Shown piece by piece: positions 1 through 64,000 of a stretch of 64,000 nucleotides of DNA (position 1 is its first letter; each line of letters begins with the position of its first letter). The stretch is from Tubulanus polymorphus (taxonomy: Eukaryota; Animalia; Nemertea). The notes beneath the pieces were generated by a model, which saw only the letters and a list, made by a program, of their open reading frames with translations, was not told where the DNA came from and did not search any database. The stretch lies in the NCBI RefSeq assembly GCF_964204645.1, contig NC_134028.1, positions 6,076,001 through 6,140,000 of the forward strand, given 5' to 3'. The position numbers and the translations under genes were made by a program.

Positions 1-34
1 AAAAAGAATCTACCACCATCTACCGTATATTTAC

Positions 35-2558
35 CTCGATCGTGTAACGCTAAAAGCACTTGAGAACCTATGAACATTCTGTAGAGATAACCGGGTATAG
101 GCTTACCGGCCCATTCGTTACTCTCGTCGAAAGCCTGTCGTCCGGGCGCGTGAGGATCCGATTCGGCGAGGTAATATCGGTATCCGTCTTTGTTGAACGG
201 ATGCTCGAGGGGGTAGCCGTGCGGCGCGAGTTTAGCTGTCATCGATAGGTCCCTGCAACGAGAAATCAACGGTAAGATCAAAACTCTCTCAAGTTTCTTT
301 TAGAGACCGTCGGTGGAATATCATATTCACGCGTAATACCCTCGTTTGATTTTCGACCCGGTCTGCGATTGTAATTCGGCGGCTTTTCTTTTAGCGCCAC
401 GAGTTCGAACTGAAATAGAGACCGTACATAATTATAAATTCAATTTTCTGAATTGATCAAATGTTTCAACTTTACTTACTGTCGCTCGCTGTCCCGGACT
501 TCGCATCTCCAGGTTTCGCGAACGCCAACGCTGCTTTCAAACTGTCGTAATTCGGGCCGAGTTTAGAGATTTCCTAAGCAAATATCAATCAGTACGGAAT
601 ATGCATTCGATTTGTATTACGAAAATAAATCCTTTGAAATAAGGACAGAGTTTTCCACATTATAGCAACAAATTCCCTGAGTAAATCTGAGGAATTTTTC
701 GGGTTAAAACGTTGCAATTTTATTCATTTTTTATGAATCACTTTTTGATAAAGAAATGCGTGGTCAATGACATACAGAAATTCCCAGAGTTTCCCTGATT
801 TTTCTGATTCCTTGAGTTTTCCAAGTCAGTGGCCAACCTGTGCTAAAATGTAACCTACCGCATTGATCAGTCCGAAGTTTTGATCAGAACAGTGATACAG
901 CTCTTCGCAAAGGAAAATATCAGTATCTTTCAACTGAAAAGAAAGAAAAAACATGAAAATTGAGCTCAGCCGAGTAAGGAGAACTCTCTAAGCAGTCTAA
1001 AAAAATTCTAATAAAAGCCTTGGATATGAAACAATGGTTACATATGTGCCATCAATTATCACATTATAACCAGATTCGCAGTATGACAAATTTTCGTAGG
1101 TCATTTAGAACGTACCATAGTTTTAGCGACTGTGTTATGCCAGGTTAGTTTCGTTCTACGTGGCATCGACGTTAGACTTTCCCAATGTTTGTTAATGAAT
1201 GGAATTATTTCCTGAAATACAGAAAAAGAAATACCCATCGTTTATAAACAGCGAACAAGGTTATGTCATTGAGATGTTTCGAATTTTCTCTAGTAAAAAT
1301 CGATCAAAATTCACATTCTATTTACTAGATTCAATTTCAAAGACACATCTACATTAAAAAGCTTGTTTTTCAAGCGAAAACTGGCCGTAGAACTCAGTGA
1401 TTCTTTTCTACTATAGTTCAAACTTGAATCAAACTTACTCTTTCTTTCGAGAACATTCGTCTATCCGGGTGTTGGGCTTGCAGATTTGCCACAGCAGTTT
1501 GACACATTTGACTAAAACCTTTCAAAATGAAACGAATTTCTAGTTGAATAATAATAACAATGTGTCTTACACGGGGTTACATCGAGAAAAGCTACTCAGA
1601 GCGCTTTACATTAAGTTGAATTTGTTCGTAGTTTACATTACCCAAAACACCGGGGAATGCAATACGAATGTGGGTGTTCACTTACTGGCTTGTTTCTTTG
1701 AGAAACTTTCGAGACCGTTAGGATTGCACATCTTACAGAAAAACTGATAGTTCGTCATGAACGGTACACAATTTCTGAAAATCAAGTGAAATATACGATG
1801 AATCTACCCTAAATAAACAAAAAAATCAAATGCTCTTCTTATAAAATCTCTCATTTAATATACTGTCAGAGTCCACTCTTTCTAAAGCCACTGCTTACTT
1901 TACGCCAACATTTTTCAGATAACAAATTTGCTTAATCCAACTCAAATACAATGAAACCATCATTCTTTATAACGCTAAATATGTTTTATCGCCATGTTTT
2001 TCATTGGTCCCAACAGTGGCATTATAAAGGACTTTTAACGCCTTTTACCGTATTATGTGATTTACTTACCCAACATAACATGTAATACAAGTTATGTGAA
2101 ACCATCGTAAACAAATACCACACTGAAGTTCTGATAAACTAAAATCTCGGCCTTTACCACTAAAAGTAAACAAATCATTCTTTTTAAAAAAAAGAATTTT
2201 AACAGTTTTTTAGGGATGATTATGTCATTAGCCTTAACACAGTGAAGTCTGTTCTGAAAAGTTGTCCCAAATCAACGACAGGATTACCAATAAGGGCATC
2301 GTTTAACTCTTACCAATAACAATTAATAGGTTCATCTAATCCTTTCTGACTATCGTCGTCCATAGGCTCGAGTCTGTCTCCTCCAGCCACTGCGGCCATC
2401 ACGTCCTTTTTCTCCAAAAAGTCATCGGCACCACCATCAGTTTTATCATAATCAGCAACGAGTTGTAGTTTTGGACTGAGAGGTTGCAGCAAATGCTGTT
2501 GCTGTAATAAGCTACCACCACTAACTTCAGCAGGGCTTTCTTCATCCACTTCCATCAT
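35..2558 (-). CDS. ASH2L: ASH2-like subunit of the Set1/MLL (COMPASS) histone H3K4 methyltransferase complex; 5' exons only, gene continues off the left edge
   Basis: Phase-compatible GT-AG exons 2314-2558, 2070-2159, 1686-1774, 1439-1518, 1116-1211, 859-933, 480-573, 340-409, 35-252. They translate to [34 protein letters not shown] (atypical PHD), [24 protein letters not shown] (winged helix) and [43 protein letters not shown], all ASH2L hallmarks. Confidence 0.95.
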
Positions 2559-2867
2559 GTTTTTCCAGCAGGTTGTGAAGAAATTGACTTTTTGAAGCAG
2601 ATTCTTGTGTTAAGTTGCTTGCCTAAGAAAATTATAACAAAATTCGTGCATAAGAAGCGAATGGACGAAAATACAAACAAATTCAGTCGGTTTCATTCGG
2701 TTCTTAACGCGAACGGAACTACACTTGTTTACTACATTTACAATCGTAAAATTAGTGAAAAGCTGTTTTGCAAAGATTATAAAAACGAAATATTATAGAA
2801 GGACGGCAGGCACCCGGTCGGCTATTATACATATAATCAATTCATTGCTTTTAAATGCTATACTTAC

Positions 2868-3005
2868 GTCAAAATAATGAAAGATGAATATTTTCAATTT
2901 CTTGCTTCCATTTTGACTCCACAATTATCGCCACCGAACCTAGGTGGCAGCACAAAACGGTGTTAAATCTTGTCCGGCGCGGGCGGGCGCGTATCCGCGG
3001 CTATA
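2868..3005 (-). promoter_or_regulatory. Probable non-coding first exon and GC-rich promoter of ASH2L
   Basis: Minus-strand donor GTAAGT at ~2862-2867 and acceptor at ~2622; GC-rich patch CCGGCGCGGGCGGGCGCG at ~2974-2991; CTCF-like CCTAGGTGGCAGCA at ~2939-2952. Confidence 0.5.
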
Positions 3006-3589
3006 ATTTCATCATCTTATTTAGGAAAGTATGGAATTCCTCAAGGGCCATACGAGTTACATTTTACGAATAACGACTTACGTTTTGCGAGTTACTAGTG
3101 TACGGAATTCCTGGACCGCCATACGACTTTCGATTTAGTTCCTTTTACGATTTGAATTTCAGAGGATCGTTGCTATGTCTTACAGACGGGCTCCTACCGG
3201 ACCTGTGCCTACCTACACTGTTTTTAAAGTCGTGATCAATTTATACCATAACCCTATAAAAGACCCGGGAGGAACCGATTACAAATTTATTTTATATCTA
3301 ACCAAAATCACCCGGCCGCTGCAAAGAAACAAAGTATCACTTTTGTTTAGCCTTGAACTTGGAATTATTTATGTCACGACTTCGTGGAAGCTATGCATTT
3401 ATGAGAAATAAAGCTAGAGGTTTTCATCAATAAATGTTAACGTTTTTATTCTTCGATTTCAATAAATTCTTCAATAAATTATTCTATAATTTAAGGAAAA
3501 AACAGGCGGCGGCTTAATTAGGAGGGGAGCTGTTGGGAATCAAGTAATTTATTTTTATGGCTTATTAAAGTTCTACGATTGTTCCGCTG

Positions 3590-3830
3590 GATGAGGGATG
3601 ATTCTACTGTCACGCCCTTTGTTTCTGGTATTCTGAGTCGGCTGAGGGATGATTCTACTGTCACGCCCTTTGATTTCTAGTTTGAGTGCTAGTTTTCATT
3701 GTGTCCTTGTGACAACCTCGGGCAGAGATGAAGTCTCTTGTCGGCTTGTGAGTGCTAGTTTCATTGAGTCCTTGTGACTACCTCGGTCAGTGGATGAAGT
3801 CTCTTGTCACGCCTTTGAGTGCTAGTTGAG
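3590..3830. repeat. Imperfect local tandem repeats (~50-65 bp units)
   Basis: TGAGGGATGATTCTACTGTCACGCCCTTT x2; TGAGTGCTAGTT...GATGAAGTCTCTTGTC x2-3. Confidence 0.7.
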
Positions 3831-4023
3831 ATCCTGAATCTCACCCGGTCAAGCTGGTTGTACTGCGCTATTTGTGTTTCGAGCAATTTTACAGGTGTAT
3901 CAGTTACTGACGTCGCCCAGTACATCCTGCAGTTCATTTCATTTCATTTCGTTTATTGTAACTTTGTACAAAGTACAGTATACAAATATCGTTCATGTAA
4001 TACATAATATAATATAGTGGCAA

Positions 4024-4234
<211 letters not shown>

Positions 4235-4269
4235 TAGTATTTAGTAATCTAGTAATTTAGGGGGATACA

Positions 4270-7200
4270 TCATGGAGGTTCAAAGGCTGCTTTCAGAAAC
4301 TTACATAATTTGACAAGAGTATTTTTTGGGGAATTGAAAAGGGTTATCAGTTTATAATGACTAGGTCTTGTTAAACAGAATTGTGGTAAGCACTGTGATC
4401 TTAGAATTGTATATTCTGGACATTCAAATAAAAAGTGATATTCATTTCCAATTACATTTTGGTTGCATTTTAAACAAAATCTCTGGTTTTGAGGTGTATT
4501 ACTATATCTACCGGTTTCAATCGGTAGTTTGTGATTACTACATCTAAACCGGCACAATGTGCGTCGCAATGAAATAGGGAGGTCATGCAAATATGGTTCG
4601 AACTTTAGTTCAGTTTTGATCATAGAATACATTAGTCCTTTTGAGCTGTTACGGCAATCGGCCATCCATTTTTGCGTAAATTGGTCTTGAAGACGCTGTT
4701 TGATCAATTCACCAATAAGTTCAGGATTAACTCGCTCGTGATTTACCCAGTAGTTCATTAGACCACACTCTTCTAGGGTGCATTTTATATAACTTAACCA
4801 CTTGGTTGTTTTTCCATGGAGCAAGTGCATATTAAAAAGCATTTTATACATTTGACCCGATAATGTCGATACATCATTCCATAAAAGCTTTGCCCAGAAC
4901 TTAACCATTTTACTCTTGATGATTATCGCAAGCGGGGTTCTACCTAATTCACCATAGACCATATAATTTGGGGTAGACCGGTTTAGATGTAGTAAATATT
5001 TACAAAAACGCAGGTGGTATTTCTCTAAAATAGCAGTTGATTCGTAACCCCATATTTCACATGCATACGTAAGGATTGGTTCGACCATAGCATCAAAAAG
5101 TTCTAAACCTACGTCTGTATCTAAAGAGTACTGTTGGACCTTTTTCAAGACAAAAAATAGAGCTTTATTTGCACTTTCCCCAATTTTCTTTCGACATTTT
5201 GCAAATGTACCAGTGTAATTAAATAATATTCCTAAGTAGACAAATTCGTCAACAACTTCGACTTCATGTTGGTGTATAAAAAAAGTTGGTTTTAATCTTG
5301 TTTTCCTTTTTTGGAATATTAGTATTTTAGTCTTTGCTGGGTTGATTTTCAATTTCCATAGGTCACAATATTCAGACAAAGAATCAAGTGCTAATTGTAG
5401 GCCTTCCATCGAGTCAGATAAAATAAGGGTATCGTCTGCATACAAAAGCACTAAAAGTCTCAACCAGAAATTTACCTCATCATTATTATCAATACATACA
5501 CTTTGACAGCCTTTACTCAATAGAAAGTTTTCAAGGTCGTTTACATATAGACTAAAAAGTAGTGGGGATAGATTATCTCCCTGCTTGAGACCAATATGAC
5601 TATGAAAAAACTCGGAATTCCTTCCGTTAGTCGAAACACAACATTTGACGGACTTATACATATTTATTACGATATTGTAAAATTTACCTGTGATTCCGTG
5701 GTTATCTAATTTTTTCCAAAGTGCTTTTCTCCAGATTTTATCGAACGCTTTTTCATAATCAATAAATGCACAGTATAATTTGCGATTTTTACCCAAAAAC
5801 AAGTCAACAACTGATTTCAGTGTAAATATATGGTCAGTAACCCCATGTTTCTTACGGAAGCCGGCTTGTATAAGATTTAACAACTGGTTGCACTCTAGAA
5901 ATTCAGATAATCGACTGTTAACCAGACTAGTAAATAGTTTGCCTAGACAGCTCGTTAGTGAAATGCCCCGGTAGTTATCTGGGCAATTAGGATCCCCTTT
6001 GTTTTTAAAAAGTGGAATTATTGTTGATAGTCCCCAGTCGTGTGGGTAAATTCCTGAGTCCAAGATACGATTAAATAAGGTAGTGAGAACAGGTGATAAA
6101 TTATTTGCAACTGATTTAAGCATTTCGTTGATTATCTCATCGGGTCCGGGTGACTTGTTATTTTTTAGTTTTTTGATTGCATTTATAACCTCTTCTTCAG
6201 TTAGGTCTCTATTAAGGGCATCAAAATTCAACGTTGCAAAATCGAAATCGAAATGTCCCTCTGGGGGTTCAGTATTATCATAGTTGGGTTTTCTATTTAG
6301 TGTATGAAAATGGTTCACCAAGTCGTCAAAATTTGCTTCACATTGTGGTGCATTCGCCTTTTTGCGGAAGAACTTCCAGAAACTTTTAGGATCAGACTTC
6401 TTTAACATTCTAATTTCGTGATTAGTTCCTGTCGTGCGCGCATTTCGTTCACGATTAACCGATTGTTTATAGTTAGTGTATGCGTTGTTCAGAAATTGTT
6501 TAGTTTGTTCATTTTTGGTACTCTTATAGTGCCTTTTGGCACGCCTATATGCCCGGCGCTTTTCTATGACATTACGTGAATGGTGACGTGAGGCTTTATC
6601 ATTGTTGGTACGTTTACCTAGTAATCTTTCCCCCATTGTATCTAGAGCCGTTCGCTTTAACGTGTCACAGAGACGTTTGTTACAAGTGTTAGGTTCCGCC
6701 TGGTTTAATAAATCTTGCTGGATAATATCAATGCCCGTACTATTATGGATTTTATCCATGTAATCAACTATTTTAGTTTTGTTCCAATTTATCTTCCGTG
6801 ATCTATTAACAGGTTCTACGTTGGTGTCATTTATTATTGTTGATTTGCTAGAAATTTTGATTTCGATAGGGCAATGAACATCTGAAAATATTCGGTCGAA
6901 ACACAACACTTTAAAATGCACGATTTTTTCAAATAGGGGATAACTCGCTATGCCGTAATCGACCACATGAAAATTATCTGACTTAACGCATGTGTGTTTG
7001 CCCACATTTTTATCTTCACCGAGACGACCATTACATATAAATATAGTGTGTGATTTACAAAATTCGACTAATCTGTAACCATAATTGTTGATGCCGTTAT
7101 CGGAATTGGTTCTTTGTAGCATATCATTTACAGTTAACGAGCGAACAGCTGAAACGTCGTCTTGAAAAATTTCACTAAGGTCTAAATATTCTATATATCT

Positions 7201-7737
7201 GTCATCAATGGGCGTATAGTCTAAAAGGTTGCGAGTGTGAGCGTTGAAATCGCCACACAATAAGAGGTAATCATTGTCACAGTTATAAAGTGATATTAAT
7301 TCAGAATCTAAATCGTCGAACAATTCGACTCTTCCGTAGGTACTACTCTCCGGGGGGATATACACGGAACCTAAAAGTAGATCTTTATCTTCATTTAACA
7401 TTTTTTTATCAAATTTAAGCCAGTGAATTAGTTTACTCGTTTTCTTCTCCATGGTTACATATTTTTTCAGTACCTTTTTTATAAGAATGACAATTCCACC
7501 TGACCGTCTCACTGATAGATTTGTTCGGTTGTTCACATATGGGAAAAATCCAAGTTTTTCACTGAAGTCATTCAGCCAAAACTCGTCTGAACTGTCTAGT
7601 TTTGTCTCGGTGAGAATTACTATATCGTTACAGAGTAGAAGATCAATAAATTCATCGTATTTACTTTTCGATTTAAGCCCGCAAACATTTAAGTTCAACA
7701 GTGATATACTAGGGGTGTTTCCACTTTTCGTATCCAC
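4270..7737 (-). CDS. LINE ORF2: APE endonuclease + reverse transcriptase + C-terminal CCHC zinc knuckle (1155 aa)
   Basis: EN motifs LNVCGL, LTET, YIPP, GDFNAH, DY, SDVH. RT motifs KSPGPD, YRGISL, QAGF, IDYEKAFD, GLKQG..LSPLLF, YADD, YLG. C-terminal FRCSNHKLPIETGRY..C..C..EYHFLFEC. Confidence 0.95.
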   Translation of the reverse strand: MDTKSGNTPSISLLNLNVCGLKSKSKYDEFIDLLLCNDIVILTETKLDSSDEFWLNDFSEKLGFFPYVNNRTNLSVRRSGGIVILIKKVLKKYVTMEKKTSKLIHWLKFDKKMLNEDKDLLLGSVYIPPESSTYGRVELFDDLDSELISLYNCDNDYLLLCGDFNAHTRNLLDYTPIDDRYIEYLDLSEIFQDDVSAVRSLTVNDMLQRTNSDNGINNYGYRLVEFCKSHTIFICNGRLGEDKNVGKHTCVKSDNFHVVDYGIASYPLFEKIVHFKVLCFDRIFSDVHCPIEIKISSKSTIINDTNVEPVNRSRKINWNKTKIVDYMDKIHNSTGIDIIQQDLLNQAEPNTCNKRLCDTLKRTALDTMGERLLGKRTNNDKASRHHSRNVIEKRRAYRRAKRHYKSTKNEQTKQFLNNAYTNYKQSVNRERNARTTGTNHEIRMLKKSDPKSFWKFFRKKANAPQCEANFDDLVNHFHTLNRKPNYDNTEPPEGHFDFDFATLNFDALNRDLTEEEVINAIKKLKNNKSPGPDEIINEMLKSVANNLSPVLTTLFNRILDSGIYPHDWGLSTIIPLFKNKGDPNCPDNYRGISLTSCLGKLFTSLVNSRLSEFLECNQLLNLIQAGFRKKHGVTDHIFTLKSVVDLFLGKNRKLYCAFIDYEKAFDKIWRKALWKKLDNHGITGKFYNIVINMYKSVKCCVSTNGRNSEFFHSHIGLKQGDNLSPLLFSLYVNDLENFLLSKGCQSVCIDNNDEVNFWLRLLVLLYADDTLILSDSMEGLQLALDSLSEYCDLWKLKINPAKTKILIFQKRKTRLKPTFFIHQHEVEVVDEFVYLGILFNYTGTFAKCRKKIGESANKALFFVLKKVQQYSLDTDVGLELFDAMVEPILTYACEIWGYESTAILEKYHLRFCKYLLHLNRSTPNYMVYGELGRTPLAIIIKSKMVKFWAKLLWNDVSTLSGQMYKMLFNMHLLHGKTTKWLSYIKCTLEECGLMNYWVNHERVNPELIGELIKQRLQDQFTQKWMADCRNSSKGLMYSMIKTELKFEPYLHDLPISLRRTLCRFRCSNHKLPIETGRYSNTPQNQRFCLKCNQNVIGNEYHFLFECPEYTILRSQCLPQFCLTRPSHYKLITLFNSPKNTLVKLCKFLKAAFEPP

Positions 7738-7743
7738 CCAATC

Positions 7744-8502
7744 CTATTCCGCGTTCATCTCTAGTATTGCCCGTGCATTTTCTAAGGCGGCACTAATGCT
7801 ATCGGGTCCAGTGTTTTCAGTAATCACGCTGTCGGTCGATGTCGATGCTTTCGCTTTCTTAGGTACTTGTTTCACCCTCTCTCGTCCGCTATTATTTTGC
7901 TGCTGTTGTGTAGGGGTTTCTTCCGTGATATCTTCGGATGGGGGTCTCTCGCGTTTTTTGTCGTCTTTTCTTCTAGCTGTTTCTACCTGTCTGCTCGTAT
8001 TATCTTCTTTGGTGTTATAACGATTAGTATCGGTGTAGTTATTATCGGGCTCTTGGTTGTTGATCAATCGACCGTTGCTAGCCATTTTTAGGTTTTTTCC
8101 ACCAGGTATCATGTGTAATAGTTTACGGGTGTTAATTTCGTGAAGGCGCTCTATATGAGATTTGCTGCTTCTGAGCCATACATCTACGAATTTCCTGTTG
8201 TTTTTCAGTTTACGCTTAGCTCGCAGTATTTCGATTTTAATGTTTTTGTTCTCGAATGCTAACTTGACGAGTGGTGGTTCCTTGGTTGTTCGTTGTCTGA
8301 GTCTAATACACTTTACAATTTTAGGGGCAGGTTCTGCAAGCAGGGAGAGCATTTCGGTACATACATTGTTCAAGTTCTCGTTTTCTTCCATTCTGAGTCC
8401 AGAAATAATCACACAGTTGTCGGGGTCGTCTAGAGGATCTCGCTTTATTTTGGAATTCACTTCTATTTGCAATTCCATGCATAAATTTTCCATTTTTTTC
8501 AT
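7744..8502 (-). CDS. LINE ORF1 (252 aa; RRM-like core and basic disordered tail)
   Basis: Lies immediately 5' of ORF2; the pattern CVIISGL..E.ENL..KCIRL..PPLVKL.F..ILRAKRKL..VWL resembles LINE ORF1 proteins. Confidence 0.8.
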   Translation of the reverse strand: MKKMENLCMELQIEVNSKIKRDPLDDPDNCVIISGLRMEENENLNNVCTEMLSLLAEPAPKIVKCIRLRQRTTKEPPLVKLAFENKNIKIEILRAKRKLKNNRKFVDVWLRSSKSHIERLHEINTRKLLHMIPGGKNLKMASNGRLINNQEPDNNYTDTNRYNTKEDNTSRQVETARRKDDKKRERPPSEDITEETPTQQQQNNSGRERVKQVPKKAKASTSTDSVITENTGPDSISAALENARAILEMNAE

Positions 8503-9639
8503 GTCGGATTAGATGGGGAATGTGAAGCGTTGTCATTCTGGTTTTCGCGTTCTGTGTGAGGGCGTGTAGAGGGCAGTATATTCCTGGCTGGCTCATTGTC
8601 TGGTGTTCTCGGCATGTGAACGGCGACGGAGAGCTGAAAAGCTTTCGAACATTAGTTTTGTTCCGTACCAGGTTTTCATCGCTCTTCTCTTTTTTTTCAT
8701 TTCAGGACTCCCAAGAAGTTGAAGAAGAAGATGCTAGAAGGCGACTACAGAAGATGCCGAAAAAAGAATAGTGAACTCCGCAATCTTGAAAGTTAAGTTG
8801 ATACACATGTAAATTAGGATTAATGATGAAGAAATGTGTGACTACAAAATGTTTTTCTTTTTCTCAATTTCAGGTTCGACGAAACCCAAGAAGACAAAGA
8901 AGTGATTTTGAAAATTCAACCGCCGTCAAGAAAATCCTAGTCGCCACTGAACTTGGCAATCTTGAAAGTTAAGTTGATATACATGTAAATTACGATCTAT
9001 GATACAGAAAGGATTGTGTAATTACAGAATATCGTTCTATTCATTTCAGCTAAACTTAATCTGGAAAGGCCCAGCTTGATATAAACCTAAAATCTAAAAT
9101 CTACCCACCAGATCTTCAACCTTGTAATATAGATATTCCAAATCTCGATGTATTAAGATAGGCAGTCAACTTAATTGACCCCAATCAGTCGCTTGCCGGT
9201 TCAGACTGGTTGGAAGATTAATTGAATGAACCGGAACCGAAATTCCCAATTATGTGCTTGGATTTAAAGAAAAAAAAATTAATGTAAAATCGACAGCCGA
9301 TCACACAACTATATCTGTACTTCGATTTCCGATTTCGAAGTCAAACCCCGTTTCACTCTCAGTTGGTGTGGTGGGTTTGTAGTAACTGTCTACACCAAAC
9401 ACTGGAGTCTAAAAGATCTCCTAACGCCCCCTCACGAGTTCTCTCTCCTTTCACCCCAATAATCATCATTCTTCTGCTGTTTCTGATTCATATCGTTTAA
9501 TAATTGACTATTATCAAAATCAACGTATCGGTCCACATTGCTGATCTTTAATATGTTAATTATGATCCGTGATATTGGAAAGGAATTTTCCTCAAAAGGG
9601 TCTGCTCTTTTTTTCAGCTAAACTACTTATAATACGTCA

Positions 9640-11170
9640 TAATATAGATTTCCAAAATCTCGATGTAATAAATTAGGCAGAAAAAAAAGTTAACCTTGAC
9701 ATATAGATATCCGAAATCTTGATGTACCGGTATTAAAATAGGCAGAAAAAAAGTTAATCTTGTAATATAGATATCCAAAATCTCGATGTAATAAATTAGC
9801 CAGAAAAAAAGTTAACCTTGTAATCACGATTGGTAGAACACTATATCCGTGTTGACGCGATGAGGAGAGAATCCCACAATGATAATAAAAAGTCCGAAAA
9901 TGAAACTTCGAGATAGTAGTTTATTTCAACGTTTCGACTATATCCTAATAGTCATCTTCAGTTATAATGCAGATATCCAAAACCTTGTAATGTAGATATC
10001 CAAAATCTTGATGTACCGGCATAAAATAGGCAGAAAAAAGTTAATCTTGTAATATAGATATCCAAAATCTCGATGTAATAAATTAGGCAGAAAAAAGTTT
10101 ACCTTGTAATATAGATATCCAAAATCTTGATGTACCGGTATTAAAATAGGCAGAAAAAAAGTTAATCTTGTAATATAGATATCCAAAATCTCGATGTAAT
10201 AAATTAGGCAGAAAAAAGTTAACCTTATAATATAGATACGGTATATCCAGATGTATAAACAACTAATCAGGAGCAACTGAGACAAAAGTGTATATTATGT
10301 TCAGTTATTCAGGAGCAGCAGAGACAATGCGTATCTTATAAACACTTATTCAGGAGCAGCAGAGACAATGCGTATCTTATAAACACTTATTCAGGAGCAG
10401 CAGAGACAATGCGTATCTTATAAACACTTATTCAGGAGCAGCAGAGACAATGTGTATCTTATAAACACTTATTCAGGAGCAGCAGAGACAATGCGTATCT
10501 TATAAACACTTATTCAGGAGCAGCAGAGGCAATGCGTATCTTATAAACACTTATTCAGCAGCAGCAGAGACAATAGAATATGTAAAGTATTGTATGTAAT
10601 ATAGATATCCAAAATCTCGATGTAATAAATTAGGCAGAAAAAAGTTAACCTTGTTATATAGATATCCAAAATCTTAATGTAATAAAATGAGGCAGAAAAA
10701 AAATTAACCTTGTAATATAGATAACCAAAATCTCAATGTAATAAATTAGGCAGAAAAAAAGTTTAGCTTGTAATATAGATATCCAAAATCTCGATGTCAT
10801 AAATTAGGCAGAAAAAAAGTTAATCTTGTAATAAAGATATCCGAAATCTTAATGTATTAAATTAGGCTGAAAAAAAGTTAATCTTGTAATATAGATATCC
10901 AAAATCTCGATGTAATAAATTAGGAAGAAAAAAAGTTTATCTTTAAATTTAGATTTCCAAAATCTCGATGTAATAAATTAGGCAGAAAAAAAGTTAATCT
11001 TGTAATATAGATATCCAGAATCTAAATGTATTAAATTCGGCAGAAAAAAAGTTAATCCTGTAATATGGATATCCAAAATCTTAATGTATTAAATTAGGCA
11101 GAAAAAAAAGTTAATCTTGTATTATAGATATCCAAAATCTTAATGTATTAAATTATTAAATTAGGCAGAA
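9640..11170. repeat. ~59-bp minisatellite interrupted by a 41-bp minisatellite and a Penelope-like fragment
   Basis: Unit ATATAGATATCCAAAATCTCGATGTAATAAATTAGGCAGAAAAAAAGTTAAYCTTGTA recurs through the interval. The 41-bp unit TTATTCAGGAGCAGCAGAGACAATGCGTATCTTATAAACAC occurs about 7 times at 10305-10575. Confidence 0.9.
9924..9961 (-). ncRNA. Minimal hammerhead ribozyme motif (stem I 5' arm truncated)
   Basis: CTGAAGA-T-GACTAT(TAGGAT)ATAGTC-GAAA-CGTT. Confidence 0.5.
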
Positions 11171-11349
11171 TTAGATCACCGATCACACAACTATATCTGT
11201 ACTTCGATTTCCGATTTTGAAAAAACTTAGACAAAATTATCTACAACCTTGTAAACTTTCGGACTATTTACACGAAAAAAAAACAACAAAAATTATGTAA
11301 AATTAGACAACCAACTTAGGAGACCCTCGCCGATAATGAACCCAGAAAT

Positions 11350-12300
11350 CACAAAAGGTAACTTAATATATATGGAATTATTGCAATAAATTCTAAATGA
11401 AATATTTTGTCATTACCAGGATGTCTTCTTTTAATCATTGCAGCTAAATTTCAACTATAAGAAACACCCAGCTTGAGATCAACTACTCGTCCAAAATCTA
11501 GAAACTGGAACAGCAAACAGGAGGCCAACTAGAATCAAACTTATCAACCAACAAACTTGAGATGATCCACGCTGATAACGAACGAAGCAATCATTAAAAG
11601 GTAACTTGATATACGTGGAATTATTTTGATGAATTCTAAATGAAATATTTTTTCATTACAGGATATCTTCTTTTAATCATTGCAGCTAAATATCAACTAT
11701 AAGAAAAAACCCAGCTCGAGATCAACTACTCGTCCAAAATCGACCAACTGGAACAGTGCACAGATGAGGTCAAATAGGATCCAACTCATTAACTACCCAA
11801 TTAATAAGATAATCGCCGATTATGAAACCAGCAATCATAAAAGGTAACTCGATATATGTGGAATTATGTCGCTAGATTCTAAATGAAATATTTTGTCATT
11901 ACAGGATATCTTTGTTTGCTCATTTCAGCTAAATCCTATCTATATGAAACTGCCCAGCTTTAAATCAATGACTCATCAAATATCTACAGATAAGCTCCGC
12001 CCACTTAACAATCCAAGCTTGAATCAAATGCATCAACCAATTGTTCTAACCGATACTGATCCCAGCAAACTTGAAATGTAAGTTGATTTTTTATGGAAAT
12101 TATTATGATAAATTCTAAATGAAATATTTTGTCATTACAGGATATCTTCTTTTAATCATTGCAGCTGAATTTCAACTATAAGAAAAAGCCCAGCTTGAGA
12201 TCAAATACTCGTCCAAAATCTACAAACTGGAACGGTGCACAGAAAAGGCCAGAACTGAACCCAACAATCTTTAAAGGTAAGTTGATATACATGAAATTAC
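11350..12300 (+). repeat. Diverged ~240-bp tandem modules with exon/intron-like boundaries
   Basis: Repeated ATTCTAAATGAAATATTTTGTCATTACAGGATATC..TTGCAG|CTAAAT..AAAAG|GTAACTT units, about 4 copies. Confidence 0.75.
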
Positions 12301-13286
12301 CTGTATATAGAAATTTCAGTCCTCATATGAATATCATTTAATAATTGACTATCATCAAAAATCTATTTACCGGTCCATATGGCTGAACTTTCATCTTCAC
12401 TAGTCTTAAACAGTGATGAACTAGTCCTACTACTGCAATTAATTATTGGGGTTTGAATCAGCAATTGACGTCAATGAATCTTACTTTGTGAAAAACACGG
12501 TGGCTTGTAATTTGAAATGACATGTAAATTATGATAAATCTGTCTGAAATGTTTTGCTTTCTTCATTTTGTTTCAGCCAAACTAAATTTCGGAAAAATTG
12601 GCCTGAAGAAGATACTCACAAGTAGATGAATACTGATCGACCCATTCGCTGATGAAAACTGCAGAAGCCCAGATGAAAAGTTGAGGAGCCAGCAACGGAT
12701 TAATCACTCAACGATGGATTCTTCTACAAACGGTGGCTGATTTTTATAAAATATTTTATCAGGAGCTGCAGAGACTATAGTGAATCTTATAAACACTAAT
12801 TCGAGCGACAAAGCTAATGGATTAGGCCTATCTCATAAACACTGATTCAGGATGAACACTGTTTTAAAAGCAGCAAAGACAATAGTGTATCTTATTAGGA
12901 GCAGCATAGATAATAGTGCATCTTATAAACACCGAGATCCAGGAGCAACAAAGACAATAGCGGACTTCTGTAGTAAAGTATTGATTTTTTTTACTTAACA
13001 CCTTTTTCAAACCAGTCTGATAGATGATATAGTGTTTTCGAGGAAACTATTTCATAATGTTTATGCAATGTGAGAGTCTAATAAAAGCTAAGCTCCATTA
13101 GCCTAATGCACGATTTTGGTCTTCGATCCTTGGTCGATAGATAAGTCAAGTTAAGTTAGTCACTAGGGGTAAATGGTCGTGTTGAGTGCTAGTTTGGACT
13201 CGTAGGTCTGTTGAGTTAACTCCTAAACTGAGATATAGTTTCAAGATGAATTGTGAGTTTAATCTTCCAACTTACCATAGTTAAAC

Positions 13287-13313
13287 CATGGACTCTTCGT
13301 TTTAGAGTCCATG
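13287..13313. mobile_element. 27-bp palindromic micro-element with 7-bp TSD
   Basis: GTTAAAC-CATGGACTCTTCGTTTTAGAGTCCATG-GTTAAAC. Confidence 0.7.
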
Positions 13314-16300
13314 GTTAAACATAGTCAACTGTGGCTATTTGTCGGTGTATCACATAGTTAGGAGACATAGAACATAACGTTAGACCAGTGGTGATGTACA
13401 AATATTAACTATTTGCTGAATTGATTTCACATTGACCTTTAAGCCTCCATCAATCTGTTCGATGATCATAGCTATGTATTTGAAAACTAAAGCTTTTCTG
13501 AAAGGAGACCATTATTTACATTTGAGAGGTAAAGCTAGGAATAACGAGGCATAAAGTTATAGCAAGGACTAATTTTTAATGTTTTAACATTGTTTATAGC
13601 TGTTTGAACTTCTTCTATTGTAATGGGTAAATCCATATCACAAGATAGCTCTCGTGAATTATCACTTAGCTTCAAATCGGGTTTATAATGATTTTTAAGG
13701 AGTGGCAGTGAATCGGTAGTGCTTTTTCAAAATGGGCCCAGAACTTTACAGTGAAAAAATGCCTGCAGTTGTAAATAGAGGAGTATAAATAGTACATTAT
13801 ACAAACTACAAGTACATAAATTAATTCTAAAAAATAAAAAAAAACTAATAAATGATAAATAGAATAAACAACAATACAAACAAACAACAAATTAATATTC
13901 TATTTACATGAAAAGGCATTTTTTCAAATATTTACCAACAAGGTTCTTCATTTATCGAACAACCTTCCCTAAGTATAGCGAAAACCCCAGATCTTTTCTG
14001 TTGTTATTCAAAGCATTGTATCAACTCAGTTATTGTAATGAACAAAACAAATAACCATAAACCTTAACTAAATCGAAAGCACGTAAAAAAATAACTGATA
14101 TGATAGAATGCTTTGAATAACTGTGATGAAAGATCGACCGTCCTTTAACTAGCCACGCTCAATCACTGCTGTGACTGTTTATTGTTATACTGGGATAGAC
14201 TTACTGTCTAAAATCTGGTAAACACTTTTTACCTTTTTAAAAGAATGTTAAACAGCTATAAACTAAGTTATTGGTGTTATTGATTAGTTACCGATTGTAT
14301 GATTACGTTGATCTTTTCAAAGCTGGAAGAAAAACTTCAGAATACTTAGTTTGTAATGTCAAGGTGTTAGGTAATCTTTAAGTCGGGGCAAAGTTGGCAA
14401 AATTCTAGTTTTCTAGTGAAAGTAATGTTAATGAAAATGAAATTAACACTGATTAATTGATACTAAGATTTCCAGAGCGAATCCGAGTTTCTCATCTCTA
14501 GTTTAAATGCTTTTATGTCGGAGACTGTTATTGTCACACAATTTGCATGTTTGTAAATTAGGAACTTGCATGATAATTCCTCGATTAAGATATTAGTGTT
14601 GTGTGAATAAAATGATGTACATTTTCATCATTCATGTTGAAACATTTCAGTGTTAGGTTTTATAGCAACAATTTCACTTTGGTGCTTTTCAGTGGTTCAT
14701 GAAATACTGATTTAATTAAGGGCCTGTCGAAAATAGCAGCAGTTTCTTGATAACTTTAGAATGCAATGCTAATTGGTTAATTGTCCTAGCTTTGTTTTGA
14801 TTATCGGTTTAACTGCGTCTGTGTGGGGCCTGTAATATCTGGACTCGAAGAATTTCTGATCTTTATATAGAGTTGTATTTATATCCACTATCAAGTTGAA
14901 TAATATAATTAAGAAGTTACTGTACGAAGCTTTGTCACTTTAACCATATTTGTTTGAAGATACTCGATTTATCTTGAATTGTCACGAAGAAAAACCTTTA
15001 TAATATTTTGCCTGGTTTGATCTAAGGAATAAATGCCACTTGACCTTAGGGCAAGCATATATGTAGTATCACTTGACCCTCAAAAATCAACTTGTCCTAC
15101 ATGAGCAGTGCGATTGTGACACATTCATCCCTTACATAGAGTGGGCGACTTTTTCGCTGTGGTGCTTTTCGATCAGTGGTTCATAAAATACTATTTTTAT
15201 TAAGGTCCTTATGGAAAATAGAGGAGCAGTCTCCTGATAAATGAGGATATATGAAGTGTTAATTAGTAGATTGTGCCAGCTGCTGTATTCAAATTGACAG
15301 GTGAACAATTTTATCTTGTTGATTGCATATAAGAGGATACCTCAAAAATACTTTGTATTAAATGTAACATGTGAGAAGATAACCAATTTGATCATGTCTG
15401 AGCAAAGGTGGCAAAACTCTAGTTATCTTGTAAAATAAAATTGATGACAATTAAATCAAAGACTGTCATAAGCTTTCCAGTTTGAGTTTGTGTTTTTATC
15501 TCTTGTTTAAATGTTTTTATATTTTATATTGGAGACTTTTTTTCTAAATACAGTATTTGGCCAGGGTTATCTCTTGTTTTAGTGCGGGGGCCATGGACAA
15601 TTGAGTCCATGGTTGGGCCATAGAGTTTTTTGTTTTAGAGTCTATGTTTGGACCATGGGCGTATAAACTCTTGTTTATAGTTTATACGCCTATGGTGGTT
15701 GAGCTAGTTATTTTTGAAATTCCATGTGTTTGAGGAGCTTACATTATAATTCCTCGAGCACTCCTGGCATTTTGTATAATTGTTGTATGAGAATAAATAT
15801 AATTGATTTTAAAATTTGTTAAGTTTAATATAGCAACTCCTGGATAAAGGCCTAAATCGATTTAAAAAACTGAATTAGTGTAGAAATTAAATCGATTGAT
15901 AAATTAATTTTAGTGGAAAAAAGATAATCTGTTGATCCAGTGTTAATAAGCAGTTTTTATACTACCTACAACTCTGATACGAGCCCCGGTGTTTTATTCT
16001 TGCAATGCACTTCCTTTTTCAACCCATAAATAATCCCACCAACTGGTCCGCTGGCAAACTTTCACACGTTCGGAAGACATGATTATGTGATTATATGACT
16101 CAATGGCAAAGCCAATACGACTTAGCACATTACACCGGGCCCGTTGACAGTTGTTGATGGAAGAGGACGGAGAAAGCAGTGTGATAGTGACATTAACCAA
16201 AATCTAGTAGAGATCGTGTTGATGATTTCTCTAGATAATAATTGATTATGTGGCCAGAGATGGTAGATAAGTTGAATTCGAAAGTTTTACAAATAAGAGC

Positions 16301-17195
16301 TGATTCTACTATGTGTCTTATGGACGTCTTTACTCCACCCGGACTTTGGGTCATTTATAACTAGCCACGGTTCAAAGGAAAGCGGCTGATGTGTGATGGA
16401 ACCTTAGGTCTGGAGTTCTTGACAAGTTGAATGACAGAAAACAACAGCAGAGACAATAGAATCGGGAACCTAACGCTGACTGGGTAGGTCAGGCCCTTCA
16501 GAAAACTATCACACACTGGCCTATAATATATCTAAAATAACTCCGGGACTGAAACGTGTAATTCGTAAAACGTAAGTCGTAACGTATTGAAGGAAATGTA
16601 AGTCGTAATTCGTAAAACGTAACTCGTTATTCGTAAGTCATATGGCCATGAGGAATTGCATAGGAAAATCCTATCCACCAATAATATTCAGCGTCAGCCT
16701 AACCAAATCCAATGACTAACACCATCAAAATTAGAACAAGGGGTCCAGGGAAATTCCCACAATAGTTCGTTGTATCCAATATGAAATTAGTTAAATTGTC
16801 GTACTTGGGACAAAACTATATTTGCTATATCCGATGAATCGTTGTATCAGAGTTCGTTATAACGAGGTTCCACTGTAGTATCCAAGAGGTTGGACTTCTG
16901 GTAACCTTAGTGTCTGATGTACCACAGTTGGTTACACTAGGATCGTGAACGACGGAGATCTCTGTGGAGGCAATCACTGCCAGGAATGGGTGAATTCTTG
17001 GGGTATTTCGGAAACACACTCGACACTACCCTGAATGATCAGTGTGCAGACTAACGAAATTTGAACGCAGTCCGCTAAACATAAACTCAAAAATCTCTTC
17101 CATTTGTGCTCCAAAGAAAAATAAGAGCACTGAAAATCATTTTATCTAGAAATGTTATTCAATTTTCTATACATTCAAATATACAAGTTCACTCG

Positions 17196-20100
17196 TCAAT
17201 TGTCGTCGAAGTAAATATGTTTTTTCTTATTTACGTCTGTGACTATTGATTCTGCCTTCTTTAATACCTGAAAAAAACAACTGATGAGTTTAATATCACA
17301 GCTGGTAAAATCTATTAACTTGGAGGCTTTGTGATTATTTCAAGCTGAAATACTATTCTAGCATCGGGGTAACCTGTGAGATTGTCTGATACTCGACTAG
17401 GAGCTGAAATACCTACTTTTTGAGACCCGCGTTTTTTCTGTTTCGTTTTGCTGCTCAGTTTTTGTTTTCGATCGACCTCGATTCTCTCCCAATATTGCTT
17501 TTCTTCTTCACCTGAAACCCATATGAGACAATGTTCAATGAACCAAAACTCTTCAGAATTTACTTTCAGCAATTTACTTTTTCTTAATTTCAGCATGGTT
17601 TCATAGACTGGTATTATCTTTAACCTGGGCCTGGTTTTATGGACAAGAATCAACATTAACCCAGGTGTTAACTCAATTGAAAATCAATTGAGTAAGCCCC
17701 TGAGTTCAAGTTATAAAACCAGCCTCTGGGGGTTAACTCATTATATTTTCAATTTTGAGTCAACCCCAGGGTTAAAGATGAAAACAGTCTATAAAACCGG
17801 ACCTCAAGAAGTATCAGTTACCCTGTAAAAGTTGAAGCTCTATTCCTGCCACGTTAGCGTCCAAAACAGCCTTAGCGCCCTCGACATTCAAACATCTGAT
17901 GTAACCATCTACAGCCTCATCTTTCAAATCAATATAAGCTATGCCATCGGCGGGAATCTTCTCCTGAAAAGTTTTTCAAACATTCAACTTGGTGCCGATT
18001 GTTGAAAAATTATTAAGCCTGCCCCAACCTCGTTAGTTACCTTATCATTGGTGGTAAGCTTTTAAAATCAGATGGACTTATACATGCACCAACTTAATGA
18101 AAATATCCGATTGTGAAACTAAACCACGGACAGGTTACTGACTAACCCCAACCTAATCGGGGAAAACAGCCCCGCTGTATGAGCTATTCTACATGTATTT
18201 CATCATCACTATAGCTTATGCCATTCTCTCCCGTCAGTCATATGAACCTGCCTGCCGAGGGATCACTTTATATGAGTTCATAAATCAATTCGATGTGAAA
18301 TAGCATTCTTACTTTAAGTAGTTTTCGATTCGTTGGCTCGGTTGATTTCAGGTGAATTATTACGCCGGGTACGAATTCTAATTTCTTTCGACTCGCAATC
18401 GCTTCTTCTTCCATCAATTTCTGTTTTTCTTCCTCTGAAATCGTTTTCAAAAAGGAATCACGAGGCAGGAAAACGTAAATTCATCGAGTCTGGTCATTAT
18501 CCTCCGACAAAATAGCAACGTTTCAGCTATTTCTGGAATTGACTCAGGAAATAACCTTTGTTCTTTACCTTTCTGTCTTTCACGATTCGTATGTTCCTTT
18601 ATTGCCTCTTTCAATTCAGACATGCTTCTCTTTTGCAAATTAAGGTATTCGTTTCGCAATGACAGCCAACTTTTTCTGAAAAAATTCGATACCGTTATAA
18701 GCCTAGAAACGAAACAGCTAATACATGAGTTCCTACTTCTTATAAAAGTTATAGCTGTTAAAAAGACCCTAGTCTTAGTCATACTTTGTTAGAACTCTCA
18801 AACGTGGCAAATCTTTATTTTTCTTCTCGCCATTTTTCTTCTTATTTTTACGTGTTTTGTTTTTCTTCTTTCGCGGCTTTTCCTCATCAGTCTTCGCCTC
18901 CTGGTCGTGTGCGGGATCTAATTTCGGTTTTTTCGCGGGAGTCTCCGACGATTCCGAATCATCGCTATTCGAATCGTCGTCGTCCGAAGAGCCGAGTATG
19001 AATTTGACAGGTTTCGACTCGGACACGACGACGTTTGAACCATTATTTTCGCTGACGGTTCTTCGCCTCTTTTGCGGTTTCGTCGATTCTCGGTCGGTCT
19101 CCGATAAACTATGCGTTCGTTTCCGACTCTGAAGGATTTCAACTGCAAAACGAACATTGAAGATTTTTAAGTGTCAATAAATCCCCGTAACGAGTATCTT
19201 TACTTTATCCCCGACTATTCCCTGACATGCACGTTGTTTTCAATGAGTTGATCTGCTAAGAATCCAATCAATTAACACAGTCAAATACATAAGACATAGA
19301 CGGAAACTGTTTGATTATACGCACGATCTAGCAATCTCGAATTTCACTGGCTTTCCCCTAATTTTTAGCTTTTTTTCAAACAAAATTCCATGATTTTTTT
19401 CAAAGAAGATAAATTTCCCTCACTTTTCTCTGATTTAGAGGTAAAGTAGCCACTCAACTGTTTATTATAACTATATACCTTTAGAGGTCTCGATTTCATG
19501 CTGTTTCTTCTCCAGTTGAATTGTCTGTTTGCTCGTTTTCGGGAATTTTCCCGCGTGTTGAGGCGCATCGGACGGGGGATTGTTCATCATCTGTCGTAGG
19601 AAAAACCAAAAAATAACCGGTAATCGCGAAATTGAATTACCTTTTCCGAAAAACTGGTATTCTCAACATTCTTACCTTAATCGCTTCCGCGGCCTGATCT
19701 TTCGTTCGAAATTCAACGAACCCGAAACCTTTAAAGTCACCTGTACTTTTATATCGGGGTAGACTGACGTACAGAACGTCGCCGCAAACGCTGAACACTT
19801 TTTTCACCCAGTCGTGATCAACGTGAGATGGCAAACATTCCTACGTAAAACAAGATCAGAAGTATTGAGAAAATCTATCAGACTGAAAGTATTCCGATAT
19901 AAACCCACATTACATGCAAAATATTATGCAGGATGGCCACTTTTATCTGGTTGCTTTTTCCCTGACAATTCCAACATGCGCGTTGTTTCCCCGATTTGAC
20001 CTGCTCAGAATCTAATCAATTAACAACAGTCAAATGTAAGACATAGACAGGAACTATTTGAACTATCAAATTATCATTTCATTCTATGACTAGAAATTTC

Positions 20101-21120
20101 GCTGATCTTAAGCACTTTTTACAAATTTCCTTCACTTTTTTTTTTACAAGGGAATTTTATTCCCTGACTTTTCCCTGATTTCCAGGCAAGTCGCCATCCT
20201 GTTAATGTCTACTTACAATATAAACAGTACGTTCATCAACATCGCACAAAACTTTAACCGTAGATTTCCTTCGAACCATTGTCTTGTCTTCGTTCAACTT
20301 GAAAACATAGTAATGTCAGCAACATTTGTTCAGAAAAATTCATGATCAATGAAGAAATCAATTTTATTTTTGACGAAGGGCAATAACGACAGCCTACCTC
20401 TAACATGCTAGAAAATGATAACGCTTTGATGATGACTTTCATATCTGTGCTTAGAGTTCGGAGTTTGTTGAACTTCTTGAAAATGTCAAGATCCACATCT
20501 ATGAGAAAAAAAAGCACAAAGAAAGAAAGATTATCTCGAGGAGTATGATTCTTGGGTTATAAAATCTTGAAAATTTTGTAAGGGGCCTGTATAAGAAGTT
20601 TGGGGGTGAAGAGCAGCTTAGATCATCCAATATTCCATAAATAGTACCTGGTGGGACATTGGAATCTGAACTACAGTTCTCCACCCCCAAACTTCAACTA
20701 CAAGTCCTGTCAGCGCGAAAATAAAAAAAGTCAGTAGGCCCTACTTGAAGCCGAAGGGGGTACTTGGCGGTTGGAGGCCTATTATTTGGCCAATAATTGG
20801 GTTTTACTTACATCCCGCAGAATTTTCATGCACTAATTTTCCGAGAAATCGGTCTTTGCTGATGTTTGCATCACTGAAATAGAATTCCATCTGAAAAAAA
20901 GCAAATACAATTGATTGGATCGAAATTAAGATTGGAGTGATTGGACCAGTCCAATGCCGGCAATGAATCATGATTGGTGACCAGAAAATGATTGACAAAT
21001 ATGGCGAAAATAATCGCAAAAAAAGTTTTTCTTCACCTGATCCTTAATCTGTGAGTAAAGCTTCTTCATTCTTTTCTTGTACTTCTTTTTATCACCGTCT
21101 TTTTTTTCATGAACTTCCAT
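17196..21120 (-). CDS. LARP7: La-related protein 7 (La motif, RRM1, xRRM)
   Basis: 12 phase-compatible exons: 21037-21120, 20812-20890, 20398-20498, 20217-20297, 19676-19840, 19479-19590, 18785-19142, 18569-18675, 18313-18434, 17822-17963, 17417-17511, 17196-17267. Motifs: [17 protein letters not shown] (La), [32 protein letters not shown] (RRM1), [50 protein letters not shown] (xRRM), C-terminal KHIYFDDN. Confidence 0.95.
19929..20201. mobile_element. MITE in a LARP7 intron; related copies at ~19190-19455 and ~670-840
   Basis: Termini CAGGATGGC...GCCATCCTG with internal TTCCCTGA repeats; hAT-like assignment is tentative. Confidence 0.6.
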
Positions 21121-22346
21121 TCTGATGCGAATCAGGGCCCACTTTCTAATATTTTCAAAAAAGGAAGTCCTGAAAAATCTCCACACAACCTTCGTGACTT
21201 TGTGGCTCGCGCCGATACGCAATGTTTGGATTACGAACATTTTCAACAGGCCGAATCCGCGCCTGCTCGCACAAAAATTCCTCGATCCAGTCATGGCTGG
21301 GCGACAGTTCACATTTTTTTTCTGTAATTTTAGATTTGTAATTCATTATTATACCATTTTGGTTCCTCTCTGTGATGGCCGGCCCAGATCGAACGGCTCC
21401 GATTGCATAGTTCAAATATTATCAAATATTGAATGGAACGACCATAGAACTAGTATAACGGATTAATAATATTCCGTTATAGTTCTATGATTACACCAGT
21501 GCCCCGTAACATTCATATTAGAATAAACCGATTATTGTATGATTTTTGGGGGGGAGGGGGGAATAAAGATGATTGATAAACTTGAGGCGTTTCGCGTATG
21601 CGGCCCGACTGGGGCGGGCCCGGCGGTGCGGTAGTGTCTATTTCAACTTTTGACTTCTGAAAGCATTTCAGGCCGGGTGGCCTAGCTCAATCATTTTTTT
21701 GTGGTAGATACCTGAGAACTCTTCAGAAAGGAATGACAGTTGAACTAAACTTTGGTTTTTAATCCATTCTAGCCGCGATCAGTGAGTGACTTGGCCAAAT
21801 TGTCACACCCCACGCAATTTAAAATGACATGATATATTATGGCTGCTGACTAGCTTTATCTCCCGATAGCTGTTTTAGTAGCAATAAAAAGCGATAAAGA
21901 TCATAATAGATCCCCGAAAAGTGGATGTATCAGGATCGTAGCTATATCGGCATGGGAGTTTAGATAACAACTCCGGAAAATATCACCCAATGACTATCGA
22001 ATCTTCAATAGGTTTTACTTATTAACTGTGAATACTGAGATTGATATCAGTCTTCCAGTCAAGTTCATTCGTAGTTAGTAACCCGCCTGTGGTTTAGTTC
22101 CATGATCGGACTATTTTCATAAGCCCATCCGATTAACCACCGATAAGGTAACCTAGTTCATTCGGTGACCCGGCCCGTGTGTTTGTGATTTCATCCATTC
22201 AGTAAAATGAATAAATAACTGGTGACGGCATGTATGTCACAATTCTATATCGTTGTCTATTGCAACTTGTCTGAACGGGTCCGGACCGAAGAGCCACTGC
22301 GAACGTTAAGCCAATTTTAAGTAAATTTCTTGACATTTACACTACA

Positions 22347-23183
22347 ATGGTAAGTCTTAAAGGCGCCTTTTAGCGAATTAGTGTATAGATGGCCGGGTAT
22401 AAAACGGTCGTTCAAAAATTATAGATTAGCGAAAGTAAGATTACAAAACCTGTCAACGTATACTAGACTTTCCTTGATTAATTCATGAATCCTTGCGCTT
22501 ATTTTTTTTCTTTTTTTTCTTGTAATTCGTGATCGATTTTTATTGCTAATTCATCATTATTCACGATCATATACTTGTTATATACGGGTCTCATTATATC
22601 CATGAAAATATTAGGTTATTTGTCCAGATGATTGGAAAACTCTGCGGGCGACTTTCAAAGCGTTCGATTCGGACAGAAGTGGGATCCTGACGGTAGAAAA
22701 GGTAAAAAGAGTTTTCGAGAATGCTGGCGTTAAGGTAGCTGAAGATGAAATCGCAAAACAACTGGTGCTCATGGACAGAAATGAAGACGGAAAAGTTGAC
22801 ATTGAAGGTATGTTTTACACCACTATAGGATAAACGATGCAACACCTACGGCACCCAAGAGTGCATGCTGGTAGTAACCAGGGGCTAGTTGCACAGTCAA
22901 GGCTAAGGTTTGTGACCAGTCTAAGACCGTCTTGGCTATGAAGCCAATCTAACAACTTAAGACGAGTCTTAAGATTTAAGACCACTTTTGGACTTACTAT
23001 GCAACTGGGCCCAGGATTATTAGCCCCTAACGGCGGTTCTATACACGAGTGACAATTCGGCTTACGGCGTTATTGAGCAGAATTTCGAAAATATATTCCG
23101 TTATACTACGTTTAAGGTAAATTGTTAATAGAGTTTCAATTATAATTTCAGACTACATTCAAGCTATGTTAGATCCGGAGTGA
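22347..23183 (+). CDS. Small two-EF-hand (half-calmodulin-like) protein, 75 aa
   Basis: Exons 22347-22349 (ATG only, then GTAAGT), 22615-22807, 23152-23183. Product MVICPDDWKTLRATFKAFDSDRSGILTVEKVKRVFENAGVKVAEDEIAKQLVLMDRNEDGKVDIEDYIQAMLDPE. Confidence 0.85.
22882..23011. mobile_element. MITE with CAG TSD (Harbinger-like)
   Basis: TIRs GGGCTAGTTGCACAGT / ACTATGCAACTGGGCC, flanked by CAG on both sides. Confidence 0.6.
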
Positions 23184-23653
23184 CCCGAGCCGCATATTCT
23201 TCCCTGAACGTGCCAAATGAAACAACTACCTCATATGCTTTTAATAGAGAAGCGATAGTGGATATATAATATCTATGTATGTTATTTTCTATGTTGAAAT
23301 AGCTCGGGAAATGAAAAGCTGTTTTTACTTATAAATGACTAATGTTTTAATAAATACGTAGATTCATTATGAATCTTTTATGAGATTTACTCTGCTATAT
23401 ACATGCATTTCGTTCTTTATTGCTTTAATTGGATCACATTTTGGTTTCTTTGGTGGCGTTAAAATCGAAGTCACGGGGTACCCGTACCTACTTTCTCATT
23501 CATGTCGATGGTGCCAGCTAAACAAATGGATTCCGATAACACTGACCTTTCTGAAAAGGACGAATTCTGCTTGTCACCTGAAAGTTCATCTATGACACCC
23601 CCAGGACTGGATGTCGTGGATGTCATACTGAGACATTTTTGATGGAATCAAAA

Positions 23654-23834
23654 CAGTGGAACCTCGTTAATACGAATCTTGTGGCAAAAGTGAAATTGAT
23701 GTACTAAACGAGTTTCCAAGTATTATCCAAATCTGGATTGATGATATTAATATGTTGGCTAGGACATGCAGGAAATCATCGTGATAAACGGGTTTCGTCA
23801 TAATAAACAGAATCGTATTAACGAGGTACTACTG
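23654..23834. mobile_element. Tc1/pogo-like MITE (duplicated at ~29515-29692; half copy at ~16820-16877)
   Basis: TIRs CAGTGGAACCTCGTTAATACGA / TCGTATTAACGAGGTACTACTG, followed by TA. Confidence 0.65.
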
Positions 23835-25633
23835 TATCAAAGAAATCTTCGGGCAAACAGATGGGCAGCGACTTACAAAAGCTAGTTCAATCAACTACAG
23901 AAAGCAATGAAATGTTACTGCATATATCCGGTACTTTATTTATAATTGCATTAGAATAGAATATAAAAGGTTCAAAAATAAGTAAAACACCAACAATGCA
24001 TATAACGATAATTATCAGTGGAATCTTATATATCCGCATTTCGATGGTGCCAGCGAAATCAAAATTCAATAATGATTCCTCCGACTGGGTGTCGTGGATG
24101 AATTGAAATGCACCATGCACTAGCGTCAAAATCTAAACACTTCCATGGTCGAGTGATATAGTCTCAATTACATCAGAATGTTCGTGACTTTTACAGCCCT
24201 AGGCTCGCACTGTCCCCCTCAACTTATGTATGTGTAAACTCTGTATACTAATGTAATGTCCCTATCTTATATCACATAGAAATATGTTATAATAATATCA
24301 TTAAAAGAATCGAATAGTCCTCATATGGGTTTTTTTCTATCGCAATCTCGTGACTGGCAACCATCCACGCGACAAACATTGACGTCACAGAAACAGATAC
24401 AAACCAGTAGACCTACTACAAAAAAGAAAATGTTTCCTTTGATATCGTGTTCGATATTGTGACCTACAGATTAATTCAAAAACTCTTCGCTTTACGGGTT
24501 ACTATTGTACGAACCTGAATAAGACATATGTAAAAAGTATACATATACACATGTGATACATGATGAAGTAAAACCTGCATATATTCCTCACCGAGCTCGC
24601 CAAAAACAACCTTGCTTGCTTCTTAAACACAGTTGACAAAAGATAATGTTTTTGCTAAGTTATTTGTTAATGTCAAAGTAGCCCGGTTAGTGAAAACCTG
24701 CTTTACTCTTTTTTTTCGATATAGCCTATAATTAGATTTTTATGACTTGAGATTCATCAAATATGTATTTCCTTTTTTATAACTTAAATTGGATCAAATT
24801 TCTTGTCTTTCTTGTGGTGTTTAGTCGGAAGTTACCTACTGTCATATCGATGGTACCAGTGAAATATGCAAATGGATTCCGGTGACACTGACTCTTCTGT
24901 AATGGACGAATTCTGTCTCTCCACGAAATCCAATTATGATACCTCCAGAACTGGATGCCGTGGATTTTATACTTAAAGATCCCTTTCTTGTGGAATTGAT
25001 ACATCACAGAAATCTTCGGACAAACAGATAAACAGAGACATTTTTAGAAAAATCTAGTCGGGTGAACTATAAAACATAGTACTAAGGTACTTTATTTAAA
25101 ATTGCATCCGAATAAGATATGAACAAGTAAAACATCAACACCGCATAGTATAACGATAATTCACCGCGGAATGTTATATAGCCATATCGACGGTGCCAGC
25201 GAAATATACAATTCGACGCCTTAAGGACTGAATGTCATGGATGTTAAAATACCTGAGCATTTTGATAGAATTTGATATCACAGAAATCTTCGGACTAACA
25301 AACTGAACAACTATTTACAAAAAATGTTAGTCGCATAAACTGAATAACACAATACCAGGTTACTGCATGTGCCCGGCAGCTTATATAGAATTGCACCAGA
25401 ATGATATAGAAAACGTTCAAAAATAAATAGACCATCAATAACGTCTATTAAAACGATAGTGTACAGCAAAACCTTGCAAAAAATCGGTAACAGGCTGATT
25501 ATGAAAACTAAATCATCAATCAATAATTTTAATAATAATAATTCGGATTAAAGCAAAACATGTATATCGATTCCATTTTTACACCTTATCTCTATTTACA
25601 CGATGAGTGATCATTGGACTGATATCGAGTAAT

Positions 25634-27997
25634 TTAACTATAGGTGTAAGCGGGAGGTGGGTATGCGGGATCATTTTGTGGAGCAAAGCCCGATGTTGGT
25701 CCGGGTGGTGGAAATGCTGGGGGATATTGGGATGGCGGTGGTGGATACATAGTTTTCTGTGGTGGATAAGTCGTCAGGCCGTATCCTTGTTGTGTGGCGT
25801 CGTTGTAGTTCGGTGGCGGAGGATATTGGCTGGTGGAAGCACTTCCCGCTGTTGTAGACACAACAACTGCCCGATTAGGTTGCACTAGTCCTGCAAAGAG
25901 AATATGTGAATTCATCTTTTGATAGAAAGATTTAATCACAAAAATTTTAATCAACGGCATGTTTTACATTTGCGAAAGGATATAATGGTGTTTTATTGAA
26001 ACTATCAACGTTATTATACTAGCGCTCTGGATACCGTTCCTGGGGTTATTGATAATGCATCTGAGTTTGAAGTGGTTGTTCTGCAATTAATTCGCGAAAA
26101 CGTCTAGAAGACGATGGCCGCTGGATTCACGCAGCGACGTCAGGAAATTAACAAACTTCACTTTTCAAATTAAAATGGAAGCTTATATAGTTCATATGGC
26201 ATTTCATATTACTCGTGATATCACAGTTATACATCATATCATTACATCCGATTCTGTGAACTATCAAATTTTCTTCCAGTTATATAAGCGACATTTTTCT
26301 CAAACTTTTGCAGAATAACCACTCCAAACGGATGTACCTTAATCTAGGAACTGTATCCCAAGCCCATCGGCGAGTGCCTGTATGATTAAAACCATTAAAA
26401 GTTCGTTCCATTGGTGTTATTGATGCCGTAACTGTGGGATAGGGTTCTCAATCAAATTCAATCAACAACCGTAAAACAAGAATTTTGATAATTATACTTA
26501 CTTCGCTGCCTGTTCTTTTTTGAGACGACCACAACCGGAATCACGATTAACAGTACTATGATGATGAACACCGATACACCTACGACAGGACCGATCCAAA
26601 ACAAATTGAGCCTGAATTGGCAAGAATAGTGACCCTCATTTCAAACAATCATTGCAAAAGATTATGGCCAATCTACATATCATGTTTTTCTTTATGCTAA
26701 CTTCAAAATTTAATCAGGTTTAAATCTTATGTATTTCAATTGACTTGATACGACGAATTACCCATAGATATAGAAAGAAATAGAATTCACGTCATTTTTT
26801 GCGAGCACAATTTCGAAAATGAAACTAAATTAAGAAAAGTTCTTTCGGGTACATTTAGACTGAATCCTTTAAGAAATACTTTAGAAAAAGGCTAAAAATA
26901 CAAATAAGAATAGGAAAAATAACAAAATAGGCCGGAAGAATAAAATCAGACATTAATTTTGATTGCCTAACCTTATCTACTTACGTCGTGGTCGTGGACG
27001 TTGATGAACTGGATTGATATTTGGAACAACTAGATTTGCTGACGTCGTAATAGTTGTCCGTCCAGTCGATGCCGCTTGATGAAATCGAAGAGCAACAGTA
27101 TTTAAATGTCTTTGACCCGCAACACTTATATGTACAATATTTCGACTCTCTGTAATAACCACTAGAACTACAATATGCGTAACACTTTCCCATCGCGTCT
27201 TTGCCAATTAATTGCCAAAAATTAGTAAGGAAATTGAAATGCACTATCCGCTGATATATAATCGTCAACTTAGAACGTAGAAATTCCTTGGTCTAGCGAA
27301 CGTCAGAATGTACGTGACTATTCAACCGCGAATAGATTATTCTCTGCTGATAAATAACGTCGAAAGAATGGAACGGTGATTCATGTGGGTTTTTTCTAGC
27401 GGGATCTCGTGACTGGCAACCGTCCATAAAACATAACAAACATTGTCGTCACAGAGAGATATTCAAACCAGTACTTCATAAAAGAAAATATTTCTTGATA
27501 TTGTGTTCGTTGGCGTTAATGTGACCTACAGATTATTTGAAAAGTAGCTATTCGCGTCACGGGTAACTTATTTTATGAACCTGAATAAGACATTTATATT
27601 GAAGTATACAAATAGACAAATAATATAAGCATCAAGATACAAGTAAGACATATACATATGGCAGATGTGAACTCAAACCATGGAATCAGTGGATCATGAA
27701 ACCAGTTGTATCGTATCCGTGTAAAGATTGGCCACATCACGACCTTTCAATTTTTGAAAAGGGACATTTCAGGTGAACAGATATGATATGATTGTTATGT
27801 CTCTAGATGAGTTTGCATCTCCGGCGAAAGATTGGTTTTGTTTGCTCATAATATACTGGGGAGATATTTGTCACGGCGTTGCCAACTTGAGCAAGGATGA
27901 TTATTTTAGATTTTAGTTTATCATATTTTTGAGTATCAGCACCAAATAACACTATAGATATCGAATCAATCAAATAGATGCAGAGACGATTACCCAT
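25634..27997 (-). CDS. Shisa-like single-pass membrane protein, type A copy 1 (~194 aa)
   Basis: Exons 27994-27997 (ATGG, tentative), 26985-27198 (CYAYC..C..CCG..KYCC), 26502-26611 (TM WIGPVVGVSVFIIIVLLIVIPVVVVS followed by KKNRQR), 25634-25890 (Pro/Tyr-rich tail with PPNY and PPAY). All phases fit. Confidence 0.8.
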
Positions 27998-28689
27998 ATT
28001 TCAAGATAAAAAACACAATCACAAACTCAACGTAACATCCCGCTACCAGCCTCATTATTTCCGTGATGATACATATGGTGGTTGCCACGGACTACTAAAG
28101 CCTACCTACTGAACAATAATGTAGCGGCCGCTGCAATGGATAATTTATTGACTTTGAATATAAATGTGATAACGCCTATATTTGCCCATTTCTATTCAAT
28201 TCTCTACTTATTACTCAATTCGTTCATTTATCGACTGATTTGTTTTGATTACAAGCTTCACATTCGATCTACTGGTTTCTCTACGCAGCATAGCTATGAA
28301 ATACAGTCAAAAAGCTGAGGTGATGATAGCGTAAGTCTTGCCACCGTCTTGTGCAGCCGAGTGTGAGCAATGATTTTGTTTTAAATTTCGCGTTTTTTTC
28401 ACACTAAGCTCGCGAGCCTTTCCAAACATTCAAATGGAATATTCGAGGATCACAACTTAGTCTTTGAATCCCTTGAGAGGAATAGCGAAAGTACCGGTGA
28501 GACGCCAAACGATTTGGCAGGAGATTCATAGTTTATTAGTTCTCTGATAGGAGCACATCGCAAGCGTCTCACATTGTAAATTTTCTCCCAGATGTTACCC
28601 CTTCACATTTATCGGGTTACTTAGTCAGTTTGTAAAATCCCGTTATCAATGCTTCATTATAATTAAAACGATATCGTTCTTATCGACTG

Positions 28690-29152
28690 TTAAAGAGTTT
28701 CTGATAATATTTCTCCGTGATAGGAAGATTGTTCTGGGTGGTATTCTCGAATTTGGTAAGCTGTGTCGATTATTGAATAAGCCAATGCTGAATACGAGTG
28801 CACAAGTCAGAATAGGCTACATGGGAACCCACCATAAAAAAAAGATCAACGAAATATTCTTGTGAAGTTAAGTTTACGACGTTGAATAAAGATGAATAAT
28901 GAAGACTCAGTAACTGCGCTTGTGACTGAACATTTCGATAAGATTTTTTATCATCATCATTTTTATCATCAATATGGACAAATTTACAAAATACTAACAG
29001 ATCACCAAAGCAAAACCTCCGTTAATATTCCATTGTTCGGTGATTATTTTCATTACGTGTGAGCAACAATATTTATACGTGTTATACTCGCCACAATTCT
29101 GTGATGGAATGGTTGTCGTACCATCCGGCCCGCAGTATGAATAGCACCACAT
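28690..29152 (-). pseudogene. Shisa-like type B pseudogene (B1)
   Basis: MWCYSYCGPDG..QNCG homologue with the CC-G motif deleted, exon phase shifted, TM-exon acceptor AG lost and most of the TM exon deleted relative to B2/B3. Confidence 0.75.
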
Positions 29153-31481
29153 CTTATCTGCAATCTGAATTTATCACCATACCTTTTCATATAGTATCGA
29201 AATCTAAAACTTTTCATATAGTATCGATATCTAAAAATATCAATTTTAATAAGTTAAAACTCACGCATGTATCTTCATAATTGCTTTAATTGGATCACAT
29301 TTTGGTTTCTTTGGTGGCGTTAAAATCGAAGTCACGGGGTACCCGTACCTACTTTCTCATTCATGTCGATGGTGCCAGCTAAACAAATGGATTCCGATAA
29401 CACTGACCTTTCTGAAAAGGACGAATTCTGCTTGTCACCTGAAAGTTCATCTATGACACCCCCATGACTGGATGTCGTGGATGTCATACTGAGACATTTT
29501 TGATGGAATCAAAACAGTGGAATCTCGTTAATACGAATCTTGTGGCAAAAGTGAAATTGCTGTACTAAACGGGTTTCCAAGTATTATCCAAATCTGGATT
29601 GATATTAATATGATGGCTAGGACATGCAGGATATCATCGTGATAAACGGGTTTCGTCATAATAAACAGAATCGTATTAACGACGTTCAACTGTATCAAAG
29701 AAATCTTCCGGCAAACAGGTGAACAGCGACTTACAAAAGCTAGTTCAATCAACTACAGAAAGCAATGAAATGTTACTGCATATATCCCGTACTTTATTTA
29801 TAATTGCATTAGAATAGAATATAAAAAGTTCAAAAATAAGTAAAACACCAACAATGCATATAACGATAATTATCAGTGGAATCTTATATATCCGCATTTC
29901 GATGGTGCCAGCGAAATCAAAATTCAATAATGACTCCTCCGACTGGGTGTCGTGGATGAATTGAAATGCACTATGCACTAGCGTCAAAGTCTAAAAACTT
30001 CCATGGTCGAGTGATATAGTCTCAATTACATCAGAATGTTCGTGACTTTTACAGCCCTAGGCTCGCACTGTCTCCCTCAACGTATGTATGTATAAACTCT
30101 GTATACTTATGTAATGTCCCAATCTTATATCACATAGAAATATGTTATATCAATATCATTAAAAGAATCGAATAGTCCTCATTTGGGTTTTTTCTATCGA
30201 AATCTCGTGACTGGCAACTATCTACGCGACAAACATTGACGTCACAGAAACAGATACAAACCAGTAGACCTACTACAAAAACGAAAATGTTTCCCTTGAT
30301 ATTGTGTTCGATATTGTGACCTACAGATTCTTTGAAAAACGAACTCTTCGCTTTACGGGTTACTATTGTACGAACCTGAAAAAGACATTTGTAAAAAGTA
30401 TACATATACACATGTGATACATGATAAAGTAAAACCTGCATATATTCCTCACCGAGCTCGCCAAAACTACCTTGCATGCTTCTTAAACACAGAACTGTTG
30501 GCGAAAGATAATGTTTTTGCTAAGTTATTTTTTAATGTCAAAGTAGCCCGGTTAAATCTGCTTTACTCTTAAATGAATTTTTCGATATAGCCTATAATTA
30601 GATTTTTATGACTTGAGATTCATCAAATATGTATTTCCTTTTTTATAACTTAAATTGGATCAAATTTCTTGTCTTTCTTGTGGTGTTTAGTCGGAAGTTA
30701 CCTACTGTCATATCGATGGTACCAGTGAAATATGCAAATGGATTCCGGTGACTCTTGACTCTTCTGTAATGGACGAATTCTGTCTCTCCACAAAATCCAA
30801 TTATGACACCTCCAGAACTGGATGCCGTGGATTTTATACTTAAAGATCCCTTTCTTGTGGAATTAATACATCACAGAAATCTTCGGACAAACGGATAAAC
30901 AGAGACATTTTTAGAAAAATCTAGTCGGGTGAACTATAAAACATAGTACTAAGGTACTTATTTGAAATTGCATTCGAATAAGATATGAATAAGTAAAACA
31001 GCAACAACGCATAGTATAACGATAATCTACGGCGGAATGTTATATAGCCATATCGACGGTTCCAGCGAAATATACAATTCGAAACCTTAAGGACTGAATG
31101 TCATGGATGTTAATACTTTGGCATTTTGATGGAATTTGATATCACAGAAATCTTCGGACTAACAAACTAAAAAACTATTCACAAAAGTTAGTCGGATAAA
31201 CTGAATAACACAATACCAGGTTACTGCATGTGCCCGGTATCTTATATAGAATTGCACCAGAATGATATAGAAAACGTTCAAAAATAAATAGACCATCAAT
31301 AACGATAGTTTACAGCAAAACCTTCTAAAAATCGGTAACAGACTGATTATGAAAACTAAATCGGCAATCAATAATTTTTCATGACTATAATTCGGATAAA
31401 AGGAAACCATGTACATCGATTATATTTTTACACTAATCTCTATTTACACGATGAGTGATCATTGGACTGATATCGAGTAAT

Positions 31482-34400
31482 TTAACTATAGGTGTAAGCG
31501 GGAGGTGGGTATGCGGGATCATTTTGTGGAGCAAAGCCCGATGTTGGTCCGGGTGGTGGAAATGCTGGGGGATATTGGGATGGCGGTGGTGGATACATAG
31601 TTTTCTGTGGTGGATAAGTCGTCAGGCCGTATCCTTGTTGTGTGATGTCGTTGTAGTTCGGTGGCGGAGGATATTGGCTGGTGGAAGCACTTCTCGCTGT
31701 TGTAGACACAACAACTGCCCGATTAGGTTGCACTAGTCCTGCAAAGAGAATATGTGAATTCATCTTCTGATAGAAAGATTTAATCACATAAATTTTAATC
31801 GATGGCATGTTTTACATTTGCGAAAGGATATAATGGTGTTTTATTGAAACTATCAACGTTATTATACTAGCGCTCTGGATACCATTCCTGGGGTTATTGA
31901 TAATGCATCTGAGTTTGAAGTGGTTGTTCCGCAATTAATTCGCGAAAATGTCTAGCTTCATAGACTTTTCAAAAGACGATGGCCGCTGGATTCACGCAGT
32001 GACGTCAGGAAATTAACAAACTTCACTTTTCAAATTAAAATGGAAGCTTATATTGTTCATATGACATTCCATATTACTCGTGATATCACAGTTATACATC
32101 ATATCATTACATCCGATTCTGTGAACTATCAAATTGTCTTCCAGTTATATAAGCGACATTCTTCTCAAACTATGGCAGAATTACCACTCCAAACGGATGT
32201 ACATTAATCCAGGAAGAAAGCCACTAAATATTTGGATGGATATATGGAAGCTGTGTGTACTGGAGTGTGTAATGGGTAGTGTAGTGTGATCTGTGTGCAT
32301 TTTGGTGGCCAGCACACAGATCACATTGTTCATTGGGGTTTAGTCCATAACTCGCGAGATTTTCAACAACACGGGAGTAACGTGTAATAAATGATGACTT
32401 GAATTGCATGACTACCTACCACCCCTCATTATTGTTGGAAAACTAAACGTTCCGCACTGACTAAAAATTAGTAATAATAATCAATAACATTTTAGAAATG
32501 GCCAGAATTTTAACTTAGGTTCTATCTCATTTTTATTTTACAATTGCGATTGGTATAATTTTCTTTTAAACGGCCGTTAAGGCTTGATGTTTCGTCTGCA
32601 ATTCACTGCAAATAGTTACGCAACTACGCACATTTCAGTGTTTTTGGCAGCTGTACACTCAATCGGCACCGTTCGTGACTAGCTTCACTGCGGAATTATC
32701 ATTAATTAACATCGCCATATCACATCATCAACTTATATTGTGCCTTAAAACCCTAACAGCCGAAATAATTGAAATGCACACACGATTTCTATCATTGAAA
32801 ATTGAGAGAGTGGCCATGTTTGTGTTTGCTGCTTCGCGTAAATCCCGCGCGGTGGCGCAACCGCGCGGAGTGGGGCCGATACGTCTAGGAACTGTATCCC
32901 AAGCCCATCGGCGAGTGCCTGCATGATTATAACCATTAAAAATTCGTTCCGTTGGTGTTATTGATGCCGTAACTGTGGAACAGGGTTTACAAAAAAATTC
33001 AATCCACAACCGTAAAACAAGAATTTTGATAATTATACTTACTTCGCTGCCTGTTCCTTTTTGAGACGACCACAACCGGAATCACGATTAACAGTACTAT
33101 GATGATGAGCACCGATGCACCTATGACATGACCGAGCCAAGAATAATTGATCCTGAATTGGCAAGAATAGTTATCCTCATTTCAAACAATCATTGCAAAA
33201 GATTATGGCCAATGGACATATGATGTTTTTCTTTATACTAACAAAATTAAATCGGGTTTAATCTTGTGTATTTCAATTGACTTGATACGACGAATTACCC
33301 ATAGATATAGAAAGAAATAGAATTCACGTCATTTTTTGCGAGCACAATTTCGAAAATGAAACTAAATTAAGAAAAGTTCTTTCGGGTACATTTAGACTGA
33401 ATCCTTTAAGAAATACTTTAGAAAAAGGCTAAACATACAAATAAGAATAGGAAAAATAACAAAATAGGCCGGATTGAAAAGAAGAATAAAATCAGACATT
33501 AATTTTGATTGCCTAACCTTATCTACTTACGTCGTGGTCGTGGACGTTGATGAACTGGATTGATATTTGGAACAACTAGATTTGCTGACATCGTAAAAGT
33601 TGTCCGTCCAGTCGAGGGCGCTTTGTGAAAACGAATAGCAACAGTATTTAAATGTCTTAAACCCGCAGCAGTCGTATGGACATAATTTCGACGCTGTGTA
33701 ATAACCACTAGAACTACAATATGCGTAACACTTTCCCATCGCGTCTTTGCCAATTAATTGCCAAAAATTAGTAAGGAAATTGAAATGCACTATCCGCTGA
33801 TATATAATCGTCAACTTAGGACGTACAACTTCCTTGGTCTAGCGAGCGTCAGAATGTACGTGACAATTCAACCGCGAATAGATTATTCTCTGCTCATAAA
33901 TAACGTCGAAAGAACTGGACGGTGATTCATGCGGGTTTTTTTCTAGCAGGATCTCGTGACTGGCAACCGTCACAGAGAGATATTCAAACCACTACTTCAT
34001 AAAAGAAAATATTTCTTGATATTGTGTTCGTTGGCGTTAATGACCTATAGATTATTCGAAAAGTAGCTATTTGCGTCACGGGTAACTTATGAACCCGGAT
34101 AAGACATTTATAAGAAACCAGTTGTTTCTTATCCGTGTAAACATTGGGCACTCCACGACCTTGGGGTGTTGGCATTATTTATATTATAGGGTAAAGGAAA
34201 ACGTGAAGCCCCTGACAACTATAGAGGGATTACCCTCCTTAGTTGTCTCAGCAAACTTTTTACTAATATTTTGAATCAGCGCCTAAATCAATATTTAGAA
34301 GTGAATAATATACTCTTAAAGAACCAGGCCGGTTTTAAAAAGGAACATGGTATTTTAGATCATATTTTTTCCCTGAAGAGTGTAATAGATCTGTTTTTTG

Positions 34401-37238
34401 CAAATGGGAAAAAAATCATATTGCATGTTTATAGATTTCCAAAAATGTTTCGACACTATTAACCGCAAAGCCCTGTGACACAAACTAATAACCTCGGGAA
34501 TTACTGGTAAAATTCTCAACGTAATCTATAACATATACGAAATTGCAAAGTCTTGTGTTAAAGTTAATGGGGAGACATCTGACTTTTTTGAATCTCTTAC
34601 GGGCTTAAGACAGGGAGAAAACCTCTCTCCGATAGTATTCTCTATATTTGTTAAAGACATATCGTTAATGACATATAGAACAATATCTATTAGTAAGACG
34701 AAGGTTGCCAGAGTATCGATTTTCTTAGACCTGACAACTCTATATGGTTTAAACGTTTAGTACTACTTTATGCTGATGATACAGTGTTACTGGCCGAGAA
34801 CCCAGAGAACCTTCAGATATATTAGCAAGTAAAATGGCTGAATACTGTCAGAAATGGCACCTAAAAATTAACGAAGGTTATAGTTTTTGAGAAAAGGAAA
34901 GGCCGCCGCCGACCAAATATAATCATAAACGGCCATCAGATCGAGGTAGTTGTGAATTTTAGGTATTTAGGCATTATTTTTAATAAAAATGGTGAATTCA
35001 CCCTCTGTAGAAAATCTATCGCAGAGCACGCAAACAAGGCGTTGTTTTATGTCCTAAATAAAGTTCAAGAGCATGCCCTCGGAATTGATATTGCAGTACA
35101 ATCATATGACAGTATGGTACTTCCTATTCTTACCTTCGGATGTGAAATTTGGGGATTTGAAAATGTGACTATCCTAGAAAGGATTCAATTGACATTTTTT
35201 AAGTACATTTTAAAGCTAAAGAAGTCAACTCCTACCATTTTCGTGTATGGAGAGTTAGGGCGTTTTCCACTTGAAATTATTATAGAAATTAGATTAATTA
35301 AGTTCTGGGCTAAACTGCGCAATAGCAATAAATTATCATCTGAAATATCGCATGCAATACTAAAGTCTGTGGAGCGTGGTTCCCACCATGACTGGTTAGT
35401 TTTTATCCAAAACACGCTTATAACAAACGGTATTGGACATTTTTGGTACGATAAAACCCCGCATAACCCCGATTATGTAGCGCAAAGTCTGTCACTACGA
35501 TTAAAGGACCAATTTATTCAATATTGGAGGTATCAATGTAATATTTCTAGTATTGCTGAATCATACAAGATATTCAAAACAGAATGGGGATTTGAAACTT
35601 ATCTTACTCAATTGTCAAACGATATAAGGATAACCCTTTGTAGATTTCGATGTTCGAACCACCGTTTAGTAAAACCGTGTCCCACGTGTGAACAGACTTT
35701 GCACAAAATGTAATATGTGAGTTGTCTGTGACAAATTTCATTTTATATCTGTTTGTCCGTTTTTTGCCAATTTCCGTCGATACCTTTTTAGCTCGTACTT
35801 TGTAGATAACCCACAATTACATAAATTTGTAGACTTATTAAGATCATCAGATGTAAAACTCCGAAAGCTTGCCTTATTTATACGAAGATGCCTCATACAT
35901 TTTGAATGATATTGCTGTAACATTTTTTTCGCACATTAACTGTGTAGTGTAATTTTGGTTATATATTAGCCTTGGTTATAACCTATCGTCGATCCAAAAT
36001 ACAACATAATTTTGCTTCTGATATTGTCCTGATATTGTATTGATATTGTATTGTATTGACATTCATGTTGTATTGTCTTTTTGCTCTAAGCAAATGTACT
36101 TTTGTGAGCAATAAAATATTCTATATTCTATTCAATTTTTGAAAAGGGGCATTTCAGGTGAACAGATATGATTGTTATGTCTCTAGATGAGTTTGCATCT
36201 CCGGCGAAAGAATGGTTTTGTATATATTCTGGGGAGATCTTAGTCAAGGCGTTACCAACTTGAGCAAGAATGATTATTTTAGATTTTAATTAATCATATT
36301 TATTAGTATGGGCCAACGGAAACAAAGCAAAACTTTAAACAAAATTTGCCTGAATTCATTCAACTCAGAGCGACTACGCAGATCTTCACATTTGTCAACT
36401 CCTCACTGTGCATGCACATAGAAGTTACGGCCCATCTGATAAATAGTGACTGATGAATTGGATTATTGAAACACTAGTTACCCTGACTGTACAAAAGACA
36501 TAAAAAAGGAATTCACTCTGTTAATTCTGGAGAGAAACTAATTTATTCTGAATACAAAGTTTGACCACAACGACTCAAAACATGTGGCACATCATGTGAA
36601 AATTTACATATATAGTTTCCCCGCCATAGAAATTGGAAAAAAACATTTCTCACATGAGTCGCGACACTATTGTCATGAGATTTTCTTACGAAATCAACCG
36701 AATCCATTAACCATTGATGAAACACTCGTCACGGCGTATTGTGACGATCCCACACTAGTTATTACTTTATCCTCTCCGGTAGTCGTCTTCCAGAAAACTG
36801 TATTCCTGAAGATGACTAGTAGGATGTAGTCGAAAAGTTGAATAAACTACTAGCTCAATGATGTATTCCGGACTTGACTTTTCAGTAGTGAATCAAACAT
36901 TAGGTATTAGTCTGCGGAAAGGGCCGATGGCTGCGAAGGAGTGCCAAGTTGTATAGGACATAGTTTACCGATCGAAGCATGATTGATAAATTCAGGCAAA
37001 TTATTAGCAAATCTGCATAGCTGTAATAAACATGTCTACGTGTCATAAGATAATGTAGAAAACCGATATATTTTGAATATATGTATGATTAAGTGAGACA
37101 TATATATGAAAAACGAAACAAATCCACAGCACGGATGTGAACTTGAAACCAATTGTATATCTTATCTTTGTAAACAGGTTGCGGGAATGACAACACACAA
37201 ATCGAATTAATGAAATATATATAGGGAAAATAACCCAT
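31482..37238 (-). CDS. Shisa-like single-pass membrane protein, type A copy 2
   Basis: Exons 37235-37238 (ATGG, tentative), 33531-33744, 33043-33152, 31482-31738; frame open, same structure as copy 1. Confidence 0.78.
32216..32883. mobile_element. 668-bp segment present only in duplicate unit 2 (intronic)
   Basis: Absent at the paralogous site ~26342. Flanked by TCCAGGAA / TCTAGGAA; GC hairpin at 32845-32868 upstream of CTAG. Confidence 0.6.
34163..36131 (+). mobile_element. 5'-truncated, decayed RTE-X-like LINE in intron 1 of the A2 gene
   Basis: Frameshifted RT motifs (DNYRGITL, NQAGF, GLRQG, YADD, YLG, GELGRFPL, FRCSNH); AATAAA plus an (ATTCT)-type tail. The empty site GACCTT^TCAATTTTTG is at ~27746 in unit 1. 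Confidence 0.9.
36801..36844 (+). ncRNA. Minimal hammerhead ribozyme motif (slightly degenerate)
   Basis: TATTC-CTGAAGA-T-GACTA(loop)TAGTC-GAAA-AGTT-GAATA. Confidence 0.5.
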
Positions 37239-37575
37239 ATTTCAAGATTTTAAAAAAAGTAGTGTTAAACACAACCACAAAAGTAGAATTTCAAGTTCAC
37301 GTTACCAACCTCACTTATTTTCCGTGATGACATATTCACACGGACTACTAAAGGCTACCTCCTAAATAAATGTAGCGACTACTGCAATGAATTAACTTCA
37401 TGTGATAAGGTGGTCTATATCTGCCTATTTCTCAATTCTCTATTAATCATTCGTTCATTTATCGAGTGATTTGTTTTTGATTGCCAACCTCATTTATGAT
37501 CTACTGGTTTCTCTAGACAGCACAGGTATTAAGTACAGTATATAAGCCGAGGTGATGATGTCGTGAAGAGCGTTA

Positions 37576-37913
37576 AGGCGGGCGTAGGTCGGCCTTGCGA
37601 CGGCTTACGACTCACTGCGACGCGACTCACTGCGACCGCCAGCGACGATCGCGTCGCAACGACTCACCGACCTACGCTACTTTGCGACTGCCAGCGACGG
37701 GTTGCGACTGCCAGCGACGCCAGTCGCAATGAGTCGCACATGTTCTACTTTCTGCGACGCGATGCGACCGTCGCAACCGACCTGCGTGCTGTTGCGACTG
37801 GCAGCAACTAGTCGCACACAGTCGCTGACAGCCGCATCACAACCGACTTGCGCGGCCACCTGTGACGCAACGCGACGATCGCGTCGGATCGCAAGGCCGA
37901 CCTACGCCCGGCT
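37576..37913. mobile_element. PIF/Harbinger-type MITE
   Basis: 25-bp TIR AG(G/C)CGGGCGTAGGTCGGCCTTGCGA, TTA TSD, internal GCGAC/GTCGC repeats; absent at the paralogous site ~28332. Confidence 0.85.
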
Positions 37914-38268
37914 TTAGTCTTGCAACCGCCTTGTGTTACATCCGGATGCAAGAAATGAGTTTCTTTAGATACCAGGTTTAACACTAAGCTCATGAGCCTT
38001 TCCGAACGTTCATATGGAATATTCTAGGATCGCAACTTTTGGACCCTTTGAAAAGAATAGCGAAGGTACCGATGAGACACCAAACGATTTGGAGATTCAT
38101 AGTTTATTAGTTCTTTGTAAAATAGATAGAAAAGCGTACATTGTCAATTTCATTTTTCTCAGATGTCACCCCTTCACATCGAAGGATTCAGCGGGTTACT
38201 TATTCACTTTGTATAATCAATTTTTAGTACTGCTTCATTTTAGTTAACGATATCGTCCTTATCGACCG

Positions 38269-39031
38269 TTAAACTGATTGTTTTGGAGGGTATATTTGAT
38301 TTTGATAAGTGGTGTCACCCGTACCATAAGCCGGTGGTAGCAGTCCGGGGGCACTTGGGACAGCGGCATTTGTGATTCGTGTATACGAACTTCGGTTATG
38401 AGACATAGCTTGTATTTGCGCTGAAAAAAAAGCCAAAAATGCATCACATCTCAATCATCTGATCGTGTGACTGGGAAATTTCCTTCAGTGTAATTACTAG
38501 ACTAAACTCGACCATGCCAAGGAACCTGTCCGCTGATCGAACCATGCCCCAAAACGAAGAGGAAATTTGGTTGGGTACACGACCAACTTACCCAATCTCT
38601 GTCTTTTGTATCTGCGTACCAGTAGAAACGCGACTATGGATATAATAGTAAACACAACAGCACAAATCGCAATAGGCAAAACGATAATCCACCAACTAAT
38701 AAAAGAAAGATCAATAAAATATTTCATTCTTGTGAAGTCATGTTTGCGATGAATAATGAAGGTTGAGTAATTACACTCGAAAGTGAACATTTCGATGAGG
38801 CATTTTATCATCTAGTTTTTCATCATCAATTTCGACCAAATTACAGAATACTTACTGATCAGCAAGGCACACATTCGATTCTCCGCCGTAATTCCATTTT
38901 CCGGATATTATGTACATCGCGTTTGAGCAACAATATTTATACAAGTTCGTCCCGCAACAAAATTGCATGCCACAATTCTGTGATGGCATGGTCGTTTTAC
39001 CATCCGGCCCGCAGTATGAATCGCACCACAT
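38269..39031 (-). CDS. Shisa-like single-pass membrane protein, type B copy B2 (~143 aa)
   Basis: Exons 38856-39031 (MWCDSYCGPDG..NCGMQFCCGTNLYKYCC), 38592-38695 (TM WWIIVLPIAICAVVFTIISIVAFLLV followed by RRYKRQR), 38269-38420 (PPAY). Confidence 0.8.
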
Positions 39032-39832
39032 CTTATCTGTAATCTGAATTTATAACCTTACCTATCAATATAGTATCGTGATCAAAAAGAAAAAAAGAAA
39101 ATCAATCGCAATCATTAATTAGTTAAGAAAAAACTCACGTGTGTGTCTTTATGTTTGCTTTAAACCACTTAAATTGCTATCATTGCTCTCAAATAAAATT
39201 CATCAGTTACTCGGTACTTACGCAGTCACTCTGATTCGGGTGAATTCACGCTATTCTCCTCTAAGTATAAAAAGACTGTGTAACGCAATAAGTAGGAAGT
39301 TAATTCTGCAGAGAAACTAATTTATTCTCAATACATACAAAGTTTGATCACAAAGACTAGAAAAACATGTGAGACATCATGTGACAATTTTTTACGTATA
39401 TGTAGATTTTTACCGCTATAAAAATTTAATAAACATTTCTCACATGAGACGGGTGACATATGGTGTTACGTGATTTCTTTACGAAATCAAGCTGTATTGT
39501 GAAGATTCATAAAAGTGAACAACACAAAGTATGCGATTTCCTTTTTAGAAAACCGGTCGAATGGAGTATTCCATCATCACAACGAAATCTTTAAGCCCCT
39601 TAAAAAGAATAGCGAAGGTACCGACGAAACGCCATATGATTTGGAGATTCATAGTTTATTAGTTCTCTTTATAGATAGACTAGGCACACTGCAGGCGTCT
39701 CACATTGTCAATTTTGTTTTTCCTACATGTTCCCTCCCTTAACGTCGAAGGATTTATCCGGTTACTTATTCACTTTGCACAATCCTGTTATAATTGTTTC
39801 ATTATAGTTATCGGTATCGTTCCGATCGGCTG

Positions 39833-40848
39833 TTAAATAGTTTCCGATAAGTTTTCTGCCTGATTGGAAGACTGTTCTGGAAGATATCCTCGATTTTGGT
39901 AGGTTGTCTCACCCACTGAATAAACTGCTGGTGGAGGTGGTCCAGCGGCACCTATGACATCAGCATTTGCCATTCGTGACGTCGAACTTCGGTTACGAGA
40001 CATACCTTGTATTTGCGGAGGCACTGAAAGAAGCAAAGTGCAACACCTCTCAATTATCTGACCGTGAAACTTGGTTTCCTTCAATGTGGTGACTAGATTA
40101 TACTCGACTATGCCAAGGAACCTCTCCGCCGATCGAACCATGCCCTAAAACGAAGAGGATCTCTTCGAGTACCCGATAAACTTACCCAATTTCTGTCTTT
40201 TGTATTTGTATGCCAATGGAAACACAATGCTGAATACCAGTGCAATAATCGCAAAAGGCAAAACGAAAACCCACCATCTAATAAAAAAAGATAAACGAAA
40301 CAGTAGAATAGCCACACTTTGATGACGTGGAGAATAGATAATAAGTCTAAAACCCCACTACTGAAGTAAGATATTAAGACGTAAGACTATATGTAAGATA
40401 TTAAACGAATTTGATTCATCAATGACCTCTAGTGATCGAGAGTTCAAAACCTCGCGTATTTCGATAATAATTGTTGATAGATAAAATTCGTTTTTAATCT
40501 CGATTTATTTCTGTTTATAATGGGTTTTAAACTTATCAACGAAATAGTCAGTAGCTTACGGCCATGAATATTAGATGAAAGATGATGACTCGGTAACTGC
40601 GCTCGTGATTAAACAGATCAGATGTTTTTAATCATCAATTTGAACCAATTTACAAATACTTACAGATCACCGATGCACACATTTGATCGTCTGCCACTGG
40701 TCGGATAATTCCATCTTCTTGGGATTATTTCCAATACGTTTGAGCAACAATATTTATACGTGTTATTCCCGCAACAAAATATCGTGCCACAATTCTGTGA
40801 TGGTATGGTCGTTTTACCATCCGGCCCGCAGTATGAATCGCACCACAT
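39833..40848 (-). CDS. Shisa-like single-pass membrane protein, type B copy B3 (~155 aa)
   Basis: Exons 40664-40848 (MWCDSYCGPDG..NCGTIFCCGNNTYKYCC), 40186-40277 (TM), 39833-40023 (GPPPPAVY tail); phases fit. Confidence 0.8.
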
Positions 40849-41377
40849 TTTAACGGATTTATCGACTTATCTATTCAAGCTATCATGATCTGAAAAGAAT
40901 TATAAAGATAGATTCCAATTAGTAAAAACTCGTGCGTGTGTGTTCATATTTGCCTTTAACCACTAAAGAGATGTGATTACGATCGATTTGATCAGTCACA
41001 ATTTATCAATCAAATGGGTCGTAACTTGTCGGTTACGTATAGTCACTCTGAGTCGCCGACGCGAAAACGACGCTGTTAGTTTAAAATATACTGAAAGCAC
41101 TAGTATATATGTGATTTTCTAACAAAATCGAATATAGGTGGGCTATCATAATGGGTAATATATGCGATTTGAGCACCTTTTTAGAGAACCGGTTGATTAG
41201 GTTATTACAGCAGAGTAGCGAACCCAATAACCTGGATAAACTACTCTCCCGGCGTGGGAAAGAAATCCCACCACTAGAGTACTATATCCTAAAACTGTAG
41301 TCATCTTCAAGAATACTGTATTCCTGAAGATGACGATTGTGATATAGTTAAAGATTTGAATAAACAACTAAGCTTTG

Positions 41378-41592
41378 GCTAAACAAAAATGATACCTTGT
41401 TTCTCCGCACCGGCCGGGTCATTTTTGTAAAATATGATAAAATTAATAAACAGTTCATTTCTATAGCGGCCGGGTCTGTTATGGTAAAATTGATCACGAT
41501 TTTAAAAAAAGTAATGTATAGGGTAGATAGGCGGCCGGCCGGGTCAACATTTAAGCTCAGCAGAGCGGAGAAACAAGGTATCAATTTAGCCT
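41378..41592. mobile_element. MITE; partial inverted copy at ~3170-3355
   Basis: TIRs GGCTAAA..TGATACCTTGTTTCTCCGC / GCGGAGAAACAAGGTATCAATTTAGCC. Confidence 0.6.
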
Positions 41593-41894
41593 TAACTAGG
41601 AAGCATTCCGGTTAGTATTTTTCATTTTAAGTATTAGAGATTTTCTAAATCATAGTGAATCCAACATTAGGTATTTGTCTGCGGAACCCAACATTAGGTA
41701 TCGCCATTCAGGCGCCGATGGCTGTGAATGAGTGCCAAGCTGTATAAATCACACTTCATGGCTTTACACTTGAATATAATTAATAATTACTCAATTAATA
41801 TTTGTGTATTGATTATTATGATATAGTTTACCGATTGAAGCATGAGTGATGTATTCAGGCAGATTATGAGCGAATTAACATAACTGTAATAAAC

Positions 41895-44800
41895 ATGTCT
41901 ACGTGTCAAAAATGTGGAAAACCGGTATATTTTGGTGAGTTATTTTCCACTCCCTCCAAATCCAACAAAACTAAAAATCTGAAAGTCTTAGAGTAGGCAG
42001 CTGAATAAACCCTATTCAGACTAACACTTGTTAGAACGACCTATCAGTTATACTAATCCCATCACCCCCGGTACATATAGTGAAAACCTTCCCTGGCCTA
42101 ATTAGCTGGGCTACACAGGACCACTGACCAGGTAGTCAAGTAGGCTACCTAGCCGTCGTTCCCCACACAACCCGTTGTAGGGAACTCGTAACAACGACTG
42201 GTATTCAGACTAGGCTGCAGGCTTTTGCTTTGGCTAAAAAAAGAAACCCCTCCATCTTCAGAGAAAGCACAGATCTTTGCATGTTTAACTCCCCCTCCTA
42301 CATAGATACTGTGAGATTATTTTTTCTGCCATTTTCTTTTTTCAACAGCTGAAAGAAAAACGTCACTGGGTAAAGAATGGCACAGGCAGTGTCTACGCTG
42401 TGAAGAATGTGGAAAGGTTTTGAACCCAGGTCAACATGCCGAGGTAAGATCATGTGTAAGCAATGTTATAGAAGTCTGCTCTTCAATGGACGTTAGTCAA
42501 AAACAATCCTCCTCATCGGCAGTTTTTCAGAGGCATCTGTTATTTCTAAGTTGAACAGAATGTTTAATTCATTTGTTGATTAGTGTGATTATTTATCAGA
42601 ACATGGACGTATTTCAAAACGAGATCTAGTTTATACGTCTAAAATCAGACCAAGTTAGTCGTGCTGCAAGTCACTTGTTTGATAGTGAATACTAGGGAAT
42701 TTTCCTGATTGGTTCATTTTGATTCAGCGTCCCTTATAAACCCACCTTGAAGAACACAAATTGAAGAACAGATATAGTTGGATGGTTGATCAAAATTAGC
42801 GGGGTACACAGATAATTTCTTGTTCAAGGCGAAGTACATTATAATTGGAAACTTCTTAACCCTTTCAGTGCGTCTACACCGCAGTGCGGTGTATGAATTG
42901 ATGATGGATTTTGCTAGTACATTGCACTGCGGTGTATTGATATAATTAGTTTTTATCTGTATTTAATGATGGTCGCGCCTGTCAAACATAGTGAAATATT
43001 AGTAACTAACAATACACTGCACTGCGGTGTATACGCACTATTCAAGTGGTATTCCCGTTATTCGACACACTAGGGTGGAATTTTTCAAAATTTTCAATTT
43101 TCAATTTATCTCCAGCACTATAGGGTATTGATTAGTCAGCACTGAAAGGGTTAACAATCTACCGACCGGCCTAAACTGACTCATTGGGGGTAATGGTTGC
43201 CTCATTTGTTACATGAAGATTTCGAAATAACTATAGGCCTAAAAAGATTGTTATTTTCTATGTTTTTGGTTCTCTGGCTTCCATATGTACTGTCTGTCTG
43301 TCTATGTATGTACGTGTCTGACTTAGCTACTTAGCTTCGTTGAACTAGGGTAATATGGGGGTCTAGTTGTGCAGTGCAAAAGATGGGCCCAGTGCACCAC
43401 CTAGTGGCAAAACTAGGCACTAAAGACTGCTTTTCAGCTACATGACTTTGAAGATGACCTCATAACTGAGGAGTGGGGTCGAATTCATAAAGTTGTCTTG
43501 ACAACATTTGGCTATTGGCCCTAGATATCAGTACCCGTACAACATATCCATAATTTCGGAGTTTGTGTTTAAGCCCGAGCCCAATAACCATTATTGCCTT
43601 TGGCTTGTTTTTGTCATTTTCCACGCGTACCCGGTAAATGGTCCAGAAACATTTTTTGGGTGGTTTTTTCTCGAGTAGATGTTGATGTAGAGGTCCTCTA
43701 TGTTGTTTTTCCCATGCAAAGACTACAGATTTATAATTGTAGAAAGAAGCATATTTCGAATTGTAGATTTTCCAGATGAGAGTGTTGTCCTGGTATCTGA
43801 AGTGTTATGAAGTGTCCACTTGTGTATGAGACCTTACTAGCTCCACTGGTTATTAACACCTCTGCTGAAGCTTTTGAAACCTAAAAACTGACTCCTGAAT
43901 ATCATGTTTGAGTCGTAAATTTCTACGCAATAGAAATTTGCTCCAGTCGGTGCTGCCATCTTCTGTTGATGTTAATGACTAACAACCGTTACGCTATCAG
44001 AGATAGTTTCTTCTCATTATCAGCTGATTTCTAATGTCTTAACAATGAAAAAGAAATAGGATTTTAGAACAATGTATGTGGACAATTCTATATAAAGTTG
44101 GGACAAGTTAAATTCCACCATTTCATCAAGTAGTTGTTGGGGCTAGACATTTTGAAAAATGTCGAAGATTTTATTTTGGTGGGGCTTCAATAATATTGCC
44201 ATGGATTGATAATCAAATATTCAAATAGCAAGAAAGCTCCAATCTTTACAGGAAAAAATATTTTCATTCTGACACTGCCTTGATAATTATCTCTCACTTA
44301 ATCGATTTTGAAAGTTTTGCGAAGATAATGCGCATGACTTTTGGTGTCTTTATATATAGCTAGGCCTAATTTGGACATATTTCCTAGCCTTCCACCTACG
44401 GTAGATGTATTTATTCGGCGCTTTGAAAATGAAAAAAAAATTTCTAGGCCATAGATGTCTTTCAATATATCTTACAATAATTCTTTGGATATACAGCTGG
44501 TGTAACCTGCATTTGAAATTTGCGAAGACCTGTCGCAACGGAGTTGCTTGGCACTAAGGAACACCGCGTCGATTGTATGATATTCCCGGCCGCCCATTGT
44601 ACGCCGCCGTTACAAAACGTCATTCTTCGTTTTGAATGAAATAAGTCTTTTATTCCGTTCCTCTTGAGAACTGGTCGTTAAACATATTTTTCAATGAAAT
44701 ATATGCGAATTGTCGTTAAGGCATGTACTTCACTGCCGTAGTCTATGTAAAACATTAATAAGAGTATCCCGCGTATGTATAAACCCCTCACCCGGTAACC

Positions 44801-47800
44801 CAGTCTTATTTGAATGAAATAAGTCTTTTATTCCGTTCCTCTTGAGAACTGGTCGTTAAACATATTTTTCAATGAAATATATGCGAATTGTCGTTAAGGC
44901 ATGTACTTCACTGCCGTAGTCTATGTAAAACATTAATAAGAGTATCCCGCGTATGTATAAACCCCTCACCCGGTAACCCAGTCGTGGGGGATCCTCAATT
45001 CACCAAAAATGGCTTTATATCTGTTTCTTATCTTGTTTTATGTTCCTGTACATAAGTTAATTATTTATTTTTACTTGTTTAGCTAAAGATTCAGCCAATT
45101 TCTAAAAAGAATACCATCCATTTTCGCTAACCCATCAAAGCTATGTAATTAGTCAAGAGAGTGAAATTTTCTTACAATTCAAGAAGATACACGATATCCG
45201 TTTAAGATGAGTACGAGCGAGATCCCATGATAATAATTCAGCCTAAGATGGAAAGTTCTTGAGTAGAAGGCTGATATATTTGAGCAATGTTTCTGCTCAA
45301 GACCATTATAGGCTTTGCTTATAGTATTTGGCTGAAACTGCTCAAGTTTATGTATACACTTCTAAAAATCTTTGGTTGTAAAATTGTGGGATTTTTCTGA
45401 TATCCAATATTTTCTGATTTTAGTTTTTGCCGAATCCTAAATTATGGGAAATAAAGTTAAGAGATAAATGCTAGATGGTACCTTTCTAAAATCTATTTTA
45501 ACTACAAATTAAACAATTTAATCAGTCATTTCCACTCATTTAGCTAAAGATTCAATAAAATTCCTATAGATTACCATCCATATTCAATTACTCATCGAAG
45601 ATTAGTTTACTTTCAATAATTTTTGTATTCAAGAAAAGTTAAGAAAATTTTATTTTTTTCGATTCTTGTCCATTGCTAGTAAAATCCTAGTACAATGTAC
45701 TCTGCTTCATACGCTAGGATGGATACTCGTGGACTTGTAGAGATAAAGGATTAAATCTATTGATCGTCACACATTATTGAATGAAATCATCTCGGGTTCA
45801 TGGACACCGACTGTACCTATATGAATTCTTATTCATTTCCGATCATAAATACAAGAAACGTATCCGCTATTGGTTACTGGTATTCTAATGAAGTCGGTAT
45901 AATATACTGCGATGACACGATGACGTTGACCAGCTGATGAACAGAAACGTGTGTGTCCTACCTACGTTCATGATAATGCCTTTAATTATGATCTTCATTC
46001 ATACCGGCCAGTAGCCCTCGTTATGTTGTCGTGTGAATATTTTATGCAAGGCTGTGGCACACTTCACCGTTATATCTACGTGCGTTATATCTACGTGCAT
46101 ACATCTACGTGCATACGCATTAATCAACAGTCCTGGATACAGCTGGAGTGTTTCTATAAACCCATTATATTAACCCTTGAATTACCAATGGGCTGAACGT
46201 TTTCCCCCCCCCCCCCCCCGTATAACATGGGGCTTATCAAATCAGGGCTTGATTCTGGCAGTATCCTAGTATCCGGAATGTGTCTAGATTTTTAGTTGGG
46301 GTACTAAAAATTGACATGAAACTATCCCAACTGAATAAAAGCAATTTTTGATTAACTTGAGGGTGTCTAAAGATTCACTGGTCTTATCAACCCTAGTCCT
46401 CATATGTTCAAAAAATTGTGGCTGCAGGGCTTGTTTATCATAGGTTTTTTGGGACCTGCCTCCAGCCAGAAAAAACTTGCCAAGAGTCACAGTGGTCGAT
46501 AGAACATAGATTTCTATATTTTGAATGTTGTCTGTAAAAATCTACCCATGGTTTTCGGTGGGTTTTAGTTTTCGAGAAACAATCATGGGTGAATTTGAAT
46601 AAAATTTGTTGTTGTTTTTTTTTCAGCATAAAGGATTACCTTACTGTCATCGGCCGTGTTACCAGGTGTTATTCGGGCCGCATATAACCGGTTATGGGGT
46701 AGCAGTCGTAGCGAACAGCAGTTTCGGCAGTACTTACGGTCAAAAAGAGGCATGTTACACAGTTGCTGGCTTGGAAAAGTAAGTACATGAATTTGCAGCA
46801 TTTTGAAAACATTTGTAAAAAAAATGAATAAAAGTTGAAATCATAGATTTTGTCATTGAGTCTATTTTCAAGCTATTATTTACACTCCAGGACCCAGTTC
46901 CACCACAGTTTTGAGTTAAGAATTGACCCGTTAAGTTAAATTTGAGTTAAATCATTGAAAATGAACTGATTTTAACTCTAACTCACAACTGTGGAACTGG
47001 ATCCTGGGGCCACCAAAGGTTGGTAAAAGATAAAACTGGTGGATAAATACCATAACAGCAATGGACACTCAATTATCACCATGTCAACTATACGCTGGTT
47101 AGCTCTAACCAACTTTCGAGCAAATGGGCCCTGATAGATTCGTGTACTATGCAGATACGATCACTTTTTCGTCAATTCTCTTATTGAAATTCCTCCTCTG
47201 TTGTTGCAGGGAAGATTTACAAAACAAGTTAGACGCGTATAACTCGAAGTGTGGTCAGAGCGGTCAGCTCAGTTATAAAGAGGTCAACGGTCGATTGTTG
47301 TTCGAGGGCCTGTTGCGGTTGCACTGGGGCGTGAAAAAACAAATCTACTTGAAACAGAAAGACGACATTCCTGTTCGGCGAAAAAGTTTCGTTTCGCAAG
47401 ACGACGACGACGTGTCGTACTTACGGAAGGAGAGCCTGGTTAGTAACAATTCTCATGGTCTGGTCCTCATTCAGGGGGGATCCAGGAATTTTGAATGGGG
47501 AGCAGAGCATCCTAGTTCTAGGTTATTTATAGATGGGCAGCACGCATTTATACACATATTGGCGTGAAGCCCTTAAGATCCTCCCCCATGAAAATTGATT
47601 GAAAACAAACAAGAATAATATTCTGATATATAGAGTGATTCTATAACAAAATGAGCAGCAATTTGCCACTAGATGTGTAGCTTTCTTATAAGCCAGATTT
47701 TGAAGATTTTACTTTGTCCCCTTGGATCCATCCCCGTCATTGAAAACTTGAATTACCCAAAGAAGTGTCCATTTTCGTGTGAGATTTTAAAATTTTGACT

Positions 47801-50800
47801 TTCTGAAACACTTAAATGGAACAGATTTTTTTACTATATTTGAATATTTGATGCTCACAGTTGAAAATCAGGTGAATCTGAATTGCAGGAAAATGGTAAC
47901 AATGGTTCTCCGACCAGCGGCAGCAACACGATGAAAGTGAAAAGGAGTGTAACCTCTCCGGCGAGTTCTCAGAACGGAGAAGTTATACGACGTCGATACA
48001 GAACGACGAATCTGACGAGAAATCGTAAAAATAGGTGCTCAATTAACGGACATTTGTACGACTTTCAGGTACGCCGCACGCTCCCTGAATACTTTCAACA
48101 GGAAGCTGAAAAAAGATTTAAAAATACAGGATATTTTGCCTTTGACCTATTTTCACAAAGGATACGAATTGAATTAATCTAAACTACAAATTCGAATTAC
48201 TTGAATAGCCGCAGGAAAAAGAAGTTCTTGAATTTTTTATGTTTCCCTTGACTCAATCTAGTTTCACTAATCATGAGTTGTTTATCGCTGGGGTCAGCAA
48301 TGATTTTGATTAATGAATTAGTGAGTATCAGGTTTTTGATTAATAGTTTTACTGAGTGATCAGTACTCTCAGTTTCTCCCGGGGGACTTCGTGAATTAGG
48401 TTTCAATACAGAGGGGAGGATATACAGGTATACCACCTGCAGCTGTTAGCTACTATATACAGTTCATAAGCTTTCAGTAATTACCACATTATTTTTGATT
48501 TCTCATCAAAATTTAAGAAAGAACATGAGATAAAAAAAACTGTAGACATCTGACAAGATCTGTCCACGGCTATTCACCATATTTAGATAATCATAGACCT
48601 ATTACCATCATAATCTCGATCAATTTTACACTTTTGCTTATCTCCATTTTTAGACATACAATTATAACAGTCATTGCAATATCGTACAACTTGTTCCGTC
48701 CGTTTTTTGTTTTTCTAGACAAGTGTCTTTACGCCGACTTACGGAAGTATATCAAGTGTCCGAGTAACTAGCGCCAATACCGTACCCGAAGTGATCAAAA
48801 CGTTACTCGAGAAATTCAAGGTACGTCTGCCTGTAACGATTAACAACGCTTGAAGATGACTTAGTAAGTGACGCTAGAGCCGATAAGAGGGTCAGCGATA
48901 TCAATATGTCCGTACTTCAAATACTGTTGGCCTGATTTATCTGACAGTTAGTTCATTGCGTGATGATTTTTTCATGTTTAGGATATTCAACTTGATAAAA
49001 TCAGTCTCAGTTGTTGGTCTTAGTATTTGCCTTGCGAGTTTAGTGTTTCATGCCCAGTGATAAATGTAATATTCAAGAACTAGCAAAAAATGCTTGTTAA
49101 CTTAGTGAACTTATTATGAAGATGCACGTATGCTAGCTTATTTCTTTCATTCCATTTGCCTCCGGCGATTATACCTGCGCGATTCAGATTTTAAATCCCT
49201 CGTTCATTCTCTCTTTCTGTGAATAGAGTTTCGAATGCTTTCGGGCTATTTCCGTATGAATATAAGTTGCTAGTGGTGAATATTAATTTCGTATGGAAAA
49301 ACATACGCAAGATATCTCGTAATGTATAGAATAGTGTTTAGTTCTATGCACTGCTTCTGGTACTCATATCAGATGGCCCTGACTCAACCTGTGTAATAAC
49401 CACCTGACTACTTTAAATCTGTCTAATCCTAACTCTAGAGCAGCTTAATGCTGAATACGTCACGTGGCAATCAGCCCTAACCAAGGTCACTAGCACAGTA
49501 GTCGTCCCATTGAGACAAATTACTGTGTGGCCACAATTGATTTTTTTTTCTATAATTTGCTATCTTCAATCAGAATGAGATTTTGCATCTTAAACAGTTC
49601 TTTATTTCTGAATTTCAGGTGATTAACCGACCAAATGAATTCGGTTTGTTTGTTGTGAATAAAAATGGAGGTAAATACATCACTACAAGCTAAGATTTTA
49701 CGAATCGGTGTATAATTTTTGAACTTCTAGGCATAGGCAGGTTTCAGTTTAATGTGCCCCTACAACAACGTGATTCCTTAAAAACTTTACACCAAATAAC
49801 GATCAAATCAATCACTTCCATTTCTAAATCGGTATGAAAATCATTTGAATTAATTTTGTCTCATTTTGTTTGCATTGTCAACTATGGATGTTTGTTTGAT
49901 ATTTTTGTTGTTTTTTTTTTCATGTAGATATTCAACCGATCCATGAGAATCAGTATCCGTTACTGGAATCTGTGATTCTCGGCCCGAACGATGTCGAAGC
50001 AAAGGTTTTCATTATGGAGAAAAATGCACTGCAGGAAATTACGCAAGAGGTAAACGAAATTTATGAAATTTCTTTTTCCCCCTTAAAGTGGATGTGAATC
50101 GACCTTAGCAAGTGACCTGAGTTGTAGTTAGGAAGAGCGCATATTTCATACCGATCAGGCTACTAGTAATGTTGTGAGAAAGACATCTTTAATAAGATCA
50201 ACCAGTACCCTGATTCCTGATTTGACTCAGATTGAGAATGAACTACCGGTATATGTAATTTAGTTGAATGATTAAGATAGAAGAACTGTGCAACCATCCA
50301 TCCTAGTGGCTTTAATTCTTCGGTACCAAATGAAACATATTGTTACCATGGTTGATGGTAAAGGTGAATACTTTTTTGGCATGATGCCACCTTTGTTTTT
50401 GAACAGTAGGAATGTTCTTCTCAAGGCTCCGGTTACGGCACCGGTTATGAATTATTGATGAGTTCAGTTCTCTGTAATCCGACATGAGAGAACTTTCATT
50501 CAATGTAACTATTCATTAACTACTATTTTATGCAGCGTTCGTTCGCTTTCAATGATCAGTTTAATTAGTGTAATTGCAAGTAGTTGACCCCATGAGACAT
50601 AGACAGCGGAAAATGAGTCTAGATCCAGACTTCATCAGTTTTTGTATTTCTGGTCTGTCTGTCTGGTTGGTTGAGCATTGTGGCCCCTTGCTCCAACTGA
50701 AGTGATCGGTGGCACTAGATGAGCGGTACATCCTTATCTGCTAAGATTATGCTAATCCAGAGACTCGATGGTCGCTAACCTAATAGAATGGTCAAACACT

Positions 50801-52335
50801 ATCACACGTTTTCTTTTCTCCTATGTTTATCCATAATTTCCAATGAACCATTCTTCCAGTACTCCATTCACTTAGCCGTTCTATTTTTTCCACCACCATT
50901 ACGTATAATCGCGCAGAGTTGATATTCATCTTGCATGCCTGATGGTTTTTCGACAATTAGGTGTGGCGCTTAATCCCAATAGTGTGTGCCCGCCACATTA
51001 TCTGAGAAAAGTCCTACTAAGCCCTAAGCCAACCATAATCAAAAGAGAGAGGCACTTCATAGGCAGTTTATGTATTAATTGATATGTATAGCTAAATAGG
51101 TTTATTATGCCTAATTACATGTATATTCAAGTACAATTCATAGTACTCTAACAGTGTTTTATTGTGTATCATTGCACTTTGACATACACTGGTGATGATA
51201 TACATTATTAATGGAATAGGATCCCCTAATCACGATAATGGATTTTCTGCCACTTGATTTCTATCAATTCAGGCTTTCGAGTAGCGAGTCACCATCTCAA
51301 ATTCATTTATCAGGTTTCATACGCATAAGTTATGATCTTTTCAAACCCTGAAGAATAAGAATTTGATCCTTGATATCATATGATTTATATTACATTGTTT
51401 ATTGTCGATGATATTAAGCAATATACGTGCTATTTTTCAGGGCGTCAATAGACTTTCGAGTTAGTTTTCTGTTTCGTCTTACTTTCAGTTAGCTAATTAC
51501 GTATCATTACCCGAAGCGATGCTCGAAGGATTCTTGAATAAATTCAAGCTCGAAGAAGAAGCCGAGATTGACAAGATCAAGCGCAGGTTAGTTCCCACAT
51601 GACGCTGACCTTGACCGCGTTATTACAGCTCTGAATCCGCACACGTCAAAGAAGAAAATGTGCTTGGTTCGACACGGATATTTGACGTTGAAACGAGCTA
51701 GTATCGTAATCTGTCATCAAAAAGCTGATCAAAGCATTTTTGACGCTGTGCTGTTTGTTAAGAAATCTCGCATTTCAATTTACTCTATGCAGTGGTCTGA
51801 TATATTCAAAACACTTTATGGTTTCATTTTCTACGCCGCACTGCCTCTAGGCGTGAATGCATTTCAATCAAAACATGTCATTTATTACTTCTACCTTGCA
51901 AATATTATATCCAGCAGGAGCGTCACTAGGGTGTTCAGAAATATATGCCATACTTGGCACTTTATCCGCACCAAACGCTGAAAGCAAACAAGCATTTCTG
52001 AATATTTGAAATTTCTTTTATGTTCTTGAAGGGTCTAAATTTATGTAATTTGAAGCTTAATAGGGGCATTTTCTGGACCTTTTAAGGCCAATTATTTATG
52101 AAATTTCCGGAATGTGAAAAAAACTAAAATTGGAACTTTAAAAAAATGCGGAAGTTGGATTTAAAAAGGGAGGTCATCCTGAGCCCCTCTGGTTTATGCT
52201 TATGTCCAGCTGTTTAATGAGAGTTTAATTTGATGAGTGTGTTCGTTTTTCAGATACGCTGAAATCAAAGAAATTCTGAAAGACAGACTTCGCGAATTCA
52301 ACCGAAACAGTCGAGTGACGGAGAGCAGTATATGA
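41895..52335 (+). CDS. C-terminal RASSF family protein (RASSF2/4/6-like) with N-terminal LIM, RA and SARAH domains
   Basis: Exons 41895-41934, 42349-42443, 46627-46778, 47210-47438, 47889-48068 (acceptor tentative), 48719-48820, 49619-49670, 49928-50049, 51489-51586, 52254-52335. [49 protein letters not shown]; [10 protein letters not shown]; RCSINGH..TSVFTP.YGS..VRV (RA); [18 protein letters not shown] (SARAH). Confidence 0.92.
42860..43150. mobile_element. piggyBac-type MITE
   Basis: TTAA-CCCTTTCAGTGC...GCACTGAAAGGG-TTAA; internal TACACYGCA.TGCGGTGTA palindromes. Confidence 0.85.
44633..44983. repeat. Perfect 178-bp-period direct tandem duplication
   Basis: TTGAATGAAATAAGTC...CCGGTAACCCAGTC repeated twice with no visible mismatch. 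Confidence 0.9.
46891..47003. mobile_element. Short MITE (CWG-flanked)
   Basis: TIRs GACCCAGTTCCAC / GTGGAACTGGATC with internal TGAGTTAA repeats. Confidence 0.55.
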
Positions 52336-54306
52336 CGGAATATACCGGTACTATACCTCAAAACATCCCCCCACTCATCTCACTAATCTACTGAAAACTC
52401 GTCGACTACAGGCATTGATAATAGAAACTGAATTTACTCCGAAGAAATGCGGAAATCTGGAGCAAAGATCTTTTGTTTTATCGGAAATCTTGGATTTAAA
52501 GAGTATTGCACACGGTGCACACATGATCTGCTATAAAAGATATTATTTTATATTACATTTTCTAAAATCATTGAATCGCTGATTATCGGTTTATAAGCCA
52601 GGTTATTTTGTGCATACTGTATTGTATTGTTCTTGAATCGATATGTGTAGAATATTTGTCTAGAAAAACCCGAGAATCGTGTTTACAAATTATGTTTCCT
52701 CCCTGACTTACTAGTTTCCTGAATGAAGTCTATATTTTCTCTTTATAACTTCATGATTTCGCCATGCAATTTATGGATTTGTACTTTATTGCATTTATAA
52801 ATGTTGAAGAAGCTTGAGAATTTTGCGTTAGTTTTAAAGAGAGAAATTTATCGTTTTTGTATTACCTGGGGTAATCGTATCATATTGTTAATCATTACGC
52901 GGTTTCTGTGGCTTATATCGAAATGCAAGCATTTTCTTCTAGCATCATCGGTTATTGATATGAAACATTCCATGATTCGTGAATATATTTTCAACTCGAA
53001 ACGGTGTTTAAACTGCAAACACAACTTTAACGATCTTCACTATCAACCTATTTCTACTTCTTAATCACTTGAAAGAAATGCTAAATAGTTTGTGATGTCG
53101 CTAGCCTCGATCACACAGAGAAGGTTCGGTCCAGATCAGTCACAAATCAAATATGGTCTGTGCTGAATAAGAAAGCACGTTCACACGTAAACTACTCATT
53201 CGATACGAGACAATGCCTAAACAAAGTGAAGTAAATCCGTTACGGAACCTGTGCATTTGTTTGACCGATGCTAAGATTTGGCTCGGGGCCTGGTCGAACG
53301 TTTTTGGCCAAAAACGCTTGTGTGACCGCGGCTATTGTCATTCAGGTACTCTATGGAGGCAGCTATCTATTCTTGAAAGGTCTTTATAATTCATAAGATA
53401 ATGCCTCAATGTACACATATGATTTTATTCATGCAAGAACTGCTTTTAATGATCTGTTTCTATGCATTAATGTTGTCATAAATTTTCCTTAACATTCGAT
53501 AACAATTTTAGGCCGCTTTAAAAAAGCTTCTGCAATAGACTCCGCTTGAGTCGGATCCAATCAATGCTGATAACCGTTCAACTCCGATGTTTGTTGATAT
53601 ATTCTTTGTGACACTAATTATGAAATACGTAACATCCAACTCGGTTATAACATTTAACTCGGTTATCACACAAGTGAAGCAGAGTCTTACAGTACCAGAA
53701 GGTCCGACTTAAGCGAAGTCTACTGAAGATGAGCTGAAGGGGATTTTCCTGTTGTTGGGCAATGATAGATAATTTGTCTGCGGTATCAACGCTGAAATAA
53801 CTCTAGGTCATGACGATGTTTGAAAATGAAGAAAAGATGTTTAATATATTTCATTTCGCTTGTTGTTTTCTGTTTTATTTTGTTAAGTTTAATTTGCTGT
53901 AGCCGAGTCAGGTTTTTGTGCGTTTAGTTGTTCATTGAAGTCCATGAGAACTTTGATATATTAATCAGATTTATTACAATTTCTTATCGCAGCTGGCAAT
54001 ATTGAAAGCGTCTTAGTTTTGAAATTCTCATGTATGGATTTAATGAATCGTACCCAACCGTTTACCAATTAGCATCTAGGTAATGAAATTCAAACCACCT
54101 CTAAATTTTCTTTGTGAAGTCCATCTCTATTCAGTTATCATATTTCAAGGTCATTGTGTTCGCCCGTGGTCAAACGAGTGACCGGTAGTTCGCAAGATGG
54201 TGTTACGCGGTCATTTATCCCGGGCGTTTCCTTTATTACATAACTCGATACTCGTATGCAAATTGCTTGGTCTCTTAAAAACAGACAAGATTTTCCATAG
54301 TTATAT

Positions 54307-54337
54307 CATGGACTCTTCGTGTTAGATAGAGTCCATG
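54307..54337. mobile_element. 31-bp palindromic micro-element with 7-bp TSD
   Basis: GTTATAT-CATGGACTCTTCGTGTTAGATAGAGTCCATG-GTTATAT. Confidence 0.7.
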
Positions 54338-57063
54338 GTTATATGAATAGTTTTTCTACGCTTACTTCCTCAAACATTTCAGGATTAGGCTCGATTCTTC
54401 TCCATATCTGATTTGAAAACTTAGAACTAAAAAATATCTAACACTAGGAATATGGAATGCCAAATTGTCTGATTCGAAGGAATAGAAACCCAATTGTACC
54501 CTGCATGGGCCTTCTGTGTATTGGTAGTCAAGATGATGAATGCGAAAATGTTTGCCCTTTAATGTTACGCGGTTAGGTTTGATATTCACCCCGCTGATGA
54601 TATACAAAGATCCTTTATTGTTAAACCGTTTAAGGGAATTTCGCCAGTCAATTTCTCTAATAATAAACTCTATTGTCGTCCCCTGCTTCTAAATATAAGT
54701 CTGAATTTGCTACCTGACTGTGTTTCACACTTAAGATTGTAATTTCTCGTGAATAAAGCGTACAATAGAGTTAGTGATTATGATGTCGGTAGCATTGACT
54801 CTAACCGCAGTCCGCACGCACTCACTCCGTCGAGTTCCAAAATGCTACTTCTCCGGAGTCTTAGGAGTCGTATTCTACGGAGTCATGTAGTTTATATAGG
54901 TATAAAAGTTCTCAGATTTTAGAAGACAATTGTTGGAAGAGGCAGGGAGAGGGGCTTCCTGTAAGAGGGAAACAAACCACTGACAGTGTTGCATGTCATT
55001 ATTTTCCGCTTTTCTGTAAAGCGCATTTCACATGCTGGTATTTGTGTAAATACATAATTCCACTGTTAAGTTTATGCATTAATCAGTAAAAATGATTGTT
55101 TCATTTGCTTTTTCTTCGGCTTAAATGTTAAGCAGTCTATAATAAATATAGAGCTAGAGTAGATTATAGAAATATTTTTTGAAATCTTCAAACTATTTTG
55201 TACTGCAGATTTTCGTGTTTTTATCCAATTTTGTGATTCTCATATGCAAGTGGTCATAGGGTGGGGCGGGAGTAGAACTTCAGACGACTCGGCTCAAGTC
55301 TGATCTTTTTCAACCACGAAAATGTGTCCAGTTTGAGAGCAATATCTAAGTTTGACAGTAAATACTTCAGAAAATAGGATCAGAGAAACCATTCGAACAA
55401 ATATCCGAAGGATAGGGATACAACTTGAGCGTAGTCTTTGATATTTTCTAATGTTTACCTTCATAATGTTGAGCTAGACAATTAAGTGCCCGCAGAATTG
55501 AATTAGTTATCGAGAAAGTAATCAACGATTTCCTGTATAAGGTTTCACGTTTCTTTTACCCGCTATGGCAACCGATACGCTGGCCTTTTTAGCTGTGTGT
55601 CTGGCTCATTAGTGTCAACCTCGATAAAGCAATAGCTGGTAAATGCTCTGTTGTAGGTTTCAGAACACTTCCGAATACATTTTGTATCAAAATATTTTCG
55701 CATCTCTTGTGTAAAAAAGTTTTAGTACAAAATGTAGCATAAGTAATGTATGTATTGTTGTAGGTTACGATAGAAATTGCTTAAAGAATAGAAAAGTTTC
55801 TACTGTATCTTGATTTTGTTACCAAACTGGAGTCAACTTTACCCTAGTGAAATTAGTTTTGTTATGGCAAACTGCCTGAAAATATCTCTGGGCGCTATTC
55901 GTACATATGTATCTCAAATGAAAGTTTTTGTATGTTTTTAATCTAATTCTCTTATGGGGGCCAATTACGAGCTGATTCCCAATTATTTGCCCGCTGGCCA
56001 CAAGTAAATCCCTTCATTGTTCCAGCTAGTTCAAAACTAGGTAGAAATCTATTTTGGAATTTCTATCCTATAATTACTAGGAATTAAGTTAATGAATTTT
56101 CATTAGGAATTTTGATGAGGTTTTGCCACGATATCGTATGATTTCAGTAACTAACAAGGATACCGTTTGTACGAAGCAAAATCACTGATTTGCTTTATTT
56201 AAACCTGATATATATGTTTATGTTATGATAGTATTTATCTTTATATCTAATAATATAACAAACGATTAAATATCTATTTGAAGGCAGTGAGAAATTGAAC
56301 ATCTGGTTATATTGTTTGACCGGTGGACACATCTATATGAAAACTATCGAAGTTTTAGTATCAGAGGGAACCCCATCATAACGATATAGAACGTAGAAAT
56401 TCTTGAAAAAAGCTAGACTTCCGCTTTCTTACTTTACAAGTAAACCTATTGCTTTATCCGGGACATGGACAGCAAAATTTCCTGTGTTTGCGAATAACTA
56501 CATAAGTATAGATACTTAAGTAGATAATTCGCATGCACAATTAACCAGCTGGATAACAGAAATATTGCACATATCAAATCTTCAAATTTCTAGTCATTGT
56601 AACTATCCCAAAATGTGAGCTATTTAGTTCAGGCGACTGATGTTTCTAAAATTATTCATCTTTTTTGAGTGCAATCGTTAAGATATATACACACTTGATA
56701 CCTCACAATTCATCGTCGGTCGCATTTTCCCCTGATTTTCGGGGTTTACTCCGAAAAATGTTTCCACTTTCCTGTGTAAATATCTGTCAATGGTGCTTCA
56801 CTGACCTGCAAAAAAGTCTGATTTACCGAAAATTCTTTTGAGTCGAGAGGGTTTTTTTAGGAAACCGAGGGTTCAGCAAGTCAACAGGTGTCTGAAAAGC
56901 ATCGGGCAAATGATAGACAGTTAGTATATGCATGATAGTAATATAGATGAAAAGCCTCCAACAGGTACCGGTAGGCTGACTGATGAATTTTGAATGCAAG
57001 AAGTTTTATATTTGTGATGAGAAATTTATTATTGTTCAGGTAAGTTTACCTTTGATTTGCACG

Positions 57064-57209
<146 letters not shown>

Positions 57210-58751
57210 TCTGTTGTCTGTATAAGTTATTTTTCCACGGATGAAAATTTTCTGTTGATAATTTGATCAAGGTTGGCTCGAATACCACAGTAGTGAGTGT
57301 TAAATGTGATTGTATGAAAATGAACTAATTTAAGACTCGAGAGCTGAACTGAACAGAGATCTCTGTTAACTTAGTCTTTAACAATCAGTTTTATGAAGTC
57401 TAAAGAGTTAGGCAGGTTTTTCAACTTTTTTACGCTACGAGACCTACCAGAGGGCAATTGCAGGCCTGGCCTGTGCAGAGGGAGGTTCGGGGGTAACGAA
57501 TGAACCCCTAAAATTTTCCTTTAAAAGTTTTTACTTTTTAAAATTAAAAGTGGCCTTCAAAGAGTCAGTGTAAAAAAATTTGGGTCAAGATTTTTCGAAA
57601 TTTGGATACAATTTTCATGTTTTTTTTTCACACATGTTTTTGAATTTTCACACATACGCCTTTTGCAATCATGTTTTATAACTAACAGCTACATGGTATA
57701 GATGTGCAATATTTGCTTGAACTTTCTGTAATGAAATATCGTTTTTTTTTTTCGGAAAGTTTCAACGCTTTAATATGTTGTTATGGTTGAATGGCGCAGA
57801 AAACCACCGTATCAAAATATCTGCTCTTGTATGTGAAATATTCGAGTACGCATTTCATAAAGATTAGTCTTTTGACGAAAGATCTATTGGTACTATATAC
57901 GCTTATGCAAGGTAAAACGATCTCTTTTAAAACACTCCATCTTCAAACTGATTTTCGTCCTAAAAAATGTCCAATCCGGGATTCTAAGATCACCCATCTA
58001 CATTGTATTGTATTAACCAGAGAAATCCCACAATAATGAAGCCAAAATTGAAAAGTTCTATATCAGAATGATTATATTTAAGAGCGACGATTCGGCTTAA
58101 TGCTATTAGCCATCATCAGGCGTACTGATGATGGCGTTCAGTTGAATTTTGGCTACATTATTGTGGGATTTCTCTCGTTATCATCATACACGGATATCGT
58201 GTATCTTCTAGTCTCATGTATTGTATATGCATTTTCCGAAATTTCTGTCCGATTATTTCCTTGAAATCATTTCGATATCCTTCACCGCTGTATATATGTA
58301 TAAGACTGTACATATACCTGTACTTGTTTGTATTAAAAGTTCGAACTCCTGTCTGTTCGAGATGGAATCCAACTGGGAAAAGAACAGTAATTTGTCAATG
58401 ATTTTAAAGCACGTTTTCGGTCGAAATTATTTCATTAGATACTGGATGCTGTTATTTGTCTCTGGGGAGTCTAAAAGATGTATAACTAAAAAAACGATGA
58501 CTTGCATCAATATTGGTCTATGTACATGTAAGATGTCCATTTATCCAGAAATATCAATAAAGAATGAGTTTACATGAATATTGAATGTTGAATTGAATTT
58601 GTTGCGAACTCATAACAAGACGACAATCATCCCGAGAATTTAAGTCTTCACTAATATGTTGCCTTGAAGTCCACAGAATGTTCTCTTTTCTTTTATTCAT
58701 TTTTACTGAAGTTTTGCTGAACAAATTCTTCAAAAATTTCCGTCTCCGTTT

Positions 58752-59983
58752 TTAGTACGGATTTTGACCCTTAATATTTCCGCTGAAAAAGATATGCAGC
58801 AACGATATTTTGTAACAAGTTTCGAAAACTACCATTGACATGGGTAGTTGGTTATGCTGAGGATAAAACCCGCCTTAATATAACTTACTTTGGAGTGTAC
58901 TGACAGAACAGTAGAATCGGATATTTTAGACCTTCGCAATAATTAAACGCGCATCCTACCGCGGTCGTTGTTTTCCAAACAACCTATAATTTTGAGAAAA
59001 AGATTTAAGATTTAGAACATTTTTGAATAGATACAACGAGATGAGTAGTACTTATTATGTTAACTATTTTATTTGACGTACGAGCTTTCGCTACGAATGT
59101 ATAGTAGCTTCATCAGGTAAAATACATGTAGAATAAACAACCTTTTAAGTACTACTTGTATTGTTGTATTTATTCTACACCCGGTTAACACGGTTCCTCT
59201 ACGAATCTTCTCAACATTTTTGAAGAGATGACACAAGGCCCACTCGATAAGAGAATAACGAAATCATAAAACAACAGTAATGAAATCGGACGTTTTTGCG
59301 ACCAAGATAAGAAGGATGAAGGATTTTAGATGGATGATAGTTGCACGCGAGATTCGGTTTGATAAGCGTACAATCTCTTCGTGGGGAATCTTGTCCAAAA
59401 GCTTACTGGGAATGGATGACTAGTTAACAACGAACGGCGGTTATAGTCTTACCTGTGTATAATGGCCGCAATCCTTTCCTTCCGTGCAGTTCTTATTTTG
59501 GAAGCTCCAGTCGGGTTTCTCACCATACCAGTTTTGGGTTGCATCTACCATTTGGGAGTATAATTGTCCTGACCAGATATTTTCACCTCGCTCCGCATCC
59601 CCAGAATGCGCCCATTTGCATTTCTTAGCTAACTGTTTACTCCTCCTTGCGAGTTTATTGTTCCATTCCTGAAACCCAGCAAGAAAATTAGAATCCCGGG
59701 AAGCTCGCATGGGTAGAACAACCATCAGGACATCTACCACCTATCTTAGTAGCTGCGGAATCGAGACTTTTTGCATCCTCCGCAGTAAGTTCAAGGTGGA
59801 GGAATTCATGTAACTTACCAAATCATTGAGACCGCCTTCTTCTTTCTGTCTCAGAGCATTATGCATTTCCAATATGTTGTTACGGAAGCCATTGTTCTTT
59901 GGTGCTGTGCCGGGATCTATTGCACCGACTTCGAAAGTAATGGCTATCACTATCCCAACTACCAAAACATTCATGAAAGCCAT
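58752..59983 (-). CDS. Secreted CAP/SCP (PR-1/CRISP-like) single-domain protein, ~168 aa
   Basis: Exons 59819-59983 (signal peptide, ILEMHNALR), 59453-59668 (EWNNKLA..C..AHS..GENI..WY.E..CGHYTQ), 58889-58983 (VVWKTTTAVGC..LFCQY.P), 58752-58782 (GNIKGQNPY*). Confidence 0.92.
59079..59119 (-). ncRNA. Minimal type I hammerhead ribozyme motif (Penelope-type)
   Basis: TAC-CTGATGA-A-GCTAC(loop)GTAGC-GAAA-GCTC-GTA: catalytic core, 5-bp stem II, palindromic AGCT stem III, 3-bp stem I. Confidence 0.65.
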
Positions 59984-62539
59984 TTCTTTATATGGATATG
60001 AGCCTATATAAATGATTAATGAATAATAAATATATTCTGATAAGATTCATCCCTTACTTATCTGATTTACGATATACAAAAAGATTTTAATGATACTGCG
60101 CGATCGACACATTATGAATACTTACGATTTAACGTCGTAAAGACTGCGAAAAGTATGTGGTTAAGTTTCACAGATTGGTGAGGTTTATATAAAAACTAGA
60201 ATCAGGCACCTGCTACTGAAGAGTTTCCGCGTAGCAGCTCTTGCCTTTATTTCTACTGTTTAACATCATTCACGTTAAGAGTCTAACGATTTCTGATTAA
60301 CAAAATATATATATTCAAATCGAGCGTGGGCAGATGATGCCTTGCGAGGTAATAGCCATTTACGCCAACATCATAACTGAGTCGATACAAAAGAAAACGT
60401 ATGCTTATAACCTTCGCATCGAGAATTTGATTAACTAAAAAACAAAATTCTGGGATCGGGAATAAAGAGAATAGAAATAATGTTTTTAAGAGAGATTTTC
60501 CGCGTAGATGTATCGCTCAGTAAATGGATGTCATTGACTATTTTTCTCACATCTGCCTCTTTTTGAGTCAGAATTTCCCATTAACACGAATAGGAATATA
60601 GATTCGAACAGTAGGATCGATGTAAAAGTACCGCTGTAAAGTGCTTTCAGCAACAGAAAAGTAAAAATCCGGCGCGAGTTTTTTCGTGCAAACAACTCAA
60701 AATGTTGAGAAAACAATGAAAATCAGAATTGTGAATAATAATCAACGAAAACAGGCGAAGGTTAATCGGAATATTTTCTGTGGGTTTTCATGAAGAAAGT
60801 TTAAAGTGAATAATAATACGTTACGCTTTTGCACATTTTTCTAGATGATATGGAATATTTGATCTCTATTCTCACTCATGTTTCACATATCAAATTGAAC
60901 CATGAACGAAGCAACGGATAATATTTTCCTATCGACAGGGATTTAAGGTTATGCTTTGAAATCGACAACCAGCTCCTCTACGGGTGAATATGGCTTTCTA
61001 GGGTACCAGGTAATCATGCTGGAGGAATGGCGAAATTGCCATTCTGGTGATTGAAACAGGAGCTCATCTTAAAAATCAAATTGGTCTAAGTAGATGTATG
61101 ATGTCAATTTATTCAGAAATATCAATAAAGAATGAGTTTAAATAAATTTTGAATTGAATGGTTTTACATAAATGTGGAATTGAATTTGTTGCTTTCTCAA
61201 AACAAGACGATAATCTTCCCTCGAATATAAGCTCGTTACTAATTCGTTGCCTTGAAGTTCAAAAGATTAGTTCTCTCTTTTTAATCATTAGGGTTTTCTG
61301 TTTCTTCTACATCTTAACCTAAATCTTCCTAGCCTACATCTTAAGCATAAAAGAGCTATGAGCGCGGGTTGATAATTTCATTCATGTTTTTGGCAGGTGT
61401 TGATTGTCCACAAATCAATCGGTATGGGTCGATTAGATATAATGATTAATCCGTGAGCTGGCAAAGAAATAAACGAGAACAATTATTCGTGTAAAACAGG
61501 CCTTTAACGGGTCAGTTACGCACTCAGGGCGCTGCGTGTTCTGTGGCAAGTAGCGGCAAATTAGCTGAAACAATTATCTGTAGCCGCAATTACGGGTGCA
61601 CGGTAATTAGCAGTGATTGTCAGCCCGCCATTCAGTCTTACTTAACGCGATAATCCGGAAATCCAGTTGATCCCCTTAAAAACACCTAAACATGTATAAT
61701 TATCTGGCACTATTAAAAACTGGCTAATTAACCGCAGCAATAAAATTTTGTGTGAAAGTTCATTAGAGCCAGGTTAATGAATCGGCCTTTCGAAACAAAT
61801 CGTTTTGATTCAACGGCCGAATTCGTGGAGTCTATTGAATATATGGCCCAATATACAGCATACATGTCGAATCACTAATCCTATCCGTGATGCAGTAATA
61901 TGCCGTAAAATCCCACAATCATCAATTGATTATTAAGGCATTTTTAGAAATATATCGGGGGGTTATTACCACCCTTCTTCGGTCTAATATCATATGTCCA
62001 ATAAATACATCGTAAAACTGATAGATACACATTAAAATAAATGTTTATATTCATTTTACAACGCTGATGAAAATAGTTTCAAAAAATGTTCATTTTAACT
62101 TCCTAATTTCCCGCTGGATTTTATTGCCGTGGTCAGTAAGCTCTGGATTCATCAATTTGAACTCCGCGCCAATTAAACTTTTCGGATAGGCGGATCGTTG
62201 CCCGTATCAAGTGCATAATATTGTAAGAACTGGGTCAAGCGACTGATGCTCGGCATCCGTTTGTGTAAACCCACTGGCATGGAGGCGCATATCTCTGGTT
62301 AAAAAAATGTAAGAAACTATACTAAAGACACTCAAAAAGGTAATAAAATGCGGCTGTGTGGTAACCATCTATTAAGATAATTTAAGAAAAACCAAGTCAA
62401 ATCGCGTTTTGGAAATTAGATCGGGTTAGTCACTCAATTAGCATGATTTTCCACTGCTGAAAGCAAATATTTTTCCACTGCTGAAAGCAAATAGAATATA
62501 TATGAATAGCATAATGCAATGATAAAACGTGACTTCGTT

Positions 62540-62815
62540 AGGGCCAATCCGGATGGAGTCTGACAGTCCCCCTCCTACGCAAAATGATATTTCGTCCGGG
62601 TCCGCTGGAATGCGCCTGTCGTTAGTGTTACTGACGGCCGACAGGGGATTTCCCTCGCGCTCAGCAGAAATTGACTGACAAATGACGTCAGCGGCAACCT
62701 GTGAACATGGCGCTACCCGTCCTCGTCCGTAGATGGCTCGCTCTAAATACGGCGACATATTTCATCAAATTACTCGCGATTTAGGAGACGGACTTAATTC
62801 GAAAATATACGCACG
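62540..62815 (+). promoter_or_regulatory. GC/CpG-rich promoter and probable non-coding first exon of the USP53/54-like gene
   Basis: Local CpG enrichment ending in donor CACG|GTGAGT at ~62816; acceptor at 63363. Confidence 0.5.
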
Positions 62816-63548
62816 GTGAGTTAAAATAACCGGGAATTTAATGTGCTAAATTGTTTAAATGCGACGTTCGAATGTATTTAGTTATTAATCTGTTTCTATG
62901 CGCGTCTCCGGGAATTTCGTGTCAAACGTTTCAATGAGTAAACATCGGGGGCGTGGCCTATTTTATATTACTATATACTAACTATATACAAATGTAGAAC
63001 TACGGGTAAGAGGCTTGTTAGGTTAAATTCTTAATTGATCTCTTTATCCTGAGGATCAGTGTATGTGGTGCTTAAATATTATTTTAGTTGATTAATTTCA
63101 TTCTGTTTAAATAATTCGTTTTTTTAGGTTAGACGTTTTTTAGGGTTTTTTTTATGAGATACCTTTCAAAAGTTCTTAACTTATTTTCTTCAATTTTTAG
63201 CTAATCAGATAGTTTCAATTTAATTTTTCAAACGTTTTAATTCTACCATCAACATTTTTCCTGGAACAAATTCTTAAGTTAACCCCAATTTTGCCGATTA
63301 CGTATATTTCATGAATTTCGCGTGGGTAATATGAAAAATAAAATGCCGTCTTTTTTCTTATAGGAATGGACGTGACATAACAACAGCTGAAATGTTATGG
63401 ATTATAATGTAAAGAGTGCATAATAGTGACGAACTGACTAGACTACAACCAGAATGGATTATTATCGTTTGCGCTGGATTAATTTAATTCGTTAAAGTTA
63501 AAATTCGTAATATATATCTATATTGATGTTAATGATTAAGCCGAAACA

Positions 63549-63644
63549 ATGCAGAATCCTAGGAATAGAATGTCTATAACTTGTCCGAAGGGATTGCAGA
63601 ACCAACCGGGAGAAAACAATTGTTTTCTCAACAGTGCTGTCCAG
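63549..63644 (+). CDS. First coding exon of a USP53/USP54-like ubiquitin-specific peptidase; continues off the right edge
   Basis: MQNPRNRMSITCPKGLQNQPGENNCFLNSAVQ then GT donor; matches the USP53/54 Cys box KGL.N.PG.N.CFLNSAVQV; in-frame stop upstream. Confidence 0.85.
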
Positions 63645-64000
63645 GTGTGTATTAAAAAATGTCGACTATAAATCTCAAAGCATGTGTAATGAAATCTGAC
63701 TCTACAGTGGCCTGGGCACCCTTTCTGACTTAAGTCAGAATTATTATTAATGTGTATGGTTTAGAATACAAAAATTGTGCAAACATTAGTCTGTACTATT
63801 TTGCCTTCTGATTTTTTGTATGATCGCCCTTTTTTTGGTCCATCGAGTGCCCTTGTGAAGACCTTGTCCTTAAAAATGGCTCCGAGAATGTTTGAGTGAC
63901 GCATTCTAGCCTTTGAAGAGGGAAGTACCAGCCTTTATAAACTATCAATCCTTCTGAATCAGCGCATGTTAGCCACTTAGCTGGAAATTGGGGAAAAGTC

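What the first reader, a model, noticed from the sequence alone, without database searches (positions are those of the whole stretch)
33043..33744. Divergence between paralogues A1 and A2 is concentrated in the ectodomain and mostly non-synonymous
Manual alignment of the Cys exons (26985-27198 vs 33531-33744) gives 12 amino-acid changes (about 16 non-synonymous vs 3 synonymous nucleotide changes), all in a ~110-nt block. A1 reads RESKYCTYKCCGSKTFKYCCSSISSSGIDWTDNY; A2 reads TASKLCPYDCCGFKTFKYCCYSFSQSALDWTDNF. All cysteines are kept. The TM exon has 9 changes, 8 of them in its outer half. The 257-nt cytoplasmic exon has only 2 changes and the adjoining introns are almost identical. B2 and B3 also differ between the cysteines. 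Inference: diversifying selection on a ligand-binding surface (immune, self/non-self or gamete recognition), or exon-limited gene conversion from another paralogue.
Basis: partly seen in the sequence, partly recalled or inferred. Interest (0 to 1): 0.8.

Follow-up and report, generated by a model that had tools for sequence, protein, structure and literature searches.

The report
Diverging twin Shisa-like adaptor genes
Two neighbouring ribbon-worm genes, both expressed, encode near-identical membrane proteins that differ almost only in their outward-facing part; they are likely Shisa-like adaptors that would send different partner proteins for degradation, and selection probably, but not provably, keeps that part different.

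Summary
The counts are right; the immune or self-recognition reading is not supported. A1 and A2 are tandem single-copy genes of the nemertean Tubulanus polymorphus, both spliced and about equally expressed. They encode 191-aa Shisa-like proteins: Cys domain, one transmembrane helix, PY-motif tail, no signal peptide. A 107-nt block holds 19 differences (17.8%, against 4.1% in non-coding DNA) between near-identical tracts, the pattern of a divergence peak under gene conversion. But 16:3 is what random substitution gives in that block (Cys-exon dN/dS 1.1-1.6). Only the whole coding sequence shows a marginal excess (dN/dS 2.1-3.4; P about 0.03, or 0.10 when stratified by region). The introns beside the TM exon are as divergent as the exon. 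Four runs from three studies show only the same two block types, so no allelic hypervariability and no third donor copy were seen. A neutral conversion model fitted to the rest of the duplicate gives such a peak somewhere in 22% of accepted simulations, though it would rarely fall on this exon. Best reading (0.5): selection keeps two client-binding surfaces apart on a shared ubiquitin-ligase-recruiting tail. Main rival (0.35): a neutral unconverted remnant in a weakly constrained family.

The parts
33531..33739 (-). A2 first coding exon: Met1 to residue 70, Shisa-like Cys domain (8 Cys) plus Ser/Thr stalk
   Evidence: Reproduces P0001 = XP_074647034.1 with GT/AG sites; Pfam Shisa_N 18 bits, under the cut-off of 22
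33590..33696 (-). A2 divergent block (codons 15-50): 19 nt and 12 aa differences from A1
   Evidence: the same 19-difference type seen in 4 of 4 runs
33043..33152 (-). A2 TM exon; 10 non-synonymous and 0 silent differences from A1, 9 of the 10 in the first 45 nt
31482..31738 (-). A2 cytoplasmic exon, proline-rich, PY motifs at residues 132 and 185
26985..27193 (-). A1 first coding exon (Cys domain plus stalk); the transcript extends upstream to at least 27248
   Evidence: Reproduces P0002 = XP_074647033.1; spliced-run contig 27151-27248; Shisa_N 20.7 bits
27044..27150 (-). A1 divergent block; position 27070 carries the A2 letter in 19 of 20 reads of run X7
26502..26611 (-). A1 TM exon, inside a plateau of about 8-9% divergence that includes its intron flanks (26382-26729)
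25634..25890 (-). A1 cytoplasmic exon; a 209-nt run identical to A2 spans 25588-25796
26730..27043 (.). Near-identical tract on the 3' side of the block (1 substitution in 314 columns plus one 9-nt indel); likely conversion tract
   Evidence: Scan P=0.0014; alignment
27151..27273 (.). 123-nt tract identical in A1 and A2 on the 5' side of the block
23413..27746 (.). A1 duplication unit
   Evidence: Self-BLAST 91-94% to 29274-34162 over most of its length, 88% for the last 49 nt
29274..34162 (.). A2 duplication unit, including a 676-nt high-copy insertion at 32208-32883
28726..29152 (-). B1, broken paralogue: 15-nt deletion removing the first CC pair, stop in the TM remnant, internal deletion
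38269..39031 (-). B2, intact 143-aa Shisa-like paralogue in three coding exons
   Evidence: Equals P0003 = XP_074648397.1; Shisa_N above the cut-off
39833..40848 (-). B3, predicted intact 155-aa paralogue
   Evidence: GT/AG model; Shisa_N 29.7 bits; expression not tested

Best explanation
A1 and A2 are co-expressed tandem duplicates whose flanks and tail have likely been homogenised by gene conversion, while selection probably keeps their Cys domain and outer transmembrane half different, so that two predicted Shisa-like adaptors would capture different membrane clients for the same NEDD4-type ubiquitin ligase. Shown: two single-copy loci, both spliced, two recurring block types, a peak flanked by near-identical tracts, one TM helix, two PY motifs, no signal peptide. 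Inferred: N-out topology (basic cluster after the helix), ligase binding through the PY motifs, client binding through the Cys domain and outer helix, and selection as the cause of the peak. The client is not identified.
For: The peak of 19 in 107 columns sits between tracts with 1 in 314 and 0 in 123; 200-nt window against its flanks, Fisher P=0.0005. The highest peak of a 4119-column duplicate lies wholly inside the 209-nt Cys exon, a 2.6% target. The Cys and TM exons (9.1% each) exceed non-coding DNA (4.1%) while the tail is at 1.2%. Whole-CDS dN/dS is 2.1-3.4 by four methods, P=0.03 under uniform placement. The TM exon has 10 N and 0 S (P=0.035-0.065). No stop or indel, all Cys kept. 18 of 19 block differences recur in 4 of 4 runs. 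Changes inside the outer helix fit a partner in the same membrane. Precedents, passages read: Comm binds Robo through TM and juxtamembrane regions (PMC2583054); CYYR1 and WBP1L recruit NEDD4-family ligases through PPxY motifs (PMC11399591); a divergence peak as a selection signature (PMC2588116; PMC3924837).
Against: The N:S ratio in the block equals the random expectation; Cys-exon dN/dS is 1.1-1.6, P 0.36-0.53. The whole-gene excess falls to P=0.10 when stratified by region. Keeping the 5 Cys of the block has P=0.08 only. A neutral conversion model gives a peak of 19 or more in 22% of 2531 accepted simulations (1-30% by the age of the duplicate). The Fisher P misses the 0.0001 cut-off used in PMC2588116, whose test also used two species. 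The TM flanks are as divergent as the TM exon. B2/B3 show dN/dS about 0.7-0.8 overall, so the family is weakly constrained, and their Cys core is their most similar part. One block site is not fixed (27070 in X7). The region was picked after inspection.
Confidence: 0.5

Rival explanations
1. Neutral remnant: the duplication is older than its 4% average suggests, conversion has patchily erased most differences, and the block and TM plateau merely escaped it in a weakly constrained gene. Once divergent, they resist further conversion.
For: Block N:S equals the neutral expectation. Silent divergence in the block is also raised (3-4 of about 25 sites against 4.1%; P=0.02-0.08). Non-coding divergence is overdispersed (index 1.96) and reaches 14 in 107. 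The neutral model gives such a peak in 22% of accepted runs. TM flanks match the TM exon. B2/B3 dN/dS about 0.7-0.8.
Against: It does not explain why the top peak coincides with the Cys domain (2.6% target), nor 0 silent among 13 changes outside the Cys exon. Coding DNA under any purifying selection should lag behind introns, not lead them.
Confidence: 0.35
2. The duplication captured two old, divergent alleles of one gene (fixed heterozygosity), and the block records a former balanced polymorphism.
For: Two types at about 1:1 expression (1971 against 1784 in X2; 11 against 13.7 in X5) and raised silent divergence in the block.
Against: No further alleles seen. The longest listed X5 pieces differ from the window at about 6 of 2400 nt, far below the paralogue divergence.
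Confidence: 0.08
3. The block was copied into one gene from a third paralogue.
For: A remnant of an older A-like copy without coding sequence lies at 23403-24551, 70-75% alike, so a third copy once existed.
Against: All 6 X1 contigs laid at 80% likeness are A1, A2 or shared, at depth 35+35. Protein searches found only A1, A2 and B2 plus one unrelated hit. B genes are about 35% identical in this domain. The remnant lacks its coding part in both units. The whole genome could not be searched.
Confidence: 0.04
4. Hypervariable immune, self/non-self or gamete-recognition receptor under ongoing diversifying selection.
For: Outward-facing, Cys-scaffolded variation; a small tandem family with a pseudogene.
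Against: Only two block types and no new letter at 8% or more of reads in 4 of 4 runs (small sample, contigs hide rare variants). Adaptor anatomy and no signal peptide.
Confidence: 0.03
5. Assembly artefact: two alleles placed in tandem.
For: High similarity of the two units.
Against: In X1 each block type has single-copy depth (35.9 and 34.6, against 36-42 for unique contigs) and shared parts have about double (62-68); one X1 contig spans the B1-A2 junction without a difference. Both types occur at about 1:1 in runs of two further studies.
Confidence: 0.01

Closest known systems
Shisa-like / STMC6 adaptors (CYYR1, WBP1, WBP1L, VOPP1, TMEM92, SHISAL2)
   Same: Small N-terminal Cys domain containing C*C*CC*CC, one TM helix, aromatic juxtamembrane residues, proline-rich tail with PY motifs. 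Nearest Atlas clusters are mollusc CYYR1-like (0.91) and shisa-5 (0.90) for A1, and Shisa_N and shisa-like-2B (0.90) for B2.
   Different: Eight Cys in a C*C*C*CC*CC*C pattern shared by A and B genes; no signal peptide; A1/A2 score under the Pfam cut-off; no relative outside this species was found by sequence.
Vertebrate Shisa subfamily (Shisa1-9)
   Same: Eight Cys, single TM, proline-rich tail.
   Different: The pattern C*C*CC*C*CC*C and a signal peptide (PMC10531659, passages) are not met: there is no Cys between the two CC pairs.
Drosophila Commissureless
   Same: Works like it by inference: no signal sequence, PY tail, client engaged through TM and juxtamembrane residues (PMC5578492, PMC2583054; passages).
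   Different: Comm lacks the extracellular cysteines; no homology is claimed.
Divergence peaks under concerted evolution (human red/green opsin exon 5; Drosophila CG18281/CG17637)
   Same: A coding peak between homogenised flanks (passages).
   Different: Those cases have cross-species support and, for opsins, known functional sites; here there is one species, a weaker test and no known client.

Membership tests
Shisa-like / STMC6 | Six Cys in a C*C*CC*CC arrangement in the N-terminal domain | tested here: met
   Cys at 4, 8, 20, 24, 25, 33, 34, 56 contain the pattern stated in PMC5578492, with two extra Cys
Shisa-like / STMC6 | Match to Pfam Shisa_N at the curated cut-off (22 bits) | tested here: inconclusive
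   A1 18.3-20.7 and A2 18.0-18.7 bits (E 4e-4 to 3e-3), under the cut-off; tandem paralogues B2 25.3-28.8 and B3 29.7, over it
Shisa-like / STMC6 | Single transmembrane helix | tested here: met
   One hydropathy peak, 19-residue window from residue 80; AlphaFold helix 76-108, the only confident part of the model
Shisa-like / STMC6 | Proline-rich tail with [LP]PxY motifs | tested here: met
   PPNY at 132 and PPAY at 185 in both
Shisa-like / STMC6 | Binding to NEDD4-family WW domains and adaptor activity | not testable with these tools
   Inferred from CYYR1 and WBP1L (PMC11399591)
Shisa subfamily proper | Pattern C*C*CC*C*CC*C | tested here: not met
   No Cys between the CC pairs; pattern from PMC10531659
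Shisa subfamily proper | N-terminal signal peptide | tested here: not met
   No hydrophobic stretch in the first 38 residues; an in-frame stop upstream with no ATG between; no splice seen at 27198; the RefSeq model starts at the same Met
Hypervariable allorecognition or immune receptors (Alr, fester, SpTransformer; recalled) | Many alleles or variants among individuals | tested here: not met
   Two block types and one swapped site in 4 runs from 3 studies; small sample
Selection-maintained divergence peak (Teshima-Innan signature) | Peak shared at the same place by the paralogue pair in two species | not testable with these tools
   No orthologue found; the one-species window test gives P=0.0005

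The most novel reading that the evidence does not exclude
A signal-peptide-less, eight-cysteine branch of invertebrate Shisa-like adaptors in which positive selection is re-aiming the client-binding face (Cys domain plus outer helix) against conversion pressure, as in an arms race over which membrane proteins, possibly foreign ones, are sent for ubiquitin-dependent destruction. The 21 changed residues would map the client-binding surface of a family whose clients are mostly unknown.
Probability: 0.15. Interest if true: 0.6.

Novelty: new member of a known kind. Interest (0 to 1): 0.3.

Why it matters
If selection is the cause, the pair is a natural domain-swap experiment. The tail is shared and 21 residues of the outer face differ, so it marks where Shisa-like adaptors contact their clients, which is poorly known for invertebrate members. 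If not, it is a clear caution that a 16:3 count and a divergence peak can arise without positive selection in duplicates under conversion. The protein family and the evolutionary signature are both already described.

Tried and rejected
No whole genome was held, so paralogues elsewhere were tested only through reads and protein collections. Both AlphaFold jobs gave no usable Cys domain (pLDDT under 50 for residues 1-72; mean 44.5), so changed residues could not be mapped and no fold search was run. The search for exon-sized relatives found no candidate. P0004 (E 4e-4) is a repeat protein with no TM or tail and was set aside. The scaffold test (9 residues kept, P=0.01) is partly circular, because the set came from an alignment that included both A1 and A2; only the Cys-only value (P=0.08) is used. 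One search listed no holder on record as RNA; X2 and X5 were recognised as spliced only from loose ends equal to the TM exon. X1 pieces with 7 and 3 other letters at depth 57-59 were first read as a third haplotype; they are more simply merged A1/A2 paths (inference, not tested). The pile of read starts at 27148 in X7 was not a third allele. Pei and Grishin 2012 is not held, so family definitions come from papers citing it. Literature searches for Shisa-like plus Nemertea (0 papers), T. polymorphus genome (12 of 13 listed) and Shisa with selection and immunity (20 of 158 listed) showed nothing on these genes in titles or abstract starts. Earlier-findings look-ups were empty.

Full report
Setting. 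Self-comparison of the window shows two tandem units, 23413-27746 (A1) and 29274-34162 (A2), 91-94% identical over most of their length, interleaved with more distant B copies. A search with the A1 Cys exon returned one protein among 380 candidates, P0001. Its cluster has two members, XP_074647034.1 and XP_074647033.1 of the nemertean Tubulanus polymorphus. Three GT/AG exons on the minus strand reproduce both letter for letter, so P0001 is A2 and P0002 is A1. B2 is P0003. B3 gives an intact 155-aa model. B1 is broken.

Checking the observation. The Cys exon has 19 nt differences, 12 aa changes, 15.5 N and 3.5 S. The TM exon has 10 nt, 9 aa and 0 S. The cytoplasmic exon has 3 nt and 2 aa. Non-coding columns differ at 145 of 3543 (4.1%). 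All Cys-exon differences lie in 27044-27150 (17.8%). This is the highest 107-column window of 4119; uniform permutation gives P=5e-5 and an overdispersed fit P=0.02, while the highest non-coding window has 14. The flanks of the TM exon differ at 10 of 120 and 9 of 114 positions, like the exon itself at 10 of 110.

Is it non-synonymous excess? Not in the block. Placing 19 random changes there gives on average 12.8 aa changes and 3.0 silent codons; 12 and 3 are seen. Cys-exon dN/dS is 1.09-1.61 by four methods, with P 0.36-0.53. The signal comes from outside the block, where 13 of 13 changes are non-synonymous. The TM exon alone gives P=0.035-0.065, and the whole CDS gives dN/dS 2.07-3.39 with P=0.03 under uniform placement and 0.10 when stratified by region. 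B2 and B3 do not repeat the pattern. Their overall ratio is 0.68-0.78 and the Cys core is their most similar part, 8 differences in 99 nt against 18-22% non-coding, although 7.5 of those 8 are non-synonymous.

Real duplicates, both expressed, no hypervariability seen. In DNA-type run X1, which may be the source of the assembly, the A1 and A2 block contigs have depth 35.9 and 34.6, shared parts 62.5 and 68.5, and unique contigs 36-42; one contig spans the B1-A2 junction with no difference. All 6 X1 contigs laid at 80% likeness are A1, A2 or shared, so no third copy of that likeness is present. Runs X2 and X5 are not on record as RNA, but their loose ends at the donor site are TM-exon sequence, which shows spliced molecules. 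They carry both types, at depth 1971 against 1784 and 11 against 13.7. Raw reads of X7, from a third study, show both types at about 1:1 (9 of 20 reads A2-type at 27072). All 22 rows of other letters are A1/A2 differences; no new letter reached 8% of reads. One site is not fixed: at 27070 (Ile42/Leu42) 19 of 20 X7 reads carry the A2 letter, either a very short conversion or a young A1 variant. The sample is at most four individuals, two of the four runs share a study, contigs hide rare variants, and 4 rows of the piece table were not shown.

Gene conversion. Identical or near-identical tracts flank the block (1 difference in 314 columns, scan P=0.0014; 0 in 123) and cover most of the PY tail (209 nt, P=0.015); non-coding counts are overdispersed (index 1.96, P=0.0009). 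A coding peak between homogenised flanks is the published signature of selection resisting conversion (PMC2588116 and PMC3924837, passages). A 200-nt window against its flanks gives 19 of 200 against 11 of 400, P=0.0005. However, a neutral conversion model matched to the mean and dispersion of the rest of the duplicate produced a peak of 19 or more in 22% of 2531 accepted simulations out of 59990, ranging from 1% to 30% with the assumed age. The height of the peak is therefore weak evidence. Its position, wholly inside the 209-nt Cys exon (a 2.6% target), is stronger but was noticed after the fact.

What the protein is. The Cys exons match Pfam Shisa_N (A1 20.7 and A2 18 bits, under the cut-off of 22; B2 28.8 and B3 29.7, over it). 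The nearest Atlas clusters are CYYR1-like and shisa-5 for A1 and Shisa_N and shisa-like-2B for B2. There is one hydrophobic segment followed by a basic cluster, PY motifs at 132 and 185, and eight Cys that include the C*C*CC*CC pattern of Shisa-like proteins but not the Shisa pattern. There is no signal peptide: the N-terminus is not hydrophobic, an in-frame stop lies upstream with no ATG between, and contigs of the spliced runs pass 27198 unbroken, to 27248 in X5. An N-out, single-pass topology is inferred. A2 alone gains a possible N-glycosylation site at residue 72.

Mechanism. Mammalian members bind NEDD4-family ligases through PPxY motifs and route proteins to lysosomes (PMC11399591, passages). 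Commissureless engages Robo through TM and juxtamembrane regions (PMC2583054, passages), and the Cys domain of SHISA5 is reported as needed for partner binding (PMC10531659, passage). In A1/A2, 20 of 23 aa changes lie in the Cys domain or in the juxtamembrane and outer-helix stretch (residues 71-85), and the PY motifs are unchanged. Changes inside the helix fit a client in the same membrane better than a soluble ligand. I therefore favour two adaptors with one output and different clients, kept apart by selection (0.5), over a neutral unconverted remnant (0.35). Ligase binding, client identity and compartment are untested, and structure prediction failed for the Cys domain.

Novelty. The family and the evolutionary signature are known. 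I found no paper on these genes (listings only) and no sequence relative outside this species. No supplementary files were read, and the defining paper was unavailable. Verdict: new members of a known kind with a suggestive but unproven selection signal; interest 0.3.

Noticed in passing
window 23403-24551 (and 29274-30412): Remnant of an older A-like copy inside each unit: promoter/5'-like DNA (75% to 27363-27618) joined to 3' UTR-like DNA (70-74%), with the coding exons missing.
   Followed up: partly
window 32208-32883: Insertion in A2 intron 2 only, at about 500 times single-copy depth in X7. It starts with TC and ends near a GC-rich hairpin followed by CTAG, Helitron-like (label recalled, not tested). 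Its end recurs near 22942-22996.
   Followed up: partly
window 28726-29152: B1 pseudogene: 15-nt deletion of the first CC pair, a stop in the TM remnant and an internal deletion.
   Followed up: yes
window 4273-7743 and 7747-8508, minus strand: Open frames of 1157 and 254 aa that look like an intact non-LTR retrotransposon (endonuclease plus reverse transcriptase; label recalled, not tested).
   Followed up: no
window 34170-35710: Degraded non-LTR retrotransposon-like fragment between A2 and the DNA that resumes homology with the region upstream of A1 (label recalled).
   Followed up: no
window 17318-19173, minus strand: Lys-rich exons resembling the C-terminal half of LARP7 (recalled resemblance; Pfam gave no match over cut-off).
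   Followed up: partly
window 22805-23150: One X5 contig joins 22614-22805 to 23150-23395, a possible intron of a transcript reaching the edge of the A1 unit.
   Followed up: no
window 27746-29209 versus 36131-39088: The B halves of the two A-B units are only 70-87% alike while the A halves are 91-94% alike, which suggests an older A-B duplication with conversion confined to A.
   Followed up: partly
window 9640-12233, 4000-4243, 57061-57210, 44631-44983: Tandem arrays of about 58 and 241 nt, two long simple-repeat tracts, and an exact 175-nt tandem duplication.
   Followed up: no
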